From Candidatus Nitrosopumilus koreensis AR1 (lineage in GTDB: Archaea; Thermoproteota; Nitrososphaeria; Nitrososphaerales; Nitrosopumilaceae): 32,000 nucleotides of DNA. A program made the translations under genes and the position numbers. Numbering within the stretch: the stretch's first letter is position 1; every line of letters begins with the position of its first letter. Location of the stretch: the NCBI RefSeq assembly GCF_000299365.1, contig NC_018655.1, positions 900,001-932,000 on the forward strand. Reading direction: 5' to 3'. Shown here piece by piece: positions 1 to 32,000 of this stretch. The notes under the pieces are model-generated. The model ran no database searches. It had not been told where the DNA came from and saw only the letters and a program-made list of their open reading frames with translations.

Positions 1-1691
1 AAATCTAAATAGTTTTCAACATCTTCTTTTCCTGCAACACACATTGCAAACAAGTCATTTTGTATCGCCCATCTATCTACAGGAGGGATTTGTTTTTGGT
101 CTACCAACATCTTAAGATCAAGCAAGATACCATCATCATATTTTACACGATAAAATCCAGTACGTCCAATGTTTGCAACAAATCCAGGTCCTTTAGGTGA
201 TTTTACAGTAATGGATTTCTTTGTTATGAGTTTAGTCTTTGTTTCTTTTCCTAAACCATAAGTTAACGGAACATGCCACAATCCTTTTTGAGTTTTCTTT
301 GTAGGTTCCATCAAAAAGCGATTTTGTTTTATTACTAAGTCATTATTCTTTTGAGATATGTCAATCTGAGGAAATCCGGGCTGTTTTAGCCATGAATTTA
401 CCATTGTGCTGACAGGCATTTTTGATGCTTTGCCAATTGCATTCCACAAATCTTGTCCTTTTGCATTTTCATACTTGAATGTAGAGAGATATTTTTTGAG
501 ACCTGCCCTGAAATTGGCTTCGCCAACATAATTTTCAAGCATTCGCAAAATACAACCCCCCTTATCATATGATATCGCATCAAATATTTCTCGAATCTCA
601 GCAGGAGAGTTTACTTTAACATCAATTGGATGAGTGGTCTTTAATGCATCTAGACCCATTGCAGTGTTCATCGCATCTTCAATGAATTGATCCCAAAGAT
701 TCCATTCAGGATAAAACTTGTCAACAAATTTGGTCGCCATAAATGTTGCAAAGCTTTCATTTAGCCACAAATCATTCCACCATTTCATAGTAACAAGATT
801 ACCAAACCATTGATGAGCAATTTCATGGGAAATTACTTCAGCAATGAACTGTTTTGTTCTAGTAGATGATGTTTTAGGATCATAAAGTAAGATTGTTTCT
901 CTAAATGTTATTGCACCCCAATTCTCCATTGCTCCTGCCGCAAAATCAGGAATTGCAATCAAATCGAGTTTTGGTAACGGGTATTTTATTCCAAAGTATT
1001 TTTCATAAGATAAAAGTAACTTTTTTCCAAGTTCTAAAGAATATTTACCCTTTGATTTGTTTCCTTTTGTAGTTACAACTCTAATCTGAACTTTTCCAGT
1101 TTTTCCAATCAGGTATTCAAATTCACCCACACCAAGGTAAATCAAATAAGTTGACATAACAGGTGTTTTTTCAAATTGGTATAGTGTTTTATTTTTAAGT
1201 TTTTTCTTTGATTGAACTGGCATGTTTGATATCGCCGTAAACTTGTTATCAGCAATGATTGAGATTTCAAAGGTAGCCTTTGCTTCAGGTTCATCCCAAC
1301 ACGGGAATGCACGTCTTGCATCAGCTGCCTCAAACTGGGTAGTTGCAAGATATTTTGTTGTGTTACCTTGTTTGTATTGGCTGCGATAAAATCCCAATAA
1401 CCTGTCATTTAGAATTCCTTGAAATTCAAGATGAATTGTTGCTTCACCCTTAATTTTTTCTCCTAGTTTAATGGATAGACGTTCTTTCTTCTCATCAGTT
1501 TTTGGAGTGGATGTTATGATTTTTGAACCAAATTTCACAGTACAGGATTTTATTTTGATTTCTGCACAATCCATAGAAATAAGATTTGTTGGTTTTTTAC
1601 ACGAGACAGTAATGATTTCTGTTCCCAAGAAAATGAATTTTTTAAGATCTGGCTCAAATGTTAACTCATAATTTATGGGATTAACGTCCAC
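1..1691 (-). CDS. M1-family zinc aminopeptidase (aminopeptidase N / tricorn-interacting-factor-F3-like), first ~563 codons; C-terminus runs off the left window edge
   Basis: Absent from the supplied ORF track because it has no stop inside the window. Own minus-strand translation from GTG at 1691 (in-frame TGA two codons upstream) gives VDVNPINYELTFEPDLKKF... GAMEN exopeptidase motif at ~921-938. HEIAHQWFGN...WLNE forms the HExxH-x18-E zinc site at ~755-840. Track ORFs 398..583, 1142..1408 and 1471..1671 are shadow frames of this gene. Confidence 0.85.
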   Translation of the reverse strand, partial: MDVNPINYELTFEPDLKKFIFLGTEIITVSCKKPTNLISMDCAEIKIKSCTVKFGSKIITSTPKTDEKKERLSIKLGEKIKGEATIHLEFQGILNDRLLGFYRSQYKQGNTTKYLATTQFEAADARRAFPCWDEPEAKATFEISIIADNKFTAISNMPVQSKKKLKNKTLYQFEKTPVMSTYLIYLGVGEFEYLIGKTGKVQIRVVTTKGNKSKGKYSLELGKKLLLSYEKYFGIKYPLPKLDLIAIPDFAAGAMENWGAITFRETILLYDPKTSSTRTKQFIAEVISHEIAHQWFGNLVTMKWWNDLWLNESFATFMATKFVDKFYPEWNLWDQFIEDAMNTAMGLDALKTTHPIDVKVNSPAEIREIFDAISYDKGGCILRMLENYVGEANFRAGLKKYLSTFKYENAKGQDLWNAIGKASKMPVSTMVNSWLKQPGFPQIDISQKNNDLVIKQNRFLMEPTKKTQKGLWHVPLTYGLGKETKTKLITKKSITVKSPKGPGFVANIGRTGFYRVKYDDGILLDLKMLVDQKQIPPVDRWAIQNDLFAMCVAGKEDVENYLD

Positions 1692-1762
1692 GATTCAGGT
1701 GATTTTGATACTCTTTAAGTAGATTTTCTATTAAAATGTAAATCAGAAAATCAAATAAAGCC

Positions 1763-1773
1763 TTTAAAATATA
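1763..1773 (+). promoter_or_regulatory. TATA-like box (TTTAAAATATA) for the MCM small-subunit gene
   Basis: A/T-rich TATA-like element about 27 nt upstream of the ATG at 1793. This spacing fits a leaderless or very short-leader archaeal transcript. Confidence 0.4.
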
Positions 1774-1792
1774 CAAAATATCGAATAGTATC

Positions 1793-2215
1793 ATGAAGCA
1801 AAAGGCACAAACAAGAAACATCAAGATTCTAGTTGCAAAATTAGGCCTTGATGGACATGATAGAGGAGCACTTGTTTTGTGTAGAGCATTTAGAGATGCA
1901 GGAATGGAAGTAATCTATTCAGGACTATTTGCAACACCAGAGCGAGTAGCACAGATTGCAGAAGACGAAGATGTTGATGCAATTGCAATGAGTTTGCTAA
2001 ATGGTGCACATGGAACACTATTTCCAAGAGTGGTCAAAGCCCTCAAAAAGAAAAAGATTAACGATGTGTTAGTTGTGGGAGGAGGAGTAATTCCAGAAAT
2101 TGATCATAAAGATTTGATTAAAGCAGGAGTTGACCATGTATTTGGACCAGGAACACCACTACCTACAATAATTAACCACATCAATACTGGGGTAGCAAAA
2201 TTAAGAAAAATATAA
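1793..2215 (+). CDS. Methylmalonyl-CoA mutase, cobalamin-binding small subunit (B12-binding Rossmann domain)
   Basis: 140-aa ORF. KILVAKLGLDGHDRGA carries the DxHxxG lower-ligand motif, followed by MSLLNGAH (SxL) and VVGGGVIP (GG). Size and motifs are typical of the stand-alone archaeal MCM alpha C-terminal subunit. Confidence 0.85.
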   Translation: MKQKAQTRNIKILVAKLGLDGHDRGALVLCRAFRDAGMEVIYSGLFATPERVAQIAEDEDVDAIAMSLLNGAHGTLFPRVVKALKKKKINDVLVVGGGVIPEIDHKDLIKAGVDHVFGPGTPLPTIINHINTGVAKLRKI

Positions 2216-2225
2216 GAAAAAAGAA

Positions 2226-3224
2226 TTATTCTGTGGAATCAGGCCACATCATTTTACGCATTTCTTTACCAACTTTTTCAATTTGGTGTTCGTCATATTG
2301 TTTCATGTATTTGTCAAATGCATCTTTTCCATTTTTCTGATATTCAGAAATCCACTCGTTGTTGAAAGTTCCATCTTGAATCATGGTTAGAACTTTTTTC
2401 ATGTTTTCTTTGTTTGCAGAATCCATTACCATTGGTCCACGTGTCAAACCACCATATCGTGCAGTCTCACTTACACGTCTCCACATTCCATTGATGCCAT
2501 ATCTTTGAATCATGTCTACAATGAGTTTGAGTTCATGTAGGACTTCAAAGTACGCAATTTCCGGTTGATATCCGGCTTCAACTAGAGTTTCAAATGCATT
2601 TGTCACCATAGAAGCTGCACCACCACATAGGTCTGCTTGTTCACCAAACCAATCAGTTTCTACCTCTTCTTTGAAAGCAGTTTTGATTAATCCAGCTCTT
2701 GCGCTTCCAATTGCTTTTGCAATTCCCAATGTTCTATCCCAAGCTTTTCCTGTAAAGTCTTGCTCAACTGCAACAATAGCAGGCGTTCCAAAATTATCAA
2801 GAAATGTTTCTCTTACTTTGGAGCCAGGTCCTTTTGGTGCAATCATGATTAAATCAACATTGTTTGGGGCTTCAATCCATTTCCAATAGATTGCAGCTGC
2901 ATGAGAAAATGACAATGCTTTTCCTTCAGAAAGATTTGGTCCGATTTCATCTTTGTATACTTGACCTTGAATCATATCTGGAATCAATATGTGAATAATG
3001 TCTGCTTGTTTTGTTGCATTTGCAACAGACATTACTTTATGACCATCAGCTTCGGCTTTTTTCCAGCTATTACCGCCTTCTTTAAGACCGATTATAACAT
3101 TAAGACCAGAGTCTTTCATGTTGTTTGCTTGTGCATCACCTTGTATTCCATAACCAATTACAGCTATAGTTTGATCTTTTATTGGATCAAGACTGATATC
3201 GGTATCTTTCCATGTTTGTGCCAT
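2226..3224 (-). CDS. ilvC: Ketol-acid reductoisomerase (class I)
   Basis: 332-aa ORF with an N-terminal NADP Rossmann motif (IAVIGYGIQGDAQANN). Conserved IlvC blocks are SFSHAAAI, LFGEQADLCGG and EIAYFEVLHELKLIVD. Confidence 0.95.
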   Translation of the reverse strand: MAQTWKDTDISLDPIKDQTIAVIGYGIQGDAQANNMKDSGLNVIIGLKEGGNSWKKAEADGHKVMSVANATKQADIIHILIPDMIQGQVYKDEIGPNLSEGKALSFSHAAAIYWKWIEAPNNVDLIMIAPKGPGSKVRETFLDNFGTPAIVAVEQDFTGKAWDRTLGIAKAIGSARAGLIKTAFKEEVETDWFGEQADLCGGAASMVTNAFETLVEAGYQPEIAYFEVLHELKLIVDMIQRYGINGMWRRVSETARYGGLTRGPMVMDSANKENMKKVLTMIQDGTFNNEWISEYQKNGKDAFDKYMKQYDEHQIEKVGKEMRKMMWPDSTE

Positions 3225-3263
3225 GGTTTTGGCATAATCTTTTGCAAATATTAACTATGAAAC

Positions 3264-3383
3264 TTAGATTTCAATGATTTTATCACATGAACGACATTTT
3301 ACAGTGACTTTGTCTCCAGGGAGTCGGGTAAATCTCTTGGAACCACAATTAGGACAAATAGGACAAGCACGTACTGGTTCCAT
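3264..3383 (-). CDS. Small zinc-ribbon protein (39 aa), below the ORF-track size cutoff
   Basis: Own translation: MEPVRACPICPNCGSKRFTRLPGDKVTVKCRSCDKIIEI. It has CPxCxxCG ... CxxC cysteine pairs. Its ATG (3381-3383) overlaps the TAA stop (3383-3385) of the upstream NMNAT gene as TAATG, which suggests translational coupling. Confidence 0.5.
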   Translation of the reverse strand: MEPVRACPICPNCGSKRFTRLPGDKVTVKCRSCDKIIEI

Positions 3384-3913
3384 TAGTGTTTTGTAGGATT
3401 TGTATCAGATTTAGAAATTACGGATAGTCTATTTTTAGCATCAATCTTTGTTAAGAATTCGTATACGGCATTTGGAACTGAATCTTTCCAGTTTTCATCA
3501 CAGATGATCATGGAGCGAATTTTAGTTGCATTGTATTGAGTTCTATCTAAAAATTCAGGTTTTACAACTGTGATTCCCGAATCTGCCAAAAGCATAGATA
3601 CATAATCATTACCACTATACACTTTATCAAAATGAGGTAATGCAGATTTCAAATACGACCCCCATGTTGCAATGTTGAATTGATTTTCAATAGAGACAAC
3701 AAAACATTTTTTCAAATCAAGACTTGCCTCCTTTATGGAATTATGAATCATCTCAATTCTTTCACCAGCAGTAAAGGGATCTTTTTCCAAATAATTGAAT
3801 TGTGCACTAGTTATTGCAATAACTACTTCATCACATTGATTAAGAATTTGTTTAACTAATTCCAAATGTCCTAAATGAAAAGGCTGAAACCTTCCCATCA
3901 CTAATCCACGCAT
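3383..3913 (-). CDS. nadM: Nicotinamide-nucleotide adenylyltransferase, archaeal type
   Basis: MRGLVMGRFQPFHLGHL contains the (H/T)xGH nucleotidyltransferase motif. The product is collinear with archaeal NMNATs (PFTAGER, SGN, NATKIRS). The track start at 3922 is a TTG. The ATG at 3913 (MRGLV...) has a TATA-like TTTAATTTAA about 24 nt upstream and is preferred. Confidence 0.9.
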   Translation of the reverse strand: MRGLVMGRFQPFHLGHLELVKQILNQCDEVVIAITSAQFNYLEKDPFTAGERIEMIHNSIKEASLDLKKCFVVSIENQFNIATWGSYLKSALPHFDKVYSGNDYVSMLLADSGITVVKPEFLDRTQYNATKIRSMIICDENWKDSVPNAVYEFLTKIDAKNRLSVISKSDTNPTKH

Positions 3914-3990
3914 GAAAACCAAACATCAAATTAAATTAAAAATGTTTAAGAAATCAACATAATTCAGATAATATATTATTGATTTAGCAT

Positions 3991-6900
3991 TTAATTATTA
4001 ATTACACCTATACGGAATAGATGAGTCATGGCCTTTATGAAATCATCATCAGTAATTTTGTCAGTTGACCACCATCTAGCATAGTCTTTAACCCATTTTG
4101 GAATTTCATCTGGACGTTGAGAATCAACGTAATTTGCAGGTAATGCAGCAAGTTCATCAGTGATCAGGTATTCAATTCCATCAATAAATTCATCATCAGA
4201 CATTTCTCCTTTTACCCAAAATTGCACATAAGTTTTCACCCAAGGAGGAATAGAATCATCTACGGGCAACATTCCGCCAAATTCACCATCATCAGATGTA
4301 ACCACAATATACTCCTCCGGTTTTTCAATGCTAACAGGTTTGTCAAGAGGTTTAATTGTCAAGATTTCATTAAAAGTCTTGTATGTAGGATTCCTATCTT
4401 CGTTCCATAATTCAAAATACAAATCTGATGTATCCATAGATTTGTCAAAAGTCATAGCAAATTGCAGAATCAATAATGTAGGATCTTCTTTTTCCAATAA
4501 TTTGAATTCACTGTGTTTTAGTAAACCGTTAGGATCAGTAGTTTTAATTATTTCTTCAGAATATTTATCAAAGACAATCGAGGTATCATAATCTTTTGTC
4601 CTCAAGTCACCGCCAACACTATTAAAGTAAAGTCCAGCATGTTGAATGTGATTAATTCCCTGTCTCTCATACACCCCAACTCTAAACACTAATGTTTCAT
4701 CTGTTTTGAAAACCAAAGGTTCAATATTATCAGATAGATCGATTGTACGTAACGTACCACCTAAACCATTATCAGAATTTCCTAGAGAAATAAAAGTGGA
4801 ATCATTAACAGTGTTAATGCTAGAATAACTATCACCTACAGATACAAAATTCACAGTACCAAGTGCAAATTTGGAGTTTGAATTGGTTGTGCCTTCAGCT
4901 CTCCAACGATCATCACCAAGGAAAGTAATCGTAGGAGTAATAGTTTCATTCCAACGGATATTATTGTTCGCATCAAAATACTCATCACCAAAATCACCGT
5001 CGCCGTTTAGATCGTGTAAGATAACAACTTCATTTGGACTCAAACCCATGGCAGTTGCATCAGCAGTAGTGAATTCAAAGGAAACAGGGCAACCATTTGC
5101 ACAGTTAGCACCATCACTAGGCTCAATATCAACAGATACCCCAATCACAGCACTTACAACACCTTTGCCAGGAAGAGTTTCGCCATCAGCGCCAACTCTA
5201 GTAAAAGTCATAGTTCCTGAATTATCTTCAGGTAATTGTATAGATGCACTCATTCCAGCAGGTAGTTTTGTGTATCCTTTACCACCTTCAGACATGGACA
5301 AGATATTCTGGAAAGTACCAAAGCTTCCCTCCAGAGGTGGAGAGATAGAGGTTGAAGCAAGAGAGTCATCAGACACAATATTTCCAGATTCTCGAGCAAT
5401 GACTTGTAAACTACCCACTTCAGGAGGAACATCTACATCATCATCTAAAATTGTAATAACAAATGTAGAACCATCATCCCAGAACCCACGATAATCATCA
5501 CCTAATTCTTGAGTAAACTGAAATAGGGAATCAACCTCAGATTTAGTCAAAGTTCTTTCTTCATTATCTATTATTTCTAATTGTTCTGCAAAAGTTGGTT
5601 CTGTGTCGGCACCAAGACCATCTAATCTAGAATCTTTTGCAGCAGCTGTTTCATCATAAAGTGGAGTATTGGTTGGATCAGAGAATTCCACAGTAATGGT
5701 ATCACCCACAGAATAAGAGTCATCAGAGTTATCAGGATCATCTGCAATTACACTGATAATGGAAGGTCCAGCTTTTTTGGTGAAACTACCAGACAAAAGT
5801 GGAGAGACACCAGATAGAGGTTCAGACGTCTCTTGAGCGTTTGTTAGTTTAATTTGTGAATCTTTGACATTTAATCTAAATTCTCCAATAGTTGGATCGC
5901 CTCCAGTTGAATCAAGGATGGTAATTTTTAATTCAAATGGAGTAACCCAAGTTCCAACATAATCATTGCCCAAGCTTGCAGAACTTACACTACCATCATA
6001 ATTCTGATAATCAAACAGTGAATCTAGATATGATTTTGTAACATTACCACCATCATTATTTGTACCATTGGTGGCAATATCAAAGAGAATTGTGAATTCA
6101 TCACCATTTCCATAATTGCCAACTTGAACACCAGCATCAGGATCTGCTACTTGCACTGAGAAGATTGAAGGAGAAGGTGCAGCACCAAATGTTCCAGACA
6201 AAAGAGGAGATGTCGCAGTAGAAATTAGAGAAGATTCAGACTCATCTTGCAATCCAGCTGAGAGTTTTACTGACAAACTAAATGTTCCAACTGCAGGAGG
6301 TGCAGAATTACTAGAATCTTTTATTGTTATTTCAAACTTGGAAGGAGTAATCCATTTACCTGTATAATCATCACCTAGGGAATGCGAAAACTTGAAAATA
6401 CTATCAACATCACTTTTTGGTAATTCAGCATCTGAAAAGTCAGCCCGATTAGTGGTTTCAGAGAATTGGACAGTAATGGTATCCTTATTTCCATATCCTG
6501 ATGTAGTCAAGTGTAGAGGATCTGCTGCAACCAATGAGATTATTACGGGTCCTTCTTTTTCACCAAAAGTGCCAGTCAAAGTTGGCGAAACAGAATCAGA
6601 GGCAGATGAAGTCTTACCATCATCTTTAAGATTTGCAGATTCTTTCACAATAAATCTCAGAGTTCCAATTTCAGGAGGAGAATCAACACTGTCATCTTTA
6701 ATTGTCACAACAAACTTTCTATCAGTAACCCAATCTCCAGAATAATCATCACCTATTTCCTGAGACATTCTGAAAATACTGTCAACATCATCTTTGTCAA
6801 GAGAGTCATCCAGTTTAAAACCTGCAAGATTTGTTGGTTCTGAGAATCTAACAGTGATAGTATCACCTTCATTGTATCCCAAAGACTCTCCACTTTTAAC

Positions 6901-9900
6901 GCCGTCAGGATCATCAGCAATCAAGGATGTAATCAAAGGCCCTTCCTTTACTCCAAAGTTTCCAATCAATGCCAAGGATGTGGATGTCGATGCCTTTGAC
7001 GTACTATCTTTGTTGAGAATTGGGATACATCCAGTACAATCACCCTTTGCAGTAACAGTCAAAGTACCAATGGTAGGATTAGCAGAACCAGCATCACGTA
7101 TTGTAATGACAAATACTTTGTCGTTTACCCATGCTCCAACATAGTCATCACCAATTGATTGTGAAAATGTAAACATTGAATTGATATCAGCAGTTTTAGC
7201 TGCATTAGGACGGTTTGTTGCTTCGAGGAAGTTAACAGTGATAGTATCACCTGCATTAAAACCAGATACAGGAGTATCCTTAGCATCTGCAGCTTCAATT
7301 ATACCAAGTTCAGGTCCAGTAGGTTGTCCAAATGTTCCAGAAAGAAGTACAGACTTACTAGAAGATGATAATGATGTTTCATCTTTGTTTTTCAGGCCAG
7401 CACTAGATTTGATCGTAAGTGTAAACTGTTCTAATTTAGGATTACCTCCAGTGGAATTATCAATAGTTATTACCAAAGTTTTTGCGTCAGTCCAAACAGC
7501 AGAATATGCATTGGCATTTGTACCAAGGGTAGCTGTAGTTACATCTACACCATCATCATTGTTATAAGTAAACAAAGAATCGACATCATCTTTATCAAGC
7601 ACAGTATTGATTTTGCCAACTGGTTTCATGTTTGTGTTCTCAGAGAATACAGCAGTAATGACATCGCCATCACCATAATCGCCAGACTGGGTACTTCCAT
7701 CAGGATCAGATGCCTCTAAAAGAATTATTTTAGGTCCAAGTGAAATTCCCCAAGTACCAGATAAAGGAGGAGATATTGAAGTAGATTCAGCACTGGTTCC
7801 AGCAGCATTCTTTAGCCCAGAGCCAGTCTGCATCGACATAGTCATTGCACCAACTAAAGGATTGGCAGAACCAGTATTCGTAATTGTAATTTTGAATTCT
7901 TTATCATTTATCCATTTTCCATACATATCCTCACCAGATGTAGCAGATTTGAAAGCAATTTCTTTTGAGTTTTGAGCAAAGAAGAACAAACCACTAACCT
8001 GATCCTCATTTAGTGTTTGAGTTAAGGTGTACCCAGCTCGATTTGTATCTTCTGAGAATCTTACGGTAATTGTGTCACCAGAACTAAATCCAGTGTCAGT
8101 TCCACCATCAGGATCATTTGCAGTAATTGATGTGATTAGCGGGCCAGCAGCATTTACAAAGTCAGCAACCAATCTTGGAGATGTATCAGTAGAAATTAAC
8201 GAAGACTGTGATTGATCACGAAGTTTACCTGAAGATTTTATTGTTACAGTAGTAGCATCAGTATTTGTAGAACCACCAAGTGGAGTAAATTTAACACCAT
8301 TGCCAGTAGTATCCAAGATAGTAATTACAAGAGTAGTGTCACTTCTCCACGAACCAATGTAGTCCTTGCCAATAGAGTCTGAGAAAGACAAAAGATTATC
8401 GATTTCTTTCTTATCTCCAGCCTTTGGACGGTTTGTTGGTTCATTGAATTTTATAGTAAGTGTGTCATCTTTGGAATATCCAGAGTCACTAGTGACAGGA
8501 TCAGCGCCAACAAAACTGACTATTTCAGGTCCAGGTTCTCTGCCTTCATTAATAGTAGTAAATGCCATGATTTTGGTATGAGCAATTAGACCACCGGCAT
8601 TGTTTGCACGATCTACAGCAAGTTGGAATTCAGGTGCAGGTTCTTCCAAAAAGTGAATTTTCCACAACAATGTTTGGGCAAAATTAGAGCCAGCAGATGC
8701 CCCACCTTGGCTTTGTAGTGGGAAGCTATCAATAGTGTTAGCATCACCATCATCAGGAACTGATGTTTGAGTAATAATTCTAGTATCAGAAGAAGTTCCA
8801 ATGTCGGTTCCTTCATACAACATCAAATTATCTAGTTTTTCACTACCAGAATCAGTATCATCAAAATTAGCATGTGCAAGAATTACAAGTCCAGTACCAG
8901 TACCAAATGACTCAAATGAAAATGCATCACCAATTTTGTTTTCACCACTTTTATCTGAGGTAGCACTCCATGCATTTGAGTTCTTTTTGTAATCAACTTT
9001 AGATGGCTGAAGCACCAAAATCTTTGCTTCAGCTTGAACAGAACTTCCAAGTTCATCATCATCAGTAGGGCCACCATTTGAGTCATCAATAGCCACATTA
9101 TCTAGTAAAACTTTGTAGGTAGATGCAGATGCAGCGGATTTATCTTCTCCCATAAGGAGAACGTGTAATGCTTTGGCACCTTCATTCTGGGCAGATTTTT
9201 TATTACCTTGAGCATCAGGGTTTGCACCTCTACCAAAATTGAATTTTAGTAAATTAGAATCAAGGTCAGTTATGGTACCAGCAGTATCTTTAACTAATCT
9301 AAGACTGCCTGCAGGCAAATCCAACAATTCAGTTCCATCATTATAGAGTTGAACAGATGCTAACACTACGTTATCAAGATTGTTACCAACAGTAAAGTCA
9401 GTAGTGGCAGATGCAATAACTGCGTCATCTGCATCTTTGGCAACAGTAAGAGCAGCACCATCAACAAATTTTACTTCAGAGACATTTTCAAATCCAGTCA
9501 ATTTTGCTTGAGCATAAGTAGCATCATTACCAGCAGAATCAAAACATGCGCGTACCAGATAATGAGCATTTGCAGAACCGCTAGTTACAGATGCAAACAA
9601 GTCATAGTTGTTATGAGAATTAGCCTTGTTAAGGAAAATCGGGAATTGGTTCGAAGCCAAGTCAACATGAGAGTTTGGATTTGATGCATCAACAAGATAA
9701 ACATGAGCTTCAGTCAGTTTTGAAGAGCTTCCTTTGGTAAATTGTATGGAGGCAATTAAGGTGTGAGGATTGTCACTTGAAGGAGCATTAAAGTCACTTT
9801 CAAAGTCAGCAATTGTAGTTCTAGTAGTACATTTTGTAATTTCCACTCCGCGGTCATCTATCAATCCTGGAACATCAAGTGCTTCATTTTCACTTGCATC

Positions 9901-11292
9901 ATTATATGCATAATCAACATCGTTTCCAAATGTAAATTTGAGGTTGTGTTCACCCTTGGTCATTACAAGATTATTCAGAATACCCTGAGAGTCGCTAGAA
10001 TAATCTCGAAATATCAAAGAATTGCCAGATATTTCAGGGGTGAATGAATCAACACCTGCAGTTAGAGAAGTGAAACTTAGATCATCAGGAAGAGAGTTAC
10101 CAAATGTGGTTCCATTAAAACCTGTAACGGTCAAATCAGCAGTTCCCAAAGTGTCAAAGCGAACTGTCCAATAACCACCAACTGTAGGGTATGACTGAAC
10201 ATTAATTACGTTAATGTTTGCAACGATTGAAAATTGTTGTTCAGAAAGTTGTGGTACTGTCCAACACATCTGATCATTAATGCCATTTTCATCAGAATCC
10301 TCATAACTCAAATTAAACCTTGGATCATCAGTTACATCAACTTTTTCACCATCAATATTCCAGAACAATTGGAATTCTACACCCATCTCAACATATTCTT
10401 CAGGTAGATCAGAACAGGTCCTAACATCAGAATAGTGTAATCCAGAATCATGAGACACCTTCACATCTTTAGTGAATTCAGAATCAGAAACAGTTGTTTC
10501 TTCTTGAGTTTCTGCAACAGGGGTTTCAAAAATTATAGAATAGTCAGATGAAGAGTTCATAATTACAAGATGGTTAAAGTTGTGGCCTTCTTGAATTAAT
10601 TCGGGATTTTCAATAATAACCAAAGAATAAACACCATCAGGAGTCACAACAAATGTTGCATCACCATCAACTAAGATTTCAGATTGACCTTCAATAGGAG
10701 AGTAAATGTGAATTCCTGTAACATTGTATGTTAACACATCATCTTCAGTTACAAGAAGATGTGAATCAATTTGAGACGAGTCAAACAAAACGTTTTGTGA
10801 ATCGTTTATGGATATGTTTTTGATTTGTGCATCATCAGGTAATGATATTGCGACGCTCTCTTGAAGAGAGTCATATGATACGTTGAAATTCCAGACAACG
10901 TTTTCGCCAACTTCTATAGGTTCATGAGCGATTGTTGTTTCATATTCAGAGTATTCAGGGACTTCAGTTGCAGTAGCAGTAGAGTTTGTTATCTCTTCTG
11001 CAAATGTTTCTGGAGCAATAGAGAAATTTGCAAACCCTGTAAAAGTAGAACTAAGTAAAACCATGCAAAGAAATGCAGTTAAAACTTTTGAATTAATTTC
11101 TAATTGTATTTTGGTTTTAAGTTTGAGAATTACAAATAAAGACAAAATAAAGACAGATAATAAGAAGAACACAGGGTCAGTTTCAGAAAAAATATTTGCC
11201 AAATCACCATTAATTGAAATTCCAAACAAAGTAAGCACTACACCAAATACTAATAATGCCGCTACATGCGCCCCTAGACCCAATATTATCAT
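3991..11292 (-). CDS. Giant (2433 aa) acidic, Ser/Thr/Asp-rich cell-surface protein, with N-terminal hydrophobic anchor/signal region, eight tandem ~125-150-aa repeats and a C-terminal twin WVKxxAxWW module
   Basis: Single uninterrupted ORF. Three hydrophobic segments lie in residues 1-90. A repeat array spans residues ~920-1993. A DLNGDGDFGDE calcium-site-like loop lies at ~residue 2094. The C-terminal motifs are IPPWVKTYVQFWVKGEMSDDEFIDGIEYLI and IPKWVKDYARWWSTDKITDDDFIKAMTHLF. An ATAAATA element ~25 nt upstream of the ATG at 11292 fits a leaderless start. Confidence 0.85.
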   Translation of the reverse strand: MIILGLGAHVAALLVFGVVLTLFGISINGDLANIFSETDPVFFLLSVFILSLFVILKLKTKIQLEINSKVLTAFLCMVLLSSTFTGFANFSIAPETFAEEITNSTATATEVPEYSEYETTIAHEPIEVGENVVWNFNVSYDSLQESVAISLPDDAQIKNISINDSQNVLFDSSQIDSHLLVTEDDVLTYNVTGIHIYSPIEGQSEILVDGDATFVVTPDGVYSLVIIENPELIQEGHNFNHLVIMNSSSDYSIIFETPVAETQEETTVSDSEFTKDVKVSHDSGLHYSDVRTCSDLPEEYVEMGVEFQLFWNIDGEKVDVTDDPRFNLSYEDSDENGINDQMCWTVPQLSEQQFSIVANINVINVQSYPTVGGYWTVRFDTLGTADLTVTGFNGTTFGNSLPDDLSFTSLTAGVDSFTPEISGNSLIFRDYSSDSQGILNNLVMTKGEHNLKFTFGNDVDYAYNDASENEALDVPGLIDDRGVEITKCTTRTTIADFESDFNAPSSDNPHTLIASIQFTKGSSSKLTEAHVYLVDASNPNSHVDLASNQFPIFLNKANSHNNYDLFASVTSGSANAHYLVRACFDSAGNDATYAQAKLTGFENVSEVKFVDGAALTVAKDADDAVIASATTDFTVGNNLDNVVLASVQLYNDGTELLDLPAGSLRLVKDTAGTITDLDSNLLKFNFGRGANPDAQGNKKSAQNEGAKALHVLLMGEDKSAASASTYKVLLDNVAIDDSNGGPTDDDELGSSVQAEAKILVLQPSKVDYKKNSNAWSATSDKSGENKIGDAFSFESFGTGTGLVILAHANFDDTDSGSEKLDNLMLYEGTDIGTSSDTRIITQTSVPDDGDANTIDSFPLQSQGGASAGSNFAQTLLWKIHFLEEPAPEFQLAVDRANNAGGLIAHTKIMAFTTINEGREPGPEIVSFVGADPVTSDSGYSKDDTLTIKFNEPTNRPKAGDKKEIDNLLSFSDSIGKDYIGSWRSDTTLVITILDTTGNGVKFTPLGGSTNTDATTVTIKSSGKLRDQSQSSLISTDTSPRLVADFVNAAGPLITSITANDPDGGTDTGFSSGDTITVRFSEDTNRAGYTLTQTLNEDQVSGLFFFAQNSKEIAFKSATSGEDMYGKWINDKEFKITITNTGSANPLVGAMTMSMQTGSGLKNAAGTSAESTSISPPLSGTWGISLGPKIILLEASDPDGSTQSGDYGDGDVITAVFSENTNMKPVGKINTVLDKDDVDSLFTYNNDDGVDVTTATLGTNANAYSAVWTDAKTLVITIDNSTGGNPKLEQFTLTIKSSAGLKNKDETSLSSSSKSVLLSGTFGQPTGPELGIIEAADAKDTPVSGFNAGDTITVNFLEATNRPNAAKTADINSMFTFSQSIGDDYVGAWVNDKVFVITIRDAGSANPTIGTLTVTAKGDCTGCIPILNKDSTSKASTSTSLALIGNFGVKEGPLITSLIADDPDGVKSGESLGYNEGDTITVRFSEPTNLAGFKLDDSLDKDDVDSIFRMSQEIGDDYSGDWVTDRKFVVTIKDDSVDSPPEIGTLRFIVKESANLKDDGKTSSASDSVSPTLTGTFGEKEGPVIISLVAADPLHLTTSGYGNKDTITVQFSETTNRADFSDAELPKSDVDSIFKFSHSLGDDYTGKWITPSKFEITIKDSSNSAPPAVGTFSLSVKLSAGLQDESESSLISTATSPLLSGTFGAAPSPSIFSVQVADPDAGVQVGNYGNGDEFTILFDIATNGTNNDGGNVTKSYLDSLFDYQNYDGSVSSASLGNDYVGTWVTPFELKITILDSTGGDPTIGEFRLNVKDSQIKLTNAQETSEPLSGVSPLLSGSFTKKAGPSIISVIADDPDNSDDSYSVGDTITVEFSDPTNTPLYDETAAAKDSRLDGLGADTEPTFAEQLEIIDNEERTLTKSEVDSLFQFTQELGDDYRGFWDDGSTFVITILDDDVDVPPEVGSLQVIARESGNIVSDDSLASTSISPPLEGSFGTFQNILSMSEGGKGYTKLPAGMSASIQLPEDNSGTMTFTRVGADGETLPGKGVVSAVIGVSVDIEPSDGANCANGCPVSFEFTTADATAMGLSPNEVVILHDLNGDGDFGDEYFDANNNIRWNETITPTITFLGDDRWRAEGTTNSNSKFALGTVNFVSVGDSYSSINTVNDSTFISLGNSDNGLGGTLRTIDLSDNIEPLVFKTDETLVFRVGVYERQGINHIQHAGLYFNSVGGDLRTKDYDTSIVFDKYSEEIIKTTDPNGLLKHSEFKLLEKEDPTLLILQFAMTFDKSMDTSDLYFELWNEDRNPTYKTFNEILTIKPLDKPVSIEKPEEYIVVTSDDGEFGGMLPVDDSIPPWVKTYVQFWVKGEMSDDEFIDGIEYLITDELAALPANYVDSQRPDEIPKWVKDYARWWSTDKITDDDFIKAMTHLFRIGVINN
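3994..4251 (-). other. Two copies of the WVKxxAxWW...(D/E)(D/E)F..(G/A)(I/M)..L module at the C-terminus of the giant protein
   Basis: Residues ~2348-2380 and ~2397-2433. The same module occurs twice at the N-terminus of the mature 297-aa secreted protein (22150..22413). Confidence 0.7.
5314..8535 (-). repeat. Eight tandem protein-level repeats inside the giant gene (diverged at DNA level)
   Basis: Unit consensus read from the translation: GP.I.S..A.DPDG.....Y..GDTITV.FSE.TN........L.K.DVDS.F.FSQ.IGDDY.G.W.....F.ITI.D.....P.IG.L...V..S..L.......S....SP.L.G.FG. Unit starts are at about residues 920, 1049, 1186, 1326, 1451, 1581, 1707 and 1842. Confidence 0.8.
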
Positions 11293-11388
11293 AATATATT
11301 ACCCAACGTGGTATTTATCCTCTCCACATTGTCTCATGAAAAAATTACAGTTTTCGAGCACAGATCAATTAATTCCCAAAAATGGGAA

Positions 11389-12312
11389 TTATGAAATAAT
11401 TATACCGTTGCCTAAAATTCGAATTGTCGTAGATTCAGGTTTTAAAATTACAACTTGTTGTTTTTGTTTACATACAATTGGTTTTTCAAATGTTAATTGT
11501 AATGGAGACAGAGACGTAAACTTTGCAGCTTTGATTTGTAACCCAATACAAACAAGACACCCTTGGTTTTCAGTTATTTCATTTTTGTAAAAAGGATTTT
11601 TTTGAAAATCAATCTCTATTTTGTTTTTTACCTCAACTGTATCCTCTTCGGAAATGACATCACCACGTCCAACCTCATCAGGTTTTACACCTTTGACTGC
11701 GAGTCCAACTCTAGCAGGATAAACTGATTCTTCAACAGGATCATCATGCATTTGAATTGATTTTATCAACACATCAGTTCCTAAAGGATATAGTTTTAGA
11801 TTATCGTACTGTTTAATTTTTCCACTTGTCACTTTACCTAAAATTACGGTTCCAACTCCCTTTACATCAAAGCAATGGTCTATAACCATTTCAGAGGGGC
11901 CTTCATTTGAAATAGGTTCTAGTTTATCCATTTCTTCTTTAATTTTATCTTGATCAACTCTTCGATATTTTTCAACTACGGTTCCTTTAATCATGGCATT
12001 TAGTTTAAACTCATCTACATCAAATGTGTGGGATAGAATTCCTTTTTCTTTTTTTAAAGAGTCAAGTGCAATGATTTGTTCTCCAGTAAATTTGTCTAAC
12101 ACGTCAACATGAAATATTACATATTCTGCTAGATTAATTGCTTGAAATAACGGTTGTATTTTGTCTGGAAATCCATTTGGAATAACCCATGTTTTAATTA
12201 TATCAGATTCTTTTCGGTCATAAAGTGTAAGATCAGTTTCAGTTCCCTTTTTGCCAAACTCAGATGCAATGTCTTGTTTTCCCAAGACGACAAAGTTAAT
12301 GGATTTTACCAT
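11389..12312 (-). CDS. EF-Tu/SelB-like translation-factor paralog with a degenerate G domain (EF-Tu domain-2 beta-barrel protein)
   Basis: 307 aa. The central segment VIDHCFDVKGVGTVILGKVTSGKIKQYDNLKLYP...ARVGLAVKGVKPDEVGRGDVI is a typical EF-Tu domain II. The N-terminal region has no recognisable GxxxxGK(S/T), DxxG or NKxD motifs. Confidence 0.65.
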   Translation of the reverse strand: MVKSINFVVLGKQDIASEFGKKGTETDLTLYDRKESDIIKTWVIPNGFPDKIQPLFQAINLAEYVIFHVDVLDKFTGEQIIALDSLKKEKGILSHTFDVDEFKLNAMIKGTVVEKYRRVDQDKIKEEMDKLEPISNEGPSEMVIDHCFDVKGVGTVILGKVTSGKIKQYDNLKLYPLGTDVLIKSIQMHDDPVEESVYPARVGLAVKGVKPDEVGRGDVISEEDTVEVKNKIEIDFQKNPFYKNEITENQGCLVCIGLQIKAAKFTSLSPLQLTFEKPIVCKQKQQVVILKPESTTIRILGNGIIIS

Positions 12313-12357
12313 ACTAAAATTTCAAAACTAGATACTAAAAACCATACGAAAAGAAAA

Positions 12358-13110
12358 TCATGGAAAGGTATTCAGTGTTGCAACATAACTTGCAAACCTA
12401 TGGTTTTTTGGTTTGACTAATTTCTGATGATACTTACTTACAGGTTTTCCAATTGCCCCATCCAATCCAAGTGGCCCTAAAACATGTTTTTCTTTATTTG
12501 CCCACATCAAAACTTCATCAGTTGGCGCATAGTAATTTATGATTTTTTTATTAACAATATTTTGAAGTAGTTTACCATATTTCTTTGAAGATGGTACATC
12601 ATCTTTAATTGAAGCTCCAAAAAAATATACACTTTCTACAACACCAAAATTTTGTTTCTTTTTTGCAAGATATTCAACAGTACTCAGAATAACTTGAGAG
12701 CCTAATGAATGTCCCATTAGTCTAATCTTTGTTTTTGGACTTGATTCTTTAAAGTCTTCAATAAACTGTCCTAGGTTATGCCCGTTCTTTTTTGCAATAT
12801 TTTGCCCTACAGAAAGTGCATGTTTTGCATATTTGATTAAATGTGCACCTGTAGTGTTAGAATCATAGCTAAACCCAATAACAGGAAAAAAATAACCTAG
12901 TCGACGCAATCTGTTGCGTGCTAGAAGAACTTTTGCAACAGCACCAGTACTGTCATTTCTCAAGCCATGAATCATTATAGTAAATTCTTTTAAGCCAATT
13001 AATTTTTGAAAATCTTTTTTTGGGTAAAGATAATAGTCGTTTTTCTTTAATGTTTTTCCAGTTTTAAGATCATAGTATCCCCTAGTTGAAATTCTTGGAA
13101 TAGGTTTCAT
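12358..13110 (-). CDS. Alpha/beta-fold hydrolase of unknown specificity (DUF900-like esterase/lipase fold)
   Basis: 250 aa with a nucleophile elbow GHSLGS (GxSxG) after a beta-strand (IRLMGHSLGSQV). Its ATG at 13110 lies 1 nt after the metG stop codon (13112-13114). Confidence 0.6.
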   Translation of the reverse strand: MKPIPRISTRGYYDLKTGKTLKKNDYYLYPKKDFQKLIGLKEFTIMIHGLRNDSTGAVAKVLLARNRLRRLGYFFPVIGFSYDSNTTGAHLIKYAKHALSVGQNIAKKNGHNLGQFIEDFKESSPKTKIRLMGHSLGSQVILSTVEYLAKKKQNFGVVESVYFFGASIKDDVPSSKKYGKLLQNIVNKKIINYYAPTDEVLMWANKEKHVLGPLGLDGAIGKPVSKYHQKLVKPKNHRFASYVATLNTFP

Positions 13111-13111
13111 A

Positions 13112-14767
13112 TTATACTGAAGGTCCTAATTGTTTTTTGTATTTTTCAATATCAGACTCTTCAACTCTTGCAAACAATGGAGATGAATCGCCAAGGACAT
13201 GATTTGAAGAAACGCCTAAAACAGACATATCATTCCAACTTTGTGCATTCACTTTACCATCCAATGCAAGCTGAGTCCAGATGTTTTGAGCAGAATCAGG
13301 AATAAACGAAAATGTGGCTATTGCCAAGCTCCTAACAGCATTGACTGAGAGATAGACACAATTTGCAGTGCCCGGACCTTTTTTCCAAGGCTCTTTGTGT
13401 TGAAAATATTGGTTAAAGTATGACGAGAACTCCATAATTTTCTTTAGTGCCCTATCAAGATGATTTTGCTCCATTAATGCACCAACTTCTGATGCAAGAT
13501 TCTTGATTTTTTGTTCTGCTTCAGAATCTTTCTCATCAAAGTTTTCAGGTTCAGGGATTTTTCCATCAAATGCCTTTTTTGTAAATCCTAATGCACGATT
13601 TACAAAGTTTCCAAGATTTCCAATTAGTTCAGAGTTGATTCGTGTTGTAAAGTCATCCCAATCAAAATTCAAGTCATCTTGAGAATAAGGATTAATCGAT
13701 ACAAGATAAAATCGAAGATAATCAGCAGGGTAATATTCTAAAAATTGTTTTAATCCAATATACCAATTTCTACTCTTTGAGATTTTTTTTGCTTGCAGTG
13801 TAAGATGCCCCCTAGTTGGAATATAGTCAGGGAGTTTGTATTCACTATCAATTCCCAATCTCATTGCAGGTAAGAAAAGATAATGATGGTACACAATGTC
13901 TTTTCCAATAAAATGATAAATGTCAGCAGAATTCCAAAACTCTTTTCCATCAATGCCTTTATCATTTAGAAATTTTAGTGCAGTTGAGATATATGCCAAA
14001 TGATTATCAAACCAACCATAAAACACCTTATCCTTTGCATCATCAAGTGGGACAGGAACCCCCCAAGTAATATCTCGAGTAATATCCCAATCAATCAATC
14101 CAGATTTTATCCAGTTTTGAACATATTTTTTGACATCTTTTTGAAGATGTTCATTTTCATCTAACCACTTAGAAAGAGAATCTCCAAAATTTTTGAGTTT
14201 GAAAAAATAGTGCGTTGTTTTTTCTTTTGTGGGAGGTTGATTACATAAAGAACATTTTGGGTTTGTAATTTCTTCAGGCACACGGCCACAACTCTCACAA
14301 AGATCAGAGTATTGGTCTTCAGCTTTACAGTAAGGACATATTCCTTTAACATATCTGTCAGGCAAGAATTTTTTATCATTGTTGCAATAGAACTGTATGA
14401 TCTCTTTCTCATAGATGTGTCCTGCAGCATTTAATTTTTTAAACACATCTTGAACAAATTTGATATTTTCAGGAGAGCTGGTCTTGTAGAAATAATCAAA
14501 CCCAATGTTAAATGCACTAAAGTCTTCAAAATCACGCTTATTCCAATGTTCAACATATTCTGCAGGAGTTTTTCCTTCTTTTTCAGATTGAATTAGAATA
14601 GGAGTTCCAAAATCATCAGATGCACATACATAATACGCCTCAACCCCATTTTGTTTTAGAAATCTGGTTGTAACATCTGCAGGCAAATATGTAGATGCAA
14701 CATGCCCTAGGTGAATTTCCCCATTTGCATAAGGTAATGCACTAGTAATGATAGCTCTTTTGTTCAT
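13112..14767 (-). CDS. metG: Methionyl-tRNA synthetase
   Basis: 551 aa with a HIGH-type motif (GEIHLGHVAS), a KMSKS-type motif (KISKSR), and zinc knuckles CPYC...CESCG and CSLC in the connective peptide. Confidence 0.95.
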   Translation of the reverse strand: MNKRAIITSALPYANGEIHLGHVASTYLPADVTTRFLKQNGVEAYYVCASDDFGTPILIQSEKEGKTPAEYVEHWNKRDFEDFSAFNIGFDYFYKTSSPENIKFVQDVFKKLNAAGHIYEKEIIQFYCNNDKKFLPDRYVKGICPYCKAEDQYSDLCESCGRVPEEITNPKCSLCNQPPTKEKTTHYFFKLKNFGDSLSKWLDENEHLQKDVKKYVQNWIKSGLIDWDITRDITWGVPVPLDDAKDKVFYGWFDNHLAYISTALKFLNDKGIDGKEFWNSADIYHFIGKDIVYHHYLFLPAMRLGIDSEYKLPDYIPTRGHLTLQAKKISKSRNWYIGLKQFLEYYPADYLRFYLVSINPYSQDDLNFDWDDFTTRINSELIGNLGNFVNRALGFTKKAFDGKIPEPENFDEKDSEAEQKIKNLASEVGALMEQNHLDRALKKIMEFSSYFNQYFQHKEPWKKGPGTANCVYLSVNAVRSLAIATFSFIPDSAQNIWTQLALDGKVNAQSWNDMSVLGVSSNHVLGDSSPLFARVEESDIEKYKKQLGPSV

Positions 14768-14804
14768 CAGATATTCTCAAAAGCAGTGTTGGGGTTAAGA
14801 AGTT

Positions 14805-16046
14805 TTACCAGCTGTTTGCATATTTTACTTGTTCAGGTGTAAGTTTATCGATTTTTACATCCATGGCCTTTAGGGCATCAACTGCAACTTGAGTATCAAT
14901 CTCTTGGGGCACATTGATAATTTTTTTTTCCATTTTTTTGTGATTTTTGAGAATATACATCACAGATAAAATCTGGTTTGAGAATGATTGCGCCATTACT
15001 TCTGGAGGATGTCCTTCAGCTGCAACCAAGTTTGCAAGACGTCCCTGTCCAATCAAATAGACTTTCTTTCCATTTTTCAAAACACATTCATCAAGAGAAG
15101 GTCTGACTTCTTTGACAGACTTTGATTTCTTTAACAAAAATTCACTGTCAATTTCTACATCAAAGTGTCCAACATTTCCCATGATGGCACCATCTTTCAT
15201 TTTTAGAATGTGTTCTTTTCTAATTACGCTAGTCATTCCAGTACATGTGATAAAGATGTCGCCTAGTTTGGCAGCTTGTGCCATAGGCATTACTTCAAAT
15301 CCATCCATATGAGCCTCAAGAGCTTTGATAGGATCAATTTCAGTTACAATTACTTTGGAGCCCATTCCGTGACATCGAGATGCAACACCACGTCCAACCC
15401 AACCATAACCTACAACCACAACACGTTTTGATGCCATAAGCAAATTCATGGCACGAAGATATCCATCAATTGTGCTTTGTCCAGTACCATATCTATTATC
15501 AAACATGTGTTTTGTGTATGCTTCATTTACCAGAATAACAGGATAACGTAATTTTCCTTGATTTTCTACTGCACGAATTCTAGTAACACCTGCAGTAGTT
15601 TCTTCAGTGGCGCCTAGAATATTCATATTCTTAAATCGCTTGTCAAAGTGAGCTTTGATGTTCATATCAGCACCATCATCTGTGAGAATTGTGGGTTTGT
15701 GTTTTAAGACTTGGTCAATACACCAATCATAATCTTTGACAGATTGTCCATTCCATGCATACACATGAATTCCTTGTGATGCTAAAAATGCTGCAATATT
15801 GTCTTGAGTGGTAAGTGGATTTCCACCACAGCATGCAACGTTTGCACCAAGTTCTTTTGCACCAATTAACAATACTGAAGTTTCCTTTGTGATGTGAAGG
15901 CAAAATCCAAGTGTGATGCCTTTGAGTGGTTTTGATTTTTTAAATCTGTTAATAGTATTATCTAAAATTTGCATGTGAGATCTTGCCCATTCATAGGATA
16001 GTTTTCCTTCTTTGATCAGTTTTGGGCTAGACTTTACTTTGCTCAT
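14805..16046 (-). CDS. ahcY: S-adenosyl-L-homocysteine hydrolase
   Basis: 413 aa with an NAD-binding loop VVVVGYGWVGRGVA. Conserved AdoHcyase blocks are LTDDGAD, GATEETTAGV, FDNRYGTGQS and GHFDVEID. Confidence 0.95.
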   Translation of the reverse strand: MSKVKSSPKLIKEGKLSYEWARSHMQILDNTINRFKKSKPLKGITLGFCLHITKETSVLLIGAKELGANVACCGGNPLTTQDNIAAFLASQGIHVYAWNGQSVKDYDWCIDQVLKHKPTILTDDGADMNIKAHFDKRFKNMNILGATEETTAGVTRIRAVENQGKLRYPVILVNEAYTKHMFDNRYGTGQSTIDGYLRAMNLLMASKRVVVVGYGWVGRGVASRCHGMGSKVIVTEIDPIKALEAHMDGFEVMPMAQAAKLGDIFITCTGMTSVIRKEHILKMKDGAIMGNVGHFDVEIDSEFLLKKSKSVKEVRPSLDECVLKNGKKVYLIGQGRLANLVAAEGHPPEVMAQSFSNQILSVMYILKNHKKMEKKIINVPQEIDTQVAVDALKAMDVKIDKLTPEQVKYANSW

Positions 16047-16120
16047 AGAATAAACCTCTAATGACGATATAAAACCCTATCATGCGAATGTAAATAAATG
16101 ACAAAATTATCACTGAATCA

Positions 16121-16423
16121 TTGACTTGGAAGAAGATTGCAGAAAAGGGAGACATTGATTCAGGCAAGGGTAAAGCATTCAAAATTGACGGGAAACAGAT
16201 TGCAATTTTTAATCAAGATGGATATCATGCAATGGATGACCTATGTGTTCATCAAGACGGATCTATTGCACCAGGAAAACTTGATGGAGACATTGTAGAG
16301 TGCCCACTTCATTTCTGGCACTACAACATCAAAACAGGAGAATTGACAGACTATCTCAAAGATGTGAAATTAGAAACTTATCCTGTAGAAGCAAGAGATG
16401 ATGGCATCTACGTAGACATTTAG
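16121..16423 (+). CDS. Rieske [2Fe-2S] domain ferredoxin (NirD-like small Rieske protein)
   Basis: 100 aa with a TTG start. CVHQDGS ... CPLHFWHY forms the CxH-x17-CxxH Rieske cluster ligands. Confidence 0.85.
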   Translation: MTWKKIAEKGDIDSGKGKAFKIDGKQIAIFNQDGYHAMDDLCVHQDGSIAPGKLDGDIVECPLHFWHYNIKTGELTDYLKDVKLETYPVEARDDGIYVDI

Positions 16424-16469
16424 AAATTTTTAGGCACAATTTTTATTCTCAGTTTTTACAAACGAAATA

Positions 16470-17261
16470 TTGAATCAAGAAATTATCGATGAGATAAAAA
16501 ATCAAGATTATGCTTCCATTACCAGTACAATTGAGAATTTTCTAGAAGAACAAATAAAGAAAAACAATGCAGAGGGGCTTATACTGGGATTAAGTGGAGG
16601 AATAGATTCTGCAGTTTTGACATACATTTGCAAAAGAAACCTCAAAGACAAAACACTAGCATTAGTCATGCCAGATACATCAATCACACCAAAAACAGAG
16701 ACAGAGGATGCATTAAAGATGATTTCACTGACAGGAATACAGTACAAACTAATTGACATCAATCCAATAGTCAAAGAATATTCAATGTACTTGGAGCCAA
16801 ACGAAAGAGCAAAGGGAAATCTACGTGCAAGAATTAGAACAAATATTTTGTATTATTATGCAAATGTCAAAAACTACCTTGTATTAGGTTCAAGTGATAA
16901 AAGCGAGTATTTGATTGGATATTTTACAAAATTTGGTGATGGAGCATCAGACATTACACCAATCATATCATTATACAAACTGCAAGTCAGAGAGATTGCA
17001 AAATATCTAGGAGTCCCAGAAAACGTAATTGCAAAAAAGAGCAGCCCTCATTTATGGAAAGAGCATGGAGCTGAAAGTGAATTAGGAGTATCATACGAAG
17101 ATGTTGACTCTGTGCTTTATTGTTTATTTGACAAAAAATTGTCCATCAATGAAACTCAAAAACTCACCAATATTGAGAGTTCTACAATAGGAAAAATTCA
17201 GGAACTGCACAAAAACAGTGAACATAAAAGATTGCCTACTCCAAAACCATATGGCGAGTAG
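16470..17261 (+). CDS. nadE: NH3-dependent NAD+ synthetase
   Basis: 263 aa with a TTG start. It has a PP-loop SGGIDS and the conserved blocks GNLRARIR and GYFTKFGDG. Confidence 0.9.
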   Translation: MNQEIIDEIKNQDYASITSTIENFLEEQIKKNNAEGLILGLSGGIDSAVLTYICKRNLKDKTLALVMPDTSITPKTETEDALKMISLTGIQYKLIDINPIVKEYSMYLEPNERAKGNLRARIRTNILYYYANVKNYLVLGSSDKSEYLIGYFTKFGDGASDITPIISLYKLQVREIAKYLGVPENVIAKKSSPHLWKEHGAESELGVSYEDVDSVLYCLFDKKLSINETQKLTNIESSTIGKIQELHKNSEHKRLPTPKPYGE

Positions 17262-17263
17262 AG

Positions 17264-18724
17264 ATGAAGATACAAGACACGTTATCAAATACAGAACAAG
17301 AACTAGACATTTCAAAAAAGGTCAAAATCTATCTGTGTGGCATAACAGTTTATGATGAATCACACATAGGCCATGCAAGAACAATCATAGTTTTTGATGT
17401 TCTTAGGAAATACCTAGAAGACAAAGGGATAGAGATTGAATTTATACAAAATTTTACAGATGTGGATGACAAAATAATCAATCGAGCCCAAGTAGAAAAC
17501 ACAACTGCAGAGGCAATAAGTACAAAATACATTGAGAATTATTTCAAAGATTTTGATGGATTAAACGTAAAACATGCAACAAACTATCCAAAGGCAACAG
17601 AACACATTGATGACATTATCAAGTTTATTGAAAAATTAATTGAAAAACAAATTGCATACGTTTCAAAGAACGGAGTATACTTTTCAGTATCAAAGTTTCC
17701 AGAATACGGGAAATTGTCAAAAAAGAAGATTGATGAACTAGAATCAGGTGCAAGAATCGAGGTTGATGAAGCAAAAAACAACCCATTAGATTTTGCAGTA
17801 TGGAAATTCTCAAATACCAAACCAGTTTGGGATAGTCCCTGGGGGAAAGGTAGGCCTGGATGGCATATTGAATGCTCTGCAATGAGTGTAAAGTATCTTG
17901 GAGAAAATTTTGACATTCATGGAGGAGGAAGAGACCTGATATTCCCTCACCATGAAAACGAGATTGCACAATCTGAATCATGTACAGGTTCACAATTTGC
18001 AAAAATTTGGATGCATGTAGGAATGGTCACAATAGATGGAGACAAGATGTCAAAATCCATAGGAAACATAAAGTCAATTAAACATGTTTTAGAGAATTGG
18101 GGACCAAACATCATCAGATTGTTTTGTTTATCAGGACATTACTCAAAACCAATTGATTACTCTGAAGAATTACTAAAAGAAAATCTCATCAAATGGAGAC
18201 AAGCTGAAACATGTTATTATGAATTGATTCATGCAAACAGTAAGAATAGTGAAAAGATAGATTCAACAATTAAGAAACTAGGCTTAGAATTTGACAAGGC
18301 ATTAGAAGATGATTTTAACACTCACCTAGCATTATCGGCATTTTTCCAACTAGTCAAAGAGACAAACAGATTGGCAGCTGAAGAAAAACTAGGAAAGGAA
18401 GATGCACGAAAAATCAAACCAGAGTTTCAAAGAATGCTGAAAATTCTTGGATTAAACATACCAGAGATAACTGAAGAAACAAAACAAGAAATTGACAACA
18501 TGATTGAAGATAGAGAAAAATTCAGACAAGAAAAGCAATTTCAAAAAGCAGATCAAATTAGAGACAGGCTAAATGAGATGGATGTTGAGTTAATTGATCA
18601 TAAAGGAAAAACAATCTGGATGAAAAAGAAAACATCAAATCTGAAAACAAAAAAGAGAAGAATTAAGGATCAACCATTGCTAATTTATCCTCAATTCGAT
18701 CATAGTATCCGTTTTGGTCCATAG
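17264..18724 (+). CDS. cysS: Cysteinyl-tRNA synthetase, with a ~30-aa basic C-terminal tail
   Basis: 486 aa with a HIGH motif (HIGHAR), a KMSKS motif, and GWHIECS zinc/cysteine-site residues. It starts 2 nt after the nadE stop. Its last 62 nt overlap the convergent ORF 18663..18977. Confidence 0.95.
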   Translation: MKIQDTLSNTEQELDISKKVKIYLCGITVYDESHIGHARTIIVFDVLRKYLEDKGIEIEFIQNFTDVDDKIINRAQVENTTAEAISTKYIENYFKDFDGLNVKHATNYPKATEHIDDIIKFIEKLIEKQIAYVSKNGVYFSVSKFPEYGKLSKKKIDELESGARIEVDEAKNNPLDFAVWKFSNTKPVWDSPWGKGRPGWHIECSAMSVKYLGENFDIHGGGRDLIFPHHENEIAQSESCTGSQFAKIWMHVGMVTIDGDKMSKSIGNIKSIKHVLENWGPNIIRLFCLSGHYSKPIDYSEELLKENLIKWRQAETCYYELIHANSKNSEKIDSTIKKLGLEFDKALEDDFNTHLALSAFFQLVKETNRLAAEEKLGKEDARKIKPEFQRMLKILGLNIPEITEETKQEIDNMIEDREKFRQEKQFQKADQIRDRLNEMDVELIDHKGKTIWMKKKTSNLKTKKRRIKDQPLLIYPQFDHSIRFGP

Positions 18725-18977
18725 CAGGAACATAAAATGTTGCAGAAATTACATCTCCAACACCTGCATCACAATCTGTTACAACAACAGAATGACCCAA
18801 AACAGACTCTCCAACACAGCCAAAATCAGTAACAGCGATGACTGACACATCCTCAGTAACTAGTGTTGGAACAATATTCCAAGGAGTGAGTGTGAAAACT
18901 AGTATTACTGAAGTTGCTGCAGCCAAAATTAGCATGAATTTTAGCCGTGGTGTTTTTTCGTGAGTTGTTTGTTGCAT
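18663..18977 (-). CDS. Small membrane-anchored or secreted protein (104 aa), function unknown
   Basis: An N-terminal basic stretch is followed by a hydrophobic helix (PRLKFMLILAAATSVILVFTL). A GAGGAG Shine-Dalgarno-like element lies just upstream of the ATG. A TTATATTT TATA-like box sits at 19006-19013 and a TTGGCACTAGA box at 19033-19043. Confidence 0.5.
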   Translation of the reverse strand: MQQTTHEKTPRLKFMLILAAATSVILVFTLTPWNIVPTLVTEDVSVIAVTDFGCVGESVLGHSVVVTDCDAGVGDVISATFYVPAMDQNGYYDRIEDKLAMVDP

Positions 18978-19048
18978 ATCTCCTCACTCTAGTTTAGAGT
19001 TTACAAAATATAAGCAAGAGGTAATTTTTTCATCTAGTGCCAACTAAT

Positions 19049-19055
19049 AAAAAAA
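19049..19055 (-). terminator. Oligo-T tract (T7 on the minus strand) immediately after the glycosylase stop codon
   Basis: A7 on the plus strand directly abuts the TAA at 19056-19058. Archaeal RNA polymerase terminates at oligo-T tracts (established knowledge). Confidence 0.35.
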
Positions 19056-19385
19056 TTAGATTTTACAATGGCATTTTTTTTGTTTTAAGATTCGGATTTG
19101 TTTGTTGAGAGAATCAACAAACGTATCTTGTACAGATAGTCCCGTAGCTTTTCTTTTATCAAGAGGACTATGATGCAAATATCCACGGTGAATCATCTCA
19201 GCGACTAAAGCATTATGCCTGAAATAAAGAGCTTTTAATTTTCCCTTCCAACGAATTGTTTCAGGATGCATCGAATATCCTTTTTTGTGTTCAGTTACCA
19301 CTGTCCATATTGCATGTAGTTCTCGGTGTTCACCTAACAAATGATTTTTACACAGTTTTTCTGGAGTGATGTCCCAAATTCTCAT
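19056..19385 (-). CDS. Pyrimidine-dimer DNA glycosylase-like protein (T4 endonuclease V / Pyr_excise family, short form)
   Basis: 109 aa. MRIWDITPEKLCKNHLLGEHRELHAIW aligns with T4 endoV LADQHLMAEYRELPRVF, including the catalytic Glu position. The downstream blocks GYSMHPETIRW and EMIHRGY match what I recall of the bacterial/archaeal members. Confidence 0.6.
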   Translation of the reverse strand: MRIWDITPEKLCKNHLLGEHRELHAIWTVVTEHKKGYSMHPETIRWKGKLKALYFRHNALVAEMIHRGYLHHSPLDKRKATGLSVQDTFVDSLNKQIRILKQKKCHCKI

Positions 19386-19614
19386 TTTATCAACTCGCTA
19401 AATGATACTTGTTTACAAACAACAACTTGACCATATCCCATAATGGAAAAATAATTTTTGGCATATTTAATAAAAAACAAAATCCAAAACTAGTGATAAA
19501 AAATAAAAAAGCTTTAGCTAATTTTGAAAAATTTACGCATAAAAAATTAGTTCAGTCTAATTAGTTTCATCTAATTTTCGAGTCGTTTAATAGAATCAGA
19601 AACTAAATTAGTCT

Positions 19615-19899
19615 ATGAATGCATGGAGTAAGTTTTGGAAATGGTATGAAGATAAAATTCTTGGAAGCATAATCATAATTGCAATTATTCAATTTATTCA
19701 AATCCCACATATGGTATGGAATGCAGATATTATGTTAGAAGCGGGTTTTGTCTCAAGAGTGCACCCCGTAATTGATTGGTTTTTGTACGGAGTAGATTTG
19801 ATTGAGATAATATCAATTGTCAATGTTGGCATGATCATGTTTAGCCTAATTAAAAAAAGACAGGCATCAAAAAAACGTGTAGAATTAAATCAAGTATAA
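19615..19899 (+). CDS. Small integral membrane protein (94 aa, two predicted TM helices), function unknown
   Basis: Hydrophobic segments are ILGSIIIIAIIQFIQI and LIEIISIVNVGMIMFSLI, with a basic C-terminal tail. A TTTAATAGA TATA-like box lies ~29 nt before the ATG. Confidence 0.5.
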   Translation: MNAWSKFWKWYEDKILGSIIIIAIIQFIQIPHMVWNADIMLEAGFVSRVHPVIDWFLYGVDLIEIISIVNVGMIMFSLIKKRQASKKRVELNQV

Positions 19900-19900
19900 A

Positions 19901-20728
19901 CTATTTTTCCTTACCTTGCCAGATGACTCTTTGTGGGAATGGTATCTCTATTCCAGCCTTATCTAGAGCAAGCTTGGCATGTTTGAGCAAAATAGGTTGT
20001 ACTTCACTCCAATCCTCACGTGGATGCCACACCAAAATGGTGATATTCACACTAGAATCAGCTAATGCTTCAATTCGGAACTCAGGTTTGGGAACTTGTA
20101 ATACAAAGGGCATGAAATCTCGAATTTCGTTTTCAATTTCACGAATTGCATGTTCTATTTTTTCGGAATATGCAATTCCAACAGTTACCTCTGCACGTCT
20201 CACAAGCGAGGAAGTCAATGTACGAATGTTGGATGTGAAAAATTTTTCGTTCGGAATTCGCATTAGAGTTCCATCAAATTTCCTCACCCGACTAGAAAAA
20301 GTAGAAATATCAACCAAAGTTCCAGAAATCCCCATATCAGGCAATTCAATAGTATCACCTTGTTTGGCAGGTTTTTCCATCAGTAAAAATATTCCAGATA
20401 TCAAGTTTGAAACCACCGATTGTGTTGCAAATCCTATAACAACTGCAAAAATTCCACCTGCAACCAATAGTCCAGATAAATCAAGTCCTGTAGAGGAGGT
20501 AAAAATCAAAAATGAGAGGATGATTATTCCATAGTAAATTAATTTACCAATATTTTTTGCAGAATCTTGAGTAAGAGATGAAGCATAATATTTGTTAAAC
20601 AAAAGACGAATGGTTCGAGCAACAATGAAACCAACTGCCATAATAATACCTCCAACAAATAATGAAAGAATTGTCAACCCACCAATAAGTTCCATTTCAG
20701 ATAGGCTATCAAAAAATTCCAAAACCAT
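19901..20728 (-). CDS. Small-conductance mechanosensitive channel (MscS family)
   Basis: 275 aa with three N-terminal TM helices, then the MscS beta-domain signature GDTIELPDMGISGTLVDISTFSSRVRKFDGTLMRIPNEKF. Its ATG overlaps the stop of the upstream ORF as TAATG (20726-20730). Confidence 0.85.
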   Translation of the reverse strand: MVLEFFDSLSEMELIGGLTILSLFVGGIIMAVGFIVARTIRLLFNKYYASSLTQDSAKNIGKLIYYGIIILSFLIFTSSTGLDLSGLLVAGGIFAVVIGFATQSVVSNLISGIFLLMEKPAKQGDTIELPDMGISGTLVDISTFSSRVRKFDGTLMRIPNEKFFTSNIRTLTSSLVRRAEVTVGIAYSEKIEHAIREIENEIRDFMPFVLQVPKPEFRIEALADSSVNITILVWHPREDWSEVQPILLKHAKLALDKAGIEIPFPQRVIWQGKEK

Positions 20729-21327
20729 TAGTCTAGTCCCATCTCCATATGTGTTTTAGTAGTTGTAAATTCCCAAGTGGGGGATTGAGTCCACGTAGTT
20801 TCAATCTGTTCTTTATTGACACCAATTATATCAGTACGTCCTCGTTTTTTCAAAACTGCAACCAAACCATCAAAAATTGCTTGCCTTTCATCATAATAAA
20901 TAGAATTATCGGTAATTGGAAAAATAATTTTTCCAAGAGAGTGACTCATACCTAATTCATTTTTTATCAAAATTTTCATTATGCCATTTACATAAGGGGT
21001 TGAATCTTCATGAGAGTCAACAATTTGGGTGTTAAAGTATTTACACAAGATTCCAGTGTCAGGAGATCCATACAACCCAAAACGAGAGTTAGTAGGATTA
21101 CAAGTAAACCAATCAAGGGAGTCTTTTTGATGATCAGTGATAATGAAAAGGCCAATTTCTATAGGACATTGAACAAAGACAGTGGCAGCAGAGTTTTCAG
21201 GAAGGAAAATATCCTTATCAAACTGCAAAAATACGTGTCTAGTTCTTCTTGCAGGATGGTTTAGAGGCCTTATTGGAGATATCTCAATTTTCAAAGTTTT
21301 TGAGGTTACAGGGATAATTTTTTTCAA
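20728..21327 (-). CDS. Conserved-looking archaeal hypothetical protein, C-terminal 199-aa reading frame (possibly DUF432-like; low confidence on family)
   Basis: The ORF starts at a TTG and is translationally coupled to mscS. It overlaps ORF 21284..21484 in the +1 relation at an A7 tract (see findings). Confidence 0.55.
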   Translation of the reverse strand: MKKIIPVTSKTLKIEISPIRPLNHPARRTRHVFLQFDKDIFLPENSAATVFVQCPIEIGLFIITDHQKDSLDWFTCNPTNSRFGLYGSPDTGILCKYFNTQIVDSHEDSTPYVNGIMKILIKNELGMSHSLGKIIFPITDNSIYYDERQAIFDGLVAVLKKRGRTDIIGVNKEQIETTWTQSPTWEFTTTKTHMEMGLD

Positions 21328-21484
21328 TATGTTTTCCTTCAGAGTTTACTCGGTCATAAGAGAATACCTTTGGGGAAACTTTTTCAAACTTTATTTCAGT
21401 GTCAGGAAAGATCAAAGATAAACTATCAGATATTTCATAAATACCATATTTTGAAAATCCGTCAGTATTTTGAATTTCAGTCAT
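21284..21484 (-). CDS. 66-aa ORF, a candidate N-terminal part of the 20728..21327 protein separated by a frameshift
   Basis: ATG start with coding-like composition. The frame ends 44 nt inside the downstream ORF. The two frames would join if one A of the A7 run (21318-21324) were removed. Confidence 0.35.
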   Translation of the reverse strand: MTEIQNTDGFSKYGIYEISDSLSLIFPDTEIKFEKVSPKVFSYDRVNSEGKHIEKNYPCNLKNFEN

Positions 21485-21562
21485 CTTTTCATTTTTTTAT
21501 GTCAAATCCAGAATTTATGCTCTCTTATTTAGATAGATCAGAGAATAATCTTCAAAATATTT

Positions 21563-21570
21563 AAAAAAAA
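21563..21570 (-). terminator. Oligo-T tract (T8 on the minus strand) 15 nt after the stop of the 297-aa secreted-protein gene
   Basis: A8 on the plus strand at 21563-21570, with the stop TGA at 21586-21588. Confidence 0.35.
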
Positions 21571-21585
21571 GTAGAAAGTGATAAC

Positions 21586-22479
21586 TCACTCTAGATTTAG
21601 AGGAATATTTGCAGTGCCAAAGTTTTCATTAATTCTAAACACATATTCTTTTGAAGAATCATATTCAAACTCGGTTCCTCCATATCCAATGTTTGGCCCA
21701 AAGAGAATGTTAAATTCTCTTGCATCACCAGGATTCAGTACAATTTGCCCGCTGGTAAAGTCCATACCAGAATATTTGAATGCCTTTGAACCATCCCATA
21801 CATCATATGCACATATTTGAGGACTAGTGCAATTTAGAGCAGCGATTTCAGAACTTGTGTTTTCAGCAAGCATGCGAATTGACAACAAAGGTTGTCCAGT
21901 AGAAGTAATCTCAAATTCATTTCCATTAGAACCAATTCCAGTCCAATAATATGTGATTGGTCCTAAATCAAATTTTTGAGCATTGGATGTGTATTCATAT
22001 ATTTTGATAGCTTGTTTGAGAGGTTTTTCGCAATCTAGTCTTTTGTAGGCTTTGGCAATTTCAGCACATTTTTCAAGTTCAGCTTCTAGTGCGGCTAATT
22101 TTGAATCAACGTTTTTTGGTTCTTCAGATACTATTTGTGAGGATTCAGATGGTACTGAAATCAATCCAAATGCAATCAAATGTTGGATGCCATTAACAAA
22201 CTCACCATCAGATATGACCCCATCTGCCCACCAGCCTGCATTGTTCTTAACCCAGTCCGGTACACCTTCTGCAGATTCAGAAGACACTGCAGTAGCAGGA
22301 ACGGTAATTATTCCCTCAGAAATTAAAAATGAGATTCCCGTAAGAAATTCAGATTCAGATATGACCCCATCTGCCCACCAGCCTGCATTGTTCTTAACCC
22401 AGTCCGGTACCTCAGCATACGCATAGGTAGTCGTTGCAATCAGCATAATTGCAGTTAGTGCAGTTATCGTGGTTTTCAT
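21586..22479 (-). CDS. Secreted protein (297 aa) with a signal peptide, two N-terminal WVKNNAGWW modules, a coiled linker and a Cys-containing C-terminal domain of unknown function
   Basis: Signal peptide MKTTITALTAIMLIATTTYAYA|EV. VPDWVKNNAGWWADGVIS(E/D).EF..GI..LI..G(I/L)I.VP occurs twice, 49 residues apart. TATA TTATATAC (22501-22508, minus strand) lies 29 nt before the ATG. Confidence 0.75.
   Translation of the reverse strand: MKTTITALTAIMLIATTTYAYAEVPDWVKNNAGWWADGVISESEFLTGISFLISEGIITVPATAVSSESAEGVPDWVKNNAGWWADGVISDGEFVNGIQHLIAFGLISVPSESSQIVSEEPKNVDSKLAALEAELEKCAEIAKAYKRLDCEKPLKQAIKIYEYTSNAQKFDLGPITYYWTGIGSNGNEFEITSTGQPLLSIRMLAENTSSEIAALNCTSPQICAYDVWDGSKAFKYSGMDFTSGQIVLNPGDAREFNILFGPNIGYGGTEFEYDSSKEYVFRINENFGTANIPLNLE
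22208..22263. repeat. 56-bp perfect direct repeat, copy A (partner 22355..22410)
   Basis: TCAGATATGACCCCATCTGCCCACCAGCCTGCATTGTTCTTAACCCAGTCCGGTAC is identical in both copies with a 147-bp (49-codon) offset. It encodes VPDWVKNNAGWWADGVIS on the minus strand. Confidence 0.9.
22355..22410. repeat. 56-bp perfect direct repeat, copy B (partner 22208..22263)
   Basis: Compared base by base with copy A. The flanking bases differ on both sides. Confidence 0.9.
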
Positions 22480-22508
22480 TAACGTAAATTTGCTTTCATT
22501 GTATATAA

Positions 22509-22519
22509 GCTAGTGGCAA
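22509..22519 (-). promoter_or_regulatory. TTRNCACTAG box (TTGCCACTAGC on the minus strand), proximal copy abutting the TATA box of gene 21586..22479
   Basis: It lies directly adjacent to TTATATAC (22501-22508). Start-to-start spacing from the 22528-22538 box is 19 nt. Confidence 0.45.
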
Positions 22520-22527
22520 ATAATTTT

Positions 22528-22538
22528 TCTAGTGCTAA
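22528..22538 (-). promoter_or_regulatory. TTRNCACTAG box (TTAGCACTAGA on the minus strand), distal copy
   Basis: It lies 19 nt upstream of the TATA box at 22501-22508. The 11-mer is identical to the boxes at 29213 and 30172. Confidence 0.5.
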
Positions 22539-22561
22539 ATTATGAAAGTTAAGACATTAAG

Positions 22562-22572
22562 ACTAGTGGCAA
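22562..22572 (-). promoter_or_regulatory. TTRNCACTAG box (TTGCCACTAGT on the minus strand), third copy in the 22480-22623 spacer
   Basis: It lies 34 nt upstream of the 22528 box. Its palindromic ACTAGT core is 21 nt upstream of the TTTAAATT TATA-like box (22594-22601) of the divergent DUF1722 gene. Confidence 0.4.
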
Positions 22573-22623
22573 TTATGTTTCAGGTTGTTCTTCTTTAAAT
22601 TCAAACAAAATCGATTTTTTTAG

Positions 22624-23163
22624 ATGACTAAAAAAAATATTGCAAGCACATCAAGATTATCTGAGCAAGAAATCACAGAATACATCCTAGATAGATTCAA
22701 AGACGTAAAACAAGGAAAAATCAAAGACCTCGTTTCATTTCAAGCCATGAACAAATACATGATTATGGCACACAGTCAAATCGAATTAAAAATTTTGGGA
22801 AATATTGTGGCCAGTTATAAGAAAACATCATTATCAGATATAATGTCAGAATATGAAAAGCACCTAAAAATTGCTTTAGAAAAACAACCAACTACTAAAT
22901 CACATTATAATGTAATAATGCATATTTTTGGACATTTTTCAAAAAACTTTAGCCAAACAGAAAAAGAGCAATTTTTTAAATTGTTTTACAGATTTAGAGA
23001 GGGAGAAATAACCATAGGTGAAATTTTGTCTGAGATAAATCAAATTATTTTTCGATTCAACAACACATATCTTGCAAACCAAACATATTTTCTCCTATAT
23101 TCAGATCAACAGACAAGAAATTTGTTTCACATATTATCACAAATGAATCTAGAAAAAATCTGA
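22624..23163 (+). CDS. DUF1722 (YbgA-family) domain protein
   Basis: 179 aa. NKYMIMAHSQIELKILGNIVA ... SHYNVIMHIFGHFSKNFSQTEKEQFFKLFYRFREGEITIGEIL ... YLANQTYF follows the DUF1722 pattern as I recall it (HK.LLMAHS...LG.LVA ... H.NVL.H..GYFK..L...EK.EL...I..YR.G ... YL..Q.YL). Confidence 0.6.
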   Translation: MTKKNIASTSRLSEQEITEYILDRFKDVKQGKIKDLVSFQAMNKYMIMAHSQIELKILGNIVASYKKTSLSDIMSEYEKHLKIALEKQPTTKSHYNVIMHIFGHFSKNFSQTEKEQFFKLFYRFREGEITIGEILSEINQIIFRFNNTYLANQTYFLLYSDQQTRNLFHILSQMNLEKI

Positions 23164-24306
23164 AAGTGGTTTTTGCCGCATTAATTTTGATATATTTCCA
23201 TGAGATAGCCATTCAGATTTACTAATACTCATTTTTTCTGAGGCTAAAATCAAAGCATGTTCAAAATCATTTGCAGTAACAGGAGTTTGTTTCATCGCTT
23301 CTCGAATACCCTCCCTTACCTGCCAAACACCTACAGGAATAGCATATTCAGGCCGAATTTCTCTTAAAATGACCACACCAGATTGAATTCCATTCTCATG
23401 AAGATACTCCAGAACTCCTAATTTTGCAGCAAAATAGGCTCCTGCGATAGCAGGAGGATGATCAATTCCCCTAGCATCTTCATAGTCAGAACCAAACCCG
23501 AGAATTCCATTAGAATACCAAGCTTCAATCATTTCATAGATCCACCTATGAGGAAATAAAACAACAGAGAAATGATTTCCAAGATGAGTATAAGAAAAAA
23601 CCTTACAAGAATCAATTAATCCATAATCCAAAACTTCATCAGCAAGAGATTTTGAAATGATGTCATCAGTGGCAGTTATACTCCATTTGGTTGGAACCAG
23701 TTTTCGTTTTTGTCCAAGCATTCCAATGCTAAAACATTTTTGAATCTTTGAAATGTCAATTCCAGAATTATACAAATTCAAAACTGCATCTTGTGCATTC
23801 AAGTCTTTATCATAAAATGTCTTTTCAATTGATCTTACAGAAGTAGTTCCAGAAAATTTTGCAGATTTTATTTCACCAATAGGTCCAAAAGGAGCACTTT
23901 CACCATCTAGAGAGATGTTAGAAGATACAGATTTTTGGAAAATTAGATCAGAGCCAGTAGGTTTTGAAGACATTGTAACTTCTTGAAGACTTTCAATGTA
24001 ACGTCCATCAGTTTTATCAATAGACATTTTTTGTGTTCCACGAACTAAATTCAATCTAAAGTTTACAATTTCTTCTAAAGATTTTCCTATCCATTTTTCA
24101 GGATTGTCAAGAAGGCTTGTATCACCATGGATTGGAGGAACCATCGGACCAACAAAGACTTTGGGATAATTGTATGATCCTACAAATACAGAAGGGGGAC
24201 TAGTTCCACTAATAGAATCAGAGGAAAATAAGTTGCCATATTTTGATAATGATTCATGCCACTTTGCCAAGATAGAACGACGAATATCCTGAGAATTAGA
24301 AGACAT
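23149..24306 (-). CDS. Nre-family archaeal DNA-repair-associated protein (DUF650/DUF651, NreA-like)
   Basis: 385 aa. The blocks SPPSVFVGSYNYPKVFVGPMVPP, LVPTKWSITATDD and AIPVGVWQVREGIREA match the conserved Nre N- and C-terminal regions as I remember them. The 3' end overlaps the convergent DUF1722 gene by 15 nt. Confidence 0.55.
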   Translation of the reverse strand: MSSNSQDIRRSILAKWHESLSKYGNLFSSDSISGTSPPSVFVGSYNYPKVFVGPMVPPIHGDTSLLDNPEKWIGKSLEEIVNFRLNLVRGTQKMSIDKTDGRYIESLQEVTMSSKPTGSDLIFQKSVSSNISLDGESAPFGPIGEIKSAKFSGTTSVRSIEKTFYDKDLNAQDAVLNLYNSGIDISKIQKCFSIGMLGQKRKLVPTKWSITATDDIISKSLADEVLDYGLIDSCKVFSYTHLGNHFSVVLFPHRWIYEMIEAWYSNGILGFGSDYEDARGIDHPPAIAGAYFAAKLGVLEYLHENGIQSGVVILREIRPEYAIPVGVWQVREGIREAMKQTPVTANDFEHALILASEKMSISKSEWLSHGNISKLMRQKPLSDFF

Positions 24307-24375
24307 TGAAATTGGTGCTCAATCTGTGCCTAATAACTTGACTAATGATGTTAGTTGACGGAAGGTTAACACCGT

Positions 24376-24477
24376 TTATTCGGGATCTTCAGACTCTCTT
24401 TCACGTCCACATTGAGGACAAACAGTTTGGTTTTGCCATAACTCCTTACCACAATTCCTACAAGACTGAGGTTTCAT
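24376..24477 (-). CDS. Small zinc-ribbon protein (33 aa), below the ORF-track cutoff, upstream of the Nre gene
   Basis: Own codon-by-codon translation: MKPQSCRNCGKELWQNQTVCPQCGRERESEDPE, with a CxxC-x10-CxxC pattern. Its ATG is ~27 nt from the centre of the TATA element at 24499-24508. No obvious promoter lies in the 69-nt gap before the Nre ATG. Confidence 0.45.
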   Translation of the reverse strand: MKPQSCRNCGKELWQNQTVCPQCGRERESEDPE

Positions 24478-24498
24478 ATAGAAGATACAACAAGATTG

Positions 24499-24508
24499 AA
24501 TTTAAAAA
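24499..24508. promoter_or_regulatory. Single quasi-symmetric TATA element (AATTTAAAAA) equidistant from two divergent start codons
   Basis: The centre at ~24503.5 is 26.5 nt from the minus-strand ATG at 24477 and 27.5 nt from the plus-strand ATG at 24531. Confidence 0.4.
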
Positions 24509-24530
24509 CTTCTACATATCTAAAAAGTTG

Positions 24531-25454
24531 ATGGCAATAAATAGAATAGTTTCTTTCTTGCCTAGTGCAACAGAGTTACTATATGAGTTTGGGGTTCAAG
24601 ATAAACTGTTTGGAGTCACACATGAATGTAAATTTCCACATGAAGCTATTTTCAAACCACAAATAATTGACACTGTAATAGATTCTGAAAAACTATCCAG
24701 TGATGAAATCAACACACAAACATGTCAATTACTAAAAAATGGAAAAGATATTTTTGTGTTAAATGAAAAAAATCTGCTAAAAGCAAATCCAGACATGATT
24801 ATTTCACAAGAAACTTGCGAAGTTTGTGCAGCATATAATAACCAAGTAAACAAAGCATTGCAGATTCTCGAAAACAAGCCCATAATCTACTCAATGGATC
24901 CACACAACATACAAGAAATCATAGAATCAGTTACAAAGTTAGGGATGATTTTAGAAAAGGAATCTAGAGCAAAAGAGATTACAGATTTACTTGAAAAAAG
25001 AATTTTGAGTATAAAAAATAAACAAACTAAAAACAAACCACGAGTACTTGCAATTGAGTGGTTAGAACCATTTTTTACCGCAGGTCATTGGGTTCCAGAA
25101 ATGGTCCAAATTGCAGGAGGGGTGAATCTAATAAGCAAGACAGGTGAACATTCAAGACGTATGGAATTTCAAGAGATATTAGATTCAGACCCAGACATTA
25201 TTGTTTTAATGCCATGTGGGTTTGATGTAAAACGTACAATTTCTGAGTTTGAAATCATGTTGAGAGAGAACAAAGCATGGAATAGTCTCAGAGCAGTAAA
25301 AAACAAAAGAGTTTTTGCAGTAGATGCAAATTCATTTTTTAGCAAACCCAGTATCAGAACAATTGAGGGGGTTGAGATATTAGCAAAAATTTTTCATCCA
25401 GAAATATACGATGATGTAAAAATTCCAAAAACATTCCAAAATATCAAAATTTGA
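24531..25454 (+). CDS. Periplasmic-binding-protein type 2 fold protein (BtuF/FhuD-like corrinoid or iron-complex binding protein) without a signal peptide
   Basis: MAINRIVSFLPSATELLYEFGVQDKLFGVTHEC is the typical N-terminal strand-helix of the Peripla_BP_2 family, with ANPDMII and DPDIIVLMPCG blocks. The internal ATG at 24531 is preferred over the track start at 24345. The first 62 codons overlap the antisense zinc-ribbon ORF, and the TATA box lies at -27 of 24531. Confidence 0.7.
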   Translation: MAINRIVSFLPSATELLYEFGVQDKLFGVTHECKFPHEAIFKPQIIDTVIDSEKLSSDEINTQTCQLLKNGKDIFVLNEKNLLKANPDMIISQETCEVCAAYNNQVNKALQILENKPIIYSMDPHNIQEIIESVTKLGMILEKESRAKEITDLLEKRILSIKNKQTKNKPRVLAIEWLEPFFTAGHWVPEMVQIAGGVNLISKTGEHSRRMEFQEILDSDPDIIVLMPCGFDVKRTISEFEIMLRENKAWNSLRAVKNKRVFAVDANSFFSKPSIRTIEGVEILAKIFHPEIYDDVKIPKTFQNIKI

Positions 25455-25457
25455 TTA

Positions 25458-27569
25458 TTATTTCAAATTTTGTTCTGCAGATGCAGATGCCACAGGAGTA
25501 GCATTAACTGGATCAACTGTTACTTTTACGGTATCAGTATCTTGTCTGCCGTTATTATCAAATACCTTTAACTCAAACACTAGAACCTTAATTTCACCAT
25601 TTGCAACTGTAGGAGTAGTAAATATAGGAGTAACACTAGACTTTGAGGACAGCGTCACTGCCTCACCTGCTATTTGAGTCCAAGAATATGATAAAGGTTG
25701 GTTTTCAGGATCATGGCTACCACGTCCATCAAGAGAGACTTGGATTTTTTCATTTACTATCATATCATTGCCAGCATCAGCAACAATATCCAGATTAAGA
25801 GTATTCCTTACAGTCAAAGTAAGACTATCAGAAGCACTGAGAGTACCATCACTAACAGTACAAGTCAAGATAATTTTAGAATCACCTACAACATTTGGAG
25901 TTTTCACTAAAGTATTTCCACTTGAAGGTTCAGTGAAAACAACATTAGATGAAGAAGACCAAGAAAATGTGAGTGCGTCACCATCAGGATCAGTTCCACT
26001 ACACATTATGTTTACCAAAGTATTTTCATCAACAGTTCTATCATCACTTACAGTTGCTGTAGGTGCACTGTTTTCAGGAGATACAAACACTACAACCTGA
26101 TCAAAAGCTTTTTGATCAGCAGTGTCAGTAACTGTTAGTTGGAAAGACAAACGTTTGGATTCAGAAGGCATTACTTCAGGAGCAACAAAGCTTAGAGTTT
26201 TACCAGATTTATCAAAAGTCACAAGGTCTCCAGACAATTGTTTCCATGAGAAGGTTAGAGGATCACCGTCTGCATCAGAACCAGAGCCAATTATAGTAAC
26301 AGGGCTACCACTTACAACACGTCTGTCAGGACCAGCTGAAGCATTTGGAGGAGAATTCCTGTTAGTGACGACAATGTTTACATCATCAGAATCAGAATTA
26401 CCATGAACATCAGTTACAGTAAGCTCAAAGACTAAAGTTTCAGAGTCAGAACTAATTTGAGGAGAGAAGAAATAGATCGAAAATGATGCTCTTTCATAGA
26501 ATTTCACCACAGGTCCAGATTTTTGGCTCCAAGAATATCTTATGCTATCACCATCAGGATCAGTTCCAGTTCCCAATAATTTTACAAGAACATTTTCAGG
26601 TACGTTTTGATTAGGTCCTGCATCAGCAATTGGGGAACCATTGGAAGGAAGTACTTTAACCATTGCCAAAGCATTTGCATATCCGTTTCCAGGTGAATAA
26701 CCAGTTACTTGGAAGGAAAGTAGTTTTTCAGTGTCTCCAACTTGAGGTGCAATAAATTCTACTTCGGGACCAATAAAAGAGCTAATAGATGCAGAAGGTC
26801 CTAACAACTGAACCCAAGAAAATCTAATGTCTGATCCATCTACTGTTTGGCCTGTAGCAGTGAGAGTCACCCTTTCACCTTCATAAACAGTTTGCAGGGG
26901 TCCAGCATCAACAGTGATTCGTCTGTTGTCAATAAGATTTGAAAACAAGTACACATTTACACTATCTGTTGCAGTACCACCAAATCCGTCATCAACAGTT
27001 ACTTGAAATGACAAAGGTTCAAAATCAGAAAAATCAAGATAAATGGGCTGGAATGTAATATGTTTATTGTCGGTGTATACAAGTTCTACTTCTTGTCCAC
27101 CAGTTTGTTTCCACTGATAAGTTAGTACATCACCATCAGGATCATGTGCTGAAGGAAAGATACTCATTACATGAACACCAGGCAATGCAACTTTATCACG
27201 TCCAGCATCAACTTGAGGTGCATGGTTTACAGGATTAACAACTACTTCAACAATATCAGAATGACTTGCCCCAATAGGGTCAGTAACTGTCAATTCAAAA
27301 GTTAAAACCTTAATTTCACCATTTGCAACTGTAGGAGCCATAAATGTGGGTTCAGGAATAGAATAAGAAGAAAGAACTACAGGTTCGCCATAGATTTGAA
27401 CCCATTTAAAGACAAGTTTATCATGATCAGCATCAAATCCTTCGCCAAGTAAGGTCACCATCTTATTTTCAACAACATCAATAGATTCTATCTGTTGAGC
27501 AAATGAATCAGAAACTCCAATTACAACAAACAAAGATAATACTAAAGGTAATAGAAAAAAACCATTCAT
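25458..27569 (-). CDS. Secreted protein (703 aa) built from seven PKD/Ig-like (KIAA0319-type PKD) repeats
   Basis: Signal peptide MNGFFLLPLVLSLFVVIGVSDSFA|QQ. The repeating ~95-aa unit is DAG.D..V.....V.L.G.GSDPDGD.L.(Y/F)SW.Q..G..V.......L.F.AP.V.....L.F.LTVTD..G....D.V.V.V. Confidence 0.8.
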   Translation of the reverse strand: MNGFFLLPLVLSLFVVIGVSDSFAQQIESIDVVENKMVTLLGEGFDADHDKLVFKWVQIYGEPVVLSSYSIPEPTFMAPTVANGEIKVLTFELTVTDPIGASHSDIVEVVVNPVNHAPQVDAGRDKVALPGVHVMSIFPSAHDPDGDVLTYQWKQTGGQEVELVYTDNKHITFQPIYLDFSDFEPLSFQVTVDDGFGGTATDSVNVYLFSNLIDNRRITVDAGPLQTVYEGERVTLTATGQTVDGSDIRFSWVQLLGPSASISSFIGPEVEFIAPQVGDTEKLLSFQVTGYSPGNGYANALAMVKVLPSNGSPIADAGPNQNVPENVLVKLLGTGTDPDGDSIRYSWSQKSGPVVKFYERASFSIYFFSPQISSDSETLVFELTVTDVHGNSDSDDVNIVVTNRNSPPNASAGPDRRVVSGSPVTIIGSGSDADGDPLTFSWKQLSGDLVTFDKSGKTLSFVAPEVMPSESKRLSFQLTVTDTADQKAFDQVVVFVSPENSAPTATVSDDRTVDENTLVNIMCSGTDPDGDALTFSWSSSSNVVFTEPSSGNTLVKTPNVVGDSKIILTCTVSDGTLSASDSLTLTVRNTLNLDIVADAGNDMIVNEKIQVSLDGRGSHDPENQPLSYSWTQIAGEAVTLSSKSSVTPIFTTPTVANGEIKVLVFELKVFDNNGRQDTDTVKVTVDPVNATPVASASAEQNLK
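25500..27491 (-). repeat. Seven tandem ~95-aa PKD/Ig-like domain repeats (protein level)
   Basis: Read from the translation. The first and last units share a 32-bp perfect DNA match (25584-25615 and 27306-27337, AACCTTAATTTCACCATTTGCAACTGTAGGAG) encoding PTVANGEIKVL. Confidence 0.75.
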
Positions 27570-27693
27570 TATAAATTAGTTATCGTTATCATATAAAACC
27601 ATGATCGTGGAAATTCAACGAAAGTATATTATGTACTAGAAACATGGCTCAGATTTTTTTAAACAATGTTTAACGCGTTAAAAGAATACAAAA

Positions 27694-29073
27694 TTAGATA
27701 GGTTTTCCCCTATATTGATAATCAATGACTTTGTGAAATAAATTGTGAGAGGCAATCACAGTTAGCATTACCGCAATCATTCCAATAAAATTTCTTACCA
27801 TTACCAATTCGTTTAAAGTATTTTCAATGTTTGGGATTTCAAAAAACACATAGTAACTGTCAATCATCCAGAATACCAAAGTTACCCACGACGAGAATCC
27901 GGCAATCAAGTAACCTAAACGAGTTTTATTATGAATTAGAATTATTGAAGAAAATATCGCAATATACCAAAACGAAGAGCCCATTAGCCATAAAGGCTGA
28001 TAAACATCAGATCTATTATCCAGCCAATAGTAGCTTGAACCAACAACAGCTAATGTAAAAAGAGAAACTTGAATTAGCATTTGGTTTATTTTGAAACCTG
28101 TTTTTTCTTCTTTTTGTTCCATTTCAGGAGGATCTAATTCCATCTCTTTTGTTGCAATATCAATTGCTTCATGAACGGACTTTAGACGCACAGGTATGAT
28201 TTTTTTTATTGAATCATCAGTTACAACAGTATCATGAACTAAACTATCAATCAAAGGTCTTGCAAGCGATGCTTTGACAGGAGTAATAAGATCAACCCAG
28301 TAAGAAGACAACCTAGTTGTTAAAAATGGAATATGCAGTACAAACAGATTTTTGTTGATATATGTTGAATACACACGCATTAATTCTTCATAAGTCATTT
28401 TGTCAGGCCCTCCTATCTCAAAGATCTTTCCTACTGTTTCAGGTTTTGAAAGAGATTCAGCCAAATAGTAAATCACATCATCTACTGCAATTGGTTGAGC
28501 TAACGATTTTACCCAAGAAGGGCACACCATAATTCTTAATCTTTCAACAAGATAACGAAGCATCGCATATGAACCACCCTTTGCACCAATAATTATAGAA
28601 GCCCTAAACTCAGTTACAGGAATATTTCCGGATGCAAGTATTTCTCCAACCTCCTTTCTACTACGCATGTGTGGAGAAAGTTCTAAACTATCATTTACTA
28701 ATCCACCAAGGTAAATAATTCTCTTAACTCCCGATTCCGTTGCAGATCTAAGAAAGTTTTGAGCTTGAATTTTTTCTCTTGTAACAAATTCTAGCCAATT
28801 ACCTTTATCACCTTCCATTGAATGAAGTAAATAAAATGCAGTATCAATTCCAGACATTGCATTTTTTAATTCATCAAATTTGAAAACATCTGCCTGAACA
28901 TATTTTATTTTTTCACTATCAGGTAATTGTTTTCTAGTTAATCCTTTTACAGAATATCCTAAAGAAGACAATAATGAAATCAATCTAGAGCCAATAAAAC
29001 CAGTTGCCCCCGTAACTAATATGGAGAAAGGCCTGGAACTATATGCATTATTTATTGAAAGTGTTTCTTTCAT
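27694..29073 (-). CDS. NAD(P)-binding NmrA/atypical-SDR-like domain fused to a C-terminal multi-pass membrane domain
   Basis: 459 aa. ILVTGATGFIGSRL forms the TGxxGxxG Rossmann motif. Residues ~330-445 contain four hydrophobic helices (LIQVSLFTLAVVGSSYYWL, LWLMGSSFWYIAIFSSIILI, YLIAGFSSWVTLVFWMI, FIGMIAVMLTVIASHNLF). Confidence 0.75.
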   Translation of the reverse strand: MKETLSINNAYSSRPFSILVTGATGFIGSRLISLLSSLGYSVKGLTRKQLPDSEKIKYVQADVFKFDELKNAMSGIDTAFYLLHSMEGDKGNWLEFVTREKIQAQNFLRSATESGVKRIIYLGGLVNDSLELSPHMRSRKEVGEILASGNIPVTEFRASIIIGAKGGSYAMLRYLVERLRIMVCPSWVKSLAQPIAVDDVIYYLAESLSKPETVGKIFEIGGPDKMTYEELMRVYSTYINKNLFVLHIPFLTTRLSSYWVDLITPVKASLARPLIDSLVHDTVVTDDSIKKIIPVRLKSVHEAIDIATKEMELDPPEMEQKEEKTGFKINQMLIQVSLFTLAVVGSSYYWLDNRSDVYQPLWLMGSSFWYIAIFSSIILIHNKTRLGYLIAGFSSWVTLVFWMIDSYYVFFEIPNIENTLNELVMVRNFIGMIAVMLTVIASHNLFHKVIDYQYRGKPI

Positions 29074-29119
29074 TCATTCATACACCAACAGATGTTTTTT
29101 TTTTGTTTGAGACTATTTA

Positions 29120-29130
29120 ACTAGTGATAA
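29120..29130 (-). promoter_or_regulatory. TTRNCACTAG box (TTATCACTAGT on the minus strand), proximal copy abutting TAAATAG of gene 27694..29073
   Basis: It lies adjacent to the TATA-like TAAATAG (29113-29119, minus strand). Start-to-start spacing from the 29139 box is 19 nt. Confidence 0.45.
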
Positions 29131-29138
29131 TAATAAAT

Positions 29139-29149
29139 TCTAGTGATAA
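29139..29149 (-). promoter_or_regulatory. TTRNCACTAG box (TTATCACTAGA on the minus strand), distal copy
   Basis: It lies 19 nt upstream of the TAAATAG element. Confidence 0.5.
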
Positions 29150-29212
29150 ATCAATGAGATTTTTTCTTAATTTAGGAACAAATTTGAAGCATGTTTCTCT
29201 AAAAGTGAAATA

Positions 29213-29223
29213 TTAGCACTAGA
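29213..29223 (+). promoter_or_regulatory. TTRNCACTAG box (TTAGCACTAGA), distal copy upstream of the B12-photoreceptor-like gene
   Basis: It lies 18 nt upstream of TTATATAAT (29242-29250), which is 27 nt before the ATG at 29269. Confidence 0.5.
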
Positions 29224-29231
29224 AATTTGGG

Positions 29232-29242
29232 TTAGCATTAGT
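29232..29242 (+). promoter_or_regulatory. Degenerate box (TTAGCATTAGT, one mismatch), proximal copy abutting the TATA box of gene 29269..30111
   Basis: It starts exactly 19 nt after the 29213 box. This is the same tandem geometry as the pairs 22528/22509 and 29139/29120. Confidence 0.35.
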
Positions 29243-29268
29243 TATATAATATAGCATTAAAAAAAAGC

Positions 29269-30111
29269 ATGGTCTACATACGAGCTAAAAAGGTCAAATC
29301 AGATCAGTATCTGTATTTAGTCAAAAGCGTATGGGATTCAAAAAAAAGTACATCAAAACAAGAAATCATAAAATATCTAGGAAAGGCATCTGAGGTCGTT
29401 AAAGATGACATTCCAATAGATTATAGAAACGACCCTAAGGTGTTATCAGTTTTAGCATCTTACAATCCAAAAGATATCAAAAAAAGAGAGGACGCAACAA
29501 AAAAATCAAAACAGCAATTATACAAAAAATTAACAGAAGGAAATATTCAAGACTCGATAAAAATTTATGAAGAATATACAAAAATATTCAACATACCAGA
29601 TTTTTTTGACAGAATTTTAAAACCAATAATGTGTAGGATTGGAGACGAGTGGGAAACAGGGAAAATCAGCATAGCAACTGAGCATGTTGCAAGTAACGTT
29701 GCACAAACACTAGTAAAAATAATCATGGAACAAGTTACAGGTTCTGCAAGCAAGAAAAAAATTCTCATTTGTGTTCCAATAGGTGAAGAGCATCATCTTG
29801 GGTGTGATGTTTTAGAAACATACCTGTCCATAAAAGGATTCAAAATATACAATATGAGAACTTCAATGCCAACTGAATCAATACTGGGTTTTATAGATAA
29901 CAACAATCCAGACGTGGTCTTAGTGTCAATTACATTGGAAGATAATCTTTTAGCAGGACAAAGACTAGTTAAAAAAATCAAGGACCATGCAGATATACCA
30001 GTATTAATCGGAGGATATGCACTGCAAGCAAGGAAAATTCCAAAGTTTTTAGGAGATGTGATTCCAGATTGTGGTCTTGAAGAACTTCCAAAAATTTTAA
30101 GAAGAAACTAA
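29269..30111 (+). CDS. Cobalamin-binding CarH/LitR-like photoreceptor-type protein with a non-MerR N-terminal domain (putative B12/light-responsive regulator)
   Basis: 280 aa. The helical cap carries W128-x9-E138-H139 (GDEWETGKISIATEHV). The Rossmann B12 domain has E173-x-H175-x-x-G178 (IGEEHHLG), SITL (SxL) and IGGYA (GG). The N-terminus YIRAKKVKSDQYLYLVKSVWDSKKSTSKQEIIKYLGK is basic and beta-rich, with no HTH recognised. Confidence 0.75.
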   Translation: MVYIRAKKVKSDQYLYLVKSVWDSKKSTSKQEIIKYLGKASEVVKDDIPIDYRNDPKVLSVLASYNPKDIKKREDATKKSKQQLYKKLTEGNIQDSIKIYEEYTKIFNIPDFFDRILKPIMCRIGDEWETGKISIATEHVASNVAQTLVKIIMEQVTGSASKKKILICVPIGEEHHLGCDVLETYLSIKGFKIYNMRTSMPTESILGFIDNNNPDVVLVSITLEDNLLAGQRLVKKIKDHADIPVLIGGYALQARKIPKFLGDVIPDCGLEELPKILRRN

Positions 30112-30171
30112 CATTGCTTTTATTTAGAATCATAGTCACGAAGACTTGTTTATCACGATTTTATGGAAAAA

Positions 30172-30182
30172 TTAGCACTAGA
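30172..30182 (+). promoter_or_regulatory. TTRNCACTAG box (TTAGCACTAGA) upstream of the 60-aa zinc-ribbon gene
   Basis: The 11-mer is identical to 29213-29223. It lies ~17 nt upstream of TTTAAATA (30200-30207). A GGAGGAG Shine-Dalgarno-like element at 30259-30265 is 8 nt before the ATG. Confidence 0.5.
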
Positions 30183-30271
30183 TAAAATAATTATTTTGTT
30201 TTAAATAATTTTGAACATCAATTTATTCATAGTATGTGTTTTGATATCAAAAAAAGTCGGAGGAGAAATTA

Positions 30272-30454
30272 ATGGGTAGAACGTGTAGAGGTATTTGCGA
30301 AATGCACAAAGCAGAACCTGCACCAAATAAAATCAGATATGAAATAGGTCAGAAAAGGTGCACGTTTTGTGGAATATTCTTAGCAATAAACGATCCAAGA
30401 TGTATTTGTTGCAAAGCTGTATTGAGAACAAATCCAAGAAGTAAGAAAAGATGA
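30272..30454 (+). CDS. Small Cys-rich zinc-ribbon protein (60 aa) with a basic C-terminal tail
   Basis: MGRTCRGICEMHKA...KRCTFCGIFL...RCICCKAVLRTNPRSKKR has seven Cys, including CxxC and CxCC pairs. It is preceded by a strong GGAGG element. Confidence 0.6.
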   Translation: MGRTCRGICEMHKAEPAPNKIRYEIGQKRCTFCGIFLAINDPRCICCKAVLRTNPRSKKR

Positions 30455-31666
30455 TTATTTTTTTGCAGCACTGACTAGAGACACAACATCTCTATCTCTT
30501 AGTTGATAGTCAACAGGTAGTCTAAGATTATATCTCAAATCTTTGCCATAAAGCAATCCTTTTGTCAAGTCAGTATGAATCTCCTTTGCAAGATCATTAA
30601 TTGTTGCCCCATCTTTAAGTAAAATCAAGTCAGGTAGAATCCGTCCTTTTTTATCAGCAAGTTTTGTTTCATCAGCAACGGGATATATTGAATTCATTTT
30701 AAGCAGTTTGAAGACGGCAACATTGATTGCAAATTGAACACCTGTACGCATGTATTCGCCCATGATTCCCTTTTTGATAAAATTCAAAGCGTTGATTTGC
30801 TTTTCATTTAATTCATCAGATTTTAGTATCTCAAATTGTTCAGAGCCAGGAGAATATTTTATCAATCCCTTTTGTTCAGCACGTCGAAGACTAAACTCAC
30901 TATCACCACTTACAGGTATCACAATCGAGTCATTGTAACGTTCTCTCAGCCTAACAAAATTTTTGTCTGCCCCTTCAACATCTATTTTATTTGCAACAAT
31001 CAAAGTAGGTTTTGAAATTTTTCTCAGATAAGACGCAAATTTTTTACTATCAACCATGTCAAACTCATTAAAATTTTTTTCTTCAAGACCAGTTGCAACA
31101 AGAGATTCTTTCACATGAGATTTTTTTACACCTATCCCACGATAAAGATCAGTAACAGCATCAACGAATTCTGAACCAGAATTAATTAATTTTGAAATTT
31201 TTTCACGATTTCCTTCAAGAATTTTATGATACCACATGATTAATTCTTCTTCAATGTCCGCAAAATCAGAAATAGGATCGCCAGTACCAACCTCGGTAAT
31301 CTTTCCAGTAGAATCAACACCACCAGAAGCATCTACGACATGTAACAACGCATCAGATTGAGCGGCAATAGAAAGAAATTGATTTCCCAGTCCTTTTCCT
31401 TTCCATGCATCTTTGATTAATCCAGGAAGATCAATTAACTCAATTGGAATATATCTCCAGCCATCAACACATTTAGAATTATTTGGATTGTCTTGGATTT
31501 TAAATTCAGGATGAACACAAAGAGTAATTGCATTTGCCACACCAGATACAGGGGATTTTGTTGTAAATGGATATGATGAAATTTCTTCAGAAGACAATGT
31601 TGCAGAATTAAAGAAAGTTGTCTTACCAGTATTGGTTTTACCGATTAGTCCAAGTTTGATTGGCAT
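30455..31666 (-). CDS. Obg-family P-loop NTPase (YchF/OLA1/DRG-like) with a C-terminal TGS domain
   Basis: 403 aa with G1 GKTNTGKTT, G3 DLPGL and G4 NKID. The C-terminal segment ...LKDGATINDLAKEIHTDL...LRDRDVVSLV is TGS-like. TATA ATAAATAT lies ~28 nt before the ATG. Confidence 0.85.
   Translation of the reverse strand: MPIKLGLIGKTNTGKTTFFNSATLSSEEISSYPFTTKSPVSGVANAITLCVHPEFKIQDNPNNSKCVDGWRYIPIELIDLPGLIKDAWKGKGLGNQFLSIAAQSDALLHVVDASGGVDSTGKITEVGTGDPISDFADIEEELIMWYHKILEGNREKISKLINSGSEFVDAVTDLYRGIGVKKSHVKESLVATGLEEKNFNEFDMVDSKKFASYLRKISKPTLIVANKIDVEGADKNFVRLRERYNDSIVIPVSGDSEFSLRRAEQKGLIKYSPGSEQFEILKSDELNEKQINALNFIKKGIMGEYMRTGVQFAINVAVFKLLKMNSIYPVADETKLADKKGRILPDLILLKDGATINDLAKEIHTDLTKGLLYGKDLRYNLRLPVDYQLRDRDVVSLVSAAKK
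30458..30464 (+). terminator. Oligo-T tract (T7) 3 nt after the stop of the 60-aa zinc-ribbon gene
   Basis: TGATTATTTTTTTGC. The tract lies within the last codons of the convergent GTPase gene. Confidence 0.3.
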
Positions 31667-31700
31667 ACAATAATTTTCATTTGTGAATATTTATCTCTGC

Positions 31701-31931
31701 CTAGGAATGATCATTGTTTTTGTTTTTAATTTTTTCAAGGGTCTGAGTTAGTTCTTTAATTGCCCATTCAATATCAGATAAATCCTCATTAGAAAGAGAG
31801 TCCTTCCATTTTTCTAAAACACTAGTTGCAATTTCTGAACAATTATACAATAAATTCCAGTAAGGATGATGTTCTGCAGTAGTGTAGGATAATTCAGTTA
31901 CATCGATTAAACCGTTTTTTGCTCTTGCCAA
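31701..31931 (-). CDS. Hypothetical protein, at least 76 aa; the reading frame stays open to the right window edge, so the gene may start beyond position 32000
   Basis: The track start is a TTG at 31931. My translation of 31932-32000 in the same frame (TPLKIETDLENDIIKIFGEKITS) has no stop. I recognised no family. Confidence 0.4.
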   Translation of the reverse strand: MARAKNGLIDVTELSYTTAEHHPYWNLLYNCSEIATSVLEKWKDSLSNEDLSDIEWAIKELTQTLEKIKNKNNDHS

Positions 31932-32000
31932 AGAGGTAATTTTTTCTCCAAATATTTTGATAATATCATTTTCAAGATCTGTTTCAATTTTTAATGGAGT

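Follow-up and report, generated by a model that had tools for sequence, protein, structure and literature searches.

The window analysed here is a stretch of 32 000 nucleotides from Candidatus Nitrosopumilus koreensis AR1 (NC_018655.1, 900,001 to 932,000), numbered from its first letter. It carries copies of a short box upstream of several genes, including a candidate regulator with a B12-binding module. The features are as follows, with scores taken from a matrix that was built by position from orthologous promoters.

18663..18977 (−): gene for a 104-aa membrane protein, box-linked in 22 loci
19006..19014 (−): CTTATATTT, TATA-like, in the 104-aa gene promoter, read from the sequence
19034..19043 (−): box TTGGCACTAG, of distal type, alone at the 104-aa gene promoter; exact match, score 18.2
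19056..19385 (−): gene for a pyrimidine-dimer DNA glycosylase, box-linked; Pfam Pyr_excise, E = 4e-26
19382..19441 (−): 19-codon uORF MGYGQVVVCKQVSFSELIK, by translation, overlapping at its stop with the ATG of the glycosylase gene (ATGA)
19463..19470 (−): TTAAATAT, TATA-like, in the uORF/glycosylase promoter, read from the sequence
19490..19499 (−): box TTATCACTAG, single site of the uORF/glycosylase promoter; exact match, score 12.4
21586..22479 (−): WVK gene, box-linked, encoding a 297-aa secreted protein in which the motif VPDWVKNNAGWWADG is repeated
22502..22509 (−): TATA box CTTATATA of the WVK promoter
22510..22519 (−): proximal box TTGCCACTAG, adjoining the WVK TATA box; exact match, score 12.1
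22529..22538 (−): WVK promoter, distal box TTAGCACTAG, lying 19 nt upstream of the proximal one; exact match, score 17.2
22563..22572 (−): third box TTGCCACTAG, in the 22480-22623 spacer; exact match
22594-22601: TATA-like element TTTAAATT of the DUF1722 gene
22624..23163 (+): DUF1722 gene, divergent from WVK; Pfam DUF1722, E = 7e-34
27694..29073 (−): SDR-membrane gene, box-linked, encoding a fusion of an NAD(P)-binding SDR/NmrA-like domain with a membrane domain; Pfam NAD_binding_10, Epimerase and NmrA
29113..29120 (−): TTAAATAG, TATA-like, in the SDR-membrane gene promoter
29121..29130 (−): proximal box TTATCACTAG, adjoining that TATA element; exact match, score 13.4
29140..29149 (−): distal box TTATCACTAG of the SDR-membrane promoter; exact match, score 11.2
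29213..29222 (+): distal box TTAGCACTAG of the regulator promoter; exact match, score 17.5, position conserved in orthologous loci
29232..29241 (+): proximal box TTAGCATTAG of the regulator promoter, at the BRE position; score 18.3
29242..29249 (+): TATA box TTATATAA, 27 nt before the regulator ATG
29269..30111 (+): candidate regulator, 280 aa; Pfam B12-binding_2 and B12-binding
30172..30181 (+): box TTAGCACTAG, single site of the zinc-ribbon promoter; exact match, score 19.1
30200..30208 (+): TTTAAATAA, TATA-like, in the zinc-ribbon gene promoter
30272..30454 (+): gene for a 60-aa zinc-ribbon protein, box-linked in 7-9 loci

The sequence TTRNCACTAG occurs nine times in the window, at all the coordinates and on all the strands listed in an earlier sequence-only reading, where the sites were quoted as 11-mers. 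The expectation was 0.32 in 100 dinucleotide-preserving shuffles (largest shuffle count, 2), and the earlier estimate of 'below one' chance match per window therefore holds. All nine copies are intergenic. The box at 19490 also falls inside an opposite-strand ORF of 51 aa, a mechanical call that was not accepted as a gene. The core CACTAG is present 25 times (7.6 expected), and only the nine box copies carry the TTRN prefix; its absence from the copies noticed in coding DNA had been noted by eye. The box consensus is TTAGCACTAG, an asymmetric 10-mer; as refined from related loci the motif reads TT[AG][GC]CA[CT]TA[GT], in which C7 and the last G are frequently T. A conserved 11th base (A/T/C) had also been claimed, but position 11 is not conserved across loci. 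The copy at 29232-29241 (TTAGCATTAG), previously described as having one mismatch, is indeed present, but is by matrix a full-strength tenth site (18.3) that completes three tandem pairs; this form is the commonest proximal box at the regulator promoter across loci. Near the housekeeping promoters named earlier as lacking the box, nothing scored 8 or more.

We then compared the window with 80 related loci (about 1.3 Mb, 81% coding), every one of which was anchored on the orthologue of the regulator gene. Exact matches numbered 466 in 1.27 Mb, about 37 times the rate in the window shuffles, and 22 of the 475 matches in these loci and the window fell inside ORFs. By matrix, the density was 0.059 matches per kb in coding DNA and 2.04 in non-coding DNA, a 34-fold difference in the direction anticipated by the sequence-only reading. 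The fixed spacing that it had described was also recovered: the box ends peaked at 47–48 nt (distal) and 28–30 nt (proximal, abutting the TATA box) before start codons, the TATA signal began 29 nt past the box start with near-consensus TATA elements, and 153 cases of same-strand boxes were spaced at 18–19 bp. Conservation upstream of orthologues was 93–100% in five box-linked families and 0% in five control genes (MscS, DUF432, Nre, GTPase and CysRS). Judged by this motif, geometry and conservation, the regulon comprises about a dozen gene families with box-carrying promoters in ammonia-oxidizing archaea.

Within the window, the three tandem pairs (22529/22510, 29140/29121 and 29213/29232) have exactly 19 nt start-to-start spacing, and their proximal copies adjoin the TATA elements at 22502-09, 29113-20 and 29242-49, both as originally reported. 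The box-to-TATA gap of 17–19 nt was borne out in kind, with a measured range of 17–20 nt at the single-box promoters, followed by TATA elements at 19006-14, 19463-70 and 30200-08. The 104-aa protein, for which a Pfam search returned no family, had a box in 21 of 21 orthologues, mostly 54–56 nt from the start codon. At the glycosylase gene, the promoter fits the canonical 48 nt only on the assumption, already made in the sequence-only reading, that the uORF is where both transcription and translation begin; its ATG (19441) lies 48 nt from the end of the box. The glycosylase family recurs in Nitrosocaldus, where the immediate upstream neighbour of the regulator gene is a Pyr_excise gene. WVK orthologues were box-linked in 97% of cases (n=59), with the distal box ending 48–49 nt before the ATG across loci and the proximal box ending 30 nt before it, as in most loci; the WVK protein matched no known family in a Pfam search. 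The third box of this spacer lies at a variable distance from the WVK ATG (71–99 nt across loci), and its distances to the DUF1722 ATG cluster at 54, 59–60 or 75–82 nt. These sequence distances suggest that this box, in an inverted orientation, probably belongs to the divergent promoter of the DUF1722 gene, which is a possible additional target. The SDR-membrane gene was box-linked in 16–28 loci, and orthologous promoters of the zinc-ribbon gene also have the box.

Across loci, box-linked genes further include a CrtI-like FAD oxidoreductase, a TFB paralogue (33–38 loci) and a 46-aa RHH-like protein (four loci). Some families are distal-only and score at background level where a proximal box would lie: the TFB paralogue (0/29), a 119-aa protein (0/32), and 53-aa and 63-aa proteins (0/14 and 0/11). 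A proximal box was present at 62 of 66 regulator and 32 of 48 WVK promoters. The regulator promoter carries the distal and proximal pair at 19-bp spacing in 73 of 76 loci, and in 74 of the 76 the end of the proximal box is 27–30 nt from the ATG; the sequence between and around the boxes is variable. Among the four lineages examined (Nitrosopumilaceae, Nitrosotenuis, Nitrososphaeraceae and Nitrosocaldus, the last at 18 and 17 bp), the regulator gene is the sole box-linked gene with a conserved double box in all. Such a conserved pair on the regulator's own promoter would be a signature of autoregulation.

The regulator consists of a basic three-stranded beta-sheet domain (residues 1–40), a helical linker and a B12 module (approximately 85–280). 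It contains W128-x9-E138-H139 (Wx9EH) and E173xH175xxG178-x41-S220xT222-x25-G248G249, the classic B12 motif, both as defined in PMC9304148. Across the family (23–50% identical), H175 never varies, and W128, E138 and H139 almost never do. In a Foldseek search of the PDB with the AlphaFold2 model (pLDDT 93), the top matches were photocobilin and CarH, the TM-score to the TtCarH B12 domain was about 0.85, and among the 50 matches listed all were light-sensing B12 proteins. The protein thus carries CarH-type signatures in its sequence and a CarH-type fold in its predicted structure. The sequence-only reading had called it 'CarH-like' and noted the box on its own promoter; the box is confirmed, and the label holds for the B12 module but not for family membership: by sequence it is not a strict CarH member, having no MerR domain and reaching 56 bits against a cut-off of 400 with its best NCBIfam model, CarH. 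The N-terminal domain is predicted as three long strands (pLDDT >90), with a net charge of +3 to +10 over 42 residues and ten invariant residues in the family. Comparison with Pfam and the PDB gave no match and no detectable relative with known function; because of this, DNA binding is proposed from position, charge and conservation only. The putative DNA-binding domain is most likely of a previously undescribed type.

We infer that the regulator binds the box and AdoCbl, responds to light and represses, and consider it rather probable that the boxes are the operator of a dark repressor that depends on AdoCbl, controls its own gene and is released on illumination. One beta-sheet domain would read one box. 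In the dark, the AdoCbl-bound protein would oligomerise head-to-tail, placing one domain on the distal box (about −57 to −48) and the next on the proximal box or a pseudo-box 17–19 bp further downstream (about −38 to −29). Occupancy there would mask the BRE together with the upstream end of the TATA box, exclude TFB/TBP and cause repression. Light would break the Co–C bond and dissociate the oligomer, derepressing the regulator, the UV-dimer glycosylase, the SDR, the CrtI-like FAD oxidoreductase, a number of small proteins (membrane, secreted and zinc-ribbon) and also the TFB paralogue, which could drive a second tier of genes. Several observations run against this model: four families are distal-only, the box at 22563-72 is apparently inverted, Glu follows Trp128, the CarH score is far below the cut-off, and no photolyase gene was seen among the box-linked genes within 10 kb of the regulator.

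A fixed-phase site 17 nt upstream of TATA is a position at which archaeal activators bind. The same protein and box might accordingly form an upstream activating site, the regulator recruiting TFB/TBP from −57 to −48; in a dual form, it would activate single-box promoters and repress two-box promoters by negative feedback through the proximal box, with light switching between the two programmes instead of only derepressing. The background proximal scores of the single-box promoters and their rigid 47–48-nt distance and fixed orientation fit this proposal, as do archaeal activators known just upstream of the BRE, among them GvpE, whose 20-nt UAS is placed between divergent promoters (PMC2241852). 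We nevertheless regard it as unlikely, since the best-conserved promoters, those of the regulator and WVK, have proximal boxes at the BRE, a repressor position, and near-consensus TATA elements do not suggest weak promoters needing help. The uORF/glycosylase promoter is single-box, and the promoter classes are therefore not split by function. In CarH systems, repression still occurs at operators in which a single good repeat is accompanied by pseudo-repeats (PMC9304148). Light may also be irrelevant to a regulator that binds the boxes and senses cobalamin supply, a very improbable reading despite its B12 ligand module and a CarA-like paralogue without Wx9EH in some genomes. Ammonia-oxidizing archaea do synthesise cobalamin, but none of the box-linked genes is for cobalamin synthesis or transport (a box is absent from the Peripla_BP_2 gene at 24345-25454), and the targets suit photoprotection and UV repair. 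Wx9EH, moreover, is present; this motif touches the adenosyl group in the upper axial position, and PMC9304148 describes it as crucial to the activity of the photoreceptor.

Two further proposals assign the box to another protein. A different transcription factor could bind it, leaving the B12 protein as a target or a light-sensing partner that does not contact DNA; the N-terminal domain has no characterised relative, and the regulon encodes more possible DNA binders (zinc ribbons, the RHH-like protein and the TFB paralogue). This is distinctly improbable, given that the B12 gene alone has the double box in every lineage examined, that no other role is obvious for its basic, near-invariant N-terminal domain, which stands at the place of the CarH DNA-binding domain, and that the remaining candidates are patchy across loci. 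It is hardly probable at all that the box is no operator but a specialised part of the core promoter, a BRE of extended form that the TFB paralogue reads and that marks an alternative-TFB promoter class. The proximal boxes do lie exactly at the BRE position adjoining TATA, and the paralogue is itself box-linked. However, the most widespread copy is the distal one, 17–19 nt above TATA and beyond the reach of a TATA-bound TFB, the boxes are arranged as tandem direct repeats, the paralogue's own promoter has no proximal box, and the Nitrosocaldus locus has boxes with no such TFB gene nearby.

No earlier description of the box or of the 29269-30111 regulator was found in the literature searched. 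Ammonia-oxidizing archaea are light-sensitive nitrifiers, and the repressor model, if true, would give them a testable light/UV gene circuit. On sequence grounds, the regulator is most likely an archaeal counterpart of CarH, with the B12 light-sensing module on a novel putative DNA-binding domain: the N-terminal beta-sheet domain takes the place of CarH's MerR helix-turn-helix DNA-binding domain, and Trp128 is followed by Glu where Thermus thermophilus CarH has the His that forms the light-state bis-His linkage. Tandem boxes overlapping the core promoter have a precedent in CarH, whose tetramers bind tandem direct repeats overlapping core promoter elements (PMC9304148). The box-linked gene content likewise matches the bacterial LitR/CarH light regulons, which include short-chain dehydrogenase, FAD oxidoreductase and DNA photorepair genes (PMC9758184).

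All nine TTRNCACTAG boxes that the sequence-only reading had located in the 32-kb window were recovered, in position and in strand. Its rough expectation of less than one chance occurrence agreed with dinucleotide-preserving shuffles, which gave 0.32 (maximum 2), and the TTRN prefix was confined to these nine sites, with CACTAG alone occurring 25 times against 7.6 expected. The promoter geometry was also as described there: at three promoters, the starts of two boxes are separated by exactly 19 nt and the proximal copy abuts a TATA element, and at three others a single box is followed by 17–20 nt and then a TATA-like element. A matrix scan of the window returned the nine sites together with 29232-29241 (TTAGCATTAG, score 18.3), and gave no match near the housekeeping promoters, which had been noted as lacking the box.

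Box pairs and genes of the window (G+C 33–39%); families from Pfam where indicated
22529/22510, tandem pair, then TATA element CTTATATA, read on its own strand
29140/29121, tandem pair, then TATA element TTAAATAG, read on its own strand
29213/29232, tandem pair, then TATA element TTATATAA, read on its own strand
1793-2215 (+), 140-aa stand-alone B12-binding domain protein, cobalamin-related, without box
3991-11292 (-), 2433-aa ORF, not box-linked
18663-18977 (-), 104-aa membrane protein gene, overlapping by 62 nt at its 3' end the convergent CysRS ORF at 17264-18724 (+)
19056-19385, pyrimidine-dimer DNA glycosylase (Pfam)
19382-19441 (-), uORF of 19 codons (MGYGQVVVCKQVSFSELIK), its TGA stop overlapping the glycosylase ATG (ATGA)
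21586-22479 (-), secreted 297-aa WVK protein
22624-23163, DUF1722 (Pfam)
23149-24306, Nre (Pfam)
24345-25454 (+), Peripla_BP_2 (BtuF-like) binding protein, cobalamin-related, without box
25458-27569 (-), 703-aa protein of PKD/cadherin-like repeats, not box-linked
27694-29073, SDR/NmrA-type NAD(P)-binding domain with membrane tail (Pfam)
29269-30111 (+), 280-aa B12 protein: B12-binding_2 and B12-binding domains preceded by about 80 residues without a family (Pfam)
Remainder, housekeeping genes: MetRS, CysRS, KARI, SAHH, NadE and Obg-like GTPase

To avoid circularity, the matrix was built by position, from the two 14-mers that occupy fixed sites ahead of the B12 gene, as sampled in 76 loci. The wider set comprised 80 related loci of up to 21 kb each, one genome per species, from Nitrosopumilus, Nitrosarchaeum, Nitrosotenuis and Nitrososphaeraceae; they were fetched with an alignment of 12 B12-protein orthologues, and all are thus anchored on the regulator gene. 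In these 1.27 Mb the exact pattern occurred 466 times, compared with approximately 13 expected at the window-shuffle rate, and only 22 of the 475 exact matches in loci and window together fell inside ORFs, although the greedy ORF set covers 81% of the DNA. The sequence-only reading had treated the box as an intergenic element at a fixed distance from the TATA box, and both properties were borne out: matches with a matrix score of ≥12 were found at 2.04 per kb of non-coding DNA versus 0.059 per kb of coding DNA, and the distance from box 3' end to start codon showed a sharp peak at 47–48 nt and a second at 28–30 nt. Of the spacings between successive same-strand matches, 153 measured 18 or 19 bp, and all other lengths up to 80 bp accounted for about 50 cases in total. 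A TTAAATA-type signal appears 29 nt downstream of the first position of the box. Beyond the 10-bp core, information content is at background level, indicating that the box is not part of a longer repeat. The copy found most often is the distal one, with its 3' end 17–19 nt upstream of TATA, and the BRE position is occupied by proximal copies only. We are very confident that the box and the regulon it defines are genuine and conserved throughout the ammonia-oxidizing archaea.

Box-linked families were obtained by clustering ORFs that start 20–75 nt downstream of intergenic boxes, and orthologues were scored for a forward box within 160 nt upstream. Such a box preceded 93–100% of the orthologues in five box-linked families and 0% in five controls. 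Promoters fell into two classes, the two-box class being defined by a proximal box score of ≥10.

Box-linked families: loci; orthologues with a box; promoters with a proximal box
B12 protein: 77 loci; 97% of 79; 62/66
Secreted WVK protein: 59 loci; 97% of 59; 32/48
448-aa flavin amine-oxidase/CrtI-HpnE-like oxidoreductase: 45 loci; 93% of 42; 19/40
119-aa protein, function unassigned: 39 loci; 93% of 45; 0/32 (single-box, background proximal score)
Full-length TFB paralogue: 33 loci; proximal box 0/29 (single-box, background proximal score)
104-aa membrane protein: 22 loci; 21/21; 10/22
SDR-membrane fusion: at least 16 loci; proximal box 8/12
PNPOx-like protein: 10 loci
Small zinc-ribbon proteins: several families
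53-aa and 63-aa genes: single-box, background proximal score
Controls MscS, DUF432, Nre, GTPase and CysRS: 0% of orthologues with a box

The TFB paralogue matches Pfam TFIIB over nearly the whole model. For the glycosylase, 48 nt separate the end of box 19490-19499 from the ATG of the uORF; since this is the canonical distance, a transcript start at the uORF is probable, and the glycosylase would be translated by coupling to it.

Upstream of the B12 gene itself, a distal and a proximal box lie exactly 19 bp apart in 73 of 76 loci. The distal box reads TTAGCACTAG or TTAGCACTAT; the proximal box, mostly TTAGCATTAG, runs straight into TTATATA or TTAAATA, and its end lies 27–30 nt before the ATG. 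The 9-nt stretch between the boxes and the surrounding DNA vary freely between loci. At the level of sequence, this pair is a classical phylogenetic footprint. The same pair stands upstream of the B12 gene in Nitrosotenuis, whose protein is 49% identical, and in Nitrososphaeraceae (47% identical), and the Candidatus Nitrosocaldus promoter carries TTGGCACTAG, 8 nt, TTAGCACTAT and TTTATTTATAA in this order. In that Nitrosocaldus locus (L081, 5508-8293), box spacing is 17–18 bp rather than 19 bp; a Pyr_excise gene lies directly upstream of the regulator gene, and the next downstream gene, which encodes a Pyr_redox_2 oxidoreductase, carries a box pair too, TAGGCACTAG (6924) and TTACCACTAT (6941). 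Because TATA starts about 28 nt before the ATG, and given the usual archaeal TATA-to-start distance, box-linked mRNAs should be leaderless or nearly so. The proximal box would then cover the BRE, from about −38 to −29, and the distal box would span about −57 to −48.

The sequence-only reading had named the CarH-like neighbour as the candidate factor. This B12 protein shows 100% identity to one from Candidatus Nitrosopumilus koreensis AR1. Adenosylcobalamin (AdoCbl)-dependent CarH photoreceptors are defined by two signatures, Wx9EH, which contacts the upper axial adenosyl group, and the lower-ligand motif D/ExHx2G-x41-SxT/V-x22-27-GG (PMC9304148). Both are present in the C-terminal 200 residues, as W128-x9-E138-H139 and as E173-E-H175-H-L-G178, x41, S220-I-T222, x25 and G248-G249. 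Across 34 family members sharing 23–50% identity, hardly any variation is seen at W128, E138 and H139, and none at H175 or the GG pair. The four-helix bundle and Rossmann B12 module were matched by Pfam B12-binding_2 (E = 1.4e-8) and B12-binding (E = 2.5e-10), and among PDB sequences phmmer matched chains of photocobilin, methionine synthase and CarH. With the diverse 34-sequence alignment (23–50% identity), AlphaFold2 modelled the protein at a mean pLDDT of 93.3; a model from 12 close orthologues was unusable (pLDDT 58, N-terminal domain <50). All 50 matches listed by Foldseek for PDB were light-sensing B12 proteins, including photocobilin 8J2W, Thermus thermophilus CarH and the Chloracidobacterium MerR-family B12 domain, with a TM of about 0.85 normalised to the TtCarH B12 domain and E about 1e-11. 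The best NCBIfam model was 'HTH-type transcriptional repressor CarH' (NF052513), at 56.1 bits versus a cut-off of 400; the alignment starts at model position 81, past the DNA-binding domain, and covers the B12 module only. A 287-aa paralogue in another locus (L058, 11968-12831 (-)) keeps the N-terminal domain and ExHxxG, without Wx9EH and without a box upstream, and is reminiscent of Myxococcus CarA, the B12-independent paralogue of CarH; the entries P0145 and P0166 resemble it.

The N-terminal 40 residues are modelled as three long antiparallel strands (2-9, 12-23 and 28-39) with pLDDT >90. The domain has a net charge of +3 to +10 and ten invariant residues (R5, K7, Y14, Y16, V18, W22, Q31, Y36, G38 and P49). 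Profile searches of Pfam and PDB sequences gave no relative of this domain, and Pfam gave no MerR or HTH match in the B12 protein. Foldseek PDB matches of the full model were dominated by the B12 module, and a BFVD search gave only flavodoxin-like and response-regulator matches. HMMER searches with the N-terminal domain against 1.84 billion representative proteins recovered only 123 relatives, almost all of 280–300 residues and the same architecture; those with names came from Nitrosocaldus and a Thermoplasmatota genome. The domain may resemble the N-termini of certain transposases and integrase arm-binding domains; as the 123 relatives nearly all share one architecture, we treat this as a lead. 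Most simply, the beta-sheet domain would be the DNA-binding domain, in place of the MerR domain of CarH. On a Candidatus Thermoplasmatota contig of 70% G+C (L084, 4940-5022), a family member of 301 aa is preceded by CTAGTGCC and GTGCCTAA, whose GTGCC cores are separated by 21 nt and which read GGCACTAG and TTAGGCAC on the other strand; the neighbouring genes encode a PAS histidine kinase and a response regulator. In this single case, the box core may be kept outside the ammonia oxidizers, though inverted.

From these features we infer DNA binding, cofactor use and a light response for the B12 protein, which is probably the cognate factor of the box. In the mechanism that we propose, one copy of the beta-sheet domain would read one asymmetric box, and the AdoCbl-bound protein would oligomerise head-to-tail in the dark, by analogy with CarH. 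CarH itself binds tandem direct repeats over the promoter as tetramers, which disassemble in the light (PMC9304148; PMC4557120). The distal box would anchor one domain, and its orientation would set the next domain 17–19 bp downstream, over the BRE and the TATA edge, where it would block TFB/TBP. Such an arrangement would explain the fixed orientation, the fixed spacing, the proximal boxes and negative autoregulation. It also fits the target set of UV-dimer glycosylase, SDR and FAD oxidoreductase, the latter two being found in LitR-controlled light-inducible clusters of Pseudomonas (PMC9758184). Light is fairly likely to be the signal. The box-controlled TFB paralogue suggests a second, hypothetical regulatory tier.

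Several other readings of the box are rejected: a dispersed repeat or mobile element, as the box stays in place across orthologous loci and its flanks differ; the archaeal BRE, or the BRE of an alternative TFB, given that the distal box lies 17–19 nt upstream of TATA; and a transcribed RNA element, since the boxes lie upstream of TATA. A serious rival concerns the mode of action, namely that the box is an upstream activating site or that its factor has a dual function. Archaeal activators act from single sites located 17 nt ahead of TATA, for example the GvpE UAS (PMC2241852), and the single-box promoters, which retain the 47–48-nt distance, have their box in the position of GvpE/Ptr2-type activating sites; the activator or dual model remains serious for this reason. 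Against it, proximal boxes on the BRE argue for repression. Moreover, CarH tolerates operators of one good repeat plus pseudo-repeats (PMC9304148), so that a repressor with a single mechanism is viable for both classes. A general thaumarchaeal BRE consensus, sought in comparing activator with repressor, could draw on no more than 10 and later 15 non-regulon promoters after filtering. We consider the odds of dark repression to be evenly balanced. As a composite, boxes serving as the operator of the B12 protein, an AdoCbl-dependent dark repressor released by light, provide the best explanation, one towards which we lean.

Two spacers show other box arrangements. A third box in the WVK/DUF1722 spacer, at 22563-22572 (-), points away from the divergent DUF1722 gene; it lies 54, 59–60 or 75–82 nt from the DUF1722 start, depending on the clade, and its distance to WVK varies over 71–99 nt. 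DUF1722 may be a target via this inverted box, and box orientation would then not be absolute, since the DUF1722 distance is kept while the box points away. The TFB paralogue and the 119-aa gene are divergent, with two back-to-back single boxes (loci L017-L067, e.g. 13102(-)/13145(+) in L027); these are exactly 43 bp apart start-to-start in 30 loci, about four helical turns.

Taken at its widest, our proposal is that one type of AdoCbl photoreceptor transcription factor, with a new beta-sheet DNA-binding domain, is common to every order of ammonia-oxidizing archaea and possibly to some Thermoplasmatota; this factor would act at TTAGCACTAG boxes by BRE/TATA on a light/UV programme with an alternative TFB, in a two-tier cascade like those of light-controlled sigma factors; we give this about an even chance of being right. 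Ammonia-oxidizing archaea dominate nitrification in the ocean and many soils, are inhibited by light and are major cobalamin producers. From the analysis come a specific candidate for the sensor, an exactly defined cis element and a testable list of target genes, and the old question of light perception in these organisms becomes directly testable by experiment. If true, the circuit would give a group of global importance its first defined case of light-sensing transcription control, would extend B12-based photoreception to archaea and would add a new DNA-binding fold to the B12 photoreceptor class, with potential use in green-light optogenetics. It would also constitute a rare archaeal regulon, alternative TFB included, whose definition by sequence spans a whole class. 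The box matrix is ready for use in regulon annotation of any ammonia-oxidizing archaeal genome and in the interpretation of diel metatranscriptomes.

CarH and LitR of T. thermophilus, Bacillus megaterium and Myxococcus xanthus are AdoCbl-dependent photoreceptor repressors. The B12 protein resembles them in domain order, with an N-terminal domain (DNA-binding in CarH, predicted to be so here), a four-helix bundle and a Rossmann B12 module, and shares the B12-module fold; the B12-module features of the family, Wx9EH and E/DxHxxG-x41-SxT/V-x22-27-GG, were tested for and found. In both cases, the operator consists of tandem direct repeats over core promoter elements, and the regulator's own gene is among the targets (here predicted). 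The box-linked genes include SDR, FAD-oxidoreductase and DNA-damage genes, a content also seen in the LitR clusters of Pseudomonas (PMC9758184). In contrast, a three-stranded beta-sheet (residues 2-39) replaces the MerR winged helix with its RxWERRY recognition helix, and 10-bp TTAGCACTAG boxes 17–19 bp apart start-to-start replace the contiguous 11-bp nnnnTnnACAn repeats of the CarH operator. The promoter is an archaeal BRE/TATA promoter, and no carotenoid pathway is evident. The B12 protein is thus not a member of the CarH/LitR family, as the MerR domain and the 11-bp repeat operator are lacking and the family score threshold is not reached, though it is CarH/LitR-like in its proposed working.

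Light-controlled alternative initiation factors exist in bacteria, with LitR controlling the ECF sigma factor LitS in Streptomyces and the CarQ cascade in Myxococcus. The hypothetical two-tier response would similarly set a light regulator over the gene of an alternative promoter-recognition factor, but its second tier would depend on a full-length TFB paralogue and not on a sigma factor. TFB3 of Sulfolobus acidocaldarius is a truncated TFB. This UV-inducible protein is likewise an alternative TFB tied to an archaeal radiation response (PMC6101591), whereas the box-linked paralogue is nearly full-length against the TFIIB model and its cis element is defined. The GvpE UAS of haloarchaeal gas-vesicle genes is also a short bipartite element by the BRE of two close divergent promoters (PMC2241852), comparable with the back-to-back TFB/119-aa boxes. 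GvpE, however, is an activator with an unrelated fold and motif, and here many promoters also have a BRE copy.

The top structural matches of the B12 protein, photocobilin (8J2W/8J2X) and the Chloracidobacterium MerR-family protein (8JBS), together with the SignatureFinder proteins (PMC11796333), have the same light-sensing module with varied output domains; these differ in being bacterial and in their outputs, which are biliverdin-binding, diguanylate cyclase or MerR domains. The SignatureFinder survey of B12 photoreceptors makes no mention of archaea or of the N-terminal domain (PMC11796333). Full-text searches, which covered few subscription papers, found none that ties the motif, CarH or LitR to ammonia-oxidizing archaea, an absence that is no proof. 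The kind of regulator, a B12 photoreceptor-regulator, is known; what is new here is the predicted DNA-binding domain, the predicted operator and the archaeal promoter context.

Follow-up and report, generated by a model that had tools for sequence, protein, structure and literature searches.

Does the gene at 29269..30111 (+ strand) encode a B12-dependent light sensor that controls transcription in an ammonia-oxidising archaeon? A sequence-only reading of the window, i.e., the whole 32,000-nt stretch of DNA analysed here, had proposed this from a CarH/LitR-type signature in the gene product and knew of no characterised sensor of this kind in the lineage. In line with that, the literature that we searched contains no published account of the protein and nothing that links the protein or its lineage to CarH. 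The gene, an ORF with an ATG start, encodes a 280-aa protein that is 100% identical to a protein of Ca. Nitrosopumilus koreensis AR1 and that is laid out as an N-terminal beta-sheet domain, a helical connector and a CarH-type cobalamin-binding domain (AlphaFold model, pLDDT 94.5). We consider it probable, with real room for doubt, that this product is a transcription factor that responds to light by means of cobalamin, and that it represents a previously undescribed family; its B12 binding, photochemistry and DNA binding are all inferred.

A CarH-type cobalamin-binding domain

The Pfam search that had been proposed as a check recovered both halves of the cobalamin-binding domain, each above its cut-off. 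B12-binding_2 covers residues 82-152 (E 1.4e-8) of the helical bundle, or cap, subdomain (residues 82-155; 29512..29733, + strand), and B12-binding covers residues 169-251 (E 2.5e-10) of the Rossmann-type subdomain (residues 164-251; 29758..30021, + strand), which is also apparent from the strand/helix pattern of the model. The helices of the cap region span residues 67-89, 93-106, 109-129 and 135-155, and Thermus CarH is the top PDB sequence match of this region (E 1.3e-7). The two motifs on which the original claim was built, W128-x9-E138-H139 (29650..29685, + strand) and E173-x-H175-x-x-G178 (E173-E-H175-H-L-G178; 29785..29802, + strand), lie exactly where they had been placed. In the phmmer alignment against the PDB, IGDEWETGKISIATEH pairs with CarH VGEAWHRGEIGVAEEH and PIGEEHHLG pairs with PPGERHEIG, so that W128/E138/H139 fall on the cap positions W131/E141/H142 of Thermus CarH and the E173-x-H175 element on E175-x-H177, with H175 predicted to be the lower axial ligand of the cobalamin. 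The CarH-type B12 motif has been defined as [D/E]xHxx[G/P]-x41-Sx[T/V]-x22-27-GG (PMC9304148), and a regular-expression match finds it complete in the protein (E173...S220-I-T222...G248-G249, i.e., ExHxxG-x41-SxT-x26-GG); the Gly-Gly pair had been noted correctly, but the residues reported as S-x-L in the Rossmann domain are in fact S-I-T. Among 46 family representatives, in an alignment reaching down to 23% identity, W128, E138 and H139 are kept in at least 90%, and E173, H175, G248 and G249 are invariant. The contrast drawn with a mutase subunit in the same window also holds, in that the ORF at 1793..2215 carries a methylmalonyl-CoA mutase C-terminal domain bearing GLDGHDRGA.

There are departures from CarH as well. 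The residue after the Trp is E129 rather than His, a position that is variable across the family, with His in only a few members (e.g., P0248); a His directly after the Trp is found in many, but not all, CarH proteins. In Thermus CarH this residue, His132, is required for the light-driven disassembly of the tetramer and is the upper ligand of the light state (PMC10442372). The salt bridge R176-D201 of the CarH dimer is replaced by E174/S199, while CarH G192 corresponds to the conserved G190. The SignatureFinder light-response signature of cobalamin-binding domains comprises GxxW, EH, GxxH and GxxxP (PMC11796333), of which three are present (G125-D-E-W128, E138-H139 and G172-E-E-H175) and the fourth reads RxxxP (R197-T-S-M-P201); P201 is kept in at least 90% of the family, and position 197 is mostly G, A or S, but R in Nitrosopumilus.

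Profile and structure comparisons rank photoreceptors above MetH and corrinoid proteins. Within NCBIfam the CarH model NF052513 scores best, albeit at 56.1 bits and far below its equivalog cut-off of 400. With the family profile, the B12 photoreceptors of solved structure come first at E 9e-30 to 2e-24, followed by MetH at 3e-20 and corrinoid proteins at 2e-18. Foldseek with the AlphaFold model returned only B12 photoreceptors among its best 50 PDB matches; against the CarH cobalamin-binding-domain chains the rmsd is ~2.6 A and the TM-scores, scaled to target length, are 0.84-0.87. The best matches in both profile and Foldseek searches are the photocobilins SasPcob (8J2W/8J2X) and AbDPcob (8J2Y) and CtMerR of Chloracidobacterium (8JBS), which have the GxxW, EH and GxxH elements in common with our protein and differ from it in keeping GxxxP. 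In these proteins the domain is coupled to a biliverdin-binding globin, a GGDEF domain or a MerR HTH, and in none of them to a beta-sheet domain; this variety of outputs marks the cobalamin-binding domain as a modular light sensor.

An N-terminal beta-sheet domain related to IS1634-family transposases

The N-terminal domain of the protein is not of MerR type. No MerR or other HTH is matched in Pfam at E up to 10, nor is MerR matched in the PDB, and the AlphaFold model instead shows a basic, three-stranded antiparallel beta-sheet domain with pLDDT >90 (residues 1-39, strands at 2-9, 12-23 and 28-39; 29269..29385, + strand), as the sequence-only reading had foreseen in proposing a basic, beta-rich segment in place of the MerR HTH. 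Family alignments show R5, K7, Y14, Y16, V18, Q31, Y36 and G38 of this putative DNA-binding domain to be invariant, and two such alignments place a conserved D-I-P-x-[E/D]-Y-R segment, in which P49 is invariant, behind it (residues 47-53; 29407..29427, + strand). A Lys/Glu-rich stretch does follow the domain, as had been described, but it is predicted by AlphaFold to be helical and ordered and is no floppy linker.

Searches of Pfam, the PDB and Foldseek gave no match to the N-terminal domain and no significant structural likeness to a known DNA-binding fold. Its proposed resemblance to the N-terminus of IS1634-type transposases proved well founded. The tblastn matches fall at the first residues of annotated IS1634-family transposase coding sequences (E 1e-5 to 1e-3), hhalign against the N-terminus of these transposases gave a probability of 97.3% (E 1.6e-11, ~43 aligned residues), and both groups follow the pattern F-[IV]-[KR]-x-[KT]...G..[RY]Y..LVES...[DN]....P[KR]Q....LG[RK]. 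The DDE_Tnp_1 catalytic domain, which is present in IS1634 transposases, is absent from our protein; the kinship is confined to a single domain. A search of a large protein database with the N-terminus alone brought up no other architectures, only incomplete sequences from this same family. In DDE transposases the N-terminus is the usual seat of sequence-specific end recognition, and Pfam has no model for the N-terminal region of IS1634 transposases. The DNA-binding role of that region is assumed here and is itself only inferred.

Conserved tandem boxes at the promoter of the family gene

Upstream of the gene, the box pair on which the autoregulation proposal rested, TTAGCACTAGA (29213-29223) and TTAGCATTAGT (29232-29242), was confirmed in the sequence. 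We delimit box 1 as TTAGCACTAG (29213..29222, + strand) and box 2 as TTAGCATTAG (29232..29241, + strand), which follows 19 bp after box 1 and abuts, in the BRE position, the TATA box TTATATAA (29242..29249, + strand). This TATA box lies ~20 nt before the ATG, from which a transcript with a short leader or none would be predicted. The pair forms a phylogenetic footprint: in 79 of 79 Nitrosopumilaceae loci the double box with its 19-bp period and the TATA box are kept while the spacer drifts, box 1 is conserved throughout, and TTAWATA occupies a fixed position.

Across the window we counted 10 copies of the core TTNNCACTAG, where 1.01 would be expected, a number reached in none of 100 shuffles; nine of these copies are intergenic, each pointing at the adjacent downstream ORF. 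Asymmetric boxes of GCACTAG type are set in direct repeat every 19 bp. At the family gene, as at several other promoters, the proximal box adjoins the TATA box and hence covers the BRE. In some promoters (DUF1722, L210, L211) the boxes are inverted relative to the gene, which leaves the direction of regulation unclear. That the box is a general promoter element can be rejected, as only five intergenic regions of the window carry it; in the related loci no box was found at homologues of Nre, GTPase, MscS and others. The boxes are a candidate operator only, since binding by the 29269..30111 protein has not been shown and another factor could bind them.

Box-fronted genes and genomic neighbourhood

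The divergent neighbour of the family gene (27694..29073, - strand) encodes an NmrA/epimerase-like protein that binds NAD(P) according to its Pfam matches (NAD_binding_10, Epimerase, NmrA) and whose C-terminal half is hydrophobic; it is fronted by a double box (TTATCACTAG twice, 19-bp period; 29121..29149, - strand) and holds the same position in 58 of 80 loci. Downstream, a single box (30172..30181, + strand) precedes a gene for a 60-aa Cys-rich, zinc-ribbon-like basic protein (30272..30454, + strand), which follows the family gene in ~60 loci and whose homologues stand behind a double box in five metagenome contigs (L116, L129, L135, L145 and L153). Three boxes (22510-22519, 22529-22538 and 22563-22572; together 22510..22572, - strand) lie upstream of the ORF at 21586..22479 (- strand), which encodes a 297-aa secreted protein with WVKNNAGWWADG repeats and is the most frequent box-fronted gene (46 loci). 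The third of them precedes, by ~20 nt, the TATA box of a divergent, stand-alone DUF1722 (YbgA-like) gene (22624..23163, + strand; Pfam DUF1722, E 7e-34). This gene is found in 69 loci, it lies 0-5 kb from the family gene in 66 loci, and the triple-box arrangement recurs in the inspected subset of its upstream regions. DUF1722 and TudS+DUF1722 genes have been reported within LitR-controlled light operons (PMC11417400).

Single boxes also precede a pyrimidine-dimer DNA glycosylase gene (box 19490..19499, gene 19056..19385, both - strand; Pfam Pyr_excise, E 4e-26), which in six related loci directly follows the zinc-ribbon gene, and a gene for a 104-aa membrane-anchored protein of unknown function (box 19034..19043, ORF 18663..18977, both - strand), of whose homologues in related loci 25 of 26 have a box upstream. 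The ORF at 17264..18724 encodes Cys-tRNA ligase. TspO and flavin amine oxidase genes are box-fronted as well. The conserved pair at the gene's own promoter leaves the notion of autoregulation standing, but not as the whole account: the boxes front several genes and would, as a refinement, define a multi-gene regulon rather than autoregulation alone. This putative regulon and the neighbourhood fit a light/UV theme, with Pyr_excise, TspO and the amine oxidase among the members and DUF1722 adjacent. No photolyase gene was seen in the window or behind boxes, and no carotenoid gene behind a box, the latter a difference from CarH systems. Most regulon members are of unknown function.

Distant family members

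The genome loci were collected with a narrower alignment than the 46-sequence family set, which is why all 80 are Nitrosopumilaceae. The phyletic survey that the sequence-only reading had called for takes the family further, with members diverged to 23% identity and a spread past the ammonia oxidisers to archaeal contigs of 66-72% GC, although the archaeal nature of this high-GC branch is inferred solely from an MCM gene in L211; a homology search from the distant member P0281 returned almost no further matches.

Family members that share no more than 23-42% identity, in genomes whose GC content reaches 72%, again have GCACTAG-like boxes beside them. In L209 (protein identity 42%) the same architecture of double box and TATA box precedes an apparent operon of the family gene and a homologue of the WVKNNAGWWADG-repeat secreted protein. 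In L210 and L211 (68-72% GC), the pairs GGGCACTAG/GCGGCATTAT and GGCACTAT/GTGCACTAT lie 19 bp apart upstream of the family-gene operon. L083 contains TTAGGCA five times against ~0.65 expected from base composition, always on the + strand; three copies lie 27-61 nt upstream of called genes, the family gene included, and the other two stand in tandem between genes. Neighbours recur too, with an Epimerase/NmrA (YbjT-like) gene near the distant member in L083 and a TudS+DUF1722 gene after that in L081. Because 8-mer box counts in the distant loci are not significant alone, what counts here is where the boxes lie, that they are paired and that their spacing is 19 bp. Further double-box matches in the metagenome scan (L097, L100, L106, L146 and L161) lack the AT-rich context and TATA box and were discarded as unrelated tandem repeats.

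Alternative explanations

Some names in the source annotations ('methanogenic corrinoid protein MtbC1', 'Methionine synthase protein') and weak NCBIfam matches to MtgC, MtbC and MetH (E 1e-9 to 2e-8) would suit a corrinoid carrier that serves a methyltransferase, similar to MtbC, MtaC or MtgC, or else a MetH module standing on its own. We give this very little credence: the matches reach 27-38 bits where the NCBIfam cut-offs stand at 215-1010 (e.g., 38 against 350-370), MetH has F, V and L where the family keeps W, E and H, neither the window nor the inspected related loci contain a methyltransferase partner gene, and both the conserved N-terminal domain and the conserved operator would remain unexplained. 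We find it extremely unlikely that several genomes are right in annotating the protein as part of a histidine kinase or a response regulator ('response regulator receiver protein', 'histidine kinase'). The weak Pfam Response_reg match in line with such names (E 0.0023) stays under its cut-off, with 18.5 of the 30.2 bits required, and falls on the Rossmann B12 domain. That domain has the same flavodoxin-like fold, while both B12 domains exceed their own thresholds and no kinase domain is present.

Two further readings keep a regulatory role and change either the signal or the DNA-binding partner. The B12-loaded protein might bind the boxes and report cofactor status, with no role for light, as a protein substitute for B12 riboswitches; the complete B12-binding site, the methylmalonyl-CoA mutase subunit encoded nearby, a BtuF-like periplasmic binding protein gene in the same island and the missing equivalent of His132 are all compatible with such a cobalamin-availability sensor. 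We nevertheless judge it unlikely, in view of the adenosyl-contacting cap residues W, E and H kept as in photoreceptors, the nearest solved relatives, which are all photoreceptors, the presence of a UV-lesion glycosylase and TspO in the regulon with DUF1722 adjacent, and the lack of any cobalamin biosynthesis, salvage or transport gene among the box-fronted genes found (the Peripla_BP_2 gene has no box). The signal could instead be light, sensed by the cobalamin domain, with the beta domain contacting another protein and a different factor, such as the zinc-ribbon protein or a TFB paralogue, binding the boxes, the family gene being merely a regulon member. The model for this is AerR/PpaA (SCHIC-type), whose cobalamin-binding domain has the same fold and which regulates genes in response to light; AerR lacks a DNA-binding domain and works via a partner, and the AerR-type structure 7te2 is among our matches. 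No relative of the beta domain is a proven DNA binder, the basic 60-aa zinc-ribbon protein is both a conserved neighbour and a regulon member, and a TFB paralogue adjoins the family gene in L002. Our protein has an extra conserved domain at its N-terminus. This reading too seems to us an outside chance, because that domain shares homology with the very first part of DDE transposases and has Arg, Lys, Tyr and Gln among its invariant residues. The family also scores AerR far under CarH (1.5e-17 vs 4e-25), and distant lineages have boxes at the family gene with no zinc-ribbon homologue recognised nearby (small ORFs, inspected by eye only).

Proposed mechanism and comparison with CarH

The reading that we prefer, a cobalamin-dependent, light-responsive transcription factor, takes its model from CarH/LitR (Thermus thermophilus CarH, PDB 5C8D/5C8E; Myxococcus xanthus; Bacillus megaterium), the AdoCbl-dependent photoreceptor repressors. 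The archaeal protein resembles these in its two-part cobalamin-binding domain, in which the Wx9EH cap and the ExHxxG...SxT...GG Rossmann fold align residue for residue, in a candidate operator whose direct repeats, set in tandem, reach into core promoter elements (no binding data), in a gene that adjoins genes apparently under its control, its own promoter included, and in the light/UV character of its neighbours and putative regulon (DUF1722 and an enzyme of lesion repair). It differs in carrying an IS1634-transposase-like beta-sheet domain in place of the MerR winged-helix domain, in the Glu after the Trp and the absence of the R176-D201 pair of Thermus CarH, in a box period of 19 bp where the CarH operator consists of contiguous 11-bp repeats, and in an archaeal TATA/BRE promoter instead of a bacterial -35 region.

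By analogy with CarH, an AdoCbl-loaded oligomer would in the dark place its beta-sheet domains on the tandem boxes and, by occupying them, may block recruitment of TFB/TBP, so that its own gene and a small regulon would be repressed. This putative regulon would comprise the WVKNNAGWWADG secreted protein, the NmrA/YbjT-like reductase, the small membrane and zinc-ribbon proteins, the pyrimidine-dimer glycosylase, TspO and the flavin amine oxidase. Light would then cleave the Co-C bond, and loss of the oligomer or of its DNA-binding geometry would derepress the regulon. The absence of a His after the Trp and of a MerR domain points against a strict CarH mechanism. The fuller proposal, which we hold to be about evenly balanced, is that this is the first archaeal B12-based photoreceptor transcription factor, that its beta-sheet DNA-binding module also occurs in IS1634 transposases and may have come from them, that it binds GCACTAG direct repeats of 19-bp period at the BRE/TATA, and that it gives ammonia-oxidising and related high-GC archaea a light-controlled regulon that includes UV-lesion repair, TspO and functionally uncharacterised membrane or secreted proteins.

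Ammonia-oxidising archaea are among the most abundant microbes of the ocean, and their nitrification is inhibited by light. We know of no light-sensing pathway in these archaea, and the literature searched gave none. If the proposal is true, B12 photoreceptors would extend to Archaea and to archaeal TATA/BRE promoters, a transposase-related beta-sheet DNA-binding domain would join their known output domains, with a hint at the role of the uncharacterised IS1634 transposase N-terminus, and a compact, green-light-responsive DNA-binding part might become available for optogenetics. For the organisms themselves, it would open to molecular study a light sensitivity that has long been observed in marine nitrifiers, and a B12 switch with a defined operator and a short target list would make the question of light in nitrifiers directly testable.

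A CarH-type cobalamin-binding domain

The ORF at 29269..30111 (+) encodes a 280-residue protein (100% identity to a Ca. Nitrosopumilus koreensis AR1 protein) in which Pfam places B12-binding_2 at residues 82-152 (E 1.4e-8) and B12-binding at residues 169-251 (E 2.5e-10), so that both families named in the sequence-only reading exceed their gathering scores. The motifs W128-x9-E138-H139 (nt 29650-29685, +) and E173-x-H175-x-x-G178 (nt 29785-29802, +) lie exactly where that reading had put them; its S-x-L was mistaken, the residues being S220-I-T222. The full CarH-type pattern, [D/E]xHxx[G/P]-x41-Sx[T/V]-x22-27-GG as defined in PMC9304148, is matched from E173 to G249. GLDGHDRGA is indeed present in the comparison gene at 1793..2215, which encodes a methylmalonyl-CoA mutase B12 subunit.

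Among all PDB sequences, Thermus thermophilus CarH is the top match for the cap region (phmmer, E 1.3e-7). The alignment sets IGDEWETGKISIATEH opposite VGEAWHRGEIGVAEEH and PIGEEHHLG opposite PPGERHEIG, and W128, E138, H139 and H175 fall on CarH W131, E141, H142 and H177, which bears out the proposed CarH signature. Searching 1.84 billion cluster representatives, we found about 50 clusters with the full architecture, at identities down to 23%. In a 46-member family alignment, E173, H175, G248 and G249 never vary; conservation of W128, E138 and H139 is 90% or more. Scored against solved structures, the profile built from this alignment ranks B12 photoreceptors on top (photocobilins, E 9e-30; CtMerR, 6e-28; CarH/LitR, 4e-25; GGDEF photocobilin, 2e-24). 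An AlphaFold2 model on the family alignment is confident (mean pLDDT 94.5, pTM 0.82), and its best 50 Foldseek PDB matches are B12 photoreceptors without exception.

The protein nevertheless differs from Thermus CarH at defined positions. A Glu follows the Trp where CarH has His132, which makes the light state bis-His and is required for the tetramer to come apart (PMC10442372), and the interface pair R176-D201 is replaced by E174/S199. Three of the four SignatureFinder light-response elements (GxxW, EH, GxxH and GxxxP; PMC11796333) are present, the fourth reading R197xxxP201. Among NCBIfam models the CarH equivalog fits best (E 3.3e-15), with 56 bits where 400 are required; the family protein is therefore not a CarH orthologue.

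An N-terminal domain related to IS1634 transposases

Residues 1-39 are predicted to form a three-stranded antiparallel sheet, both in the full model and when modelled alone (pLDDT 93), and the segment between sheet and cap, earlier taken for a linker, is predicted to be helical and ordered rather than loose. This N-terminal domain is the best-conserved part of the family, with R5, K7, Y14, Y16, V18, Q31, Y36, G38 and P49 invariant in family alignments, and it has no Pfam family, no PDB sequence match and no significant Foldseek match. The resemblance to IS1634 transposases proposed in the sequence-only reading holds: tblastn of the family consensus against plasmids matched 31 records (E down to 1e-5), the majority carrying the annotation 'IS1634 family transposase', with matches starting at the first residues of the annotated transposase genes, and profile-profile comparison of the two N-termini gave a probability of 97.3% (E 1.6e-11, 43 columns). 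The matched transposases carry a DDE_Tnp_1 domain further along, and their N-terminus is likewise without a Pfam model. From its position in a DDE transposase and its conserved Arg, Lys, Tyr and Gln residues, we infer that the region binds DNA.

Oriented direct repeats at promoters

The box TTNNCACTAG occurs 10 times in the window against 1.01 expected, a count reached in 0 of 100 shuffles; nine copies fall within the intergenic 12%, all oriented toward their respective downstream genes. Three promoters share a common design, a box pair of 19-bp period whose proximal member abuts the TATA box: those of the family gene (29213/29232 followed by TTATATAA, +), the divergent NmrA-like gene (29140/29121) and ORF 21586..22479, which has a further box at 22563 besides its pair at 22529/22510. 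The zinc-ribbon ORF 30272, the pyrimidine-dimer glycosylase gene 19056..19385 and ORF 18663..18977 each have one box upstream. The zinc-ribbon promoter differs from the adjacent, nearly leaderless box promoters in that about 90 nt (30183-30271) separate its box/TATA-like sequence (30172-30195) from an ATG that follows GGAGGAG; this implies a long leader, or else a small RNA or ORF that has not been annotated. Separately, a tandem 14-nt repeat, TTAGTTCAGTCTAA / TTAGTTTCATCTAA, at 19548-19575 upstream of ORF 19615..19899 (94 aa, no Pfam) is a candidate cis-element distinct from the boxes.

The tandem pair of the family gene, already remarked on from the sequence, proved to be real. In 80 related loci, all from Nitrosopumilaceae and with proteins 64-88% identical, the promoter reads TTRGCACTAK-N9-TTRGCAYYAG-TTAWATA in 79/79 usable cases, with invariant core CAC/CA positions, an unconserved spacer and a fixed distance of 56-61 nt to the ATG. 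On sequence grounds, this double box is a classic phylogenetic footprint.

Related elements accompany distant family members. At L209 (42% identity, 45% GC), TTGGCACTAGA-N8-TTAGCACTAG-TTTAAATA precedes the homologue of ORF 21586..22479, and the family gene follows that homologue by 31 nt. In L084 (50% GC), a TATA-like sequence follows about 14 nt after TTGGCACTAGT. Two high-GC contigs carry minus-strand pairs 19 bp apart, GGGCACTAG and GCGGCATTAT in L210 (72% GC) and GGCACTAT and GTGCACTAT in L211 (68% GC), within the AT-rich promoter region of an MMPL transporter gene; the family gene lies directly after this gene or overlaps its end (L210:1341-5017, L211:1385-4885), which suggests an operon not seen in Nitrosopumilaceae. 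L211 encodes MCM and is thus archaeal, this single gene being the basis for the taxonomy of the high-GC branch. In L083 (66% GC), TTAGGCA occurs five times, all on the + strand, against about 0.65 expected from base composition; three copies sit 27-61 nt before a called gene (27 nt for the family gene), and two form an intergenic tandem pair 20 bp apart. In L081 (67% GC), the boxes are replaced by five tandem GCGTGCGCATCC units with a 12-bp period (5165-5224), between the distant family gene and a RudS-like TudS+DUF1722 gene, an array that may be a lineage-specific operator. Raw 8-mer box counts in the distant loci are not significant; the case there rests on where the boxes sit, how they are paired and how far apart they lie.

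Genes behind the boxes

Our regulon census covers only the flanks of the family gene and a limited sample of metagenome contigs. Within the 80 loci, double boxes lie upstream of the family gene (72 occurrences), a secreted WVKNNAGWWADG protein (46), an NmrA/epimerase-like membrane protein (17), small membrane proteins (9), a 104-aa protein (5), a flavin amine oxidase (4) and small zinc-ribbon proteins. Homologues of the control genes Nre, Obg-like GTPase and MscS in the same loci have no box. When metagenome contigs were scanned without bias for TTRNCACTAG-N9-TTRNCACTAG, the matches listed were mostly AT-rich thaumarchaeal promoters with a TATA box immediately after box 2, fronting the same families plus TspO/MBR (Pfam E 7e-51), a PPOX-like protein and several unknowns. 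In two marine contigs (regions L108:323 and L141:1921) the TspO/MBR gene begins 28 nt past the double box and TATA box. The scan also returned unrelated tandem repeats, which were discarded: 19-bp-period arrays (L100:567-968, L146:1022-1222, L097, L161 and L106, contigs of 40-51% GC), for example with the unit TTGACACTAGTAGCTATGA in at least 13 copies.

The island is syntenic across related loci, with the NmrA-like gene as divergent neighbour in 58/80, DUF1722 0-5 kb from the family gene in 66/80 and the zinc-ribbon gene downstream in about 60/80. Parts of this neighbourhood recur beside distant members: at L083, a homologue of a box-driven 'SWAVY' membrane protein directly follows the family gene behind a TTAGGCAC box, and an Epimerase/NmrA (YbjT-like) gene lies two genes past the family gene. 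At L016, L019, L022, L025, L032 and L073, the zinc-ribbon gene has the pyrimidine-dimer glycosylase gene immediately after it; in the window, about 11 kb lies between these genes. Roughly 4 kb absent from the window separate the family and zinc-ribbon genes in about 31 loci, and a TFB (TFIIB) paralogue lies between them in a Nitrosopumilus relative (L002:10358-11347). A Peripla_BP_2 (BtuF-like periplasmic binding protein) gene of this island, with no box upstream, adjoins the Nre gene (window 24345-25454, L002:5268-6194). The window also holds two very large minus-strand ORFs, 3991-11292 (2433 aa) and 25458-27569 (703 aa), the latter with repeated 'L[ST]F.W.Q..G' motifs suggesting extracellular Ig-like repeats.

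Discussion

The family protein is CarH/LitR-like in its working, for which there is no experimental evidence, yet it is not a CarH/LitR member, since it lacks a MerR domain, falls short of the equivalog score and has no His132 equivalent. Judged by its motifs, it falls in the broader class of light-responsive cobalamin-binding domains that bear the signature and for which fusions to varied outputs are known (PMC11796333, PMC10979010). Among the outputs listed in the main texts of these two papers there is no DNA-binding beta-sheet domain related to a transposase, and archaea are mentioned in neither; our full-text literature search found nothing relevant linking Nitrosopumilus or Thaumarchaeota to CarH, a photoreceptor or a B12-binding domain.

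Four things are shown here: the family protein has a CarH-type cobalamin domain; its beta-sheet domain, basic and conserved, is related to the N-terminus of a transposase; conserved, oriented direct repeats lie at the BRE/TATA of the family gene and a set of neighbours; and the direct-repeat element persists beside the family gene across very different genomes. We infer, as reasonably probable though without experimental evidence, an AdoCbl-dependent repressor that binds the boxes in the dark and is released by light. In the dark, the protein would bind as an AdoCbl-dependent oligomer, a step inferred without binding data; the bound oligomer would occlude the BRE/TATA region and repress transcription, and light would release it. 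Least secure are whether the protein represses or activates, and the chemistry of its light state without a His132 equivalent.

Other readings of the same protein are possible. Corrinoid carriers do match the family profile (MetH, 3e-20; corrinoid proteins, 2e-18), behind the photoreceptors, and we regard a role as corrinoid methyl carrier as very unlikely. AerR is also found behind them (1.5e-17); an AerR-like partner-switch, with the boxes bound by another protein, would dispense with the inferred DNA binding of the N-terminal sheet, and seems improbable to us. Public annotations are inconsistent (response regulator, histidine kinase, methionine synthase, MtbC1, occasionally 'MerR light-induced regulator'), and the annotated response-regulator or histidine-kinase function can practically be set aside. 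We also consider a sensor of B12 status without a light role unlikely; among the box-fronted genes surveyed, none is for cobalamin synthesis or transport.

For the light-released repressor that we favour, the gene content is informative. At L081 the TudS+DUF1722 gene immediately follows the family gene; TudS-DUF1722 (RudS) strips UV-sensitive 4-thiouridine from tRNA, and RudS genes are reported from operons that respond to light, include photolyase and are controlled by B12-dependent LitR regulators (PMC11417400). Together with the box-fronted pyrimidine-dimer glycosylase and TspO, this RudS link favours a light/UV-stress regulon, which the content fits better than a cobalamin-metabolism regulon.
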